Positions 1 through 64,000 of a stretch of DNA of 64,000 nt are shown piece by piece. The position numbers and the translations under genes are program-made. Source of the DNA: Iphione sp. A-MEVVRFRX5. Lineage: Eukaryota. The DNA lies in contig OZ320315.1 of assembly GCA_976226885.1 (NCBI GenBank), positions 109,430,001-109,494,000 on the forward strand, in the 5' to 3' direction. Under the pieces are notes generated by a model, which was not told the origin of the DNA, searched no databases, and saw only the letters and a program-made list of their open reading frames with translations. Each line of letters begins with the position of its first letter. Position 1 is the stretch's first letter.

Positions 1-2426
1 TGAATATCTACACACTATTTATGCTGTCATGTGTGTTATCAGCACTTATTTACTAAAAACTTGATCCCTATATCTATTTAAGTTCAAAGTGCAAAGATAC
101 TCAGATTGTCAATACACTCAACAGGGGTAAACAGCTCTCAAATGTTTCACAGAATTTCTCATACTGAAACAGATAAGTGTAGTTATTAAGTATAGTATGT
201 GTAACAGGTGCTATAGACTGTATTCTAATAATTATTAGAGATTATGAAATAATTGTTTTTACATTTTGGGTCCTACATGTCTGTTTTTACATAAAATCTA
301 TAGCTGATGTACATTTACATGTATAGATAGATTATAAAGACTGTTACAAATCCTGAATATACAGACAATTCTCTCAAACTGAAAACTCAAATCCAAAAAT
401 CACTATATATGAACTCAAATATTTGAATGTTTGCTGTAAAATTTGAATTTTGGGCTCAAATTGCATGAAAATCATCCTATTTTTCACCAAATATACATGA
501 ATTTTCCCATTTTTCAGCTGAATTTTCATAAATTACACTGATTTTTTAGAAATTTGCATCCATTTTGTCACTTTGTCAAACAAATAGGAGTTTGCTTCAC
601 ATCAATATCTTTTTTACCATGTTCAAATTAACATGCAAGGGGGCCTTGGAATTTTGGTAAAATACAGTATTATTATGTATCTTTATTTTCAGTGCCAATT
701 CAATATGCAGAGTCAGCTTTTATCACCAGTATTCACTTAAATCAGTTACAATTATAGCAATCAAATCTAATACATAGTATCACTCAATCCAGGCTATATA
801 TATGGAAAACCACTTTTTCAGATCCATAAATGGTTGCATGTTATTCCTAGAGCCATAGGGTCATATCAAACCAGTATATTGTGTCACAAATAAAATACTT
901 GCACATGCCAGTGTTGCAAGAAATTACACAGGACAGCATGTAAGAAGAGCTCCTACAGAAGTAGGAAGAATTAGAAGGGTACTCCTTCTACCAAAAGGTA
1001 CCGTTGTTTGTTAATTCTCTTATCAATAATTTCCAGTATCCTCATAGAATAATGAAAAGAAATCTTTTCACAAAGAGCTACAAATATTTTGCACCTCTCA
1101 TATACCAATGTTATAACATGTTTCTCTTGTGCCTATTTCCGCTTATGGTTGTTTGTTATGTGTCTTTGCTTTCTGAAAGAAACAATTCTTAGAAGCTATC
1201 AATATTCAGACTTAATGATAAGCAATATTTTACACATTTATATAAATATACTATTTTCTTGAAACAGAATAAAGTACAATGTAAAATATCAATAATTTGC
1301 TGGTTGATGTCATGAATAAGTAATATTTTACACTATTAAGACTTAAATTAACTAAATTTTGATTAACTAAATAGAATAACACTGATATACAACAGAGTAC
1401 CAATACACTATATCATTGTAAATTCCTTATGATGCTTGGCTATACATTTGACAGAAATATATCTTATTCATTTATCTTCATGTCAAGAACAGAAAACTCA
1501 TTGATATGAGAGACTTCTGAAAATAGAATTGATTACTATTTTTTTACCTACCACAGGAGTTAGACCAATAATCTCAGCTTCAATGTCCATTAGTAGAGCA
1601 AATATGGGGTAAAATATTTAGATAACATTTTTTAGCTGCCATGAACTTACCTTCACTTGAGTGAGCACATTAGATAGCATTAATTTGCTTGGATAATTCA
1701 ATTGATTCAGTAAGTCTGCCAATATGTTTTCCAGGTCAACTAAAGTGCCTACACTGTTTGTCAGCTAGAGATTTATGGACTCTACTTATTGACTCAAACA
1801 AGAGATAGATTTGTGGGGTCAGTAGTATCTACAGTCTTACAGCTCTATAGATCTGTATTGACCGGAAGGGCTGGTAGGTCTTCCAACTGAAAACTCCTTC
1901 TTTCCACAGCGTATATATATTGTCATCTTATGAACATATTCACCTCGATTGATGAAAGAAAAAGGAGTAGGTATAGCACAGTTCATATTTAAGGATCTTG
2001 CATAGGTGGAAATATCAGGTTTGCAAGAGCTACCTAGAGAAGTTGGCTGTAGTATCAACTTGGATAGATATATCTTAGGATTATTGAAGATGTTTTGAAT
2101 GTTGATTCATAATAGTCACACCAAAAATAGAGGTAATCTGTAAATATCCTGAGAGGTGCATGACTATAAAAATTTGTTTTTCCATAGATTAAGTTAAGAT
2201 TGCTCTTGAGAAGTAAGTTATTTTCTTAATTAAGTATAGCATGTTAGATATACTATAATCTAATATCCTATATTATGTGTAATGATTTGTGTTTTCTTTC
2301 CTATACAGCATTGAGGGCAGTACCTAAATTGTGTACTCTTAAATACTGGTACCTATGCTAAGGTTTAGTGGTGCTGTTCTTTATATTATAGCAGGCCTCT
2401 TCAGAAAGAGTAGTTTTACTTCAAGA

Positions 2427-5400
2427 ATGTCTACCTCTAGGCCAATCCTGTCAGTTTCACCAGTTGATTGTTTAATTGATGATGTGATCACAATCAAAGT
2501 GGAAGGTCTGAACCCAAACCAGCCTGTTACTATAGCAACATGGTTTCTTGAATCAAAACGGCAATGGACTTCATATGCACACTATTTTGCATCTGTAGAT
2601 GGCATCTTGGACCTACATAAAGCCACCTCAGTTGGTGGTTCTTACAAAGGTTAATATTTGTACATAATTTACAAGGGTGAATGTATGTACTCTAAAGCAT
2701 AGCATAATTTTCTATTGAATTTCCCTTTTACAGCTGCAAGCAACTCCTACTACCATTAATTCATCTTATGAATAATCTCTTTCAAACTTAGAATCTTAAA
2801 TACAAATGATGTAGAGTTGTTTACTAGTAGGTCCTTACAAAATTGTTAGTGTTCATATCTTGTACTTTGTCTTTAGGTGTGGATCCTATGGGTCTTTTCT
2901 GGAGTATTTCTGTTGCTGATGATAATGCTGCTGAACTCATTAAACGTGATGTCACCACTCCTTTTATGATATCAGTATTGGTAATAAAAGATCACATCAA
3001 GCCTACGTTCTCTAATACAGATACTTCACTAGCACAGTGTACTATTGGAAGACGTTACATGCAACAGAATGTAATGAGGATTCCAATAGAATTTGGAAGA
3101 ATCAGAGGAACACTACTTTTACCAAAAGGTATTAGTGATCACTGTTCAGAAAGAGTCAAAATTTATTTGCATTTTTATTATCCTGATGTAACTCTTCATT
3201 GACCTGCAGTCAGTGTTTCATTATCTATAGCTATCATTTACATACATGACATGGCTTCCTAAATGTAATCTTTGTTATTCTAGGGTCAAAAAATCAACAG
3301 TTCCCAGGGATTATCGACATATATGGTGCAACTGGAGGTCTCAGGGAAACTCGTGCAGCTTTGTTAGCCTCTAGAGGATTTGTCACTTTTGCCTTAGCAT
3401 ACTTCAGATATAAGGATTTGCCAAAACATTTGACAAGTTATGATCTTGAGTATTTTGAGGTACTCTCCCTTCTTTCTGTGATACTAGCAAGAGGCTAGAT
3501 TTTGACCACAGAGTGATAAGAATGAACAAAATATAGCATTTCTTTTACCCCTTTATATGATTATATGGAAAGTGTCTCTGTCTAGAAATACAAATTAGTA
3601 ATATACATTACACCAAGTGGCTGTATTTTTTGCCATCTATAAATATTCATGTTAAAAGTCTCTAAAGTGTGGAAAAAAATTAAAAAGAAATATTCTCTAT
3701 GATACAGTCTGTATATAGGCTGCTATTTGTGCTTATTTATTTACCAATCATAATATATCAATAACATAATATATATATACAAATAGGAGGCTGTGGACTG
3801 GTTAAATGAGCACCCCAGTGTCATAAAGGACCAACTTGGGATAATAGGTCTATCAAAAGGAGCAGAAATAGCATTACACATGAGCACAATCACTGATAAG
3901 GTAAGTATTGAAACCATCAGATAGTAGGCATGTTTTGAGATATGACAGAGTAAAATTCAACCTCCTCTTAAACATAATAGAATCAAGCAAGTGACTTTCA
4001 ATGTCTTTTTTATGTGTTTAGCAGGATCTGATTCTAATTGAAAAATATTCAGAAATGTTTACAGTTGTCCATAATTCATTTGTCTGTTTTGGAAGCTGTG
4101 CAACTGTTGGCCTGAAAGACAATTGGGGAATTCTAGTGTTTGAGAATAATTTGTTAATATGACAGGTAGAAGCATTTTATTTGTTCTATATAGGCTCTGT
4201 GTTGGAATATCCTATAGCTATAGAACATGTTGATAAAAATTGTTGACCAAGGACTGACACAGTCATATGTGTCAGTATCTACAATACAGTGAGCTAGGAA
4301 CACATATCCTGAGTTATACTTTGATATATTTTCATGACTGATACTTTGTTCTCTGTATCAGATAAAGGCAGTTGTTGCCATAAACAGCACTTTCTACACC
4401 CTGGGTGTTCCACTGAGCTATAAGGGGGTAAAAATACCCTCCATACAGTAAGTATTATAATAGAGTAAAGTCAGTTTTTTAGTGGAGAATGATTTTGTAT
4501 TCCCTGCATAATGATCATGTTCGATACTACATGTCTACTTTGGAGTGCAAATGTCTTATATTTCCTAGGTATTTGTAAGCACAATAGTGATAATATAGCA
4601 AAGGTACTCCAATGTATAATGAGTATATTAGATCACACTTAGCTGGAAAAAGACTATAAAATTTGAATTTGACTTGAAATGTTGTATTTGAAAGGATAAT
4701 TCCAAGGATAACATACAGTTAGAGATCCCAATTACAGACCTCCTCCAATCTTACCCAAACCGTATTTGTACGTATTTGAGACTTTTTCACTTTTGGGGCC
4801 AATTTTCACAAAAGTGTTCAGGGTAAGGTGGCAATTGCAATTAGTAATGTGTGAGGAAATCTGATATTTGTGTCAACCTGTGGAGATGACTTCTGGAGCC
4901 CTAAATTCAGGTGACAATATGCTGTCTGTAGGCGGATATTTGTGTCAACCTGTGAAAATGACTCTTTAAGCTGCTCTGCCTCACCAAAATCACAAGGCAA
5001 CATATGCTGTCCACAGGCAGACATGGTGCAAATTTGGTGTCCTGATTACAGACATCTTGTTTAATTTGGGAAACAAATCCATTCTGACCTCAATCATCCA
5101 TATTTGATAGTTGCCAGAATATACAGTGTGTAACTTGGATGACATGGAGAGCATGAGTATGAGTCAGTGACCTGTCATTGTTTATTGCCTGCATTATCAC
5201 CGCAGTACTGAGGGTAGCACCCTGTCTGCAGTTTTATGGTCTCTACTATCCACATTAGAACTGTTTCCTTCGAAGACAGACATTACTGTTGTTTGTTTTT
5301 TGCTCTCTAAGGGATTTGAAAGTCAGCCCTAACAGAAGCTTCTTCCTTGTCTGAGCATGTATCTAAATTTCCTAAACGGGAGGTTTGTTTCTGTTACGCT

Positions 5401-8400
5401 CTGTGGTTTTTACTCTGTAGCACTGAGGTGTACATTCCCCTGCATAGCATCAGATATTTGTAATTAAAGAGAGATCAGGAGGAAAGAAAAAGCAGTGAAT
5501 TTCTTATTCTCAAGCTTTTTTGTCCTTCTTCTGATGGCATAAAGTGGAAAGACTTATTAGATTCAACATCTCTCAGGATATTTTTTTTCCTTATCTTCTG
5601 AGTATGCTAGCACTTCCTTGGCTGAAAAACTCATTGATCACATCTACATGTTTTGTTTTGGCCATCTACACATCACTATTAGTATCTTCAATATCATAGT
5701 TTGGGAGTCTTCATCTGAAAAATGATCATTTATTTGTACCAAAATGTAACAAGAGTTGTTTCAATTTATATTCATCTGGTTAATGATATATTTTTTTAGG
5801 TACATTGACCATATATCTTTCCATGATTATAACTAAACTATTTGCAAGTGTTCTGGTGAGTTAATTTTTCTCAGATTCCTTGAACGGTTTGTCCCACTTG
5901 ACCAAATATTTGCAAAAAGTGCTTTCAACCTGGGCTTATTTAGGTTTTTTCTCTTAAAAGCACTTTCCAGATGTTGTTTGTTTATTACCATAAAGTTTTT
6001 ACAGTTGAAATACTACCAGGCTATATTGACATCAAATGTGTTGAAGAATGGTATTGAATTCATGCCATATGGTGTTCCTTCAGATCTTGCTTGTTGTAAT
6101 GAAAAAAGGTTTCAGAGAGATGTAGCTTTGTTTACTTAGTGTCCACTTTGATTGGCAGTATTTAAATAGAATTTAGGAGATGGTCCCTGTAAGATAAACT
6201 AAGTGAATTGTTTGTCATGATGAGGTCAATTAATATTCTATTCTCCACTGCATTATATGTGTTGATTCACTGATAATGTATGTTAGATGATGAGAGGCCA
6301 GGAAGAATGACAGCTTATCCATCTCTCTGGACTTTTCAGTAGACATATCCATATTGAAATCGTTTTGAATAATTACTTTCTATCCAAGAAGAAATGTTTG
6401 TATTTGACCTCCCAGTATTTCCAGGCAGTTGTTCACCTTAAAGTTTCCTTGCAGCTTTTTATATATTGTATGGAAACCATAGGAGGACAAGATCCCTAAC
6501 ACAAGATTCAGCACTATGAATAGGTTTAGGCCTATTAAAATGCAGTTTAGGGTGTGCTAGTTGAGTTTTGCTACTGGTATGACTCAAGAGAGTTCTTCTA
6601 GATGCTCATAGTTGTCTAGTCAGTGTATGAAGATGGGACAGAAAATTACCTGTGCTGTCAGATATTTCTGCATGATTTTATCTTACATTGCTCTGACATT
6701 GGTGTCTGATTCACATATAAGATGTTGTGATATTAAGACTAGACCACCATGAAATGGTGTCCAAGCCAACGGCATGAATCTTCTCATACCATACGATGCC
6801 ATGGGCTTGACTACCACTTAAGTGTGCATGAAGAGAAGGCTCTGGGAAAAAAGGACTACCTCAAAGCTAAAGAGGGTAGTCCAGGACCCGTAGAAAGGAC
6901 TTGATGGCTGGAAAATGAGAGATAGAGAAACTGGAGGATCAGGAAATGGCTGGGATGGGCCACAAAGTAGATACATCCATAAATAAGGAAAATTAAAGGA
7001 AATAACTTGTTTTTGTAAAACTTATTTTATGATTGTGCATATTACTTACAAACCATATTATAGACAATCAAGATTGTGGATGGAGGAAAAGTAACATTTT
7101 TCCTTCTTTACACATTTGCAACATTCAGAATCTGATTTACAGTCTATATATATTGCATTAAATTATTCATCATTCATTTTACAATAAGATATTCTTTATA
7201 ATGAATTTGACATAGATAGCCTTATAGTTGTCACATATCTTTACATATGGGGATGTGGCAATACAATGAACAGCTTGAACACACCCTGAATTAAAAAATT
7301 CTATCATATTTGTGTTTGTTATACTTTCAGTCCAGATCATACACATATCAAGACAAAGGATGACTGGCTTATTACAAAGGACTGTAACTACAATGTGCCA
7401 AATATTGAAGACTATTTCATACAAGTATGGCCTTAATAATAATGTGACCAGCCCTGGGAAAAGTGGTATCCAATGCATTCAAGTTAAAATGTCAAACAAC
7501 CATATTAGAGGCCTTAAAAATGAAGGAAATGGAATTCTAGCCATGGAAACCTCTATTTGATCATTTTTCATGTAGAATCTGTTGAAAAAAATTAGTTTTG
7601 GCAAATTCTTGTTCCTTATAAAGTAATTTTAAGTCATGTGATCAGATATGTAAATGAGCTTATTCACATAAATGCATTTATTAGGTTACCATAGTGATAA
7701 TGCTTAAGGATTATTTTAAATGCCTATATAATGTAGAAATATGAAAAAAGTTCTATCAAGAACTGAAACCCCTTTACAAATATCCTTTGTAGGACTGATT
7801 CTGTGCAAGAATGATAAGTTAAGATTAAATAACATATTTCACAGAATCCAAATGCTTTGTACTATAAAGTATCAAAGAATGCATTAAGTATTAAGTTACA
7901 TCTTTTTGCAAGAATAGTTATATCAACTTTGAATTGATATATCCCAGGATGTAGAAGGAGTATTTAGACAATCTTTGCACTAACTGTTGCCCCCAAACAT
8001 TCTTTAATTTCCATAGTTTGCAATTTGATACCTTTATTCCATGGCTGCTCACTCATATAGAATAACTTTCCTAAATCTTTAACTAATAGCCATTATACAT
8101 GGCTATTCTATAGGCTTACCATATGCAGCATGTGTAGCTTTCACATACAAAGTATTTCTGACATTAATCAGCCTAGTGACTGTGTTACTTAGCCATTGGG
8201 AATTTTTCTAAGGAATCTTTTATTATAATAATGATTATGCGGCATAATATATAATGAACAACTGTTTGCATTATAAAGAGGAGAGAAGCATAGAGAAGAC
8301 AATAGAAAAATCTTGAATCTTAAAAGAATTTGGGTTATTCTATAATGCAGTCAATTGTAATTACTTAGTTCTAACCAAGTCTTTTATCTCATTTAAATTC

Positions 8401-9002
8401 TCTTGGTCTTAGCTAGAGAAGAGTAGTTCAGCTGAGTTTCTTCTCATCCATGGTGGGGATGATGAAGTTTTCCAACCAGATAATGGTCTACAATTGATCC
8501 ATTATCTTTGGAATCACGGCCACAAAAATGCTGCTCTTCATATCTACCAAGGCGCAGGTCATATAATTGAAATGTCCTACGTTCCAGTATGCAAAGGTTT
8601 TCTTCATAAATTGTTGGGTAAGTGACCTTAATTTTGGCCATAAATGTGTTTAATTTGAAAGTAAAGAGAATGGGTTGTTATATGTGAACTCAGAGAATTT
8701 CATAGAATTGTGATAAATAAGAGCATCTTACCTTCCAGTATTTGAAGAAATAATTTAATCATGCAGTAAAGGCAAGTGATATGTTTAACTGCCTAAAAGC
8801 TTTTCTAAGCAAAAACAAGGGACACAGTTTTCAGTTTCCCAGATTATGCTTTTGTTCAGTAATACAAATTTCTTTCCATTTAGGAAAGAAGATTTATTGT
8901 GGTGGAGAAGATGCCCTTCATGCATATGCACAAAAAGATGCTTGGTATAAAGTGCTCAATTTCTTCAATACCAGACTGAGAAATCATGCCTCTAAACTTT
9001 GA
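2427..9002 (+). CDS. Acyl-CoA thioesterase / BAAT-like protein, copy 1 (type-I ACOT family, peroxisomal PTS1 SKL), intact, 422 aa
   Basis: Exons 2427-2649, 2877-3128, 3284-3459, 3787-3900, 4362-4447, 7331-7424, 8413-8617, 8884-9002. All introns are GT-AG, phases are compatible, 1269 nt open. Motifs: [42 protein letters not shown] (Ser nucleophile), HGGDD (Asp), GAGH (His), YCGGE..HAYAQ.DAW, C-terminal SKL. Family is clear; the specific ortholog is not. Confidence 0.93.
5750..6400 (-). mobile_element. Degraded CR1/L2-type LINE fragment (APE endonuclease C-terminus and linker) in copy-1 intron 5
   Basis: Minus-strand broken frames give [24 protein letters not shown] and FDVNIAW*YF. Many stops; boundaries approximate. 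Confidence 0.5.
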
Positions 9003-9136
9003 AGAGAAAGGATCAACAATGTTCACTTCCTTAGTCACATTATGTGTGAACATGGTCACCGATGAGCAAAATGGATGGTCAGACACAAAAACATCACAAC
9101 ATTTTCAGTGAAGACGAGAACAAAGTTTCTAACACA

Positions 9137-9277
9137 ATTTACATATTTATGTTTGACTGGATATGATATCTTAACATATCTTACATTCCAATCCTGATGT
9201 ATTAGCAGAATTTACATATTTATCTCTGACTGGATATGATATCTTAACATATCTTACATTCCAATCCTGATGTATTA
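9137..9277. repeat. Tandem duplication (2 x about 70 bp) downstream of the copy-1 stop
   Basis: AATTTACATATTTAT...TGACTGGATATGATATCTTAACATATCTTACATTCCAATCCTGATGTATTA at 9137 and 9209. Confidence 0.9.
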
Positions 9278-10145
9278 AGATGATATATAAAAGTTAAGTC
9301 TGATAAATTATGTTATGTATGGATGAAAATAATGAAATTATGATAAAAATTGACTCACAGTATTATGAGTGTGAAATACAGGAAACCTGTATAAATTTGC
9401 ACTTGAATAAAACAGGATAAACATGACAGTAGTGCAGAGTTATCATGTCAAATATACACTTAGTAGTCCTCACTCTTTTTACTTTTCAAAATCATACATA
9501 TATAGTGAGGATTATTTTGTGTCACCATAATTACTTGAGCAACCAAACCATGGAGAACATGAGTACTACAAGCATTTGTTTGTGCAATAGGCACTTCTCC
9601 CTTTTCATATAAACTGTTTTCTTGTGGGCAACTGCAGAATTCTTCGAGCATTTTTCATCATTATAAAATATATTTTCAAATAAGCTCTGATATGACCTAT
9701 TTTATGAAATAAGATGGTTTCTTGTTTTTGCAGTCTTCTTAGAAATATGCAATGTATTATCTTGTCCATTCTATATGTAGTTGTCACATAATCCTTGGTG
9801 TATGTTTTGACTTCATATATAGACAACAAAATGCATCTCTCTTTCCAGTTTTTTCTTTTAAAATATAGTTATTATCAGTAAAAGAGACTTTTCAAAATAT
9901 TTGCTTGGTAGCAATAGATTGCAAGCGATGTAAACTATTCCCTTTGACTTTTCATGAAAACACAACTAAGGGAGTGAATGAGGTGATGTATGTTCCACAA
10001 AGACAACATTTGCAAGACATTTCAATTGTTGTCCTAAACACCATCCCTTAAAATGGGATTGATATTTTTTCATATGGGCTAAACAGCAGACAATAGGCTT
10101 CTGGGTAAAACATTCAAAATGAAGATGGTTATATAGCCTTATGAC

Positions 10146-10637
10146 TGTAACCTTGGATAGTTTATACTGTGGGAAATGGGCCTCTATGTTCCGGATCATC
10201 AGGTAAGTGGTTGCACCAGATGATATCTAACACACCGCACCTGGTTGAGTGACACACCGCTCTGTGGGTATTTCTTGCATTATGCACCGCACCGGTATCA
10301 GTATGGAAATTTCCATCGCGTTGTGATTGGCTGGAAGGAGATCACACCATACTTCCTAATATGGGGGAAGCCCTCTGATTGGTGAGGGGGCATTCCATAT
10401 TCAGTTACTTTGTATATTGTGCTAGGGGGAAGGTGCTGACTGGCTGAAAGTCTTCTTTAGATGTGATACATTGTTGCCATTAATGGTCCTAATTCTGATT
10501 GGTTGAATAGCGTACCTAGCTTTCTGATTGGCTGACTGTGGCTCTCACAGGCTATAAAAACACTGACTTTAGAATGAAATAAACAGTTTGGAACTGGACT
10601 CTGAGTTGTTCACATCTTTATTTATCCACATCTTACA
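10146..10637 (+). mobile_element. Probable solo LTR
   Basis: TGTAA...TTACA inverted ends, four reverse CCAAT boxes (GATTGG), TATAAAAA near 10553, AATAAA near 10578, then a U5-like end. Flanks do not give an exact TSD. Confidence 0.5.
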
Positions 10638-12719
10638 ATACACTATAGACTAATCTGAGCAGCCATATGACTCAACAACTTTTGCAAGGTAAAAATACCT
10701 AAGAATACCTATTTCTTTTTTATCTCAAACATTATACTCATACCTGTGAGGTGTCATCAAGGTTGTAAAAGCCCTCTCACAACTGGTTAATATCATTGAG
10801 GCTTTTAGTGCTGAAAACACATGGCGAAGTGTTCTCTAGCAAAGTGTTATATGCAACACCTTCTCTGGTTAGTTGATGATGAAAAACAGGCTGTCACGCC
10901 ATCCAATAATAATGTTACATGACACAATTTAGACTGAGAGTGGCTTATTTTAGTGAATTGTTTTAACAGCTTAACCTAACTACATATTATGATCTTTTTT
11001 ACTGGAAGAATAATAATGATACAATAGGAAGTGTGTGACTGTCCAATTGGTGTATTCTTGACCACATTATGCCAGAGACAGCTACATTTAGACAGATGAC
11101 TACACCACCGCCATCTGTCTGTAGTTCACAATATTAGATTCACTTTATTCCCACAGAGGGGTGTTAGGTCAGTAGATGCATCTGAGGGTAGTTTGCTGAG
11201 ATCTTTTTCAAAAAGGGGTCTTAAACTTTCCTGTTATCCAGTATATTGTTCTTATTTGTATTTAAAGGGCTTTAAGTCAATGTGAAGGGTTATGATCCAG
11301 GTGCTGTGCAAAGCATACACAGATCCCTGTAGTATGGTTGGTAAGCATTGTTACAATTACAATAGTCATTGTGATCTAGCAATATGGGATTGTTCACCCT
11401 TCTCTTTGATGCCTACACAATCATTTATAACATACTTTTGTTCGAATGAGGCTCTGGTAAGGTATAAACAATAATCTGCTAAAGTACCATTATGCAGGCA
11501 ATATATTCTGCACATTTTTCCTGGATGATTAAAGTTGATATCTTTGATAGTGATATATGTATTATTATGGATCTTTGGTGATCAAAACAGGTGAAGGTTA
11601 TCCATTTATGATGTGAAAATTCTTAAATGTCACATTCAGATGTTGTGATCTAGTCTGAAAAGGAAATAACATTTTTTTAGGTGACCCTTTGAGCAAATGG
11701 TGTAAGTGACCTGTATCATGCAACTCTTAGCCGCAGTATTGCAGTATGCAATAAACATTCAGTTCTTGCCCCCTTCTTCCATTGTTGATCTTTGTCACAA
11801 AACATTGCCTTCACTACTGAACTATCAACAGCTATGATGTTCCAACTGAGGGCTGGTGGCACAGTATGGTACAAAATGGTTGCCTTATAGGCTACATGTG
11901 TAAGCTACAGAATGACAGAGGAAAAGGATGATATGGAGAGCGAAAATCTTTAAGAAAAATTAAAAGAGAATAAGAATAAAGCAATGTTCCATTAAGAGGG
12001 ATGGAATGTATGGAATGCAAGGAATGGCAATATGTAAAATAGGCATTGGCAAAATATAAGGTAGAGACTCATGAAAAACTACTGTTAAACTTAACATAGC
12101 ATAGTAATCAACAACTTATCCTACTTATGATGCCACTACCAGTATTTCACATAATCCTCCTTTTGCTTTTGAATAAATTGCAAAGAAACCCCCTTCATCA
12201 TGTTTCCTTGAATCTGAGGCACCTAGCCGAGTTTTACCAACGAGGAACTGATACTTGTCTCAGGTAATGTAAGCTTGAGAGCTTGGCTACTGTACTCCAA
12301 GCTTTAGGTCACGGCCATAGCTTCAGGTTATACCCATGCTATTCTAGAGAAGTACTCTACTATGGATTCCGGGTCTCTGCCTTGCCCATCTACCAGTGTG
12401 GGGCCTAAACATTACCCTCCCCAAGATGGTCAGACAGCCTATGATAAATTAGGTAATGAGCATAAAAAAATGAACTGGGAAAGGTTTTGATGAGTCCCAG
12501 GGTACAAATGTGTAGTTCCACTTTATTAAAATAGCAGTTAAACAAGCAGCAAAACAGTTGTGTCCACTAAAGCTGAGGAAACCGCCCCAATGTTATCACA
12601 AAAGAACAGAAGGCAACACAACAGTGACTATGATTTGGCAGATGTCGGTACTAGGTTGACTATGTTGATCACATCAGCAATTTTATTTGTACAATTGTAC
12701 TTCTCCTGCCTAGGGAAAT

Positions 12720-13817
12720 AAAGGCAGGATCACGAGAATTTCAAGTGCAGAAGTTATAAAAGAGCATCTGACGAAAGGTTTAAGAGGGAACTTTTAGAAA
12801 TTAATTGGACTCCCTACTATAACAGTAATAGTGTAGTATATATGGTTGAATTTTTGGAGAGTGTACTGTACAAGGTTTTTGATAAGGTTTGTCCATACAT
12901 ATCGATGAGAAAGAAATTGTATGAACCTGGAGTTGATAAAAAGCTGAAAAATTTGATACAAGATAAACATATGGCATATATTGCCCACAAACAAAAGGGT
13001 AGTTTGGAGACAAAACTAATATATTGTGTGAGTAAATATAAAGTACGGTCATACATAAAGAAAAAGAAGTATGTTTATTTCTCTAGTACGTTTGAGAAAT
13101 ATAAAACCTTGCCGAAGTGCTTCTGGAAACAGATAAAAGAGACAATTGTTCCAAATAAGAAAAAAACAGACAAAAACCAACTCACATTAAGAGATGGAGA
13201 TCGAGTACTATCTGGTGAAATGGCTATAAATTATATAAATGACTACTTTGTTAATATTGGTATAAAACTGCAGCGTGAGTTTAAATCAGAGGGTGGTAAT
13301 GATGCATTGCCAGAATCAAATTGTACATTTGCCTGGAGGGAAGTTACTGAGACAGAGATAAAGAAATTAATATTGGAAATTAAGGATGGTAAATCTTGTA
13401 ATATTGGTGATTTGTGCACAAAATGGGTAAAACGATGTCTTTTATTACTTGTTGAACAGGTACAAGCATTATGTAATTTATCCCTGAGAACCAATATGTT
13501 TCCAGATAATTTGAAAACGGGAAAAGTAATACCATTGTTTAAAGGGGGAGATCCTCTCCTAGCCAGTAATTATAGGCCTATATGTATATTATCTGTATTG
13601 TCAAAAATCTTAGAAAAATGTGTTGCTAGCCAACTATCCGCCTATCTGGAAAATAATGCATTGCTCTCAGATAGTCAGCACGGGTTCAGAAAGTCAAGAA
13701 GTACTGCTACTGCCTCTGTAAATTTTGTAAATGCAATATATCAGGCTTGGAATCTAAAGGAAGTTGTGGCAGCTATATTCGTCGATTGTAAAAAAACCTT
13801 CGACAGTGTGAACCATA
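12720..13817 (+). mobile_element. CR1/L2-type LINE ORF2, 5' half (linker plus RT N-terminus), interrupted by a DNA transposon
   Basis: ORF 12842-13831: FPDNLKTGKVIPLFKGGD...NYRPICILSVLSKILEK, QHGFRKSRST, FVDCKKTFDSVNH. Upstream RSYKRASDERFKRELLEINW is in the same frame. The 5' boundary is approximate. Confidence 0.88.
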
Positions 13818-14735
13818 CACTGAAAAAATAAAGTTGTCATGGACTTGTCTCTAGTAACAAGTTTTGGCTTGTCCTGTTGACGGTCATACAATGTACAAGT
13901 TTAGCATTGTCACTCAAAGTTTATGACAAGCGTGATTGTCATAAACTTGATGATGTGACAACTGTAGAATTGTCATAATAATAAACTAAACTAGTCATAA
14001 AGTTGTCTCTAGTGACAAGTTTTGCATTGTTATATTGACGGTCATACAATGTACAAGTTTAGCATTGTCATTGAAAGTTTATGACTAATAGGTTGTCATA
14101 AACTTGTCTAAGTAAGTACTTTATCCTTGTCATAATAAGGAGAGAATAAAAACAAGCAAAATTCAGGTAATTCAAATACAGTTTATTCAGAGAAGTTTAT
14201 CAGCTTTGATCCTATTTATATTAACAGATGGTTCCAAACCCCTTCAATAGAGTACCTCAGTCAGCTTAGGTCAATACACTGAAAAAATAAAGTTGTCATG
14301 GACTTGTCTCTAGTAACAAGTTTTGGCTTGTCCTGTTGACGGTCATACAATGTACAAGTTTAGCATTGTCACTCAAAGTTTATGACAAGCGTGATTGTCA
14401 TAAACTTGATGATGTGACAACTGTAGAATTGTCATAATAATAAACTAAACTAGTCATAAAGTTGTCTCTAGTGACAAGTTTTGCATTGTTATATTGACGG
14501 TCATACAATGTACAAGTTTAGCATTGTCATTGAAAGTTTATGACTAATAGGTTGTCATAAACTTGTCTAAGTAAGTACTTTATCCTTGTCATAATAAGGA
14601 GAGAATAAAAACAAGCAAAATTCAGGTAATTCAAATACAGTTTATTCAGAGAAGTTTATCAGCTTTGATCCTATTTATATTAACAGATGGTTCCAAACCC
14701 CTTCAATAGAGTACCTCAGTCAGCTTAGGTCAATA
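13818..14735 (+). repeat. Two tandem copies of the 459-bp left arm of the transposon
   Basis: 13818-14276 and 14277-14735 look identical by eye; each starts CACTG and ends ...GGTCAATA. Confidence 0.95.
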
Positions 14736-14737
14736 CA

Positions 14738-14781
14738 TTTCACCCCTGAGGAAGGCCAACTAGATGCCGAAATGTCGGGAA
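14738..14781 (+). ncRNA. Minimal type-I hammerhead ribozyme motif (PLE-associated); also at 18226-18269 and 21714-21757
   Basis: TTTCACCC-CTGAGGA-A-GGC-CAACTAGAT-GCC-GAAA-TGTC-GGGAA: CUGANGA and GAAA cores, helix II GGC/GCC, helix I CCC/GGG, short helix III (ATGT instead of the usual palindromic ACGT), cleavage triplet GUC. Such motifs are established for Penelope pLTRs. Confidence 0.72.
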
Positions 14782-14846
14782 CTTTGTAACACAGGATAAA
14801 GGTGATGGTGTGTCATTAGAAATGGTGTTCCTAAAAGGGTACATAA

Positions 14847-15147
14847 TGTAGTGTGCGCATGTAATAAGAGCGTATAATGCTAGAAGGATGGTTGGTCCGT
14901 GAGAACGGTCCGTAACACAATCCGCGATCCGTGATAGGATACAGTCCGTGACGACTTCCGCACTGGTAGAGGTACTGCGTAGTAGGGGTACTTTGCAGAT
15001 TGTTTATTTGCTACGCATAAAGCAGACGTCTAGACATCCTATTTTTAGTAACTCTTATGTAATGCTGTCATATATAAACCCATGTTTTCTGGAATAAACA
15101 GACCCTTTCTCTTTGCTCGCTAGAGAGAGACCATTCCATGCACAACA
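14847..15147 (+). mobile_element. 301-bp LTR-like dispersed repeat inside the cargo (also in units 2 and 3)
   Basis: TGTAGTG...CACAACA ends and an AATAAA near the 3' end; a diverged copy of the same length lies at 51529-51827 (-). No TSD found. Confidence 0.45.
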
Positions 15148-15836
15148 ATTTAGTGTATATTGGAGTGAAACTTATATTCTACTTTTGTCAAGATTATTTT
15201 ACTCAAATCCGTTGACTTCTTATTTCTCTCTAAGCTAGTCACGTTACAATTGTATAATGTTTGAACCAAGTATAAATGCATAGCCACTGCACAATAAGGT
15301 AACGTTATGGTAGTATGAGATAACATTATTCCATAATATTCAGATAACACTCTAGCACAAGGGGTACTGGGATAATGTTATATTATATGGTTTATTGGTT
15401 CATCTATAGTGTACAGATAGAAATACTTGAACTAAAGCCTTACTACGAAGTACTATAAGTGGTGAAAAAAACTTTTGATGAGCAGGTACTCATGTTCTTT
15501 GTATCAATGTTAAGCAGAACTAGTCTTATAAAACAGTGTAAAGCCATAATAAAGAATAAACATAAAAAGACTTACCCTAGTAGGATCTCAACTCATAACA
15601 AGGGAAATGATTTGATAACTCTGATAGAGAAATAGATTTGCATTCTTCTTGCTGTGCAATAACTGAAGTTCTCATCATTAGGAAAAGGAGAACTACCACA
15701 AAATAAATGAGAACACAAAGATATATATATCATGTGGCCACACAGAAGGGAAGAGTTGGATAAGTTCATAAACCACCTATAAGTAAGAGATCCAAACATC
15801 ACCTTTTCCTGCTAACATTTCAACAATAAAGCAACT

Positions 15837-17066
15837 CTTACGAAACTAGTATTAACAAACAACACCCTAAAATTTGAAAACAAAGTGTATCTGCAAACCC
15901 GGGGCACAGCCATGGGAACCAAAATGGCCCCCATCTATGCCAACATATTCATAGACCATCTAAAAAGAAAACTAATTGAACAAGGAAACATTCGACCGAG
16001 AATCTGGATGTGATTTATAGATGACATATTTGCAATCTATAGATGCACAGAAGATGAACTTATAGAGACCTTGAATCAATACAACAATTACCACCAAACC
16101 ATCAAATTCACATTTGAACACAGCACGAAAGAAGTCCATTATCTTGATACAACCATCTATGTAGATAACAATATGTGTTAACAAAGCAAGTTGTACACCA
16201 AACCCACAGACTCACACCAATACCTACATTATTCATCATATCACCCCAGACATCAAAAAAGGTCTACAGCATACTCAAAGGCAGTGTGGATCAGAATGAT
16301 CTGCAGCGAATACAGTGAATTCAACAAATCTAGCCAAGATCTGCTAAAATACCTTACCCTCCAAAATCACCCACATAGACACACAAAGCATGAAATGAAC
16401 TGGGCTAGAACAATAGACAGAGAAAGCTTGTTCCGACAAACAGTCAAACAAAACAAGGAGATCATCCCCTTTGTGATACAATACAACCCGCACAACACTA
16501 GGGTTCTAACACACCTATGCACAGCACAAAATTACCACACAGAGATCCCTGAGGACTCCAATTTCAACAAAGAAAAAATGATGATTGTTTATAAGCGAAG
16601 TAGCCACTTACGGGACATACTCACAGCATCTGAATTTCCAAGAACAAACACAAGACACTGATGTTCAACCTGCATGAGGATGTCATGCAGAATTTGCCCT
16701 CAGATCATCACCACAACATACGTCCGCTTGAGTGACAAAAGAAAGAAAATATTTGGATAAAATACCTGCATCACAAACAATGTGATATACAGCATCACCT
16801 GCCCAGTCTGTGGCCTACATTATATAGGAGAAACTGGACAGTCAATGTGAGAATAACTGTGCGAACACAAGTACCAAATACAGATCAGAAATCATGACTT
16901 ACTGGTCACCCAACACTGCATTGACGATGATGTACAGTCCCATGAAATCGTATGCACCATCTTAAACAATTCAGCATGAGATAAAAATGAACGACCACAG
17001 TTGGAGGAAGCATGGATTAGGAATCTTTCAACACCACATCTGCATGGACTGAACTTAAAACTTTAA
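15837..17066 (+). mobile_element. Penelope-like element (Neptune-like) RT plus Cys linker plus GIY-YIG endonuclease, pseudogenised, copy 1
   Basis: One frame with internal stops: YLQTRGTAMGTKMAPIYANIF, WM*FIDDIF, TIKFTFE, LYTKPTDSHQYLHYSSYHP, CSTC..SCRIC linker, NVIYSITCPVCGLHYIGETG (GIY-YIG), EAWI..L...GLN. Confidence 0.9.
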
Positions 17067-19324
17067 ACACTGTGACATAACGGTGTTACTAGGAGTGGTC
17101 GTTACGTCATGACATCACCTTGAACATTGCAGAAGCTGCACTAACAAGCACCTCAGTATGAGAAAATATGCCTACGGTGCCTTCGTGGCAGCCTCATCAA
17201 AACTACAACAACCCTAACCGCAATCAAACGAGATGGCAGACAACAGCAACAGCAACAACATCCAGTGTGGCTTATTTACACATTGGGTCACAAGTAACCG
17301 AGTACTCCTCCTTCATTTAAATAAGAAGCACCATGAACCAAAGAAAACACCGGGGGTATGGGGTAAGTACCTGTGTTACCTGTGTACTAACTCATACACA
17401 TGATACGGTTCTCTTAAATGACATTCATGTAAAACACATAACTAAGATCATCCGATACCAACTGTGATCCTGGGACCATAATTACACCAAAAAAGACCTA
17501 CTAAACTAAAAAAGACCTACACCATGGAGGGACGACAAAATCAACCCAACAAATGTTAGATTCTGTATCAAATACTTGAATCGCTCTTCTAGGGACAGCC
17601 CATCCACCTGGAAAACTGGAGACAACATACCATACAGCAGGTTACCCATAGGAGAGATCGTCGCGATGTATCGCGATCGCACGTTTTCGTAAATCTAAGG
17701 CACTAGATATCATTTAAGAGCAAAACCAATGCAACAGCAGTGTAGAGGAGGTTCTTAGCTTCATTTTGGTATAAAGCACTTCTTTCTAGGACCATTTTAA
17801 AGGTATGTGATGAGTTAATATGTTCACTCACCTCAGACAAGTGGCTCCTAACTCCACAACTGTTTTTCAAGGTATGCTGTTGTTGAATTTGAATGACATG
17901 TTTTTCTTTCTTTCACTGATCTCAGGAATACCTTAATAGGGAGTTAAGTAATTCTACTAATAATACTAATATATTTTATGGTTGTATATGTATTGATTTC
18001 CCTGAAATAGTGTGCTTTTAGATTCTGTCACTTTGCTTTTAAAATAACTGTTGTAGTGAGACCTAAAGGACGATTTGACAAGTGTGTGACATGTTTATGA
18101 CAAGGCAATATTGTCAGTTTGACTATACCATTGTCATTCATCATTTAGATTGTCAAAAACTCAATGACAACCCTAAAAATTGTCATATAGACAATGCCAG
18201 GACAAGTTAATTTTTTCAGTGTACATTTCACCCCTGAGGAAGGCCAACTAGATGCCGAAATGTCGGGAACTTTGTAACACAGGATAAAGGTGATGGTGTG
18301 TCATTAGAAATGGTGTTCCTAAAAGGGTACATAATGTAGTGTGCGCATGTAATAAGAGCGTATAATGCTAGAAGGATGGTTGGTCCGTGAGAACGGTCCG
18401 TAACACAATCCGCGATCCGTGATAGGATACAGTCCGTGACGACTTCCGCACTGGTAGAGGTACTGCGTAGTAGGGGTACTTTGCAGATTGTTTATTTGCT
18501 ACGCATAAAGCAGACGTCTAGACATCCTATTTTTAGTAACTCTTATGTAATGCTGTCATATATAAACCCATGTTTTCTGGAATAAACAGACCCTTTCTCT
18601 TTGCTCGCTAGAGAGAGACCATTCCATGCACAACAATTTAGTGTATATTGGAGTGAAACTTATATTCTACTTTTGTCAAGATTATTTTACTCAAATCCGT
18701 TGACTTCTTATTTCTCTCTAAGCTAGTCACGTTACAATTGTATAATGTTTGAACCAAGTATAAATGCATAGCCACTGCACAATAAGGTAACGTTATGGTA
18801 GTATGAGATAACATTATTCCATAATATTCAGATAACACTCTAGCACAAGGGGTACTGGGATAATGTTATATTATATGGTTTATTGGTTCATCTATAGTGT
18901 ACAGATAGAAATACTTGAACTAAAGCCTTACTACGAAGTACTATAAGTGGTGAAAAAAACTTTTGATGAGCAGGTACTCATGTTCTTTGTATCAATGTTA
19001 AGCAGAACTAGTCTTATAAAACAGTGTAAAGCCATAATAAAGAATAAACATAAAAAGACTTACCCTAGTAGGATCTCAACTCATAACAAGGGAAATGATT
19101 TGATAACTCTGATAGAGAAATAGATTTGCATTCTTCTTGCTGTGCAATAACTGAAGTTCTCATCATTAGGAAAAGGAGAACTACCACAAAATAAATGAGA
19201 ACACAAAGATATATATATCATGTGGCCACACAGAAGGGAAGAGTTGGATAAGTTCATAAACCACCTATAAGTAAGAGATCCAAACATCACCTTTTCCTGC
19301 TAACATTTCAACAATAAAGCAACT

Positions 19325-20554
19325 CTTACGAAACTAGTATTAACAAACAACACCCTAAAATTTGAAAACAAAGTGTATCTGCAAACCCGGGGCACAGCCA
19401 TGGGAACCAAAATGGCCCCCATCTATGCCAACATATTCATAGACCATCTAAAAAGAAAACTAATTGAACAAGGAAACATTCGACCGAGAATCTGGATGTG
19501 ATTTATAGATGACATATTTGCAATCTATAGATGCACAGAAGATGAACTTATAGAGACCTTGAATCAATACAACAATTACCACCAAACCATCAAATTCACA
19601 TTTGAACACAGCACGAAAGAAGTCCATTATCTTGATACAACCATCTATGTAGATAACAATATGTGTTAACAAAGCAAGTTGTACACCAAACCCACAGACT
19701 CACACCAATACCTACATTATTCATCATATCACCCCAGACATCAAAAAAGGTCTACAGCATACTCAAAGGCAGTGTGGATCAGAATGATCTGCAGCGAATA
19801 CAGTGAATTCAACAAATCTAGCCAAGATCTGCTAAAATACCTTACCCTCCAAAATCACCCACATAGACACACAAAGCATGAAATGAACTGGGCTAGAACA
19901 ATAGACAGAGAAAGCTTGTTCCGACAAACAGTCAAACAAAACAAGGAGATCATCCCCTTTGTGATACAATACAACCCGCACAACACTAGGGTTCTAACAC
20001 ACCTATGCACAGCACAAAATTACCACACAGAGATCCCTGAGGACTCCAATTTCAACAAAGAAAAAATGATGATTGTTTATAAGCGAAGTAGCCACTTACG
20101 GGACATACTCACAGCATCTGAATTTCCAAGAACAAACACAAGACACTGATGTTCAACCTGCATGAGGATGTCATGCAGAATTTGCCCTCAGATCATCACC
20201 ACAACATACGTCCGCTTGAGTGACAAAAGAAAGAAAATATTTGGATAAAATACCTGCATCACAAACAATGTGATATACAGCATCACCTGCCCAGTCTGTG
20301 GCCTACATTATATAGGAGAAACTGGACAGTCAATGTGAGAATAACTGTGCGAACACAAGTACCAAATACAGATCAGAAATCATGACTTACTGGTCACCCA
20401 ACACTGCATTGACGATGATGTACAGTCCCATGAAATCGTATGCACCATCTTAAACAATTCAGCATGAGATAAAAATGAACGACCACAGTTGGAGGAAGCA
20501 TGGATTAGGAATCTTTCAACACCACATCTGCATGGACTGAACTTAAAACTTTAA
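19325..20554 (+). mobile_element. Penelope-like RT-GIY-YIG pseudogene, copy 2
   Basis: Copy 1 shifted by +3488, with the same stops. Confidence 0.9.
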
Positions 20555-22812
20555 ACACTGTGACATAACGGTGTTACTAGGAGTGGTCGTTACGTCATGA
20601 CATCACCTTGAACATTGCAGAAGCTGCACTAACAAGCACCTCAGTATGAGAAAATATGCCTACGGTGCCTTCGTGGCAGCCTCATCAAAACTACAACAAC
20701 CCTAACCGCAATCAAACGAGATGGCAGACAACAGCAACAGCAACAACATCCAGTGTGGCTTATTTACACATTGGGTCACAAGTAACCGAGTACTCCTCCT
20801 TCATTTAAATAAGAAGCACCATGAACCAAAGAAAACACCGGGGGTATGGGGTAAGTACCTGTGTTACCTGTGTACTAACTCATACACATGATACGGTTCT
20901 CTTAAATGACATTCATGTAAAACACATAACTAAGATCATCCGATACCAACTGTGATCCTGGGACCATAATTACACCAAAAAAGACCTACTAAACTAAAAA
21001 AGACCTACACCATGGAGGGACGACAAAATCAACCCAACAAATGTTAGATTCTGTATCAAATACTTGAATCGCTCTTCTAGGGACAGCCCATCCACCTGGA
21101 AAACTGGAGACAACATACCATACAGCAGGTTACCCATAGGAGAGATCGTCGCGATGTATCGTGATCGCACGTTTTCGTAAATCTAAGGCACTAGATATCA
21201 TTTAAGAGCAAAACCAATGCAACAGCAGTGTAGAGGAGGTTCTTAGCTTCATTTTGGTATAAAGCACTTCTTTCTAGGACCATTTTAAAGGTATGTGATG
21301 AGTTAATATGTTCACTCACCTCAGACAAGTGGCTCCTAACTCCACAACTGTTTTTCAAGGTATGCTGTTGTTGAATTTGAATGACATGTTTTTCTTTCTT
21401 TCACTGATCTCAGGAATACCTTAATAGGGAGTTAAGTAATTCTACTAATAATACTAATATATTTTATGGTTGTATATGTATTGATTTCCCTGAAATAGTG
21501 TGCTTTTAGATTCTGTCACTTTGCTTTTAAAATAACTGTTGTAGTGAGACCTAAAGGACGATTTGACAAGTGTGTGACATGTTTATGACAAGGCAATATT
21601 GTCAGTTTGACTATACCATTGTCATTCATCATTTAGATTGTCAAAAACTCAATGACAACCCTAAAAATTGTCATATAGACAATGCCAGGACAAGTTAATT
21701 TTTTCAGTGTACATTTCACCCCTGAGGAAGGCCAACTAGATGCCGAAATGTCGGGAACTTTGTAACACAGGATAAAGGTGATGGTGTGTCATTAGAAATG
21801 GTGTTCCTAAAAGGGTACATAATGTAGTGTGCGCATGTAATAAGAGCGTATAATGCTAGAAGGATGGTTGGTCCGTGAGAACGGTCCGTAACACAATCCG
21901 CGATCCGTGATAGGATACAGTCCGTGACGACTTCCGCACTGGTAGAGGTACTGCGTAGTAGGGGTACTTTGCAGATTGTTTATTTGCTACGCATAAAGCA
22001 GACGTCTAGACATCCTATTTTTAGTAACTCTTATGTAATGCTGTCATATATAAACCCATGTTTTCTGGAATAAACAGACCCTTTCTCTTTGCTCACTAGA
22101 GAGAGACCATTCCATGCACAACAATTTAGTGTATATTGGAGTGAAACTTATATTCTACTTTTGTCAAGATTATTTTACTCAAATCCGTTGACTTCTTATT
22201 TCTCTCTAAGCTAGTCACGTTACAATTGTATAATGTTTGAACCAAGTATAAATGCATAGCCACTGCACAATAAGGTAACGTTATGGTAGTATGAGATAAC
22301 ATTATTCCATAATATTCAGATAACACTCTAGCACAAGGGGTACTGGGATAATGTTATATTATATGGTTTATTGGTTCATCTATAGTGTACAGATAGAAAT
22401 ACTTGAACTAAAGCCTTACTACGAAGTACTATAAGTGGTGAAAAAAACTTTTGATGAGCAGGTACTCATGTTCTTTGTATCAATGTTAAGCAGAACTAGT
22501 CTTATAAAACAGTGTAAAGCCATAATAAAGAATAAACATAAAAAGACTTACCCTAGTAGGATCTCAACTCATAACAAGGGAAATGATTTGATAACTCTGA
22601 TAGAGAAATAGATTTGCATTCTTCTTGCTGTGCAATAACTGAAGTTCTCATCATTAGGAAAAGGAGAACTACCACAAAATAAATGAGAACACAAAGATAT
22701 ATATATCATGTGGCCACACAGAAGGGAAGAGTTGGATAAGTTCATAAACCACCTATAAGTAAGAGATCCAAACATCACCTTTTCCTGCTAACATTTCAAC
22801 AATAAAGCAACT

Positions 22813-24042
22813 CTTACGAAACTAGTATTAACAAACAACACCCTAAAATTTGAAAACAAAGTGTATCTGCAAACCCGGGGCACAGCCATGGGAACCAAAA
22901 TGGCCCCCATCTATGCCAACATATTCATAGACCATCTAAAAAGAAAACTAATTGAACAAGGAAACATTCGACCGAGAATCTGGATGTGATTTATAGATGA
23001 CATATTTGCAATCTATAGATGCACAGAAGATGAACTTATAGAGACCTTGAATCAATACAACAATTACCACCAAACCATCAAATTCACATTTGAACACAGC
23101 ACGAAAGAAGTCCATTATCTTGATACAACCATCTATGTAGATAACAATATGTGTTAACAAAGCAAGTTGTACACCAAACCCACAGACTCACACCAATACC
23201 TACATTATTCATCATATCACCCCAGACATCAAAAAAGGTCTACAGCATACTCAAAGGCAGTGTGGATCAGAATGATCTGCAGCGAATACAGTGAATTCAA
23301 CAAATCTAGCCAAGATCTGCTAAAATACCTTACCCTCCAAAATCACCCACATAGACACACAAAGCATGAAATGAACTGGGCTAGAACAATAGACAGAGAA
23401 AGCTTGTTCCGACAAACAGTCAAACAAAACAAGGAGATCATCCCCTTTGTGATACAATACAACCCGCACAACACTAGGGTTCTAACACACCTATGCACAG
23501 CACAAAATTACCACACAGAGATCCCTGAGGACTCCAATTTCAACAAAGAAAAAATGATGATTGTTTATAAGCGAAGTAGCCACTTACGGGACATACTCAC
23601 AGCATCTGAATTTCCAAGAACAAACACAAGACACTGATGTTCAACCTGCATGAGGATGTCATGCAGAATTTGCCCTCAGATCATCACCACAACATACGTC
23701 CGCTTGAGTGACAAAAGAAAGAAAATATTTGGATAAAATACCTGCATCACAAACAATGTGATATACAGCATCACCTGCCCAGTCTGTGGCCTACATTATA
23801 TAGGAGAAACTGGACAGTCAATGTGAGAATAACTGTGCGAACACAAGTACCAAATACAGATCAGAAATCATGACTTACTGGTCACCCAACACTGCATTGA
23901 CGATGATGTACAGTCCCATGAAATCGTATGCACCATCTTAAACAATTCAGCATGAGATAAAAATGAACGACCACAGTTGGAGGAAGCATGGATTAGGAAT
24001 CTTTCAACACCACATCTGCATGGACTGAACTTAAAACTTTAA
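22813..24042 (+). mobile_element. Penelope-like RT-GIY-YIG pseudogene, copy 3
   Basis: Copy 1 shifted by +6976, with the same stops. Confidence 0.9.
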
Positions 24043-25199
24043 ACACTGTGACATAACGGTGTTACTAGGAGTGGTCGTTACGTCATGACATCACCTTGAA
24101 CATTGCAGAAGCTGCACTAACAAGCACCTCAGTATGAGAAAATATGCCTACGGTGCCTTCGTGGCAGCCTCATCAAAACTACAACAACCCTAACCGCAAT
24201 CAAACGAGATGGCAGACAACAGCAACAGCAACAACATCCAGTGTGGCTTATTTACACATTGGGTCACAAGTAACCGAGTACTCCTCCTTCATTTAAATAA
24301 GAAGCACCATGAACCAAAGAAAACACCGGGGGTATGGGGTAAGTACCTGTGTTACCTGTGTACTAACTCATACACATGATACGGTTCTCTTAAATGACAT
24401 TCATGTAAAACACATAACTAAGATCATCCGATACCAACTGTGATCCTGGGACCATAATTACACCAAAAAAGACCTACTAAACTAAAAAAGACCTACACCA
24501 TGGAGGGACGACAAAATCAACCCAACAAATGTTAGATTCTGTATCAAATACTTGAATCGCTCTTCTAGGGACAGCCCATCCACCTGGAAAACTGGAGACA
24601 ACATACCATACAGCAGGTTACCCATAGGAGAGATCGTCGCGATGTATCGCGATCGCACGTTTTCGTAAATCTAAGGCACTAGATATCATTTAAGAGCAAA
24701 ACCAATGCAACAGCAGTGTAGAGGAGGTTCTTAGCTTCATTTTGGTATAAAGCACTTCTTTCTAGGACCATTTTAAAGGTATGTGATGAGTTAATATGTT
24801 CACTCACCTCAGACAAGTGGCTCCTAACTCCACAACTGTTTTTCAAGGTATGCTGTTGTTGAATTTGAATGACATGTTTTTCTTTCTTTCACTGATCTCA
24901 GGAATACCTTAATAGGGAGTTAAGTAATTCTACTAATAATACTAATATATTTTATGGTTGTATATGTATTGATTTCCCTGAAATAGTGTGCTTTTAGATT
25001 CTGTCACTTTGCTTTTAAAATAACTGTTGTAGTGAGACCTAAAGGACGATTTGACAAGTGTGTGACATGTTTATGACAAGGCAATATTGTCAGTTTGACT
25101 ATACCATTGTCATTCATCATTTAGATTGTCAAAAACTCAATGACAACCCTAAAAATTGTCATATAGACAATGCCAGGACAAGTTAATTTTTTCAGTGTA

Positions 25200-26497
25200 G
25201 TATTCTGTTGAAAAAATTATATGGAATGGGTATTAAAGACCAAATAGTATGGTTTGCAAGCTATCTAAAAAATAGATCGATCCAAACTTATGGTAATGGC
25301 TATATTAGTGAAAAAGCATTAATTAACTGTGGAGTCCCTCAGGGGTCCACACTTGGACCGATTCTCTTTGCAATTTTTATTAATGATCTACCAATTAAAT
25401 TGGGAATTACTAACACACTTTTATATGCAGATGACACTGTGTCTTTTGTCACTGGGACGACAGTGACTCAGGTGCAAGAAAAATTGCAAATACTATGTGA
25501 TAAACTATTTTTATGGTTCAAAGAGAACAAAATTTGTATCAATGTCAAAAAGACTTAAATAGTAGTGTTTAACTACAAAGACAATGGTGGAATATATAAG
25601 AATATGGGATGTCATCTTGGAAATAGCCAACTTGAAATAGTTGACAAGTACAATTATTTGGGAGTAGTAATGGACGAACGTTTAAGTTTTAAGATATTCT
25701 TAAAGTCGAAAATTAATAGTATCTCCTGGAAACTATGGTATCTATACAAAATCAGGGAATATATTCCAAGAACAATGATGTGTCTGTTAATTAAAACGTT
25801 TATTGTTCCAGTACTTGAATATGGAATAATATTGTGTTCAGCAAAAAACAAAATTCTGGTTAGATTGGTTAACACTTTTGGGTATCGGACAAGCAAAATT
25901 CTGGGAATATTGAAGAAAGATATATATGGTATGTTAAATATGCAAGATATTTTTTGTTGGCGTGAAATTCAACTTGTATGTTTAATGTGGTCGGAACAAA
26001 GTAAATATACCCCACTGAGCACGAGAAGTAGCGTTAGATCTAGCAAGCAACATATGGTTAAGAATCCTAGGGTGCATATGGAAAAATTTCGACATTCGCC
26101 CATGTACAATAGTATATTCATATGGAACAGTCTTCCAAACTGGGTGGTAAATACTGACAAATTGAGGATATTGAAAACAAATCTTAAAAAGCACTATGAA
26201 AAATTCAGGAGAGAAAACTTTAAAGTTGTCTAAAGTTGTCTAATCAAGGTAACAAACATTATATTGATGAGTTGTGTAGTTATCTTAACTACTATGGTTG
26301 TCAAGTTTTTTATTGTCAATTTTTATTTAAATTATTAATGTTTGAACTATGTCTTTTATTAATGAAACTTTCAACTTAAATCTATGTGCTTATAATTTGG
26401 AGAGTTACCTAAGTAATATCTCATTGCTTTAACTATACAAATTGCCTATGCATAACTACAGAGGATATGGTTATATTCATTTCATTTCATCTCATAA
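25200..26497 (+). mobile_element. CR1/L2-type LINE ORF2, 3' half (RT core to 3' end)
   Basis: GVPQGSTLGPILFAIFINDL, LYADDT, YNYLGV; one in-frame stop at 25556-25558. Joins the 5' half in frame (VNH|SILLKKL) when 13818-25199 is removed. A (CATTT)n-like run near 26478-26497 is a tentative 3' tail. Confidence 0.85.
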
Positions 26498-26859
26498 TGT
26501 TCGTGTACAAAGATCTGAAGACCAATGTACAAAAAATTGTATGTCTCACCCTTCAGAAATAAACATGCAAATACAAATACAAAAATACAGAATATACCTA
26601 ATATATACATGTGTATTAAATATAAAGGGAATCAACCCAGACATCACCCTGGTAGGTCTTCAGAGTTCTGACAGGAGACAAATGTCAGCCAATTTCTCTA
26701 TTATCTTTTAGTTGTGCTCCTCTATTATGATGTCACAATTAGTAAAAAAAATCCATCCGTGCCACAAGTTGTTTCAACCTTTTGGCAACATTTCTTATTG
26801 GCAAGAATTTGTTGAAGAAAGGTTATTTCCTGCTATTAGGGAAGGCCAAAGGTGATTAT

Positions 26860-27330
26860 ATAAGGTAGGAAGTCGAAGAATGCAATTAAATATCCGAAAT
26901 TTCTTGGGATCAATTAACACTGAACCAATAGTTTTCAAAGATAACAATGGTGACAATATTGATAATCAAACTCTGTCAAATATATAAATAGTCATTATGT
27001 GAGTATAGAGAGATAATCAGAGAAAAAGCTGGACTAAAAGATATGTACTCGTATCACTGTGGAATGTAATACATCACTGCTTAAGGCAGGTAAAGAGAGA
27101 AAGTATGTGAAGTTAGTATCCAGATTTAAGAATGAGAAGCCATCTGGGCTGCTCAATCTAAACACTATGGTGACCAAGATGACTTCCTGGAAGAAGCAAG
27201 TAAAAAAGTTAGATCAATATCATTCGCCACAAATACGTTTCTTAATGACCTCAAAGCAACCACAGTCACTCCTATACATAAGGGAGGGTCAAAAGCTATG
27301 GTGCCTAATTACCATCCAGTGGAAATGACC
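26860..27330 (+). mobile_element. Degraded CR1/L2-type LINE RT N-terminal fragment
   Basis: KLVSRFKNEKPSGLLNLNT, and in another frame FLNDLKATTVTPIHKGGSKAMVPNYHPV (compare KVTPIHKGG...NYRPIS). Confidence 0.6.
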
Positions 27331-27529
27331 CTATGTAGTTGCAGACCAACCAGACATCATAGTTGTCTGCAAGCACAATCATTAAACTCACAAGTGTAAA
27401 AGTAAGCTATCGTATTGGTGAATTGGTTTACAGAGGTCGGATAATTTCATTTTGTTTGAGATCCCTTACTAATGTTTTACATTGTTTAACATTACTTTCA
27501 TTCTGGTATCTTAATAAATATTTTTTTGC

Positions 27530-27900
27530 TAGACATAGCTTTACATAATTATGGTGAAATAGTAGCAAACTATAAAAACAACTATAAATATGCATTCTTC
27601 TACCTACGTATCAGACTGTCTTCTGCCATACCTTTCAGCCCAGATTTGAAACATAAAAGAGCCAAAGAAGACCTGTTTACCTTGAAGACTGTTACTACAA
27701 AGTGCTTAATATTGAAAACTGTTTCATACTTATATGGCCTTATCTAGAATAACTGTCCTAAAGGTTTAACCAGTGACCATCATATGTAGCCATCGTAAAG
27801 GACCACTGTGCATCATCATCATATGGCTATGTAACTTCATGGGTGGCTAAACATAAATATTTCTGAAACTTGTAGTCCTGTCTAACTATGTTAAACTTAT
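27530..27900 (+). pseudogene. Orphan ACOT exon-6 relic with flanking intron (fragment of a fifth copy or an inverted duplication)
   Basis: From about 27631, ctttcag|CCCAGATTTGAAACATAAAAGAGCCAAAGAAGACCTGTTTACCTTGAAGACTGTTACTACAAAG matches exon 6 of copy 2 (29729-29636, opposite strand) with a 1-nt deletion and a lost GT donor. Both flanking introns also align. Confidence 0.8.
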
Positions 27901-28714
27901 AGTTTCTCTCACCTTCATCACCTTAAGAGCTTGTAATTAATAATTAATGTCATGAAAGGATAAATTCATATGTATTTAATTTTTGAACGAATCTGTACAA
28001 TTTGATAATAACCCTATAAGCACAGTGAATACTGATTTCCTCAGAACCTGTGGCTAATACATCCCAGCACCAGAACCCAGACAGTCTGACACAAGTGTCA
28101 ACTTTTTCATGTTGTATTATAGTTAATATATCCTAGTAGCAGAGGCTACACACAAGTTTCATGCTGTATAATATGAATTTTGAAATATAAAGATTCAAAT
28201 GTTATTGGTTACTGACATTTGTAATTACAGTTGAACCTCTTTCTCTAGAAAACTTCTACAAGAAATGTATCTCTCTAATCAGGTTTATCAAAAATTCAGT
28301 TTTGGGTTAATTGATTTGTTTATTCATCCATGTACCACATACATGGAGCTTATCATGGTCAAAGAGTTTGAACAAGTAATCAAGCAACAGAATAACTACG
28401 TAATATGGAGTAGATTTACAATAAGCCTATTAGCTTTGAAATAAGTACAGCGATCGTACAGAAACAAACAGTGGCTTTGCAGCCAGTACAGTGTAGAATA
28501 CTATCAGACACCAGGCAAACAGTTATGGGTCATTTTGCACACCAGATAGTGGAGTTGTTTTTAGTCAGGAGTCAGTTGGAGTCTATTTGTGAGGCATTTC
28601 TCCTTGTTAATGTTATAGCTCATCTATATATAAGAAAAAATGAAAGTCTGAAGTTGAGTATAATGTCTCCTTCTCCATTTTGTTTATTGAACGTTTCCAG
28701 TAATCCAATTTTTG

Positions 28715-31700
28715 TTAAAGTTTAGCACTTTTGACTCTGAGTCTGCTATTAAAGAAGTTCAGCACCTTGAACCAAGCATCTTCTTGTGCATATGCATGAA
28801 GGACATCTTCTCCACCATAATAAATCATTTTTCCTGAAAAGAAAGACATTTGCTTAAACTGAAATGCCAAGATCTTGCTTAGCTGGAGATAATAAATCAT
28901 CTTAAGGAGGTATGCAGGAAATTAGACATATTACATTTTGCCACTGTTAAATTACTTGAATAATTCTTTCACATACTGGTTTGGTATACATTTTCTTTAC
29001 TAAAGTACAAACATCTAGTAAATTTATTGAGTTGTTTTACCTAACTCTTTATCATAAAACACTTTGCTTGGTGGAGTATAGGGTCCTTCAATAAGATGAC
29101 CAGCGCCTTGATAGACATGAAGCTGTGCATTTTTCTGGCCATGATTCCAAAGCCTTTGCATTAATTGTGGACCATTATCTGGCATTATAAGTTCATCATC
29201 TCCACCATGAATGAGAAGAAACTCAGCACAACTGCTCTTTTCCATCTGAAACCAGAAAATTCACAAATTCTCGTCAGTCATAAGAAGATTCAAACACCAA
29301 GACCTATACAATTTGCACATCAACACTTTCCTAATTTGTCTATCTTTTTTTTAAAATCACAGTACAGGCATTAGATGTAGTCAACTACACTTTGCTATGC
29401 ACTGGCTGCTTGCTTGGTCATACTGACTACCTTCCCATGTCTCCTCCACAACAAGGAATCTGTAAATTCTGTTCTAAATTATATGCAGGTCTACCAGTTT
29501 GTAAAAATAATTATGTTTAGCCACCCATGAAGTTACACAGCAATATGATGATAATGTACAGTGGTTCTATGTGATGGCTATGTATTATGGCCACGGGTTA
29601 AAGATTTAGCACAGCTATTCCAGATAAGGACATACCGGTATGAAACAGTTTTCAATATTTGGAACTTTGTAGTAACAGTCCTTTAAGATAAACAGGTCGT
29701 CTTTAGTTCTCATATATTTCAAATCTGGGCTGAAAAATACAGTGGAAGACAAATACAGTGGAATCCTATGACATAGGGTCTGATACTTAGGTAAATGAGT
29801 GTACAATATGTTCATAGCTGTTACAGTTACAGTTTTGGGTATTGAGGACCCAGGTCTTTGCCACTGAGGTAGGCCAAAACTATGTTCATAGTTGTTTTTA
29901 TGGTTTACTAATATATTACTGTACATAAAGCTATGTCAAGTATGTGCACAAATATAAAATGTTTTATCTAGATAACAGAATGGATAGATTGGTATGGATA
30001 GATTAAAGCAATAGACAAAGAGACGAGACAGTGTTCACATTATAATTCAAGCATGACAAAAACATATCATTTCCCTTGGTTTACCAGTGTGTTTGTCCGA
30101 AATATAGTTTGTCAGTATATAGTGGTCTTATTGTGCAATAGGTTATACTAATAATTATAGAAACTTCACTGTAATTATATGTAACAATAAATAATAAAGA
30201 TAGTGTATAATCTTTCTGCCATACCTCTGTACCATTCAGCTTGCTCTATAAGGAAGGTGTTGACCTACTTCTAACAATGTTCTATTTAGCATGATTATGC
30301 TCTAATGAAAATATTTACATTATACAGGGTATATTTACTCCTTTGTAGCTTAGTGGGATGGCGCAACTGTAGAATGTGCTGTTTATTGAGACGACTGCCT
30401 TCACCTGATACACGGAATGAAAAATCAGATTTTATAATCCCATCATAACATTTAAACTTGAAAGAGTAATAATATATTATAGCTAAAGATGTTTGGGAGT
30501 AGGTTGTATACTAGGCTAAACCTTTAGTTGACAAATGGATTAATGTAGTTGTTTTTAACCACTATACACTGTATATGCCTTTGAAGCTATGTCAGATGTA
30601 CATCACTAGATCCTTTTAATGTTATTTGATATGGATAATATTCAAGTACTAAAAATGAATTTTTTTTGCCACGTTTCAGCTGAAGTACTAAAAATGAATT
30701 ACATCCTTATTTACATTGACTCAGGTGACAACATCGGTCAGATATATCACTTTGTTTTGTCATTTTGCCTTACAAACATACAATTAGCAGGACAAAATGT
30801 CCTTTGCTACAAACAGTACATTCCGTTTCAATGAAGTCCTTGATGGTGGAATTCTAGAGAGTAAAAGAAGTGGGAGGATCCAGATGAGAAAGGAAAAGAT
30901 TTTGGAGGGAGTCAAGAAAAAAGAAGGAAAGGAAGGGGAAAAAAGGATCCCAAAGTAACAACTTAAATGGCAATCTAGCTGTGTTCTGTAGTAAAATTCA
31001 ATTAAAATCACTTGAATAGTTTCTGAAAATATTGGCAGCTACACTTCAGAGGGGGAAATACACATCTAAGGTTGAATACAGTTTGAGAGGAAACCAATAT
31101 TAACTAAAACTAAATGTTATAACCCTTAAGTTTTGGATGCCATAATGCATTTTTGAAATTAATTTCAAACATATGGTCATGAAATATGATCTGAAACAAA
31201 GGCCATCGGCATTATCTTCTACCTAACTGGCATCCTATCATTCCTTGTTTGCTAATCAATCACTGTAGGCCCTATTCCAATACAATATAATCCAATTTCC
31301 AATATGGTAACTCTCTTTGCGGATGATACGCTGATACAAATAGCATCTAAGTCCATAGAGGAATTAAATTGCAAAACACAAACTGTGTGTGATGAATTAT
31401 CCAGTTGGTGTCTAGAGAATAAGTTGATTTTAAATCCTAAGAAAAGCAATATTATGACAGTATTTCCTGGTAGGATATGTACAGAGGGTCTGAGAAGTAA
31501 GATCTTTCTTGCGGGAGACTTAGTCCAATATGTTGACTGCTATAAGTATTTAGGTGTGTTATTTGATAATCATCTAAAATTTGACATGGAACTAAATAAA
31601 GTAACCACTCAGGTAAAGAAAAAACTCTTTGTGTTGAACAAAGTTAGAGGTATTTTACGGCCCAGAGATTTTCTGTTACTATACAAAACTTGCCTAAGAC

Positions 31701-34700
31701 CACATATTGACTATTCAATAGTTTTTCTAACATGTAATACAAAGAAAAAACTAGATATCCTTCAAAGAATACAAAATAGGGTGCTTATGTTGGTATACAA
31801 TATTGACAATAAGTACAATCAAGGTGACCGTGTGGGTCCAGTGTGGTTACAGTACCTTCATAATACATATAATATTATGAGTATAAGGAGAAGAATGGAC
31901 TTATTTACAGTATCTCTAATCTATAAAATGGTGAGTTTAAATATTGTTCCCTTAGTGGGAGATACTTGCTTGCATCATCAGGATGAACTTTGTGTTAAAC
32001 TCTGTACTCTGAGCTTGTGAAAAATTCCTTAATTTACAATAGGTATATGATATGGAACAACCTTAATGAGCTTTATAAAAATAGTGTATCCTGTAAGGAT
32101 TTAATGAGAGCCTACTCTATGATATCTCTTACCAACCATGACTACTGATGTACTTTACCCTTATTGGAAAGAGTATTGTTGATTACAATGTACATTCAGC
32201 TGCAGATTACATAAGCTGGTATGTATTTCTGCACAATGAAAAACGCCTTTATGAGGCGACTTGTTGGAAATAAAATTATATCTTATCTTATCTTATCTTA
32301 TCTTATTTACACCTGCCATTTCTGTACATAAGCCTATTCTACAGTTAAGATAAGATAAGATAAGATAAGATAAGAAGAATTTATTAACCATCCAACAGCT
32401 CGCCTCTTTGAGGCGTTTTTACAGGTATGGATGTACATCTTGTCAATGTTGTAGTAATATTGGACAATGCAACTGATTAGATCAATAAAGAATTAAATAG
32501 ATAATTAAAAGAAAGAAATTGAAAAGAAAATCAACTAAATTCTAACATAGACTGCTCATTTCACACAAGTCATAGCTATGCTGAGGAATAATATTATCAA
32601 GTAATGATATATAGGGTTAGTTAGTATTATGTTAGTAACAATTAGGTAGTTAGGCTAATGGGATTAAAATTTAGACAGCATTTTGAAGGTCTCCATATCA
32701 TCTGCTGCTCTAATGAAAGGATCTAGTTCAAACAAATGCGTCAGTCACTCACCTTATCTGTGATTGTACTGATGTGTAAAGCTATCTCAGCTCCCTTTGA
32801 CAAACCTATAATACCAAGCTGGTCTTTAATAACACTGGGATGCTCATTTAACCAATCAACAGCCTCCTAGATACAAATACACAATATCATCAGTACACAC
32901 AACTAAACAAGAGAAGAATCATAATAGGTACATTCCATATAAATAATTATTTACTTAGCATATTTCTTTTCATTAATCTTTTTTCATTCATGAATTCTTA
33001 AAAGTATATTAAGCTTAGAATAATCTATGTAGTTTTCCAGAAAGATTTCATATGGGTAAATGTATATACTGAAGCATTGTATAATGATAATGTAGCATAT
33101 AAATAATCCAATGTGTTCAGTGTTGCTTAGCAATATAATGGCAGTGCTGCTAACTGGTACTAATTCATCATTTAAGTGGTAAACTGACAAGAGTGCTGCC
33201 TGTAAGGTAACAGACCGAGGGCAACTGATATTACATTAATTGTTTTGTTACTTGTCAAGCTACTGTTAAAATCCCACTCTAGGCAAGTAGTGACAATACA
33301 GATGTAAAATATTTCATTTCTTTTTTTTAATTACCAACTATCTGTGTATTGTAATAAACAAATGCTGTCTGTCTGCATTTTCAGGTGATAATGAAGATAA
33401 TTTGCAAACATTTGAAAATAATATACCAATATTTATGGAGGCAAAAAATTACTACCGATGAAATTTTAATTGGTGAATTTTCAAATGTTTAAATGTGGCC
33501 TTTCAGCAGTATTATATTTTTGGACAAAACGACTTCAGAATATGATGATTAATGAGCATTATGAAGTTTAGATTAAATGGCCTTAAAAATAGCTTATGAC
33601 AAGACTCTTCCAGCTTTTATAAAGTCTTGCTGAACCCCTTTGAAATATATTCCCCTGCTACGTTACTTCCAGTTAGATTTTGATACAGGACCACCAAAGA
33701 AAGAAACATTACCTCAAAATACTCAAGGTCGATAACTGAACCTTTCTTTGGTAGATCTTTATAGTTGAAGTATGCTAAAGCAAAGCTGACAAATCCTCTG
33801 GAGGCTAACATAGCTGCACGAGTTTCCCGGAGACCACCAGTTGAACCATAAAGATCAATAATTCCTGGAAACCGTTGACCCTGTGACCCTAGAACAACAA
33901 AAGTTACATTTCAAAGGTCACACCTGATGAATAATTATTGAAATACTGGCCACAGGAAAATTTAGGTTAATGATCACTGAGCTAGTCATCTGCTCCTTCA
34001 TGGATTCAAAATCACATATCAGTCTTTAGGTGTATGTTTCATCTTCTGTCTTCTACTATCTATCCATGACATCAACCATCAGTCAAATCAAATAATGCAT
34101 TTTACTTTATGCGATATATTTATCAATTCTACAAAGACACCAATAGCATTTATGAGAACCCACAGAACTAGCAGTTTCCTACGTTAGTTTAGCTTTAAAG
34201 GTCTCATTTTCAAAAAGCATACACACATACTAAACAGACACATGGGAAAAAACCATTTGTATGTGTAAAGGTGTGAAACATTCATGGCCCTTCTATTAAT
34301 GCCTATTTTCAAGATATATTCTGATTATTAATATAGAAGTCAACTTTTATTAGTAAGAGCAATAACAGTAATACCTCTTGGTACAAAAAGTGTCCCTCTA
34401 ACTCTTCCCACTTCTATAGGTACTCTCATTACATGCTGCCCCATGTAACGTCTTGTGATATTAGCCTGTGCAAGTGATGCATCCATTGCAGAATGTGTTG
34501 GATTGATGTGATCTTCTAAAACTGACACTGACATCATGAAAGGAGTGGTGACATCACGTTTAGCAAATCTAGCTGTGATATCATCAGTAACAGCACTCCA
34601 GAAGAGACCCATAGGATCTACACCTTCAAATAGTAAGGAAAAAAAAACTGAATATAATCAATTTTGGACCGATTTACCAGTGCAGTTTCTAAGTTGAGTT

Positions 34701-35028
34701 AATAGCAGTAGACATTGTTTGTGATGGTGACAGGGAATCTCAATATGAAACCATACATTGAGTGAAAAATGTAATTACTATGGCTAGTTAAATAGATACA
34801 TTTACCTTTGTAAGAACCACCAACTGAGGTAGTTTCACATAGATCTAGAATACCATCTATAGATGCAAAATAATGTGCATGTGATGTCCATTGGTGTTTT
34901 GACTCATATAAACATGTTGCTAGAGTGACAGGCTGGTTAGGGTTGAGACCTGTCACTTTTATTGTGATCTTGTCATCAATCAAACAATCAGTTGGAGAAA
35001 CTGATAAAGTTGGTCTATGGGTAGACAT
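28715..35028 (-). CDS. Acyl-CoA thioesterase / BAAT-like protein, copy 2 (C-terminal AKL), intact, 421 aa
   Basis: Minus-strand exons 35028-34806, 34623-34375, 33888-33713, 32866-32753, 30404-30319, 29729-29636, 29245-29041, 28833-28715. All introns are GT-AG with the same phases as copy 1, 1266 nt open. GLSKG / GGDD / GAGH triad present; ends ...KSAKL*. Confidence 0.93.
31270..32305 (+). mobile_element. 5'-truncated CR1/L2-type LINE in copy-2 intron 4 (antisense to the gene)
   Basis: ORF 31304-32020 with TLFADDT, YKYLGV, LRPHIDY, LQRIQNR; 3' stem-loop CGCCT-TTATG-AGGCG (32244-32258), AATAAA and a (TCTTA)n tail at 32281-32305. Confidence 0.88.
32346..32420 (-). mobile_element. 3' end of a related LINE/SINE in opposite orientation
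   Basis: Reverse complement reads AAAAACGCCTC-AAA-GAGGCG..TTGG..AATAAA..(TCTTA)n, the same 3' architecture as the element ending at 32305. Confidence 0.7.
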
Positions 35029-36604
35029 TCTTGCAACTAGGCTCGAGTTTGCTAGGCTGGAGCCTTGCTGAAAAAGAACAAATAGCAGCAATCAATTGAC
35101 CACATCTTGTCAAAACCTCATATTATTTTCTTTCACATGTAGCCTGTAGTAGTCAATACCACTAGATTACACTTAGATATAAAAACATTTCATAGCTGGT
35201 ATTAAGAGCAGGCATAATCCTGTTCCCATACATTTGTATTAACAATAAATTTAAAAACTTGCCATATCAGCATTTTAGAGAGCACAGCCTAGACACTGAC
35301 TTCTATAGGAGATTTGGGTAGATACACAAATAATCCCAAAGTCTCCGATATCAAATATAGGCTATGGTATATGCTAGTTACCACACTGACCACTAAACTA
35401 ACCTGTTTTTTTATTAGAAAGCTTGGCCATTGCTTTGGAAAACAAAAATATATCTATAGCCTTAAAATCCTTAAAAGAAATTTACACATTACAGTCAGGT
35501 TAATTTTAGGTCTAATCATCATGAATCAACATTCAAAATAACTGTAGATAAAGCGACATTGAAAGGCAACTTCTCTTTTAGCTCTAGCCAATCTGATACA
35601 GTCGAATGCTGTCTTGTGACCATCGCTCTGTTCAGGGCCAAAGTAGTCGCATTAGCAAAATTGACCGAAAATCCACCGAAGATCTTATACCTTTGTATGT
35701 TTTTCTTTCCAAGCTTATATTGTCATATTGATGGTTTGGGTCATTAAATGATATGGTTGCAATGCAGCATTTGACTGTAATTTATCCCATTCCGGCTCCT
35801 TAAGTATGAACTACATTGCACCTACACCTTTTTCTCTTACCAATGGAGGTGAACATGGTAAAACAACAACAAGAACTATATGCTATCAAGAGAAAACAAC
35901 TTCCAGCCACAATCCTTCTGACCATAGTGATGAATATACATATAAAGAAAGAAGTAGGACACTTATAACTACTAACCTGTTAAGCTAATAATAAGTCAAT
36001 AAGGACCATTCTACAATCTCTACCTGATAAACAGTGTAGACACTTCAGACAGATTATCTGTTGATGCACAAAATAAATCAGTTCCAAAGTCTGACCAGTT
36101 GGTTGCTGCCATATGTAATTAGCTTACTCAAGTGAATTATGTGTTGGTCACAGCAAAAATTTGAACTTGTAAAGCAGTAGTGTTTTGTCCTTAAATTTAT
36201 GAACAAATTCAAGATCAAGTCATATCTTATACACAATATACTCCATTTATGTATTGGTGGAATGTTTTTGTCTATGCAATTTTAAACTATACAAAACATA
36301 CAAAGAAAAGTTGAAGAAAATATATGAATAGAGATATCACTCTTGTTCTATATTGCTGCCTACTTGCTCATTTATCTCATAAACTGAAAAAACCATCGTT
36401 ATAAGAGATTTTTGAAAATAAAATTTTTGCTGTTATTATTACCTACCTTGGGAGTTAGACCAATAATTTCATGCCATGTCTTTAAAATATTGCATCATGT
36501 TTTGATCAATAGCTTTTGAAACATTTAAAAAGGAAATTAGAAATCTTATGTAGATGAACACATCACCTCAACACTGCAAGTTTTTATTTAATTAGCTTTT
36601 AATT

Positions 36605-36642
36605 GAACCCAACATTTCAACAAAGTGTCTTCATCAAGGATA
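36605..36642 (-). ncRNA. Degenerate PLE-type hammerhead motif (pLTR relic)
   Basis: Minus strand reads TCC-TTGATGA-AGAC-ACTTT-GTT-GAAA-TGTT-GGG followed by AATAAA. The core is mutated (C3>U, cleavage triplet GUU), so it is probably inactive. Confidence 0.4.
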
Positions 36643-36785
36643 AATACTCAGCAACATTTATGTCAAAATTTATGCCAAAGTGTGATTTTCGATCCCTAAG
36701 GGCAACTGCCATAGAGGTCAATGGTCTAAGATTGGAAGATGTAAAGGAACATTTTATGAAATATTCTTATTAAATCTCTGAAATA

Positions 36786-37188
36786 TAGTCAATACTCAAA
36801 AACCAAACGATCGCCATTTCAGGTTATTTTGTTCGGATTTCGGAAAATTCAGATTTTGAATTAGTCCTAAAATCATCAAATCTGAGCCAAATTTTTCCTA
36901 AAATCAGTAAAACTAAGCCAAATTTGTCCGAAAATCAGCAAAACTCAGCCAAATTCATCTAAATTTTGACAAAAACCAGCCAAGTTTATCTGAAAATCAG
37001 CAAAAACCAGCCAAATTCATCTGAAATTTGGCAAAAACCAGCCAAATTTAGCAAAACCTGTTTGAATTTCAAATAGAAACATTTGTTTATATGAGTATTT
37101 TAACAGAGGAAAACAATTGGTACTGGTTAAATATGTTTGGATTTGGGGAAATTCAGTTTTGGAGTGTTCGGTTTTGGAGTATCCTCTA
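36786..37188 (-). mobile_element. Tc1/mariner(pogo)-like MITE with internal degenerate 22-bp repeats
   Basis: Flanked by TA; reverse-complement homolog of 42681-43080; internal AAATCAGCAAAAACCAGCCAAATT-like repeats. Confidence 0.65.
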
Positions 37189-38110
37189 TATATTATCAAA
37201 TCTAATTGAGGTCCTTGATGTATTTGGAAAACATTACCTATAATGAAGGTTTCATACCCAAAAAAACTGACCATTCTCTAGAATTTCTAGAATATTATCA
37301 CAAGAAATGTCTAGTATATTTATAACCTGAAATTGCATTAGCTTCTGTCACTGTATTACATATATAAATATATATATAGGTGGAGGACTAGATGTCATTC
37401 TGGCCTACTTGTTAACCTCAGTAAGATGATTTCCATTTCTCATAGAACAGAGATCAAATTTATACTGCCGTTAACTTACCTTCACTTGAGTGAGCACATT
37501 AGATTAAGCATTAACAGACTGCTTAGATATTTCAACTGATTCACAAAGTATGTCAATGAATAATCTATGTTGACTGAAGTGCATGCGTTGTTTATCAGCT
37601 ACAGATTTAGAAATGCTACTTATTGACTCAATGGATAGGTCAGTTGTAACTACAGTCTTACTGCTCTATATATGTGTATTTACAGCAAGTATTGGTGGGC
37701 TCCTGACTGGCAACCCTTTCTCTTCACAACATATAGATATTGTCATTGATGTAACATATTCAGCAACACTGGTAAGAGAAAAAGGAGTAGGTGTAATATA
37801 CTTTATATTTAAGTAGCTTGAATGGGTGGAAATATCAGGGCAAGGGCTAACTGGAGAAATTGGCTTCGGTATGTATATTGGATATATCTCTAATAGATTA
37901 TCACATCTGCTTTAAATGTTGACCCATGATGGTCAGACCTAAAATAAGTCTCAGCAAAATCTATGAGTGTCCTGAGAGGTTCATGACAATAGAAATTGTT
38001 TCTACAGATTTGGCAAAGGTCACTCATAGGGAAATAGTTTAGTAATTAGGTATGGTATGTTAGATGTACTATATCTTAATATCGGAAATTATGTGTCAAT
38101 GATTCATACT

Positions 38111-39434
38111 TGAAACAGAGGCACTAAGGAGGCTATTTTCACAGTGCTACACAAGTTATATGAAAACTTAAATAACAAAACTCATAGTGTCATCATTTTT
38201 GTTGACTTGAAAAAAGCCTTCGACAGTGTCTCCCACAAGTTGCTACTGATAAAACTAAAACACTACTTCAACTTTTCTGATGCAGCTTTAAATTGGTTTA
38301 CGGACTTTCTCTCAAACCGCACCCAATATTGCTCTGCTAATGACCATAACTCAGGCAAACTTGATGTTCAGCATGGTGTTCCGCAGGGATCTACATTAGG
38401 TCCACTGTTGTTTTCACTATTCATCAATGACCTTCCATTTGTTATAAAAGAAAAAGTTACCCTTTTCGCAGATGACACTTTAATTATGGTCTCTGATCAT
38501 AACATCTCCAATTTGATTACTAAGGTCTATCAAGTATGCAGTAAGCTGGAAGAATGGTGTCTTACCAACAAACTCCTACTAAACGTCAATAAAACGAAGA
38601 TCATGCCAATCCTGTATAATGCTGAACTACCACATAATGTCAGCTTTGCGGTCAACAGTTGTAAAGTGGAGATTGTGAACCACTATAAATACCTTGGTAT
38701 TTGGTTTGATGAAGGGTTGAAATTCAAAAAGGAACTTGAATCAGTTCACACTAGGGTCTCAAGCAAAATCTCTGTCCTAAACAAAATCAAGAACTATCTC
38801 ACAAATAATGATCTATTGACTCTCTACAAAAGTTACATCCTTCCACACGTTGATTATCCAACTGTGTTTCTAAATTGTAACACTGCACATGATCTGAAAA
38901 GACTTCAACGCCTTCAGAACAGAGCCCTAGCTATTATTGATTCTCAGAACAGAAATAATCACACTGTGCCTGAAGGGGTCTCTCTTACTCAAAACCTACA
39001 TCTGAAGTACAGTCTCATGAGCACATTCGGCAGGAGGGACTATTTTGCCCTTTGTCTAATTCACAATCTGATAGTACTTGGTTTCATTGAGGAATGCAAA
39101 GCTCTACCTGTCACTAGGCATAATTCTGGTAAATCAATTGTAGTACCAATTCCTAAGTCCAATCATATCAAAAAATCGATATACTATGCTGTTACCAAAC
39201 AATGGAATGATCTAGATGTTCTTTATAGAGAAATGAACAGTACGGTTGAATTCAAAATACATGCAAAATTCCTATGTCTGAAGAATCACTTGTACTAAAT
39301 TTATTGTTAGTATATTATGAGCAAATTACTTAAATCACTCTGACTGTATATTTCCACAGTGTGAAAAATGCCCTTCTGAGGGCGACATCTTGGAAATAAA
39401 ATATCTTATTATTATTATTATTATTATTATTATT
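38111..39434 (+). mobile_element. 5'-truncated CR1/L2-type LINE with a 384-aa open RT, upstream of copy 3
   Basis: ORF 38144-39298: FVDLKKAFDSV, GVPQGSTLGPLLF, LFADDT, YKYLG, W(N)DL. 3' stem-loop GCCCT-TCTG-AGGGC, AATAAA and an (ATT)n tail. Its flanks rejoin to match copy-1 upstream sequence around 2270-2310. Confidence 0.9.
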
Positions 39435-39763
39435 CCTTTACTATACACCACTTACTCTCTAGATTATGTACGTGCATTCTCAAATACTGGTGCCTTTGCT
39501 AAAGCTTTACATATCATTTATTACTGACACAGATCTCTAAAAAAAAAGGAAGATAACTGCTACAAATCCCAGATATTAAACCTTTTGGATCATCATTTAG
39601 TCTAGTAGTACTTTATCTAATTCAGGTTATATCTGAAAGAATATTATATGAGCATTTATCAATGTTTGTTTTGGACTAGAAGAAATAGAAAAGTTGGTTA
39701 CTTCTTGGTGCTATTCTTGTTTTTACAGCAGGGCGCTTCAGAAAGGCAAGTCTTGATACAAGA

Positions 39764-42700
39764 ATGTCTACAGTTAGGCCAACCCTATCAGTTTCACCAG
39801 TTGACTGTTTTATTGATGATGTGATCACAATTAGAGTGGAAGGTCTCAAACCTAACCAGCCTGTTACCATTGCAACATATCTATGTGAGTCAAAACAACA
39901 ATGGACTTCATATGCACACTATTTTGCATCGGTGGATGGCATCTTGGACCTACATGAAGCCACCTCCATTGGTGGTTCTTACAAAGGTTCTTAATTATAA
40001 CATAATTTACAAAGGTGAATGTATGTACTCACAAGCATAGTATAATTTCATACTGAAATTTTCCCTTTCTAACCACAAGCAATTCCTGCTATCATTAATT
40101 TATCTGATGGTGAAACTCTTATTAATTTAGAAACTTACTTTAATGATGCAGAGTAGATCTTTACACTTTGTTTGTAGTCATATTTTGTACTTTGTCTTTA
40201 ATTTCATCAGGTGTGGATCCTATGGGTCTCTTCTGGAGTATTTCTGTTGTTGATAATGATACTGCTGAACTTGTTAAATGTGATGTGACCACTCCTTTTG
40301 TGATATCAGTATCAGTCCTAGAAGATCACATCAAGCCAACATTCTCTAACAGAGATACATATCTAGTGCAGTCTACTATTGAAAGACATTACATGGGAAA
40401 GGATGTAAAAAGAGTTCCAGTAGAAGTTGGAAGAATCAGAGGAACACTTTTTGTACCAAAAGGTAATGCAGATTGCTGTTCAGAAAGATCTATAATCATT
40501 TTGCACTTTTGCTATACTTCTGTCATAGGACAAATCTCTTCTGCTTTTTTGCCTCTTGTATCTGTTTGTTGGAAAGATGTATTTAAATAGTAACCTAGTT
40601 TAAAACAAAAATACAGTAGTTTTATGAATTGTAAGATGAGAAAGGTTTAAATATGAGTTAGGAAGTAAAAGAAGAGTCGGTCCACTAAAAAACTGAGAAA
40701 TTGTATAATTAGTTCTAATACGAGTGACTAAAAGTGTTTTCCTCTACTTACCTTAGTGGGGGTTGTGTCTGTTTATATAAGGATATATATTATGTGCAAT
40801 TGGACACATGTTGCAAGGTGTCTTGTGAGCTATTCTGATATAATTACCTCATTGATGATTAAGAGTTTTAATAGTCCCATGACTACTGCTTTGTAAAATA
40901 TTATTTTGTATTTACGAGATCATGAATTCTTAATAATTTTCAAAGTGTACCATGATTTAAGGCCTATTGAATCAGTAATATGGAGTTAATATCTACCTGA
41001 ATTTGGATCTTTTAGCACCATTAAATCAATTAAGAGTAAAAATAGAGCTGGAGGCTGCTAGGTGGCTATGAATCCATGAAGTAATAAGTAACCAGTTGAT
41101 TGGTTGTGAATATATATTATCTTGCATTTAGTATTTCTGTGGTTGTAGCTGTCATTGGCCTACATGGCATGGCCTACTAAATATAGCCTTTTTTTCTAGG
41201 AGCAAAAGGTCAACAGTTCCCAGGGATTATTGACCTCTATGGTCTAACTGGTGGTCTTAGGGAAGCCCGTGCAGCTATGTTAGCCTCCAGAGGATTTGTC
41301 AGTTTTGCATTAGCATACATGAACTATAAGGATCTCTCAAAGAAACCATCAATTTTGGATCTTGAATATTTTGAGGTACTGTCTGTGTTATTAAATTTAA
41401 ATGCAAGTAACAGCAACTCAGTAGATGGATTCATTTTCAGGGTTTCCTTGATCTTTATGTCTGGCTTGTTTTGTCTGAATTAATGGTCAAAATCTAGGAT
41501 ATTTTGACAGCAGAGTGTCAAGTCCTAACATAAGTTTAGCATCGCCCATACCCATATATGTTTATGAATATATAGAAAGTAATTCTGTGATATGTTTATT
41601 TAGATATACAAATTAGTAGCAAGCATGATACCAAGTGGCTCTTATAAATTGACAACATCTTTTATAATTATATGTTTTTATATCACAAGAGTGTTTTTCA
41701 AATATTTTTTCAATATATCTTAATGTAGACAGACTTGTAAGTATGAAGAATAAAGAAAAATGATATATGATACATTTCCTATGTCAGGCAGCTATTTTGT
41801 GCTTATCTATTCATGAATCATAATATATCAATCAAATAATATATGCATAAATAGGAGGCTGTGGATTGGTTAAATGAGCACCCCAGTGTCATCAAGGACC
41901 AGCTTGGGATAATAGGCCTCTCAAAGGGAGGGCAGATAGCTTTATACATAAGCACAATCACTAATAAGGTAGGTACTGAAACCATTGGATTTGACTGTAT
42001 ACCAAGTTTGTTTTGGGAGATTGCCAAACATTGGTTATACTTAAGAACTTTGGTAATCTCAGTTTACTCGAGTACACAAAGGAATTGTTGTCAGGTGTGG
42101 TGTGGTATAATAGAATTATCCCTGAGACAGTGTCCCATATGACATACTTCGATATACTAACAGTTCACCAACCACTATTCTGGCTATCAGTCATCCACTT
42201 ACTGATGTTATTGACAAAGGAGCAGTTGTCAGTTTTCTGGAACTTGAGAGTCATCTGTAGTCTTAGAGATTAACAACTTTTTAATAGAATGAACCTGTCA
42301 GCAGTGCGTTTAAAATTTGTCTTCTTTATGTATGAAAAGCACTTGATTCTATCTGATAAATAAATGTTCAGAAATATTTCTATCTATAATGTTTTGTTTG
42401 TCCAGCTTAATTCATAAGCTGTGCAACTATTGATTAAAAAACAATCCTGCTCTCTGTATCAGGTGAAGGCAGTTGTTGCTATAAATTGCAATTTCTACGC
42501 TTGTATTATTCCATTCAGCTATAAGGGAGTTAAGATGCCCTCATTACCGTAAGTATTTATATATGACAGATTGATCAATTTAGTCGACCATTATTATTAT
42601 TTCCTGCATTATGAACATATTGGATTATACACATTCAATTCATAGTGAAGATATATATAGTGAGCATTTTGAACCAAATACAGAGGATATGCAAAAGCCG

Positions 42701-44846
42701 AACACTCAAAAACTGAATTTTCCCAAATCTGAACATAATTGGCTGGCATCAATCATTTATCTCTGTTAAAATACTCATATAACCGAAACTTTTTATCCAA
42801 AATCTGAATAAATTTTGGATGACTTTGGAACATTTTTGCCAATTTTCAGATCAATTTGGATCATTTTTGCCAGTTTTGTTGATTTTCAGATCAATTTGGC
42901 TGAAATATGCTTATTTTCAGACAGATTTGCTTGAGATTTGCCAATTTTCAGATGAATTTGCCTGAGATTTTCCATAGACTACAAACAGGATGTGGAAAAG
43001 TGGCCTTAAGCCACAATTTGAAATCAAATTTTCCAAAATCCTTGAATTGCTTGAATCATTTGGATTTCGAGTATCGACTGTAGTTATAATGAAGTCAAGG
43101 TATTCTATGGAAACTGAGTGCTTGAAATTAGTCATCCTGATGTTTAACAAAGAGATGTAGTCTTATTATGACATCTTTATAATTTCTTCTTGTGCTTTTC
43201 CTTATAAAGTTATGCCATGAACAGCTTGAACAGTGCACACAACAGGGGCGTGGAGTCCCTCTGTATGCAGCTCAGGCCTCGGGCCCTGCAAGTGCACTGA
43301 CCAGTTAGAAACAGTGGCATGGGGCGCAATCCCATGGCAGTACACTGCCAGGCAAGATGATAGCCTGGGTGTTCGAAACCTAGCATAGGGGGACGATGCA
43401 CATAAGTGGAGTGTTGAGCTCCTACATTGTGCAGCTTGGGACTTGTCCCACAGTAGTGCACCACCACAACCGGGCCCAGTGGAGAAGGGAGTCCATCTTT
43501 CTCCCCCACTGGTTGTCCCACACTTGGACTGGTTACTCATTGGCTGGCGTAACAACCACGTCAGCTCACTACAGCGGTTGCAGACACTTGGGACAACTAG
43601 CCCACGATAGTGCCCTGCATGGCCTGCCATACCTCCACCATCCCAGACCCAGCAATCCTCACCGCAGCTCCATGGATGCCAATGGCAGAGTAACCCAACA
43701 TACTATACACAGAGACAGATGAAACTCCACTTCAGAATTGGGCTGCCTGATCGGCGAATCCCTGCAGTCTTCAATACTGCAAACCCTAAAGATTAACGAA
43801 CGGAATTGATCAGAACCCTGATTTCTAGAATTCTTTTGTATTTGTCTTTTATTATACTTTCAGTCCAGATTTTACACGCATCAAAACCAAGGATGACTGG
43901 TTTATCATGAAGGACTGTTACTACAAAGTGTCCAATATTGAAGACTATATTATACCAGTATGGCCTTATAGAATAATTTTCCTAAACCCTTAATTAGTAA
44001 TCATTATATATTTTTGTATATAAGCAGTCATTACATAGCTACAAATCTCTGAAATTAACAAACCTGATTACTACATTGTTAACTGACCATCGCAGTACTG
44101 CTTTCTTTCGCTTATTAAGGAATCTTTTATTACAATAAGAGAGGATGAATATCTATTTTATGTTGTATAGAATCTGTGTTTTTACATGATACAGTCAACT
44201 GTAATAACTTAGTTCTAACCAAATTTTGTCTATCATATATTTTAATTCTGATGGTCTCAGGTGGAGAAGAGTAGTTCAGCTGAGTTTCTTCTCATTCATG
44301 GTGGGGATGATGAGTTTGTAATGCCAGATAATGGTCCACGATTAATCCAGTATCTTTGGAATCATGGCCACAGAAATGCTGCTCTTCATGTCTACCCCGG
44401 TGCAGGTCATCTTATTGAAATGCCCTACACTCCACTATGTAAAGGCTATGTTGATAAGCGTTATGGTAGGAAACTGTTCTTTTTCATCATTATGTTTCAT
44501 CTGTAAACAAAAGAAATTATTGTATATGTAGTCAGATAATCTTGTAGAAATATGATGAATAAAAATATTTTGCACCCTAGTATTTGAAGTAATACTTTTA
44601 GTTACCCAGAAAGAAAATGTCATAAATCTAGTTGCTAAAATATGTTTCTGGGCAGAAACATAACTACTTTCAATAAAAGAAAATTGCTTCTGTTTCTGTT
44701 TAGTAAAGCCGTTATCTTTCTTTTTAGGAAGAAAAATTTACTATGGTGGATACAATGCCCTTCATGCATATGCATAAGAAGATGTTTGGTGCAAAGTGCT
44801 GAATTTCTTTAATACTAGACTGCGAGTACATACTTCTAAACTCTGA
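39764..44846 (+). pseudogene. Acyl-CoA thioesterase / BAAT-like copy 3 with a premature stop in the last exon (truncated or pseudogene allele)
   Basis: Exons 39764-39986, 40211-40462, 41200-41375, 41855-41968, 42463-42548, 43864-43957, 44261-44465, 44728-44846. Triad intact (GLSKG, GGDD, GAGH). TAA at 44775-44777 replaces the CAA (Gln) of copies 1, 2 and 4; the downstream frame still reads ...HTSKL* to 44846. The exon-1 donor (GTTCTT) is weak. Confidence 0.8.
42681..43080 (+). mobile_element. Tc1/mariner(pogo)-like MITE in copy-3 intron 5
   Basis: TA|CAGAGGATA...TATCGACTG|TA, imperfect TIR, 400 bp, internal 22-bp repeats; same family as 36786-37188. Confidence 0.65.
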
Positions 44847-45305
44847 ACTGAGGAAAAAGGACTGGCAATAATCTCTCTTCTAATAGGGTATACCCTAAAA
44901 TGGTTAATTATGAGCAAAATAAAGGATTGGACATGGTACATTGATTAAGAAAAATTTTATCCCATTGAAAAGTCCTAACAACACTCCTAATGTATTGTAG
45001 TATAATGACTTTCATAGTACATGTAATTAATATTGTGGTCAGGGCCTATACTGGCTCCATCAACAGGTAGGGCCAGAGCCTGTACTGGCTTTGCCCTGAG
45101 GTGTCCAGTGGGGGAAGGAATTACGTACTATAAAAGATAGTTTTGATGGAGTTGTACACAGTTGAATCTTTATTCATCAGTAATAAACTTTTAAACTCAA
45201 ACTGTCGTATGGCTCCTCAATGGGGGTGACAGTATATCATCAGATGTGCTATTAGGTATTAATATATAACCTAAAATGCACTGGTCCAAATCAAACATGT
45301 AAGTT

Positions 45306-45643
45306 AGGCTAAAAAAAAAATAGGTGTGTTTCTGCCAAAAACCTAGGTAGGGAGGGGGGGTATCTTTTTATTTTTTAGATTTTTTTCCCAGTTTCTTCCT
45401 CTGGTTTTCAATAATAGAGACAATATCAATAATTTTGACCAATCTGTATGAGTTTTACAGCATTTTAGTGAATTTCCATGGATTTTGTTGTCTTTCTACT
45501 GAATTTACCAAAAAGTTGTGTCTTGTGTCATGAAAACACATATCTAAGGAAATTCAGCCCTGGAAACCCTTTGGAGCGAAACTTTTTTTAGGTAGGATCT
45601 AGGTAGGGGTGGGTTACCAGAAACACACTTATTTTTTTGGCCT
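45306..45643. mobile_element. MITE with about 28-bp TIRs (superfamily uncertain, Kolobok-like)
   Basis: AGGCTAAAAAAAAAATAGGTGTGTTTCTG at the left end and CAGAAACACACTTATTTTTTTGGCCT at the right end. Confidence 0.6.
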
Positions 45644-46783
45644 TCTATATTTTATTATCTTAAAAAGCCTAAATGGGCCAAGGGACATTATAATGCTATG
45701 AAACATGTTTTCATTTATGTTATATTCTGTCACTCACAATATACTGTTATACTAGTATTGTATGTTATTGATTCTCTTTATGAATGTACATTAGATGACT
45801 GTATGCCTGAAAGCGACGTCAGGATCAACCTTAGAACTGGTTATGAATAATCAATACGTACACAAGGTAAATGATATCAACTTGTGAACAGAAATTTGAT
45901 GATTTAACTCGAAAACTTCCATCAGACAGTAGTATGGTGTCATGATTTATATTCCCGACAAATTCAGTTACACTACTACTTTTAAGAATCTCGTTTAATA
46001 TATCATTAACTGGACTATGGAGTAACAGTACTGGAATGTCGGAACATGTTCTGCCAAGTCCAGAACCAGACATGATTATGGTTATACATGACTATGTATA
46101 TGACATACTACTCATACCAAGAGGTTATGACCCTGAATCTGCTACATTATTATGTACAGGGCAGTCTAGTTAACCAAGACATGTAGGGGTCCATAGGATC
46201 GGTGACAAATGTCACAACATCAGTTTCCATGATGCTACACTACTCAACTGTCCCACTCAGAGGTGATTTGTTCCCTGGCCGAGTCAAATGACCAGTCCCT
46301 GGGAGGGTTGGATTGGTCTCAGATTGTTATAGCTAATCTTTTTACATTTCTTGGCTACAGATCATTTTTTGCTGCTTAGCAAAGATTCTGTACCTAGGAA
46401 ATGAATTCGGGTTGACTTTAACAATCAAGGATAGATGACAGTTGCACAATTCCCAACCCTTCCAGCGAGGGGTTCATTTTGTTCTTCCATTTTATTTGTC
46501 TGCACACTGGAGACTAGTATCCTGTCTTTTTTCCATCGCATGTGAATTACGAATCTAGGGACAGGGTAGCAGTCTAGCACACTCATGCATCATCTTGCAC
46601 TCTCTCTTGAGAAATCCATTATATTGCACTTAACTACTCTCAGACAATGTTCTGTACTAGGTAGAATAGAGTAAGCATGCATTCGCAGGATGTGAGTGTT
46701 AGAGGAATAATGCTTTATAAAGGGTCAGTACAGCTTTTATGGTGACCACTTACCATTAAGTGTGAAACTGCATTTGTTAGTAC

Positions 46784-46900
46784 ACATTGACCAATCTCTG
46801 GGAGGATTGGACATTGATCAATCTCTGGGAGGATTGGACATTGACCAATCTCTGGGAGGATTGGACATTGACCAATCTCTGGGAGGACTGGACATTGTCC
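46784..46900. repeat. 27-bp minisatellite, about 4.3 copies
   Basis: Unit ACATTGACCAATCTCTGGGAGGATTGG starting at 46784, 46811, 46838 and 46865. Confidence 0.92.
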
Positions 46901-46965
46901 GACTCTCACGTCTCTTTGATTTCTAACACAACGCTCTGGTCATAAATTGGATGAAGGTATTTACT

Positions 46966-47135
46966 CATGCCCGTAGCCTAGGAGGTATCGGAGGTATCGT
47001 CCAATACCCCACAAAGCCTTTACTGTCTATTAATTGGCCTTTACAGACTTATAGGAATGGAAAAAATAGTTCCACCCCTGTGGTATTTGGGGTATCGTCC
47101 GATGCCCCCCAGAAAACTGCCTGGCTACAGGCCTG
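46966..47135. mobile_element. 170-bp MITE with about 16-bp TIRs
   Basis: CATGCCCGTAGCCTAGG ... CCTGGCTACAGGCCTG, flanked on both sides by TTACT. Confidence 0.55.
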
Positions 47136-49617
47136 TTACTAATACTGGTATAGAAAATTACAACCCGTCTATAAAGAGAAATATAAAAAGGATATGTTGG
47201 CATATCTAACTGAAGTGTTAATGGAGAGATAATGGTTGTGTAAATCCTTGCAACTCAAGGGAAAAAGCAGTGTAAAACATGGTCGTAATGCTACAACTAA
47301 ATGAAAAAAATACATTTGCAATGATGTTAGTTGGTAAAAGTGTAAAATTCATTAATTGATTCTATCCAACTATCACCATTTCATAGAAATACGATTGGGA
47401 AAAAATAATCATTCAACTTGATAACACCCTAGTATTCAGTCAAGACCTTCAGCTAAGACAAACTGAGTCTAATATATGTTTGTACAGTCTAGACAGTAGC
47501 ACTTACTCTGTGGGCAGTTCAACTAGGAGTGCTAGTTAGAATTGTGGGGAAGGTTTTGGCTGGTGGAAATAGATTATTTGCCATTTATATAATCAACTCA
47601 GGTAGCAAGGCAGCTGATAGATAAAAGCAAAATTGCTCAGTCCCATTAGTAATTTTAAATAGGAATTACTGCTGTAGGTATTTCTTCCTTCATTGGAGAC
47701 TCCTCAGTGAAAACTGCCACTTTTGATACCTGTTAGAACAAATACAGAATGAATATGCTCTATATGTCCCTATTTATTGAACTTAATTGAAACCACATCA
47801 TTTCTAGAATGATGTCCTGTTTATTCATTCTCCAGATTCATATGTAAATGCTTCGTGATATTTGCTGACTTTCCAGTGACAGTAACACCTATAGAGACAA
47901 CATTCAAGCCCTTGTAAGAGGGCGGGAGAGAAGACTTAAAACAGTGCTCTATATAAGTGGGAACAGTGTGGTAGTACAACAGGGTGCAATTATATATTGG
48001 CCAATGGGAGCTAAGCTTTTCATGAGGTGATATCTACCCGAGGCACAGTTTACACTCATCTAAGGATTAAACACCAGCTCTACTCATCATATCTGGGATT
48101 CAATCTGGAAGACTGAGCCAGATGCATTCCTCCACTCAGTACAATGTATGTCAGATCTATTACACCTACTGTCATGGAAGGATTTCATAAAAGCTGCTGC
48201 ACTGGCACTTGTGCCATTGCACATCTGCATTATAGTCCAGCACCATACTCAAGCAGCCAAAGGATTGAGTCAGCAAGTTCAGTACCATATCATTGCTACT
48301 CAGCGGAAAGAGTGGCATTGCCTTGCATATCTTTTCACATCACAATAACCTCTACTATATATAATAACCATTGAACATTGCCACTCTGGATTCATGGGCT
48401 TTAGATATATCTTGGGGCAGCATTAAAATATAACAAGGATTTGCATTAGAAATTTCTAAAGGGAGCTATGGATGAGAAATTAAGTATAAAGGCCATATTT
48501 GACAACTGTCCCTGATGCTTTACAGGTCTATCTACTACATTTACTATGGTAATCACATTCCCATTATTGTTATTATATCTCTCACTGATGAACTGTATTA
48601 TCAAGCAGGTTATAATAGAGTAGTATGGTTTAATATTTGTATAATTGGATTATAATAGTTGATGAAATGTAATATAAAAAGTGTTATAGTGGTGCAGGAT
48701 GGTTTCGCCTTTGTATTACTAGATTATAAATGGCAATGAAATGTGATTTGAAACATATGACAATAGAATAGCAGGATCCATTAGTTCATTGAAACAGATA
48801 GCACCTGTATTGTATTAATTTCCTTGTATACCACATTAACACCATTTAACATCCTAATATCTTCTTACATACTCTTAATCATGTATTTTCCAGAATAAAC
48901 ATTGATATTCAAGAAAGCCTTGTTTGACTATGCTCACTGTGATAATCAATTTCCTATCACTGTTACACATCTTTGTAAGTACCAGTGGACTGAGTATATT
49001 AACAAATTCTGTGTCTAGTGGAAAGATAACGTCCATGAATAGAACTTAAACTCTTACCTGTATTTTTATGAGTGTACTGCTAACACAACTCTATGATATG
49101 CTGAAGGCAGATCAGGCCTACCGTATGAGATTATATGCACATGTGGGACAGTGGGTGAGTATCATAAATTTTGAATAATGTAACATAAATCTAGCAGCAT
49201 ATAATATATGACAGTAGCATGTGATATATTTTGTGTGCCAAAATATACATCATGGTTGACTGATGTGTTTGTTATAATAATATTACAGGATATAATATGC
49301 TCCGAATTACCAAGTAACAGTAGTTGACTAGGAGTTTAGGTATGGATTCTTAATAATTGTCCACTAGTTTGACCCCGTCCCATGAGACCACAGGTCAAGG
49401 GTGAAAGGGGTCAAACTAGCAGATAATTCATAATTAAACCTGGTTCTGACAATCTCATCTCACGTAATTCTAGTGAACAGTCAATTCGTATTGCTTAGGG
49501 CACAGAATCAATAAGTGTGCAGAAAAAAAAGAAGAGAATTTGTTTAATTAACCCATTGAATATTATTATTTTGTTTTATCTACAGATTTAGAAAAAAACA
49601 CTTGTCCTACAGTGAGA

Positions 49618-52600
49618 ATGTCTACCCCAAAGCCAGCCCTCTCAGTTTCCCAGACTAGCTCTTTGTTTGATGAAAAGGTTTTCATCAGAGTAAAAAATCT
49701 GAAACCTAACCAAGCAGTTACCATAGCAACATGTCTTAAGGAGTCAGGACAGAAGTGGACAGCACATGCACACTATCTGGTATCTGAGGATGGGAGTGTG
49801 GACCTGTGTAAAAATGCCTCACTTGGGGGTAGTTATAAAGGTAAATCAGACATATTGTCATTCTGCATTCAATGAAGAATGACACTAATTTGCTATGGCT
49901 TTGACATTTTTATTGCTAAACTTAGTAGCAGATCTCCATTCCTTAAGTAGCAATTTCTTTTTACCTAGGTCACCTGGCTAATTGCAATTGAAAAATCCAG
50001 CCACAGTATAGGTTATCTTCCCATGTTTACGACCGCATTTGCAGTCATTATGTTATTTCATACACTTCACATTTGTACTCAATAAAGCGGATTGCTCAGA
50101 TAACGAAGAAGTTCCCTTTGTTCATATTTGCTATGTTTATATATATGTATAGTCACTGAGTAGTTGTATGCAATATTTGTGATTTATTATTATTTATTTA
50201 TTCAACATTTATTCCCCAGGTGTGGATCCCATGGGTCTTTTCTGGAGTATTTCTATGCCCAATAATATGACTGCTAGACTTGTCAAACATGATGTCACCA
50301 CTCCTCTCATGATATCAGTGTCAGTTTTAGAAGATCATATCGAACCAACACACTCTGACACAGATGTACCACTGGTACAGGCAAATATTGCAAGATACTA
50401 CATGGGAGAGCATGTCACAAGAGTTCCTGTGCGAGAGGGAAGAATCAGAGGGACGCTATTTGTACCGAAAGGTATGGATATTTATTAGATCTCTTATTTT
50501 TCACAGCAAACACTTAATATGTTGCTAAGCTAATGCATTTCTTTAACACATTTTTCAAAGTGGCATGACTGTACACCTATTTGTAGGCCAGACATCAGCT
50601 TCACATATGGACGTTTTCAAGAGTGCTTTCAATGTGGACAAAACTGTTTAAACATTAAACCCAGCCATTCAATCATATCAAGATATGGACTAAGACTATC
50701 TCTATATTATTGTTTCTTCCCCTTTGGACTTTGCCTGTCTAGATATTATCTGAACCTTGTGGACATACTTCATTATGTGTGATATGTAATTGAACGGTCA
50801 AATATTCTGGAGAGATTGATGATGAATGCTAGAAATAGTATGATTTCTGACAAATTTAACCAATATTGTATAGTCTTAGCTTTAGGGCCATAATTATTCC
50901 ATTACAAGTTTGATAAATCAAAATAACTCTCTGACTGCATAGCTTATTATTTAATAAACAGAACTACTAAAAAACCAAATGTGCTACTGGCACTCCTTCT
51001 ACATTTGACTGATTCCACCAATAGATGTACCAACATGTATTCTCTGGGATGGTGTTTTTGTGTTGTAAATCAAATTTTAATTAATATTTTACTTCTGTTT
51101 TGATAGGGCTTGGTCTAGGGGGTATGAGGAAGCTGTAACAATTTTTTTAGCACTGTAAAATGATGTGTTCTTGTAGTTTTTAATTGTCCCGGAGAATACC
51201 GCTGGTACATCTATTGGTGGAATTAGTCATTTACATCGTGCTATTGCTCTCTATTTCAGAACACAAGCACTCTGTTACTTATCTGAAGAAACAATAATCA
51301 TCATTGCTTCTTGTTAAATAGTGCCAATCTAAAATTAAGATATCACACCAAAAATAATAAATCATCAAATGTATCATTCCATCCTGTGAAAAACATCCCT
51401 AAGGGATGAAAAGTTGGAATGAAATATTATCTTATCCTGTACTTATACTGTTATGAACACTTTTCTGTCTATAGAAATTCAAGTGGGGTGTTTTAACGAC
51501 ATTGACCATAATAAGCCTTTAGCCACATTGCTTGCATGGTGATAACTTTACTAATGCTAGTGAACGATTTATTGTGAGCTTTAAGTTTCAAGTGCTTTAT
51601 TGACCTCTCTGCACAAAGATTTACAGAGCTGAATAGGATGTCTAGACGCTTGCTTCTACATAGTAAACAAACAATCCGCGAGGTACCCCTACTATGCAGC
51701 GTATATACAAGTCCGCTAGGTGTCACAGATTTCACCCTTTCACGGATCACAGACTCTATCATGGACCGCTCTCACGGACCGACCAACCTTCTAGCATTGT
51801 ATGCTCTTATTACATTCACACACTACATTTCTAAGCTAGTGATAAAGTGTGCACAATAGGTTTTTTGTGTGACTTTTACTATTCTAGGATCACCAGGTCA
51901 GCAGTTTCCAGGAATCATTGACCTCTATGGTTTATCTGGTAGTATTAAGAAGTCTCGTGCTGCCCTGTTAGCCTCAAGAGGCTTTCTCACTCTGTCTTTG
52001 GCATACATGAACTATGAGGATCTACCAAAGACAACAAATGCTATTGACCTTGAATATTTTGAAGTAAGTTGAATCTTCTTGCAAACACCCCTTTATGTTT
52101 TATCAGGGAATGGTAGCTTTGTTTGTTACTGTTCAGCTTTTATTACCATGAAATTCATTACATGAAATTTTTTTGGATATGAGTTACACTCTGAATTTTA
52201 AAAAAATGGTATATAGTGTTGATTTCAATAGCATACATACACCATAATCTTGTATTTCTAATTAATTGAATTACCTCCATCAAACATAAAGATCTACACA
52301 AGAAACAGCTATCAACTTAGCAAAACTTCTCTGTTTCTAATTTGAAAAACAAATAATTATTCAAAACAAATTTTAGTATTATATATTCAATACTTGCTCT
52401 TCTTACAGCTTATCCATTATGAAAGATTCCAGTATATTAATTGACCATGGATATTTATATTTATATTATGTATATAAAAATCTACTTTTAGGAGGCTGTG
52501 AATTGGTTAAACAAGCACCACAGTGTCCTCAAAGACCACCTTGGTGTGATAGGTCTATCTCTGGGAGCAGAGATAGCCATTTTGATCAGCACAATTACAG

Positions 52601-55600
52601 ACAAGGTGAGTCACTGTAGAATATGCTTACTGTGGTAGGCCTCACTTGATGTCATAGGTCTATCTCTGTGAGCCGAGTTAGCCCTTTTCATCAACACAAG
52701 TAGACATAAAGTGAGTCACTGTAGAAATATGCTTACTGTGATAGGCCTAACTCGGTGTGATAGGTCTATCTCTGGGAGCAGAGAGAGCCCTTTGGATCTG
52801 CACAATTGCAGATAAAGTGAATCACTGTGTAATATGCTTACTGTGATAGGCCTAACTCGGTGTGATAGGTCTGTCTCTGGGAGCAGAGATAGCCATTTTG
52901 ATCAGCACAATTACAGACAAGGTGAGTCACTGTAGAATATGCTTACTGTGATAGGCCTAACTCGGTGTGATAGGTCTATCTCTGTGAGCCGAGTTAGCCC
53001 TTTTCATCAACACAAGTAGACATAAAGTGAATCACTGTAGAATATGCTTACTGTGATAGGCCTAACTCGGTGTGATAGGTCTATCTCTGGGAGCAGAGAG
53101 AGCCCTTTGGATCCGCACAATTGCAGATAAAGTGAATCACTGTGTAATATGCTTACTATGATAGGCCTTACTTGGTATGATAGGTCCATCTCTGGGAGCA
53201 GAGACAGCCCTTTGCCTTGGCAGGTAAGTCACTTTTGAATAAGCTCACTGTGATGTGCCTCTGTCTCTGAGACAATAAGGAAAAAAACATTGTGTGATAG
53301 AGCTGGACCTATGCATGAACTGTGTGTGACAGGCTAGTGTGGTTGGCTTGTTTGGAGGTGGCATAGTACCTGTAAACATCTCTGTGATGTTCACTCTACT
53401 AATCTCATGTTGAGGCTGAATTTCCTCAGGTGCATGTTTTTATGACTGTGCCAGCATGTATTTTTGGGAACTATGCTTAATATTAAGACTGTTTCCTTAG
53501 GAAAGTGGTGCGTGTGACATGTTTTGATGGGCATGTTGGCATGCTTTTGGATTGGGAGACTTCCCAATTTCCATAGCATCATGGCACATGTTTGCATAGC
53601 AGTATAGGAAAAGTGAGTCTGAAATAACCGTGGTAACAATCTTTCCTGGAAAAACAGCAAATTTCTTCACATTTCCTCAGCACTTCTCACTTGTCACTGG
53701 TCAAATTTACATGTATTTTACCTTTTCAACTTACATGAAATTTGACTTTAATTGAATGTTGTGGTTTTATGGCCAAATTTAGATGAAAATCACCATTTCT
53801 TTTGTTTTTGGACTGAATTTGCATTAAATTTGCTATTCTTTGGTTGAATATACATGATTTTTACAGAATTTTCAGCTGATTTTCATGTTTTCATGCATAT
53901 GTATTTACAATGCAGATGATATGCTTCAGCATGAAAACATGCCATCAGGCCCTCAAAAACACAGTGATGGAAACAGGGGCCATGAAAACTAAAAAAAATC
54001 AGCTAGACACAAGAATAAAAATATAAAAATAAGAACCCTCCATAAGAATATGATTTCTCAACTGCATTTTGGACTCATTCACAGTGAGATTACAAGAATT
54101 GAAGAAAAGAAATCTTTTCTTCTTTGTATCTATCTTTCAAGATAATAACATAAGACTCATAATTTACATTCTACATCAGGTGAAGGCCATCGTGGCAATA
54201 GGCAGCTCCTATTTCTGCACCATGTCACACAGCTACAAAGGAATCCAGATACCCTTTATACCATGAGTGACTAAACATATGTAAAAAAAAATTAGTCTCC
54301 GGAAAAGTGGTTTTGAATTGCAGCCTGTCAATTTTCTGATTGCTAAGTATATTATGTCAATGGAAGATATTTTCTTTTATTGTTTAGATGGATGAGGAAT
54401 TTCACACTTTACAGCTTCAGTTTAAAATAGATACTTTGGATGCATTTATCTAATGTTATGTTACTAATAGTATGTAATTGGTTAGTAATGAAGAAGGCAC
54501 TTGTAAATTATTAGGAAGATAAACAAAACTTGTTTGCTCTTTACTTCTTCTTTCAGGCTAGATTTTAAGGCCATGAAGCCTAAGGGCAATTGGTTTGTCT
54601 TCCAGGATTTTATAAAAAATGTGCCTAACCTTGATGAAGGTTTTATACCAGTAAGTTTATATTTAGAGTCCCAGGCTTATAATTGTCACATAATTGCTAT
54701 CACATATAGTCTTTATATGTGGTTCTATAATGACAACTGGTGCTATGGAATATGCCACAGTGAAAGATGCCCATGGGATACCACAGTGACATTAGGAATG
54801 TGGCAGGCCATTATGTTAATACTACTTCCAATGTTGTGACAGGCATTCAATAAACCAGCTGTGTAAGCATTGTGAGGGAGAATAGGGAATTCTCAGACCT
54901 GGTCACTTGGCATAGCATGCATTGGGGAAGACTGACATGCCCTTTTCCCTGTCCCTACACTGGTTTTTCAGTGATAAGTACAGTAAAGGTGAAGTAGAGT
55001 AAGATGCTATGCAAGACTAGATAAAGGTAAGAGTGTGTGTAAATGACAGTGGTGACAGCAGTGTGATAAAAGATGAAAGATAGATGCACAGAATCCTAGA
55101 GGAGAGGAGAGTGAGTGTATTGTCTGTGATGAAGCAGACAACTAGTATGAATTTCAGCATGAGAGAGATGAATAGGTTGGAGGAAAGTCTGGCATGAATG
55201 TCCTTCCATTCTTAAGTAGTTGCTCATGAACCAAAAGCAATAGTTATGTTTCTGTCATTGAACGCAAAGCACACAGTTACCTTTCATTTTTACTCACCTT
55301 CTGTAAATCAAAATATATAATTCGAGACATCCAACATAATTTAAGAGGTTATTCAATTTATCCTTCAAATAGGAGCTAGAAGACAAAGTCTCTAGATATA
55401 TTTCAAGACCAGCCCCTAGATCATGTACTTATTGTAAATGTATGCATACTACCACCGCACTCAATTATATTGTAATTGCAAGGGTAATATTTCAGACTTG
55501 AAATATGGTTGCTCAGTGGTGGATCTAGAAGCAGAACAGTCATTAATTGTTGTGATCTTATTATCCAGAAGATACTAAAGTGCTGCCAGTGTGTCTACAC

Positions 55601-57146
55601 CATGATCATTGAGGCCATATATATTGATGTTTACTCACTGCAAATGTATTCTTCTTTTATATTTTTCACATTTCCCTTTTGTTCTATATTATCATGAAAA
55701 CATCACTTATGTGAAGAGATTATAATAAGGGATTTCAATTGAAATAATATATACATATCATACAAAGATCATCAGTAATTACATAAAAATATATAAATTT
55801 TTGAAACAAAAATCTGGTGTCCACTTTGTTGAGATTTTCCCTTTAGTTCATTTACTTGGCTGATCCAAGTGGTGCATATCAAAAGTGCAGCTGGGTGGAT
55901 ATATCCAACATAATGCATGCCCCATATGGTGCATGTCCCTCATTCTGTTTGCCCCACATACTGTATGTCCCATTTATTGTACATCTCACATAGTGTCTCC
56001 TAATTTGTAAGTCCCATATGATTTAAGATCCTATATACTGTATTTTCTGTGTGTGAGAACAAACACATAATGATAATTGTTAGAATGCACAGCTACTCAA
56101 GAGGGAAGCACACCTTAAATCAAATGCTCACCCTATGATTACCAAATCCCTGTATGCCTGAGGGTCTAATTAAGGCTGATAGTAATATGATATGAAACAT
56201 GTGAAAATGATTGTGTACTTAGGATATGTGTGTTGTGCATGTAAAAAGAGCAAAGTATATGCAGTTAGAAGAGTTATTACAGTAAAACTGAAAAATAAAA
56301 ACAAAATCAAAATTATTTCATGCTGCTAAATTTGTGGGTGATGTACTTTCATTTGGTTCATAGTATACTTCCCTATCAAATAATCTTACAAGCATATTTA
56401 TGCAATGAGGATTCAATATCTTTACACAGAATGGTAACTGAGAATAAGATATGCCTAGATGTGGTAGCTGGGAGTCAGTGTATCCAATACAAACATGAAG
56501 TTGAAGTGATCATTCCTATTTGAGTTAGATATTGGATATTACACAAATTATTTTGATCATAAATATTTCTTTGAAAGGTTGAGAAGAGTAGGTCAGATGA
56601 GATCCTCTTTATCTATGGTGTTGAGGATAGCCTTGTAACACCAAAAGATCAGATAAAACTATGTCAACGCCTGTGGAATCATGGCAATACCAAGGCTTCC
56701 CTGCACATGTACTCTGGAGCTGGACATGTCATCGAGCCACCCTATACGCCTCTCTGCAAAGGCCACTTTCATAAACTAATAAGTAAATAGCACTTTTTCG
56801 TACAAAGATGTCTATTTAATGAAGCACCTTTCTACATTTATGTATCTTAAGTGATCAGGATACTAACATTTCATATTTCATATCCACACTTGAACAATGA
56901 TAATATAGTGATTGAAAAAGCCTAACATATTGAACTTTTTGTACCAGGGTTGTCTGTACATTTCTCAACGAGGACAGAAGAATGATCTTTCAATTTAAGT
57001 TTCAATTTACCGTTTTTCCCTCCTCAGATTGTAATCTTTACACTGGTGGAGAACCTGTTCATCATGCACATGCCCAACGGGATGCTTGGAATCAGATACT
57101 GAAATTCTTTCAAAGAAAACTTGGTACACACACCACCAAACTTTAA
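49618..57146 (+). CDS. Acyl-CoA thioesterase / BAAT-like copy 4 (divergent, C-terminal TKL, exon-5 donor mutated; possibly a pseudogene)
   Basis: Exons 49618-49840, 50220-50471, 51888-52063, 52492-52605, 54180-54262, 54557-54650, 56578-56782, 57028-57146. Motifs GLSLG, GVED, GAGH. The joined exons are open (1266 nt), but the intron after exon 5 starts ATGAGT (54263) instead of GT, and read-through hits TGA at 54264-54266. Confidence 0.8.
51007..51228. mobile_element. 222-bp MITE with 26-bp TIRs and a 4-bp ATTT duplication (Sola1-like)
   Basis: GACTGATTCCACCAATAGATGTACCA and TGGTACATCTATTGGTGGAATTAGTC (1 mismatch), ATTT on both flanks. A 4-bp AWWT TSD is described for Sola1; the superfamily call is an inference. 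Confidence 0.65.
51529..51827 (-). mobile_element. Diverged copy of the 300-bp LTR-like repeat in copy-4 intron 2
   Basis: The reverse complement matches 14847-15030 (TGTAGTGTG..ATGTAATAAGAGC.TA.AATGCTAGAAGG..GGTCCGTGAGA..; CGTCTAGACATCCTATT) and ends at the equivalent CCATGCA..CA. Confidence 0.6.
52543..53260 (+). repeat. About 105-bp tandem repeat (7 units) derived from the copy-4 exon-4/intron-4 junction
   Basis: Units start at 52543, 52648, 52754, 52859, 52964, 53069 and 53174; variant pattern A-B-C-A-B-C-D. Confidence 0.92.
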
Positions 57147-57514
57147 GTGAAAAGAGCCAAGCAAGTGAGTGAGCCAAGCTAACAATAGGATTAGTCATGT
57201 AGTTACAAAGTAAAATAGCCAACAAACTATTGTATTTCTAGAGAGATATGATTTATTCCTAAGTTGGATATTTTTCAGTTGTGCATAAATACTTTGATCT
57301 TTATAATAAATCCTAATGTATTTAAAAGAGTAACTATCATATGAATATTTGTTATTAAAGGAGCTACAGCACTTCTCCCCGAGAAAGTGAGATTGGGTTG
57401 GTTGCAATCAGTTCAACTGTTTTCTACACTCAATTAGATTTTTGTGTTAGGTTAACCCTCTATCTCAAAATGTGTTACTCAAAACCGAAAAAATATTTGT
57501 GTGAAACTTACATA

Positions 57515-57701
57515 CAGTTGAGACTGTTGATACTATTAAGGAGACTCAATCTTGGGAGTGGCAAATTTTATACTCTCTGTCAGTTTGGTCATATTAGGCA
57601 TAATCAATGTAGAGGATTTCTCTTCTCTGGTACTATAAAATTTGGGTCTCTGTCCAATTTTGGTCTCCCCTGAGATCTGGTCTTCAGCTGGGTCTCCACT
57701 G
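57515..57701. mobile_element. Short pogo/Tigger-like MITE
   Basis: TA|CAGTTGAGACT ... GGTCTCCACTG|TA. Confidence 0.45.
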
Positions 57702-57907
57702 TATCTGCGCTTTGATTTGGTAAGGAACAATTGTTCTAATCCATGTCTTGTTTTCAGATGGAATATAGTTTCTTTTGTTAGCAACTAAATTATTTGATTA
57801 TGCATTTGCAAGACTGGATATGAAAGGCCGAATAATTAGGTTTGTAATAGAGTTAGGTACTTTGCTGTATTAGTAAAGGGTAAATTGTACAGTTATAACT
57901 GCATTAA

Positions 57908-59181
57908 CCCTTTAACGACTAACAATGGTAAAATCAGACATTTTTGTCTAATGGAAGTTGGTGTTCATGTGGAAACATTAATTTTAAAGCTTTTCTATCT
58001 GTTTCTGTCCAGATAGGTCCAGAATTTGGTGTTCTTCTGAGGTGTAATAACAAATGGCAGTTTTAAGAAGACAACCTCTAAAACTGATCACATGACCTCT
58101 TCATTTGCTTAAATAAGCATCAGCAGCTGTTTTTAGCAGTACATATATGTGTTATGATAAAACTAAGCCCTTGTATTGCTCAATTAAAGAACAGATTTTG
58201 AATCTATTTTGAAATCATACTATAAAAATGGAGTTGATGTTTGATTTTAAGCAACTTTGATACAGTTTGCACTCTTTTTTATTAATTAGAATGCAACAGA
58301 CCAGTATCAGTTACATTTCCAGCAGCAAAGGGCATTTACATGATGAGAGGTGTTACATAGTGCTTTGCAATAGGAACACACATTATATCTCCCAGATCTC
58401 TTGAAAATATTGTTGGCCTCCGCCATAATGAAGACGACATAAGTTGAGGAGAATGATGTTTATTGCTGAAGAGCTTCGACACAACTGACAACGAATCCAA
58501 CACACAACGCATTTATATAGTAAATTGGAACCCTCCACATATAAATAATACCCTCCGCGGTGTACCCTCCGCACCCTCCGCCTAATGGTCCTCCGCTTTC
58601 CCCCCCCCCGTCGCTACAATATGTTATAATTTCTATGCAAATTTCATAGCAAAAGTTAGAGTGACTAATATGATTTTAGATCAATATAAGCTGATTGATG
58701 AATTATTTAATTTGCTACCATGGCAACACCCAAAGTATGCTGATGCAATATCAGTGATGCAGCTGATGCACATGATTGTTCATAATTTTTGGTGATGGAT
58801 ACAAAATTGCAGATCATGATACAATGTAAGTAATCTATGGACCATAACAATGAGGAAGATTGCAAATCACATACTTAACATTTCCTCAATAGTAAGCTTT
58901 TCTCTAAAACCAATATCTATAACTCTTTCTTGCCATATATTGCCAATAAGTGGAAATTTCTCATCAATTTGAGATAAAATGGCCTCTACACAAAGCTATC
59001 CTGTTACCATGGCAACTGAATTGTAAGAATAAGATTAATACTAAATCTGTACTGTTCTTATTGTTTACAATTATGTATGGTATAATATCAACTTTATCTG
59101 TATACTCCTGTTAGGAGGAGAACTAATCTATTACCTCTGTTCCCAAAGACTAAAACATGATTTTCCAATGTCGTTAAAGGG
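57908..59181. mobile_element. piggyBac-like non-autonomous element
   Basis: TTAA|CCCTTTAACGAC ... GTCGTTAAAGGG|TTAC: perfect 12-bp TIR, CCC/GGG ends, TTAA target with one mismatch on the right. Confidence 0.65.
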
Positions 59182-62100
59182 TTACGTATAACCATCCATG
59201 AGAAGTATGGGACCAAATGGAAATTTGCAAATCTGTTAATGTTTCCTGAAGGCATATGTGTTGTGTCTGTGTTTCTAAACGGCCATCATGCATTTAACAC
59301 ACAATGGGTATAGCATATGGGTAATTAATGGAATGCTATTGTACCAATACTTTATCAGGGTGAATACCATTGTATGTAATGTTGTGTCACCAGAAGCACC
59401 AGGTGAATATTGGTAGAGAATTCAATGTGTGACAACTAGGATTAAATAAATAATCATTACAATCATGATTTTGTAATCAACTGAGCATGTATGATTCATA
59501 TATAAGAAGGGATTAGAAATGGTCTCCTCAGACTCATTTCTGTCATTTAAAGTTGTATTACATTTTCCAAAATAAGCAAGGTTTTGCTTGTTCCAATAGA
59601 CTTTTAATGAACTTATTATTGATCTGACTTGTGTTTGTGTTAGAACCCACACTGGACTGATTGCATCCATTAGTGTGAGCAATTTACACATGTAAACGGT
59701 CCTTTATTAAATAAAATCCACTCATTCCCAGTCTCCAGCTCATGCACGCATTAGGGTAAGCAGTGCATATATGTAAATGGGCCTTTATTAAATAATGTCC
59801 ACTTATTCTGCCCCACGCATCTGTTAGTGTGGGAAACATATTGTAACATGTTTCTGGTCATGGAGAAAGACTTTGTGAAATATAAACTGTCCACACAATA
59901 GATGAGGTCAGTCTTCTCTTTCAGTGCAATGAGAAAAATTGTCTTTATTTAGGAAAATCTGGCCTTTTTATACAAAGACTGGCACTAAAATTAATCCATA
60001 TGATGTAACAGTGCTTCCAAAAATAGCAACAATTAACACCTCTTTCTCCAACTCCACTTAGAGGAATTCCAGCGCACAATTCCCAACTTTTCCCTCTGAG
60101 TCAGAAAATTATCCTCCAACTTCTTTTTGGAGAAACCTCTGGAACTAGGCATTTTATTCCAACAATATGTAGATGTAAAAGGGTCCTAAGGGATGATACT
60201 CTTGACCAGTATTTCATACGAAGTCAGAGTGCTCATGATATCAATTCTATGCTGACAATAACTGTCCCCCACGCCAACCTACAGTACATGTAAACATATC
60301 TAAATCTCTGAATCCAACCACATACATGTAATGCTATTTCAACTGTGTTTTTTACTGAGAATACCAAACATTACAGTCTCTAAAGGGACTCTCTCCTCAC
60401 ACTGTCCCTAATTGAGATGTCTCCATTAGACATGGTGACCTAAGGCCACTATTAGGAAAACCGAGCAATGAATTCATAATCTAAACAATGAATAACAAGG
60501 ACATACGTAGGAAAAGTAAAGGAAGCATGAAAATGGTCTTCATACCATTTCTGTGGCCTTCCCTTCAAAGACACGATGTCTCCAAGGAGAAGTAGCAATT
60601 GCTGATTAACTAGATTATAAAGTGAATGTTTTTAATTAAATTAAGAATATTTACTCAACAGTATATACATAATTCAAGATAAGTTCCTAATATGTAAAAA
60701 TTGTAATATATCAAAGACATGAAGATGGGCCGACTATTGCTCTGCTTATTCCATAGAAATTAATCGCACAGGCTCATTATTTGGATTTCTGAAACTTTCA
60801 TCTCGATTCTCTTGGCTTTACATCTTAACATGTTTTCTGTCCCAGTCTACCAAACATTTTACTAAAACTTCCTAATCCTAATTTTGAAAATACACCAGGC
60901 AACAAAACGGAGGAGGAGGACTCTTAGGCAGAGACCTCTTTCCTTCAGGATTAACAAATACCAATCAGCCCCTTACCATGTAAAGGAGACAAACAAGGAA
61001 GACTTGTTTACATTGGTAAGGATACCTTTTATTACAGGCATAGCAAAATGTGTATAGACATACAAGGTAAAAAAATGACATTTTGATTTCCAAACATTGG
61101 CCAAAAAATCATGATGCCCCCTGTTGTTAAAAAAATGTCTTTAACCAGTGAAGTCCTCTTGGGATTCTTTTAGTAGTGGTAGAAGTAGTAGTAGGGGTAG
61201 TAGAGATTACTAAGGTCATGACTCTGGAACAAAAGGGTTAATTTCCTACTCAACCATCAGCACAAATGACCTCTCCCCTTGCTCTGGAGCCAGATGCTGA
61301 ACCCTTTGCCAAGTCAGGCTACAGAGTACAGAATACAATACTAAACAATATACTTCAAATACACAAAGATACTGTACACTTCAACAACAATCTGCTTCTG
61401 ATATCGGTTTCCTTCTCTCTCATTTCCAGTACATAATTAAAAACCTGTGCTCCTCCACACTATATCATTGAATAATCCAGGTGTACTAATTACAACTTCT
61501 CAGGCCTTTGCTATACAGGGTTAATTTAAACACAAAGAGGTCAACAGATGAAAAGAAAAAAATCTCATTCTCACGATAATATAATACAACTGCACTGCTA
61601 GAAGAGGGTCTTTTACAGACTCTATATATACTTCTAATAAATATCTGATCAGAATGGGGAAATGGATGAATAAAGTACAAAAAAGGGACTAAATTGGAGA
61701 GGAAAAAATGTTGATGCACAATGTATAGTTGAATAGCAAATAGGACCTTGTCTGTAAATGAAAATGACATCTTTCAACAGTAGAACATTTGATTTTCTTA
61801 AAAACAACAAAATGATGAGGGAAATGTTCAAGTGCAACATGAGCTGTTATATATGGCAGTAGGGCTTTGGGGAACGACAAAGTGGTAAGAACTACAAAAT
61901 GAGGTCAATAAACTTTGGTGGGCAACATCTTTTGATGACACTGACCTGTTCCACTGGTTCTCAAGTTCTCCTGGGACCAGTTACTTCTAACTAAGGAATT
62001 GATATGGCAGTTTTCTGTGATTTTAATATTTCAATTAAGGGCACATGTACAGAATGATATGATGATTTGGGGAGTGGAAGAGAGAGATAAGTCAGAGCGG

Positions 62101-63353
62101 TAGTGGTTCTGTAGTAGAGGCCTACTCGTGGGAAACCCATCATAGAGTTACATAATTGACTGATCGCACATACAGTAGCCACAATGGGAGAAACAGATTG
62201 GAATGATGCACCTTTCACTGTGGAGACAGACCATTGAACTGAGTCACAACTCAAATAACATCATCATGGTGTGCACAACAGAATGTAACTATAATATGTG
62301 CAATTGGTCAATTGCCAAGTGACCAAAATTTCTAAGACCAAATAATTCAATTTAATGTATAAAGAGTATGACTATTGTGAGCAAACCATGGAAGAGACCA
62401 AAACTGACTGTTGCAGACTTGGTCACTGTGGGTGTGAACTGCACAGGGATCCCATTTACATAGTCCAGCAAACTCATCCCAGATAATGAATTTGGTAATA
62501 CAACTTTCATGATATAGCTTAGTAATGTGGTCTCCATGTCCTGCTTAAGGACATTTCAGAATCATAGTCCATTAATAGAATTCCCATTGTATAGCTCCAT
62601 ATTGACAAGCTGTACTTTTTTGTAAAAGGCTTCCTATTACATTACTCTGTAGTGGCATTATGCACTTTCATAACAGAATTCTCATTACAGAACTACATAC
62701 TGGCACAGCACACTTCTTAAATGGTTCAGTTACAGGGTCTTCACTTATGAGTTCAGTAACCTCTCAGTTTCAGCTCAATAATGTTATCCTCAAAGGACAA
62801 GTCAGCAATAGCTTCCCTTTCACACAGGTCAGCAAAGGGACTCCCATTAACTTAGTAATATGATTACTACACTTGAGCTTATCATTTAGTGTATTGATTG
62901 AGGCCTTGCAAATGTGTGGTTGCGGGCGGGAGGGGGGGGGGGAATGAGCTCCACATCATAAGCATGGCTGATAGTACTTTACAGCATGTGACGTTCTGCT
63001 CAGTTGAGACAAATGTATCAGTTTCTGAATCCGACCTTGAATACTTTTAAATTATTACATGTAGCTTATAAATTCATACCCCACAGCTACGGCAGGTAGG
63101 TGCTTTGATCTGTTCAACATAATTTAGCTCGATTATTTAGATTTCTGTTTCTGTAAGAAGAACCACAATACTTTGTACAAGTGAACCAGGCAAGCACTAA
63201 AGATTCTGCATTTCCCAGGGATATCACAGCTGGAGTGTTTCCACTTCTTTTACCATGCTTACAAGTAAACACTGGTCTTTCCATCCATCAGAAAATCAGC
63301 TGGGTACTATATACGTAGGCTTAAGAAGCTATTAAAAAGATCCTACATAATGT

Positions 63354-63680
63354 TCTCACTGACATCTGACAGTGAATACTACCCGGTTTCAGGAGCTGTG
63401 GTGTGATGAGGTCACAAACTAAATAAAATCCCAATCTCACTGACATTCGATGGTAAATACTGCCTCAGTGTTGAGTGAATTCCAGTATGAGGCAGCCACA
63501 ACTAAATGATATCTGAATCTGACTGGCTTACAATGGTACATATTACTCCACTGCTCAATAAGTCTGGATACAACTAGCTCACAAAAATGAAACCTGGATC
63601 TAACTGACATATGATGGTAAAAACTGCCCCAGTATTCAAGAAGTCAAGGTACAACTAGGTTATAAACTAAATGAAAGCCA
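63354..63680. repeat. Degenerate tandem repeat of about 81 bp, about 4 units
   Basis: TCT(C/G/A)ACTG(A/G)C..(T/C)GATGGTAAA.ACTGCC motif recurring at 63354, 63435, 63518 and 63599. Confidence 0.6.
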
Positions 63681-64000
63681 AACTATTCGAGAAGTTGGGT
63701 TAAAATACAAGGTCATAAGCATACCTGGATCTTACTGAAAGGACTCATTACTGACAGGAAGTCATCTGCTGCTAGGAAATGTACAGGCGTCCTGGGTGAC
63801 AAGTAGGACATTCCGTGAACATTCCTTTCACATGATAAATTCTTCATCACAATGAATTTTCTTTCACCAACTCTTGAAAATACATAACAAGAAACAAATG
63901 ATAGATATTATCCAAGCTTAACAGCAACAGGTCATCTCACTGGCTGCTGGAAGGATTTTTGGACATTGTCCATCTTTCATTTAAATCAAATAAAATGATT

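What the first reader, a model, noticed from the sequence alone, without database searches (positions are those of the whole stretch)
13818..25197. Russian-doll self-insertion: a cargo-loaded CACTA-like transposon inserted into its own internal TA
The array is TA-[L][L][PR][PR][PR], with L a 459-bp left arm and PR the cargo plus right arm. One L plus one PR gives a 3945-bp element. The segment 14277-18221 is exactly such an element, with its own TA duplication (GGTCAA-TA|CACTG at 14275-77; CAGTG|TA-CATTTC at 18221-24). That TA is the element's own internal L|P junction (GGTCAA-TA-CATTTC, intact at 14729-14741). A head-to-tail tandem would give L-PR-L-PR, which is not seen. Nesting explains L-L-PR-PR; the third PR needs one more event (unequal crossover, or a third nesting with one L lost or collapsed in assembly). 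Inference: recent local hopping with a self-target hotspot.
Basis: partly seen in the sequence, partly recalled or inferred. Interest (0 to 1): 0.85.

Follow-up and report, generated by a model that had tools for sequence, protein, structure and literature searches.

The report
Jumping gene nested inside itself
A 3.9-kb non-autonomous DNA transposon in an invertebrate genome has a second, identical copy inserted at a TA inside it, plus one extra repeat unit; the structure is real and recent, but this kind of self-insertion is already known and nothing shows a special self-targeting hotspot.

Summary
Window 13818-25197 is L-L-PR-PR-PR: two identical 459-bp left arms and three 3488-bp units that differ by two CpG transitions.

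- **One insertion into a LINE.** The array sits in a LINE reverse-transcriptase frame. Removing it and one TA restores that frame, so the target duplication is 2 bp (TA).
- **Self-nesting fits.** Inserting the 3945-bp monomer into its own TA at offset 458 in silico reproduces 13818-21709 with one mismatch. No head-to-tail junction exists.
- **The third PR is undecided.** Adding one PR unit, triple nesting with loss of one L, and re-insertion of an L-PR-PR composite all reproduce the sequence equally well. One nesting plus one homology-driven unit gain needs the fewest events and no hotspot. The "self-target hotspot" is therefore not supported.
- **Family.** CACTG...CAGTG termini, a 2-bp duplication and clustered TTGTCA subterminal repeats fit animal CACTA/CMC-type elements. 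No transposase is present here.
- **Cargo.** It includes a 5'-truncated, stop-ridden Penelope-like fragment (reverse transcriptase plus GIY-YIG).
- **Not testable.** No sequencing runs were listed and no other family copy could be reached, so unit number and family size remain open.

The scan had already noted this stretch (s1-325176). An unchecked note mentions a "CACTG element" on another piece of this genome (s1-356295).

The parts
12842..13817 (+). Upstream part of the host LINE reverse-transcriptase frame, interrupted by the array
   Evidence: Pfam RVT_1 profile positions 6-85
13816..13817 (.). Left copy of the outer TA target-site duplication
13818..14276 (+). L1: left arm of the outer element (457 bp) plus the TA that flanks the inner element on its left (14275-14276)
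   Evidence: Identical to L2; left terminus CACTGAAAAAAT
14277..18221 (+). Inner complete 3945-bp element (L2 + PR1), CACTG...CAGTG, flanked by TA/TA
14277..14600 (+). Left subterminal region: two ~157-bp sub-repeats rich in TTGTCA / TGACAA motifs (same in L1 at 13818-14141)
   Evidence: motif background 0.55 per kb
14734..14735 (.). Intact internal TA (offset 458-459 of the monomer), homologue of the site hit in the outer copy
15834..17060 (+). 5'-truncated Penelope-like fragment (RT + GIY-YIG), one frame with in-frame stops; repeated at 19322-20548 and 22810-24036
   Evidence: Profile positions 336-746 of 748, E 9e-126; tblastn; full-length relatives carry RVT_1 + GIY-YIG
18076..18221 (+). 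Right subterminal region and right terminus ATTTTTTCAGTG (same at 21564-21709 and 25052-25197)
18222..18223 (.). TA flanking the inner element on its right
18224..21709 (+). PR2: cargo plus right arm, with a private CpG transition at 21162
21710..21711 (.). TA at the PR2|PR3 junction, the same junction sequence as PR1|PR2
21712..25197 (+). PR3: cargo plus right arm, with a private CpG transition at 22095
25198..25199 (.). Right copy of the outer TA target-site duplication
25200..25552 (+). Downstream continuation of the host LINE RT frame
   Evidence: Pfam RVT_1 profile positions 87-188, following 6-85 upstream

Best explanation
A 3945-bp non-autonomous cut-and-paste DNA transposon of CACTA/CMC type inserted into a LINE reverse-transcriptase gene with a TA duplication. 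It has CACTG...CAGTG termini, a 2-bp TA target duplication and TTGTCA subterminal repeats, and it carries a dead Penelope-like fragment. A second, identical copy then inserted in the same orientation into the TA at offset 458 of the first, just inside its left arm, giving L-L-PR-PR. That copy most likely came from the sister chromatid or a recent nearby copy and was mobilised by a transposase encoded elsewhere. One further homology-driven event between the tandem 3.5-kb units added the third PR and necessarily copied the same junction. That event was either unequal sister-chromatid exchange or mis-registered gap repair after an excision. Shown: the structure, the duplications, the exact fit of the nesting model, and that the events are recent. 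Inferred: the donor, the order of events, and the recombinational origin of the third PR.
For: Repeat units are exact. Both junction types join a true transposon terminus to the same internal TA, which a random tandem duplication would not do. The simulated insertion of the monomer into itself with a 2-bp duplication equals 13818-21709 except for the site at 21162. No head-to-tail junction exists. The outer TA duplication is proven by the RT frame and by Pfam profile continuity, 6-85 then 87-188. The only two differences are private CpG transitions with PR1 ancestral at both. This is the signature of real, very recent, separately mutating copies rather than sequencing noise. The monomer has 323 TAs, so a model needing one hit is more parsimonious than one needing two or three hits on the same TA. 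Self-insertions of TIR elements are documented for rice MITEs (PMC5172404) and, per a title cited in PMC9604107 (its ref. 5), for transposon self-insertions mapped by Genome ARTIST.
Against: The sequence cannot tell the recombinational model for the third PR from triple nesting minus one L, or from re-insertion of an L-PR-PR composite. All three give the observed 11380 bp with the same 2 mismatches. No reads were available to confirm unit numbers. No other family member or transposase was reachable, so mobility of the 3945-bp monomer as a unit is inferred from this locus alone.
Confidence: 0.58

Rival explanations
1. True self-target hotspot. The same internal TA was hit two or three times independently. 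Either three elements nested and one L was later lost, or an L-PR-PR composite excised using an inner left end and an outer right end and re-inserted at the same TA of another copy.
For: Both variants reproduce the observed sequence exactly. Only one junction type is seen. The outer and inner targets share TTCAC three bases from the TA in opposite orientation, which is weak (P about 0.04).
Against: It needs more events and a very strong site preference, about 1 in 323 TAs per hit if unbiased. The outer insertion, in a LINE, is at an otherwise dissimilar site (9 of 24 flanking bases identical, P 0.35). There is no second example.
Confidence: 0.15
2. Alternative (sister-chromatid) transposition. 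The left end from one chromatid and the right end from the other were used together and integrated into the element's own TA. This duplicates L alone or PR alone in single events, repeated to give L2 and PR3.
For: By reasoning from the Ac/Ds alternative-transposition model (my own knowledge, not tested here), such events yield exactly terminus-TA-internal junctions without a head-to-tail junction, as seen.
Against: At least three such events at the same TA are required, or one plus a nesting. There is no independent evidence, and this behaviour is not known for this family.
Confidence: 0.1
3. Assembly error in unit number. The junctions are real but the true locus has fewer or more L or PR units, for example L-L-PR-PR or L-L-L-PR-PR-PR.
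For: Units of 3.5 kb at more than 99.9% identity are hard to count. No reads could be laid on the locus.
Against: There are no N runs in the window. PR2 and PR3 each carry a private CpG transition, which gives an assembler anchors to separate them. An assembler cannot invent the L|L and PR|PR junction sequences from a single element.
Confidence: 0.12

Closest known systems
Self-insertions and nested multimers of TIR elements (rice MITEs Castaway and Gaijin, PMC5172404; transposon self-insertions mapped by Genome ARTIST, a title cited as ref. 5 in PMC9604107; the maize 'double Ds', from my own knowledge)
   Same: A complete copy of an element lies inside another copy of the same element, flanked by its own target duplication.
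   Different: Here the orientation is direct, whereas double Ds is inverted. The element is a 3.9-kb cargo-bearing one rather than a MITE. An extra partial unit (a third PR) makes a mixed array.
Animal CACTA/EnSpm (CMC) elements with a 2-bp duplication, such as ENS1_Cis of Ciona and CMC-NA MITEs (PMC6004678); fungal ESTA, 'EnSpm-like with TA TSDs' (PMC12730594); Chapaev3 with CACTG termini (PMC3014272)
   Same: 5'-CAC...GTG-3' termini (CACTG/CAGTG is an accepted CACTA terminus, PMC10741241), a 2-bp duplication, here TA, and multiple subterminal repeats.
   Different: There is no transposase in this copy or window, so the defining protein could not be examined. Plant CACTA elements make 3-bp duplications, and Chapaev3 makes TWA.
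Pack-MULE / Pack-CACTA transduplication
   Same: A non-autonomous TIR element carries foreign coding sequence between its arms.
   Different: The foreign piece is a 5'-truncated, stop-ridden Penelope-like retroelement, not host gene fragments. Retrotransposition into the element is the simpler origin.
Tc1/mariner/pogo
   Same: TA target duplication.
   Different: From my own knowledge, their termini usually start CAG. Arrays of subterminal repeats over 150-320 bp are not typical of them.

Membership tests
CACTA/EnSpm-Mirage-Chapaev (CMC) DNA transposons | Termini 5'-CAC...GTG-3' (CACTA or CACTG / TAGTG or CAGTG) | tested here: met
   CACTGAAAAAAT and ATTTTTTCAGTG at all five ends; criterion from PMC10741241 and PMC6004678
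CACTA/EnSpm-Mirage-Chapaev (CMC) DNA transposons | Short target-site duplication of 2-4 bp (2 bp in animal CACTA) | tested here: met
   A 2-bp TA: removing the array plus one TA restores the LINE RT frame, with RVT_1 profile 6-85 then 87-188. A 3-bp duplication is excluded (ATA vs TAG).
CACTA/EnSpm-Mirage-Chapaev (CMC) DNA transposons | Multiple subterminal repeats in both orientations | tested here: met
   TTGTCA/TGACAA motifs: 17 of the 19 in the monomer lie in its first 320 or last 150 bp, against 0.55 per kb background; two ~157-bp sub-repeats in L
CACTA/EnSpm-Mirage-Chapaev (CMC) DNA transposons | DDE transposase with C(2)C and H(3-4)H motifs (in the autonomous partner) | not testable with these tools
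   No transposase in the element or window. The other pieces of this genome are not readable here. Earlier notes of intact CACTA elements are unchecked leads.
Tc1/mariner/pogo | TA target duplication | tested here: met
Tc1/mariner/pogo | DD(E/D) transposase of this superfamily and its characteristic TIRs | not testable with these tools
   No transposase present. The termini start CAC, not CAG; that this is atypical rests on my own knowledge.
Nested self-insertion | Inner copy complete with both termini, flanked by a duplication of a site that is single in the intact copy | tested here: met
   14277-18221 is flanked by TA/TA; the site is intact at 14728-14741
Nested self-insertion | Removing the inner copy and one duplication copy regenerates an intact host element | tested here: met
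   The simulated nesting equals the observed 13818-21709 with 1 mismatch
Nested self-insertion | The whole array is explained by nesting alone | tested here: not met
   A triple nest would be 11839 bp and the observed array is 11380 bp, so one L (459 bp) is missing or one PR is extra
Penelope-like element (the cargo) | Reverse transcriptase followed by a GIY-YIG endonuclease in one ORF | tested here: met
   Profile of 16 full-length relatives, positions 336-746 of 748, E 9e-126. The relatives carry RVT_1 + GIY-YIG. The copy lacks the N-terminal 335 profile positions and has in-frame stops.
Pack-type transduplication | Cargo is captured host gene fragments | tested here: not met
   The only recognisable cargo is a retroelement fragment; the rest has no Pfam match

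The most novel reading that the evidence does not exclude
The TA at offset 458, just inside the block of transposase-binding subterminal repeats, is a genuine homing site. Incoming copies would be tethered by transposase bound to the resident left arm and integrate repeatedly at this one TA, so the family builds nested arrays at many loci.
Probability: 0.12. Interest if true: 0.55.

Novelty: new member of a known kind. Interest (0 to 1): 0.3.

Why it matters
It is a clean, very young example showing that a CACTA-like family with a TA duplication has been mobile recently in this lophotrochozoan genome. It also shows that such elements can ferry dead retroelement pieces and seed tandem arrays. 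The locus is a useful marker for transposase activity and for unequal exchange, and a caution for repeat annotation and assembly. It does not open a new mechanism, because self-insertion of TIR elements and later array growth are established phenomena.

Tried and rejected
**Read and contig evidence**
- Read support: the look-up of sequencing runs listed none, so read laying could not be used.
- Independent assemblies: exact-protein look-ups of the junction-reading LINE ORF and of the cargo ORF were not on record.
- The word-indexed protein search of the 159-aa cargo segment found nothing, which is probably an effect of its length window.

**Other family copies**
- None in the window.
- The TIR pattern had no match in the metagenome, viral or prokaryotic genome collections. 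This was expected for an animal element and says nothing about the host genome.

**Readings considered and dropped**
- Hammerhead ribozyme at the start of P (14746-14772, CTGAGGA...GAAA): no Rfam match at E up to 10. Helix II does not pair canonically. The loose pattern occurs 15 times in the window. Treated as not significant.
- Full-length Penelope cargo: rejected, because the profile search finds only positions 336-746 plus a small duplicate of 399-430 at 15720-15815.
- 3-bp duplication (Chapaev3-like TWA): rejected by the flanks and by the RT frame.
- Head-to-tail tandem or circle-junction origin: rejected, no CAGTG(TA)CACTG junction.
- Using the two SNPs to order events: uninformative, since both are private derived CpG changes.
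- Shared target motif: only a 5-base run, P about 0.04.
Full report
**Observation**

The repeat structure is exactly as described.
- A 459-bp unit occurs twice without a mismatch, at 13818-14276 and 14277-14735.
- A 3488-bp unit occurs three times, at 14736-18223, 18224-21711 and 21712-25199.
- These three units have only two differences. One is private to PR2 at 21162 and one is private to PR3 at 22095.
- The 25-nt terminal sequence occurs five times in the window, twice as a left end and three times as a right end. It occurs nowhere else, and 0 matches are expected by chance.
- The termini are CACTGAAAAAAT and ATTTTTTCAGTG. The inverted repeat extends to about 58 nt at 76% complementarity.

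**The array is one insertion with a 2-bp TA duplication**

- The array interrupts a LINE reverse-transcriptase frame that starts at 12842.
- Upstream, the frame matches Pfam RVT_1 profile positions 6-85. Downstream of the array it matches positions 87-188.
- In a script I joined the flanks after removing the array and one TA. This gave an open frame reading ...FDSVNH-SILLKKLYGMG.... The join was used only for that frame test and was sent to no search.
- A 3-bp duplication is excluded: the flanks read ATA and TAG, and removing 3 bp would break the frame.

**Nature of the element**

- The 3945-bp monomer (14277-18221) encodes no transposase.
- TTGTCA/TGACAA motifs cluster in its first ~320 bp and last ~150 bp. 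Seventeen of the 19 in the monomer lie there, against a background of 0.55 per kb.
- The left arm contains two ~157-bp sub-repeats.
- CAC...GTG termini with CACTG/CAGTG are an accepted CACTA signature (PMC10741241).
- Animal CACTA elements make 2-bp duplications (PMC6004678), and an EnSpm-like lineage with TA duplications exists in fungi (PMC12730594).
- Structurally the element therefore fits a non-autonomous CACTA/CMC-type transposon. The defining transposase could not be examined, so membership is provisional.

**Cargo**

- Positions 15834-17060 (+) match profile positions 336-746 of 748 of Penelope-like proteins (E 9e-126; tblastn).
- Full-length relatives from the representative library carry RVT_1 plus GIY-YIG.
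- The fragment lacks the N-terminal half and is in a single frame with several in-frame stops.
- A small duplicate of RT positions 399-430 lies just upstream, at 15720-15815.
- This pattern looks like a 5'-truncated retroelement that landed in the transposon, rather than Pack-type capture.
- The remaining ~2 kb of cargo has no recognisable match.

**Test of the nesting model**

- Both junction types join a genuine transposon terminus to the same internal TA (GGTCAA-TA-CACTG and CAGTG-TA-CATTTC). A breakpoint-random tandem duplication would not do this.
- In silico I inserted the monomer into its own TA at offset 458-459 with a 2-bp duplication. The result equals the observed 13818-21709 (7892 bp) with a single mismatch, the variant at 21162.
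- No head-to-tail junction is present.
- At least one self-insertion, in direct orientation, is therefore the best reading of L-L-PR-PR.

**The third PR**

- A triple nest would be 11839 bp. The observed array is 11380 bp, exactly one L (459 bp) short.
- Three models reproduce the observed sequence equally, each with two mismatches:
  - a double nest plus one PR unit;
  - a triple nest minus one L;
  - insertion of an L-PR-PR composite into a monomer.
That event would be unequal sister-chromatid exchange or mis-registered gap repair after excision.
- The other two models need two or three independent hits on one of 323 TAs.
- The outer and inner targets share only a 5-base run (TTCAC, three bases from the TA, in opposite orientation). 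Its P is about 0.04 against random TA pairs from the window.

**Age and reality of the copies**

- Both differences are CpG transitions (CG to TG at 21162, CG to CA at 22095), and PR1 retains the CpG at both sites.
- That is the pattern of real, separately mutating, very young copies. It also gives an assembler anchors to tell the units apart.
- The window has no N runs.
- An error in unit number cannot be excluded, because no sequencing run was listed.

**What could not be done**

- No reads were available and no independent contigs were on record.
- No other family member was found in the window.
- The metagenome, viral and prokaryotic collections held no match to the termini, as expected for an animal element.
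- The rest of this genome is not readable with these tools.
- Earlier scan notes, all unchecked, mention the same stretch as a Penelope-carrying transposon (s1-325176), a "CACTG element" with cargo on another piece (s1-356295), and intact CACTA/EnSpm elements (s1-325163, s1-313956). These are the obvious places to look for the autonomous partner.

**Comparison and verdict**

- Self-insertion of TIR elements is documented for rice MITEs (PMC5172404). A title cited in PMC9604107 (ref. 5) refers to mapping transposon self-insertions. The maize double Ds, from my own knowledge, is an inverted analogue.
- This locus is a tidy, recent, direct-orientation example in a probable annelid or other lophotrochozoan genome (organism inferred from earlier notes only), with secondary array growth.
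- It is a new member of a known kind and of modest interest.

Noticed in passing
window 14746-14772 (also 18234-18260 and 21722-21748): A hammerhead-like core (CTGAGGA...GAAA) lies 10 bp after the internal TA, on the same strand as the Penelope fragment. Helix II does not pair canonically, Rfam gives no match, and the loose pattern occurs 15 times in the window, so it is probably chance or a decayed remnant.
   Followed up: partly
window 14845-15043 vs 51632-51829 (minus strand): A 199-bp stretch of the cargo is 78% identical to a stretch near one of the duplicated gene copies at 51.6 kb. It is an unidentified short repeat family, and its flanks do not align.
   Followed up: partly
window 21162 and 22095: The only two differences among the three 3488-bp units are CpG transitions. 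This suggests cytosine methylation and deamination acting on this young repeat.
   Followed up: partly
window 15720-15815: A short duplicate of Penelope RT profile positions 399-430 lies directly upstream of the truncated fragment that starts at 15834. This may reflect the partial-tandem insertion habit of Penelope-like elements.
   Followed up: no
window 2369-9003, 39706-44847, 49560-52627: A three-fold segmental duplication at 62-86% identity flanks the TE-rich region that holds the array. A tandem array with 105-bp copy spacing lies at 52515-53250. Another note of this scan reads these as ACOT gene copies.
   Followed up: no
window 31304-32020 and 38144-39298: Two further reverse-transcriptase ORFs (RVT_1) lie on the plus strand, so the 10-39 kb interval is a nest of retroelements.
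   Followed up: no
window 13804-13808 and 14739-14743: Both TA targets have TTCAC (or its complement GTGAA) three bases from the TA, in opposite orientation relative to the insert. P is about 0.04, too weak to call a target motif.
   Followed up: yes

What the first reader, a model, noticed from the sequence alone, without database searches (positions are those of the whole stretch)
14277..18221. DNA transposon acting as a vehicle for a dead Penelope retroelement (Pack-CACTA-like cargo in an animal genome)
Between CACTG and CAGTG ends lie a hammerhead motif, an LTR-like repeat and a Neptune-like RT-GIY-YIG. All three cargo copies share the same stop codons, so the retroelement was already dead when it was amplified, and it was copied together with the TIR arms. 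Removing the whole array restores the host LINE frame (GTG AAC CAT AGT ATT CTG = VNHSIL), which shows one precise TA-duplicating insertion. Cargo capture is established for plant CACTA and MULE elements. A TIR element spreading a ribozyme-bearing PLE this way would be unusual.
Basis: partly seen in the sequence, partly recalled or inferred. Interest (0 to 1): 0.75.

Follow-up and report, generated by a model that had tools for sequence, protein, structure and literature searches.

The report
CACTA-like transposon carrying dead Penelope fragment
A non-coding jumping gene of the cut-and-paste CACTA type has a broken Penelope retroelement stuck inside it and has jumped into a copy of itself, which is a neat but ordinary case of one mobile element hitch-hiking in another.

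Summary
Window 14277-18221 is one copy of a non-autonomous TIR element. Its ends are CACTG...CAGTG, it has a 2-bp target duplication and its arms are rich in TTGTCA repeats. The family has at least 370 arms in this genome, which fits animal CACTA/CMC elements.

The interior is nested transposon debris:
- a 5'-truncated Penelope-like element holding the C-terminal half of RT, a GIY-YIG domain and a 3' tail, with 7 in-frame stops.

The "hammerhead" is only two short core boxes, and Rfam finds nothing there.

The three "cargo copies" are a local array, L-L-XR-XR-XR, not dispersed copies. Every junction lies at an element end plus TA. That is what insertion of the composite into an internal TA of a sister copy predicts, with one further unequal exchange. 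The array sits precisely in a LINE RT frame.

No other full loaded copy exists in the genome. However, two near-identical deletion derivatives on another chromosome keep two exact 20-mers of this Penelope ORF, so a loaded ancestor was mobile. A second subfamily spreads a different Penelope fragment.

Acquisition looks like ordinary nested retrotransposition, not Pack-type capture. No reads were available to check the array.

The parts
13568..13815 (+). Host LINE reverse-transcriptase ORF, left of the insertion
   Evidence: Pfam RVT_1 E=3.4e-12, profile positions 8-83. The translation ends ...KKTFDSVN.
13816..13817 (.). Left copy of the outer 2-bp target duplication (TA)
   Evidence: The junction reads GAACCA-TA-CACTG, and the same TA recurs at 25198-25199.
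13818..14276 (+). L copy 1: the left part of the outer element, ending in the internal TA that served as target
   Evidence: 100% identical to 14277-14735.
14277..18221 (+). One complete composite element (the inner copy): left arm, backbone, nested repeats, Penelope fragment, right arm
   Evidence: Ends CACTG/CAGTG, flanked by TA at 14275-76 and 18222-23.
14277..14597 (+). Left arm shared with the whole TIR family
   Evidence: At least 374 candidates in the genome, with 92-98% identity in the best 40. It holds 10 TTGTCA/TGACAA motifs against 0.22 expected.
14746..14772 (+). Hammerhead-like core boxes (CTGAGGA ... GAAA), unconfirmed
   Evidence: No Rfam hit. Chance expectation is 0.39 per window. 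The G of the GAAA box is A in the C2 relatives.
14783..15547 (+). Unclassified dispersed repeat (14783-14844 plus 15251-15547), interrupted by the solo LTR
   Evidence: The two halves are contiguous at several other loci, for example C1:146188742-146189105. At least 1,430 candidates.
14845..15250 (+). Solo LTR of an unrelated LTR-retrotransposon family
   Evidence: At least 3,615 candidates at 95-97% identity. Elsewhere the ends are TGTAG...TTACA, with a PBS-like or polypurine tract beside them, 4-bp target duplications, and pairs about 9-11 kb apart. It is absent from the C2 relatives.
15558..15831 (+). Backbone segment shared with another member of the TIR family
   Evidence: 90% identical to C2:37436193-37436463, which lies downstream of a family left arm. 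The similarity stops at 15831.
15832..17650 (+). 5'-truncated, dead Penelope-like element: C-terminal half of RT, linker, GIY-YIG and 3' tail
   Evidence: The stop-free pieces map colinearly to positions 351-409, 412-464, 468-623 and 666-692 of a 765-position profile built from 17 full-length relatives. Those relatives carry RVT_1 plus a C-terminal GIY-YIG. There are 7 in-frame stops and no frameshift. The only close copies are the three local ones.
17651..18221 (+). Right arm shared with the TIR family
   Evidence: At least 388 candidates. Family alignments start at 17648-17665. The last 150 bp hold 7 TTGTCA/TGACAA motifs.
14736..25199 (+). Three tandem XR units of 3,488 bp each (14736-18223, 18224-21711, 21712-25199)
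   Evidence: The only differences are 17674 C>T in unit 2 and 15119 G>A in unit 3.
25200..25531 (+). Host LINE reverse-transcriptase ORF, right of the insertion
   Evidence: Pfam RVT_1 E=3.5e-11, profile positions 87-179.

Best explanation
The unit 14277-18221 is a non-autonomous animal CACTA/CMC-type DNA transposon. Over time its interior collected nested insertions: a dispersed repeat, later a solo LTR, and a Penelope-like retroelement. The Penelope copy arrived by its own retrotransposition, so it was 5'-truncated and dead on arrival.

Because both arms stayed intact, the family's transposase, supplied in trans, could still move the whole composite. One copy inserted into the TA at 14734-35 of a sister copy and duplicated that TA, giving L-L-XR-XR. 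One unequal exchange between XR units, or a second event of the same kind, added the third XR. The compound lies in a LINE RT gene with a 2-bp TA duplication.

Abortive gap repair of a loaded ancestor also produced short derivatives, and these jumped to another chromosome.

Shown: the anatomy, the junctions, the family properties, the derivatives and the Penelope identity. Inferred: how the Penelope copy was acquired, the order of events, and the source of the transposase.
For: - Family: invariant CACTG/CAGTG ends. 25 of 26 complete elements have matching 2-bp duplications (TA 9, AA 6, TT 5, CA 2, TG 2, CT 1). TTGTCA repeats are enriched in both arms. There are hundreds of arms and many empty elements of 1.0-1.6 kb.
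- Junctions: L|L reads GGTCAA-TA-CACTG, L|XR reads GGTCAA-TA-CATTTC, and XR|XR reads CAGTG-TA-CATTTC. This is exactly what insertion with a 2-bp duplication at that TA predicts.
- The host LINE frame is restored once the array is removed.
- Derivatives at C2:43419283-43420908 and C2:43304465-43306090 are 99.94% identical to each other and have unrelated flanks and duplications CA and TG. Their 53-bp filler contains exact 20-mers equal to 16195-16214 and 16242-16261 of the Penelope ORF. The nearest free Penelope copy is only 72% identical.
- The Penelope fragment starts at profile position 351 of 765 and runs through the ORF end plus about 0.5 kb that also aligns to the free copy. That is the shape of a 5'-truncated retrotransposition product.
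- Its 5' edge (15832) coincides with the end of backbone similarity to another family member.
Against: - There are 2 L parts but 3 XR parts, so one nested insertion alone is not enough.
- No sequencing run could be listed, so the array rests on the assembly alone.
- No target duplication of 6 bp or more flanks the Penelope fragment, and no exact empty site could be fetched, so retrotransposition is inferred and not shown.
- No autonomous partner or transposase was tied to these ends. The PF02992 search was uninformative.
Confidence: 0.68

Rival explanations
1. Pack-type capture: the transposon acquired the Penelope piece and the other interior segments at the DNA level, by template switching during gap repair after excision, as Pack-CACTA and Pack-MULE elements do in plants.
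For: - No target duplication flanks the Penelope fragment.
- The interior is a mosaic of unrelated pieces.
- The C2 derivatives show that abortive gap repair with filler does operate in this family.
- The 4.68-kb subfamily carries a further 830-bp segment holding a 169-aa ORF. That segment is 71-78% similar to two other loci and may be captured DNA.
Against: - Both Penelope fragments seen in the family are 3' portions in one orientation. That is the signature of 5'-truncated retrotransposition, not of random capture.
- The solo LTR and the split repeat are plainly nested insertions.
- The cargo is transposon sequence, not host exons.
Confidence: 0.15
2. The array is not a transposition product. 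It arose from local tandem duplication by slippage at TA microhomology, or the assembler mis-expanded a repeat.
For: - The copies are 99.97-100% identical.
- The L and XR counts are unequal.
- There is no read support.
- A 5-bp microhomology, ATACA, lies at the L|L boundary.
Against: - Two independent duplications would each have to begin or end exactly at an element terminus and also share the same internal breakpoint.
- Each XR unit carries its own private substitution, which argues that the copies were resolved separately.
- The family is demonstrably active and makes 2-bp duplications.
Confidence: 0.1
3. The link between Penelope and this transposon family is not accidental. Either Penelope elements target this family, or their 3' parts give the transposon some benefit.
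For: - Two, possibly three, unrelated Penelope fragments occur in different subfamilies, all in the L-to-R orientation.
- An earlier first-reader note of this scan mentions cargo of a CACTG element elsewhere that is shared with a hammerhead-tailed insert (unchecked).
Against: - Penelope relatives are numerous in this genome: at least 206 candidates for this one query.
- Another family member holds a LINE endonuclease fragment instead.
- The insertion points differ between subfamilies.
- The fragments are dead.
Confidence: 0.07

Closest known systems
Animal CACTA / En-Spm (CMC: Chapaev-Mirage-CACTA) non-autonomous elements, e.g. ENS1_Cis of Ciona savignyi and the CMC-NA MITEs
   Same: Invariant 5'-CAC...GTG-3' ends and a 2-bp target duplication (PMC6004678; also Spongebob in PMC4298943). 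Here the ends are CACTG...CAGTG, the duplication is 2 bp in 25 of 26 elements, and subterminal repeats occur in both orientations.
   Different: This family, with a 321-bp left arm and a roughly 560-bp right arm, is not one I can name.
Pack-CACTA / Pack-MULE / Pack-TYPE elements of plants
   Same: A non-autonomous TIR element that moves foreign DNA lying between intact arms (PMC6379663, PMC8903248, titles and abstracts). Abortive gap repair with filler is seen in this family too.
   Different: Pack-TYPE cargo is captured host gene fragments. Here the cargo is other transposons, and the Penelope piece has the shape of a retrotransposed, 5'-truncated insert.
Penelope-like elements (EN+ type, RT followed by a C-terminal GIY-YIG)
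   Same: The stop-free pieces align colinearly with full-length proteins of about 770 aa that carry RVT_1 and then GIY-YIG.
   Different: About 46% of the ORF is missing at the 5' end, and there are 7 stops. There is no pseudo-LTR arrangement of its own, because the local tandem unit includes the transposon's right arm. No ribozyme was detected in its 3' tail.
Transposon self-insertion / nested MITE multimers (P-element self-insertions, PMC4744444; self-insertion of plant MITEs, PMC5172404)
   Same: One copy of an element lies inside another copy of the same element, and the family's own target duplication is found at the inner junctions.
   Different: The two copies are in direct orientation at an internal TA, and an extra XR unit is present, so the result looks like a tandem array.

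Membership tests
CACTA / CMC superfamily | Termini 5'-CAC(T A/G) ... GTG-3' | tested here: met
   CACTG/CAGTG in all 26 complete elements and in about 90 single ends.
CACTA / CMC superfamily | Short target duplication of 2-3 bp (2 bp in animal CACTA, PMC6004678 and PMC4298943) | tested here: met
   25 of 26 elements have matching 2-bp duplications of varied sequence.
CACTA / CMC superfamily | Multiple subterminal repeats in direct and inverted orientation | tested here: met
   The TTGTCA/TGACAA motif occurs 10 times in the left arm and 7 times in the right arm, against 0.2-0.4 expected. It occurs only twice in the 3,063-bp interior.
CACTA / CMC superfamily | Autonomous partner encoding a CMC-type DDE transposase with the same ends | tested here: inconclusive
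   The PF02992 search of the genome gave nothing, but it gave nothing in the control genomes either. Earlier notes of this scan mention intact CACTA elements in this genome, unchecked.
Tc1/mariner | Target duplication strictly TA | tested here: not met
   Only 9 of 25 duplications are TA. The rest are AA, TT, CA, TG and CT.
Pack-TYPE transposon | Cargo consists of captured host gene (exon) fragments | tested here: not met
   The cargo of this element is a dispersed repeat, a solo LTR and a Penelope fragment.
Penelope-like element | Penelope-type RT followed by a C-terminal GIY-YIG endonuclease | tested here: met
   phmmer found 2,686 relatives. Full-length ones have RVT_1 and then GIY-YIG. The pieces map colinearly to profile positions 351-692 of 765.
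Penelope-like element | Hammerhead ribozyme in a pseudo-LTR | tested here: inconclusive
   No Rfam match at 14700-14860 or at 17050-17700 with E<=10. The genome-wide RF00163 search scored only 73 of about 160,000 candidates and had no positive control.
Hammerhead ribozyme (type I) | Conserved core with helix II abutting the core, scored by a covariance model | tested here: not met
   No Rfam hit. A strict scan found none, and the candidate needs an unpaired A before a 3-bp helix II. The C2 relatives read AAAA where this copy reads GAAA.
Neptune clade of Penelope-like elements | Phylogenetic placement of the RT with named Neptune references | not tested
   No named reference sequences were at hand.

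The most novel reading that the evidence does not exclude
This animal CACTA-like family repeatedly picks up 3' fragments of different Penelope-like elements, always in the same orientation, and spreads them. On this reading the link is not accidental. Either Penelope endonuclease favours sites in these elements, or the Penelope tails supply something useful to the transposon's transcripts. Self-insertion at an internal TA would then be a route by which such composites seed tandem arrays.
Probability: 0.1. Interest if true: 0.5.

Novelty: new member of a known kind. Interest (0 to 1): 0.3.

Why it matters
This is a well-resolved example, in an animal genome, of a retroelement fragment copied by DNA transposition and not by its own reverse transcription. 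It also shows a DNA transposon inserting into itself, which produces something that looks like a tandem array. That is a practical warning for repeat annotation: such composites inflate retroelement counts and mimic pseudo-LTR or satellite structures. The near-identical copies also show that the family was active very recently. None of this changes how these element classes are understood.

Tried and rejected
- Rfam scans of 12000-27000 (E<=1), 14700-14860 and 17050-17700 (E<=10) found no hammerhead, only chance-level matches to other families.
- The genome-wide RF00163 search was uninformative. It scored 73 of about 160,000 candidates and the controls were silent.
- The genome-wide PF02992 search was uninformative because the controls were silent.
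- The look-up of sequencing runs listed no run, so read laying was not used and the array could not be checked on reads.
Three places therefore could not be read: the free Penelope copy at C11:58626008-58627732, the rest of the element at C2:37436192, and the middle 1.2 kb of the 4.68-kb elements.
- Pfam on the individual stop-free Penelope pieces gave only a weak RVT_1 match (E=0.003). Identity was settled by phmmer and a profile instead.
- I first read 15711-15779 as a second Penelope 'thumb' fragment, but it did not match the profile, so I dropped it.
- No direct repeat of 6 bp or more flanks the Penelope fragment.
- Pfam on ORFs next to full-length copies of the LTR family gave nothing.
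- tblastn of this element's Penelope pieces against the other family loci gave nothing, so the two Penelope cargos are not the same acquisition.
- The profile HMM was built from public full-length proteins and used for searching only.
Full report
**What is at the coordinates.** The window is G000:C4:109430001-109494000. Self-comparison shows a compound structure, not a single element. Reading left to right it is:
- the flank ...GAACCA;
- TA (13816-17);
- L copy 1 (13818-14276);
- L copy 2 (14277-14735), 100% identical to copy 1;
- three units of 3,488 bp, called XR here (14736-18223, 18224-21711, 21712-25199);
- the flank GTATTCTG....

The XR units differ only by 17674 C>T in unit 2 and 15119 G>A in unit 3. 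The finding's span, 14277-18221, is L copy 2 plus XR unit 1. It begins with CACTG and ends with CAGTG.

**Host site.** The left flank translates to a LINE reverse transcriptase ending in ...KKTFDSVN, and the right flank continues with ILLKKLYGMGI.... Pfam RVT_1 covers profile positions 8-83 on the left and 87-179 on the right. With one TA kept, the frame is continuous.

**The arms are a real transposon family.**
- The left arm (14277-14597) has at least 374 candidate matches in the genome. The right arm really starts near 17651-17661, not at about 18060, and has at least 388.
- Among the fetched loci, 26 complete elements of 1.0-1.6 kb all have CACTG/CAGTG ends. 25 of them have matching 2-bp target duplications: TA 9, AA 6, TT 5, CA 2, TG 2, CT 1. 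The duplication is thus 2 bp of varied sequence, which excludes a TA-specific Tc1/mariner element.
- The motif TTGTCA/TGACAA occurs 10 times in the left arm and 7 times in the last 150 bp of the right arm. Shuffles give 0.2-0.4, and the 3-kb interior has only 2.
- Ends of the form 5'-CAC...GTG-3' with a 2-bp duplication are what the literature gives for animal CACTA/CMC elements (PMC6004678; PMC4298943).
- I could not tie a transposase to these ends. Membership therefore rests on structure alone.

**The interior is nested debris.**
- 14845-15250 matches at least 3,615 candidates at 95-97% identity. At other loci the same 406 bp has TGTAG...TTACA ends. It is followed by a primer-binding-site-like tract or preceded by a polypurine tract, has 4-bp target duplications, and comes in pairs about 9-11 kb apart. 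It is a solo LTR of an unrelated family.
- That LTR splits another dispersed repeat (14783-14844 plus 15251-15547, at least 1,430 candidates). The two halves of this repeat are contiguous elsewhere.
- 15558-15831 is backbone shared at 90% with another family member on C2.

**The Penelope part.**
- One reading frame runs from 15816 to 17063, with seven in-frame stops and no frameshift.
- The 159-aa stop-free piece finds 2,686 relatives by phmmer. The full-length ones, about 770 aa, have RVT_1, then the region matching our piece, then GIY-YIG.
- A profile of 17 such proteins places our pieces colinearly at positions 351-409, 412-464, 468-623 and 666-692 of 765.
- The copy therefore lacks the first 46% or so of the ORF.
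- Homology starts at about 15834, just where similarity to the C2 backbone ends.
- About 0.5 kb downstream of the ORF still aligns to the nearest free Penelope copy, C11:58626008-58627732, at 67-72%.
- A 5'-truncated copy with its 3' part present is the usual outcome of retrotransposition. No flanking duplication of 6 bp or more was found, so this step is inferred.

**The hammerhead.** The boxes CTGAGGA and GAAA, with a 3-bp stem between them, lie at 14746-14772.
- They sit in the backbone, about 1 kb upstream of the Penelope fragment, with two other repeats in between.
- Rfam reports nothing there even at E<=10, and nothing in the Penelope 3' tail.
- A relaxed motif scan expects 0.39 such sites per window by chance, and a strict scan finds none.
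- The two closest relatives read AAAA where this copy reads GAAA.
- I have no positive control from this genome. The verdict is 'unconfirmed', not 'absent'.

**Was the loaded element ever moved?** Three lines of evidence say yes.

First, the junctions. L|L reads GGTCAA-TA-CACTG, L|XR reads GGTCAA-TA-CATTTC, and XR|XR reads CAGTG-TA-CATTTC. Insertion of a whole element into the TA at 14734-35 of another copy, with the family's 2-bp duplication, predicts exactly these strings and gives L-L-XR-XR. Two unrelated tandem duplications would each have to start or end at an element terminus and also share one internal breakpoint. The third XR needs one more step: an unequal exchange between XR units, a second insertion of an L-XR-XR compound, or a miscount by the assembler.

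Second, two 1,625-bp elements on C2 (43419283-43420908 and 43304465-43306090).
- They are 99.94% identical to each other, have unrelated flanks, and have duplications CA and TG.
- They match our element at 95-98% over 14276-14649, 14690-14844, 15245-15719 and 17648-18221, and they lack the solo LTR.
- Between the homologues of 15719 and 17648 they hold a 53-bp filler with two exact 20-mers, equal to 16195-16214 and 16242-16261 of the Penelope ORF.
- They must descend from a Penelope-loaded ancestor by internal deletion, as in abortive gap repair.
- They have transposed at least twice since then.

Third, a different subfamily of 4.68 kb (C15:40900708-40905389, C15:41513501-41518179, C11:46012006-46016683).
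- These copies are 99.8-100% identical, and the two C15 copies, whose both ends were read, have duplications TA and AA. Two further copies are about 92% identical.
- This subfamily carries another Penelope fragment, at profile positions 537-619 and 663-721.
- That fragment does not align with ours at the DNA level.

**What is not supported.**
- No other full copy of this cargo exists. For 15721-17070 the best non-local match is 72% identical. For 17071-17660 there are only four candidates in the genome: the three local copies and the free Penelope copy.
- The shared stop codons only reflect the near-identity of a very young local array.
- The cargo is transposon sequence, not host gene fragments. 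The comparison with Pack-CACTA holds for the transport of foreign DNA, not for how it was acquired.

**Limits.**
- No public run could be listed, so the array stands on the assembly alone.
Several decisive neighbours could therefore not be read.

Noticed in passing
window 14837-15260: The solo LTR here lacks the family's usual 4-bp target duplication. Compared with the empty site in the C2 relatives (GGGTACAT|TGTATAATG), the insert is the LTR plus two extra bases on each side (AA...AT). Those are the bases found next to the LTR inside full elements. This could be a non-integrase insertion of an unprocessed LTR end, or a decayed duplication.
   Followed up: partly
L010/L053 (C15:40900708-40905389), L012/L058, L014: This is a 4.68-kb subfamily of the same transposon with three copies at 99.8-100% identity. 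It carries a different Penelope fragment. It also carries an 830-bp segment holding a 169-aa serine-rich ORF, which is 71-78% similar to C26:40454642-40455471 and C1:96944516-96945340. That segment may be captured DNA.
   Followed up: partly
L003 685-1131 (minus strand), C2:37436487-37439909: Another member of the family shares 14277-14699 and 15558-15831 with our element. Between those segments it holds a fragment that I read, from its sequence only, as a LINE endonuclease domain. Nested retroelement debris therefore seems common in this family.
   Followed up: no
C1:139405955-139410445 (only partly held as L019): This element has a family left arm, a stretch 67% similar to the second subfamily's Penelope region at 139409649-139410074, and the start of the right arm directly after it. 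It may be a third Penelope-bearing member.
   Followed up: no
window 15816-17063: The dead Penelope frame has seven stops (four TGA, three TAA) and not a single frameshift in 1.25 kb. The strand is 39% A and 16% G, with CpG observed/expected of 0.35. This is compatible with decay mainly by C-to-T and G-to-A transitions.
   Followed up: partly
window 13893-13967 and 14352-14426 (minus strand): The palindromic subterminal repeats of the left arm give a weak, sub-threshold match to the mir-458 hairpin model (23.8 bits against a gathering score of 59). This is most likely just the hairpin potential of the inverted TTGTCA repeats.
   Followed up: no
window 51632-51829: There is a diverged (78%) partial copy of the same LTR family on the minus strand.
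   Followed up: no
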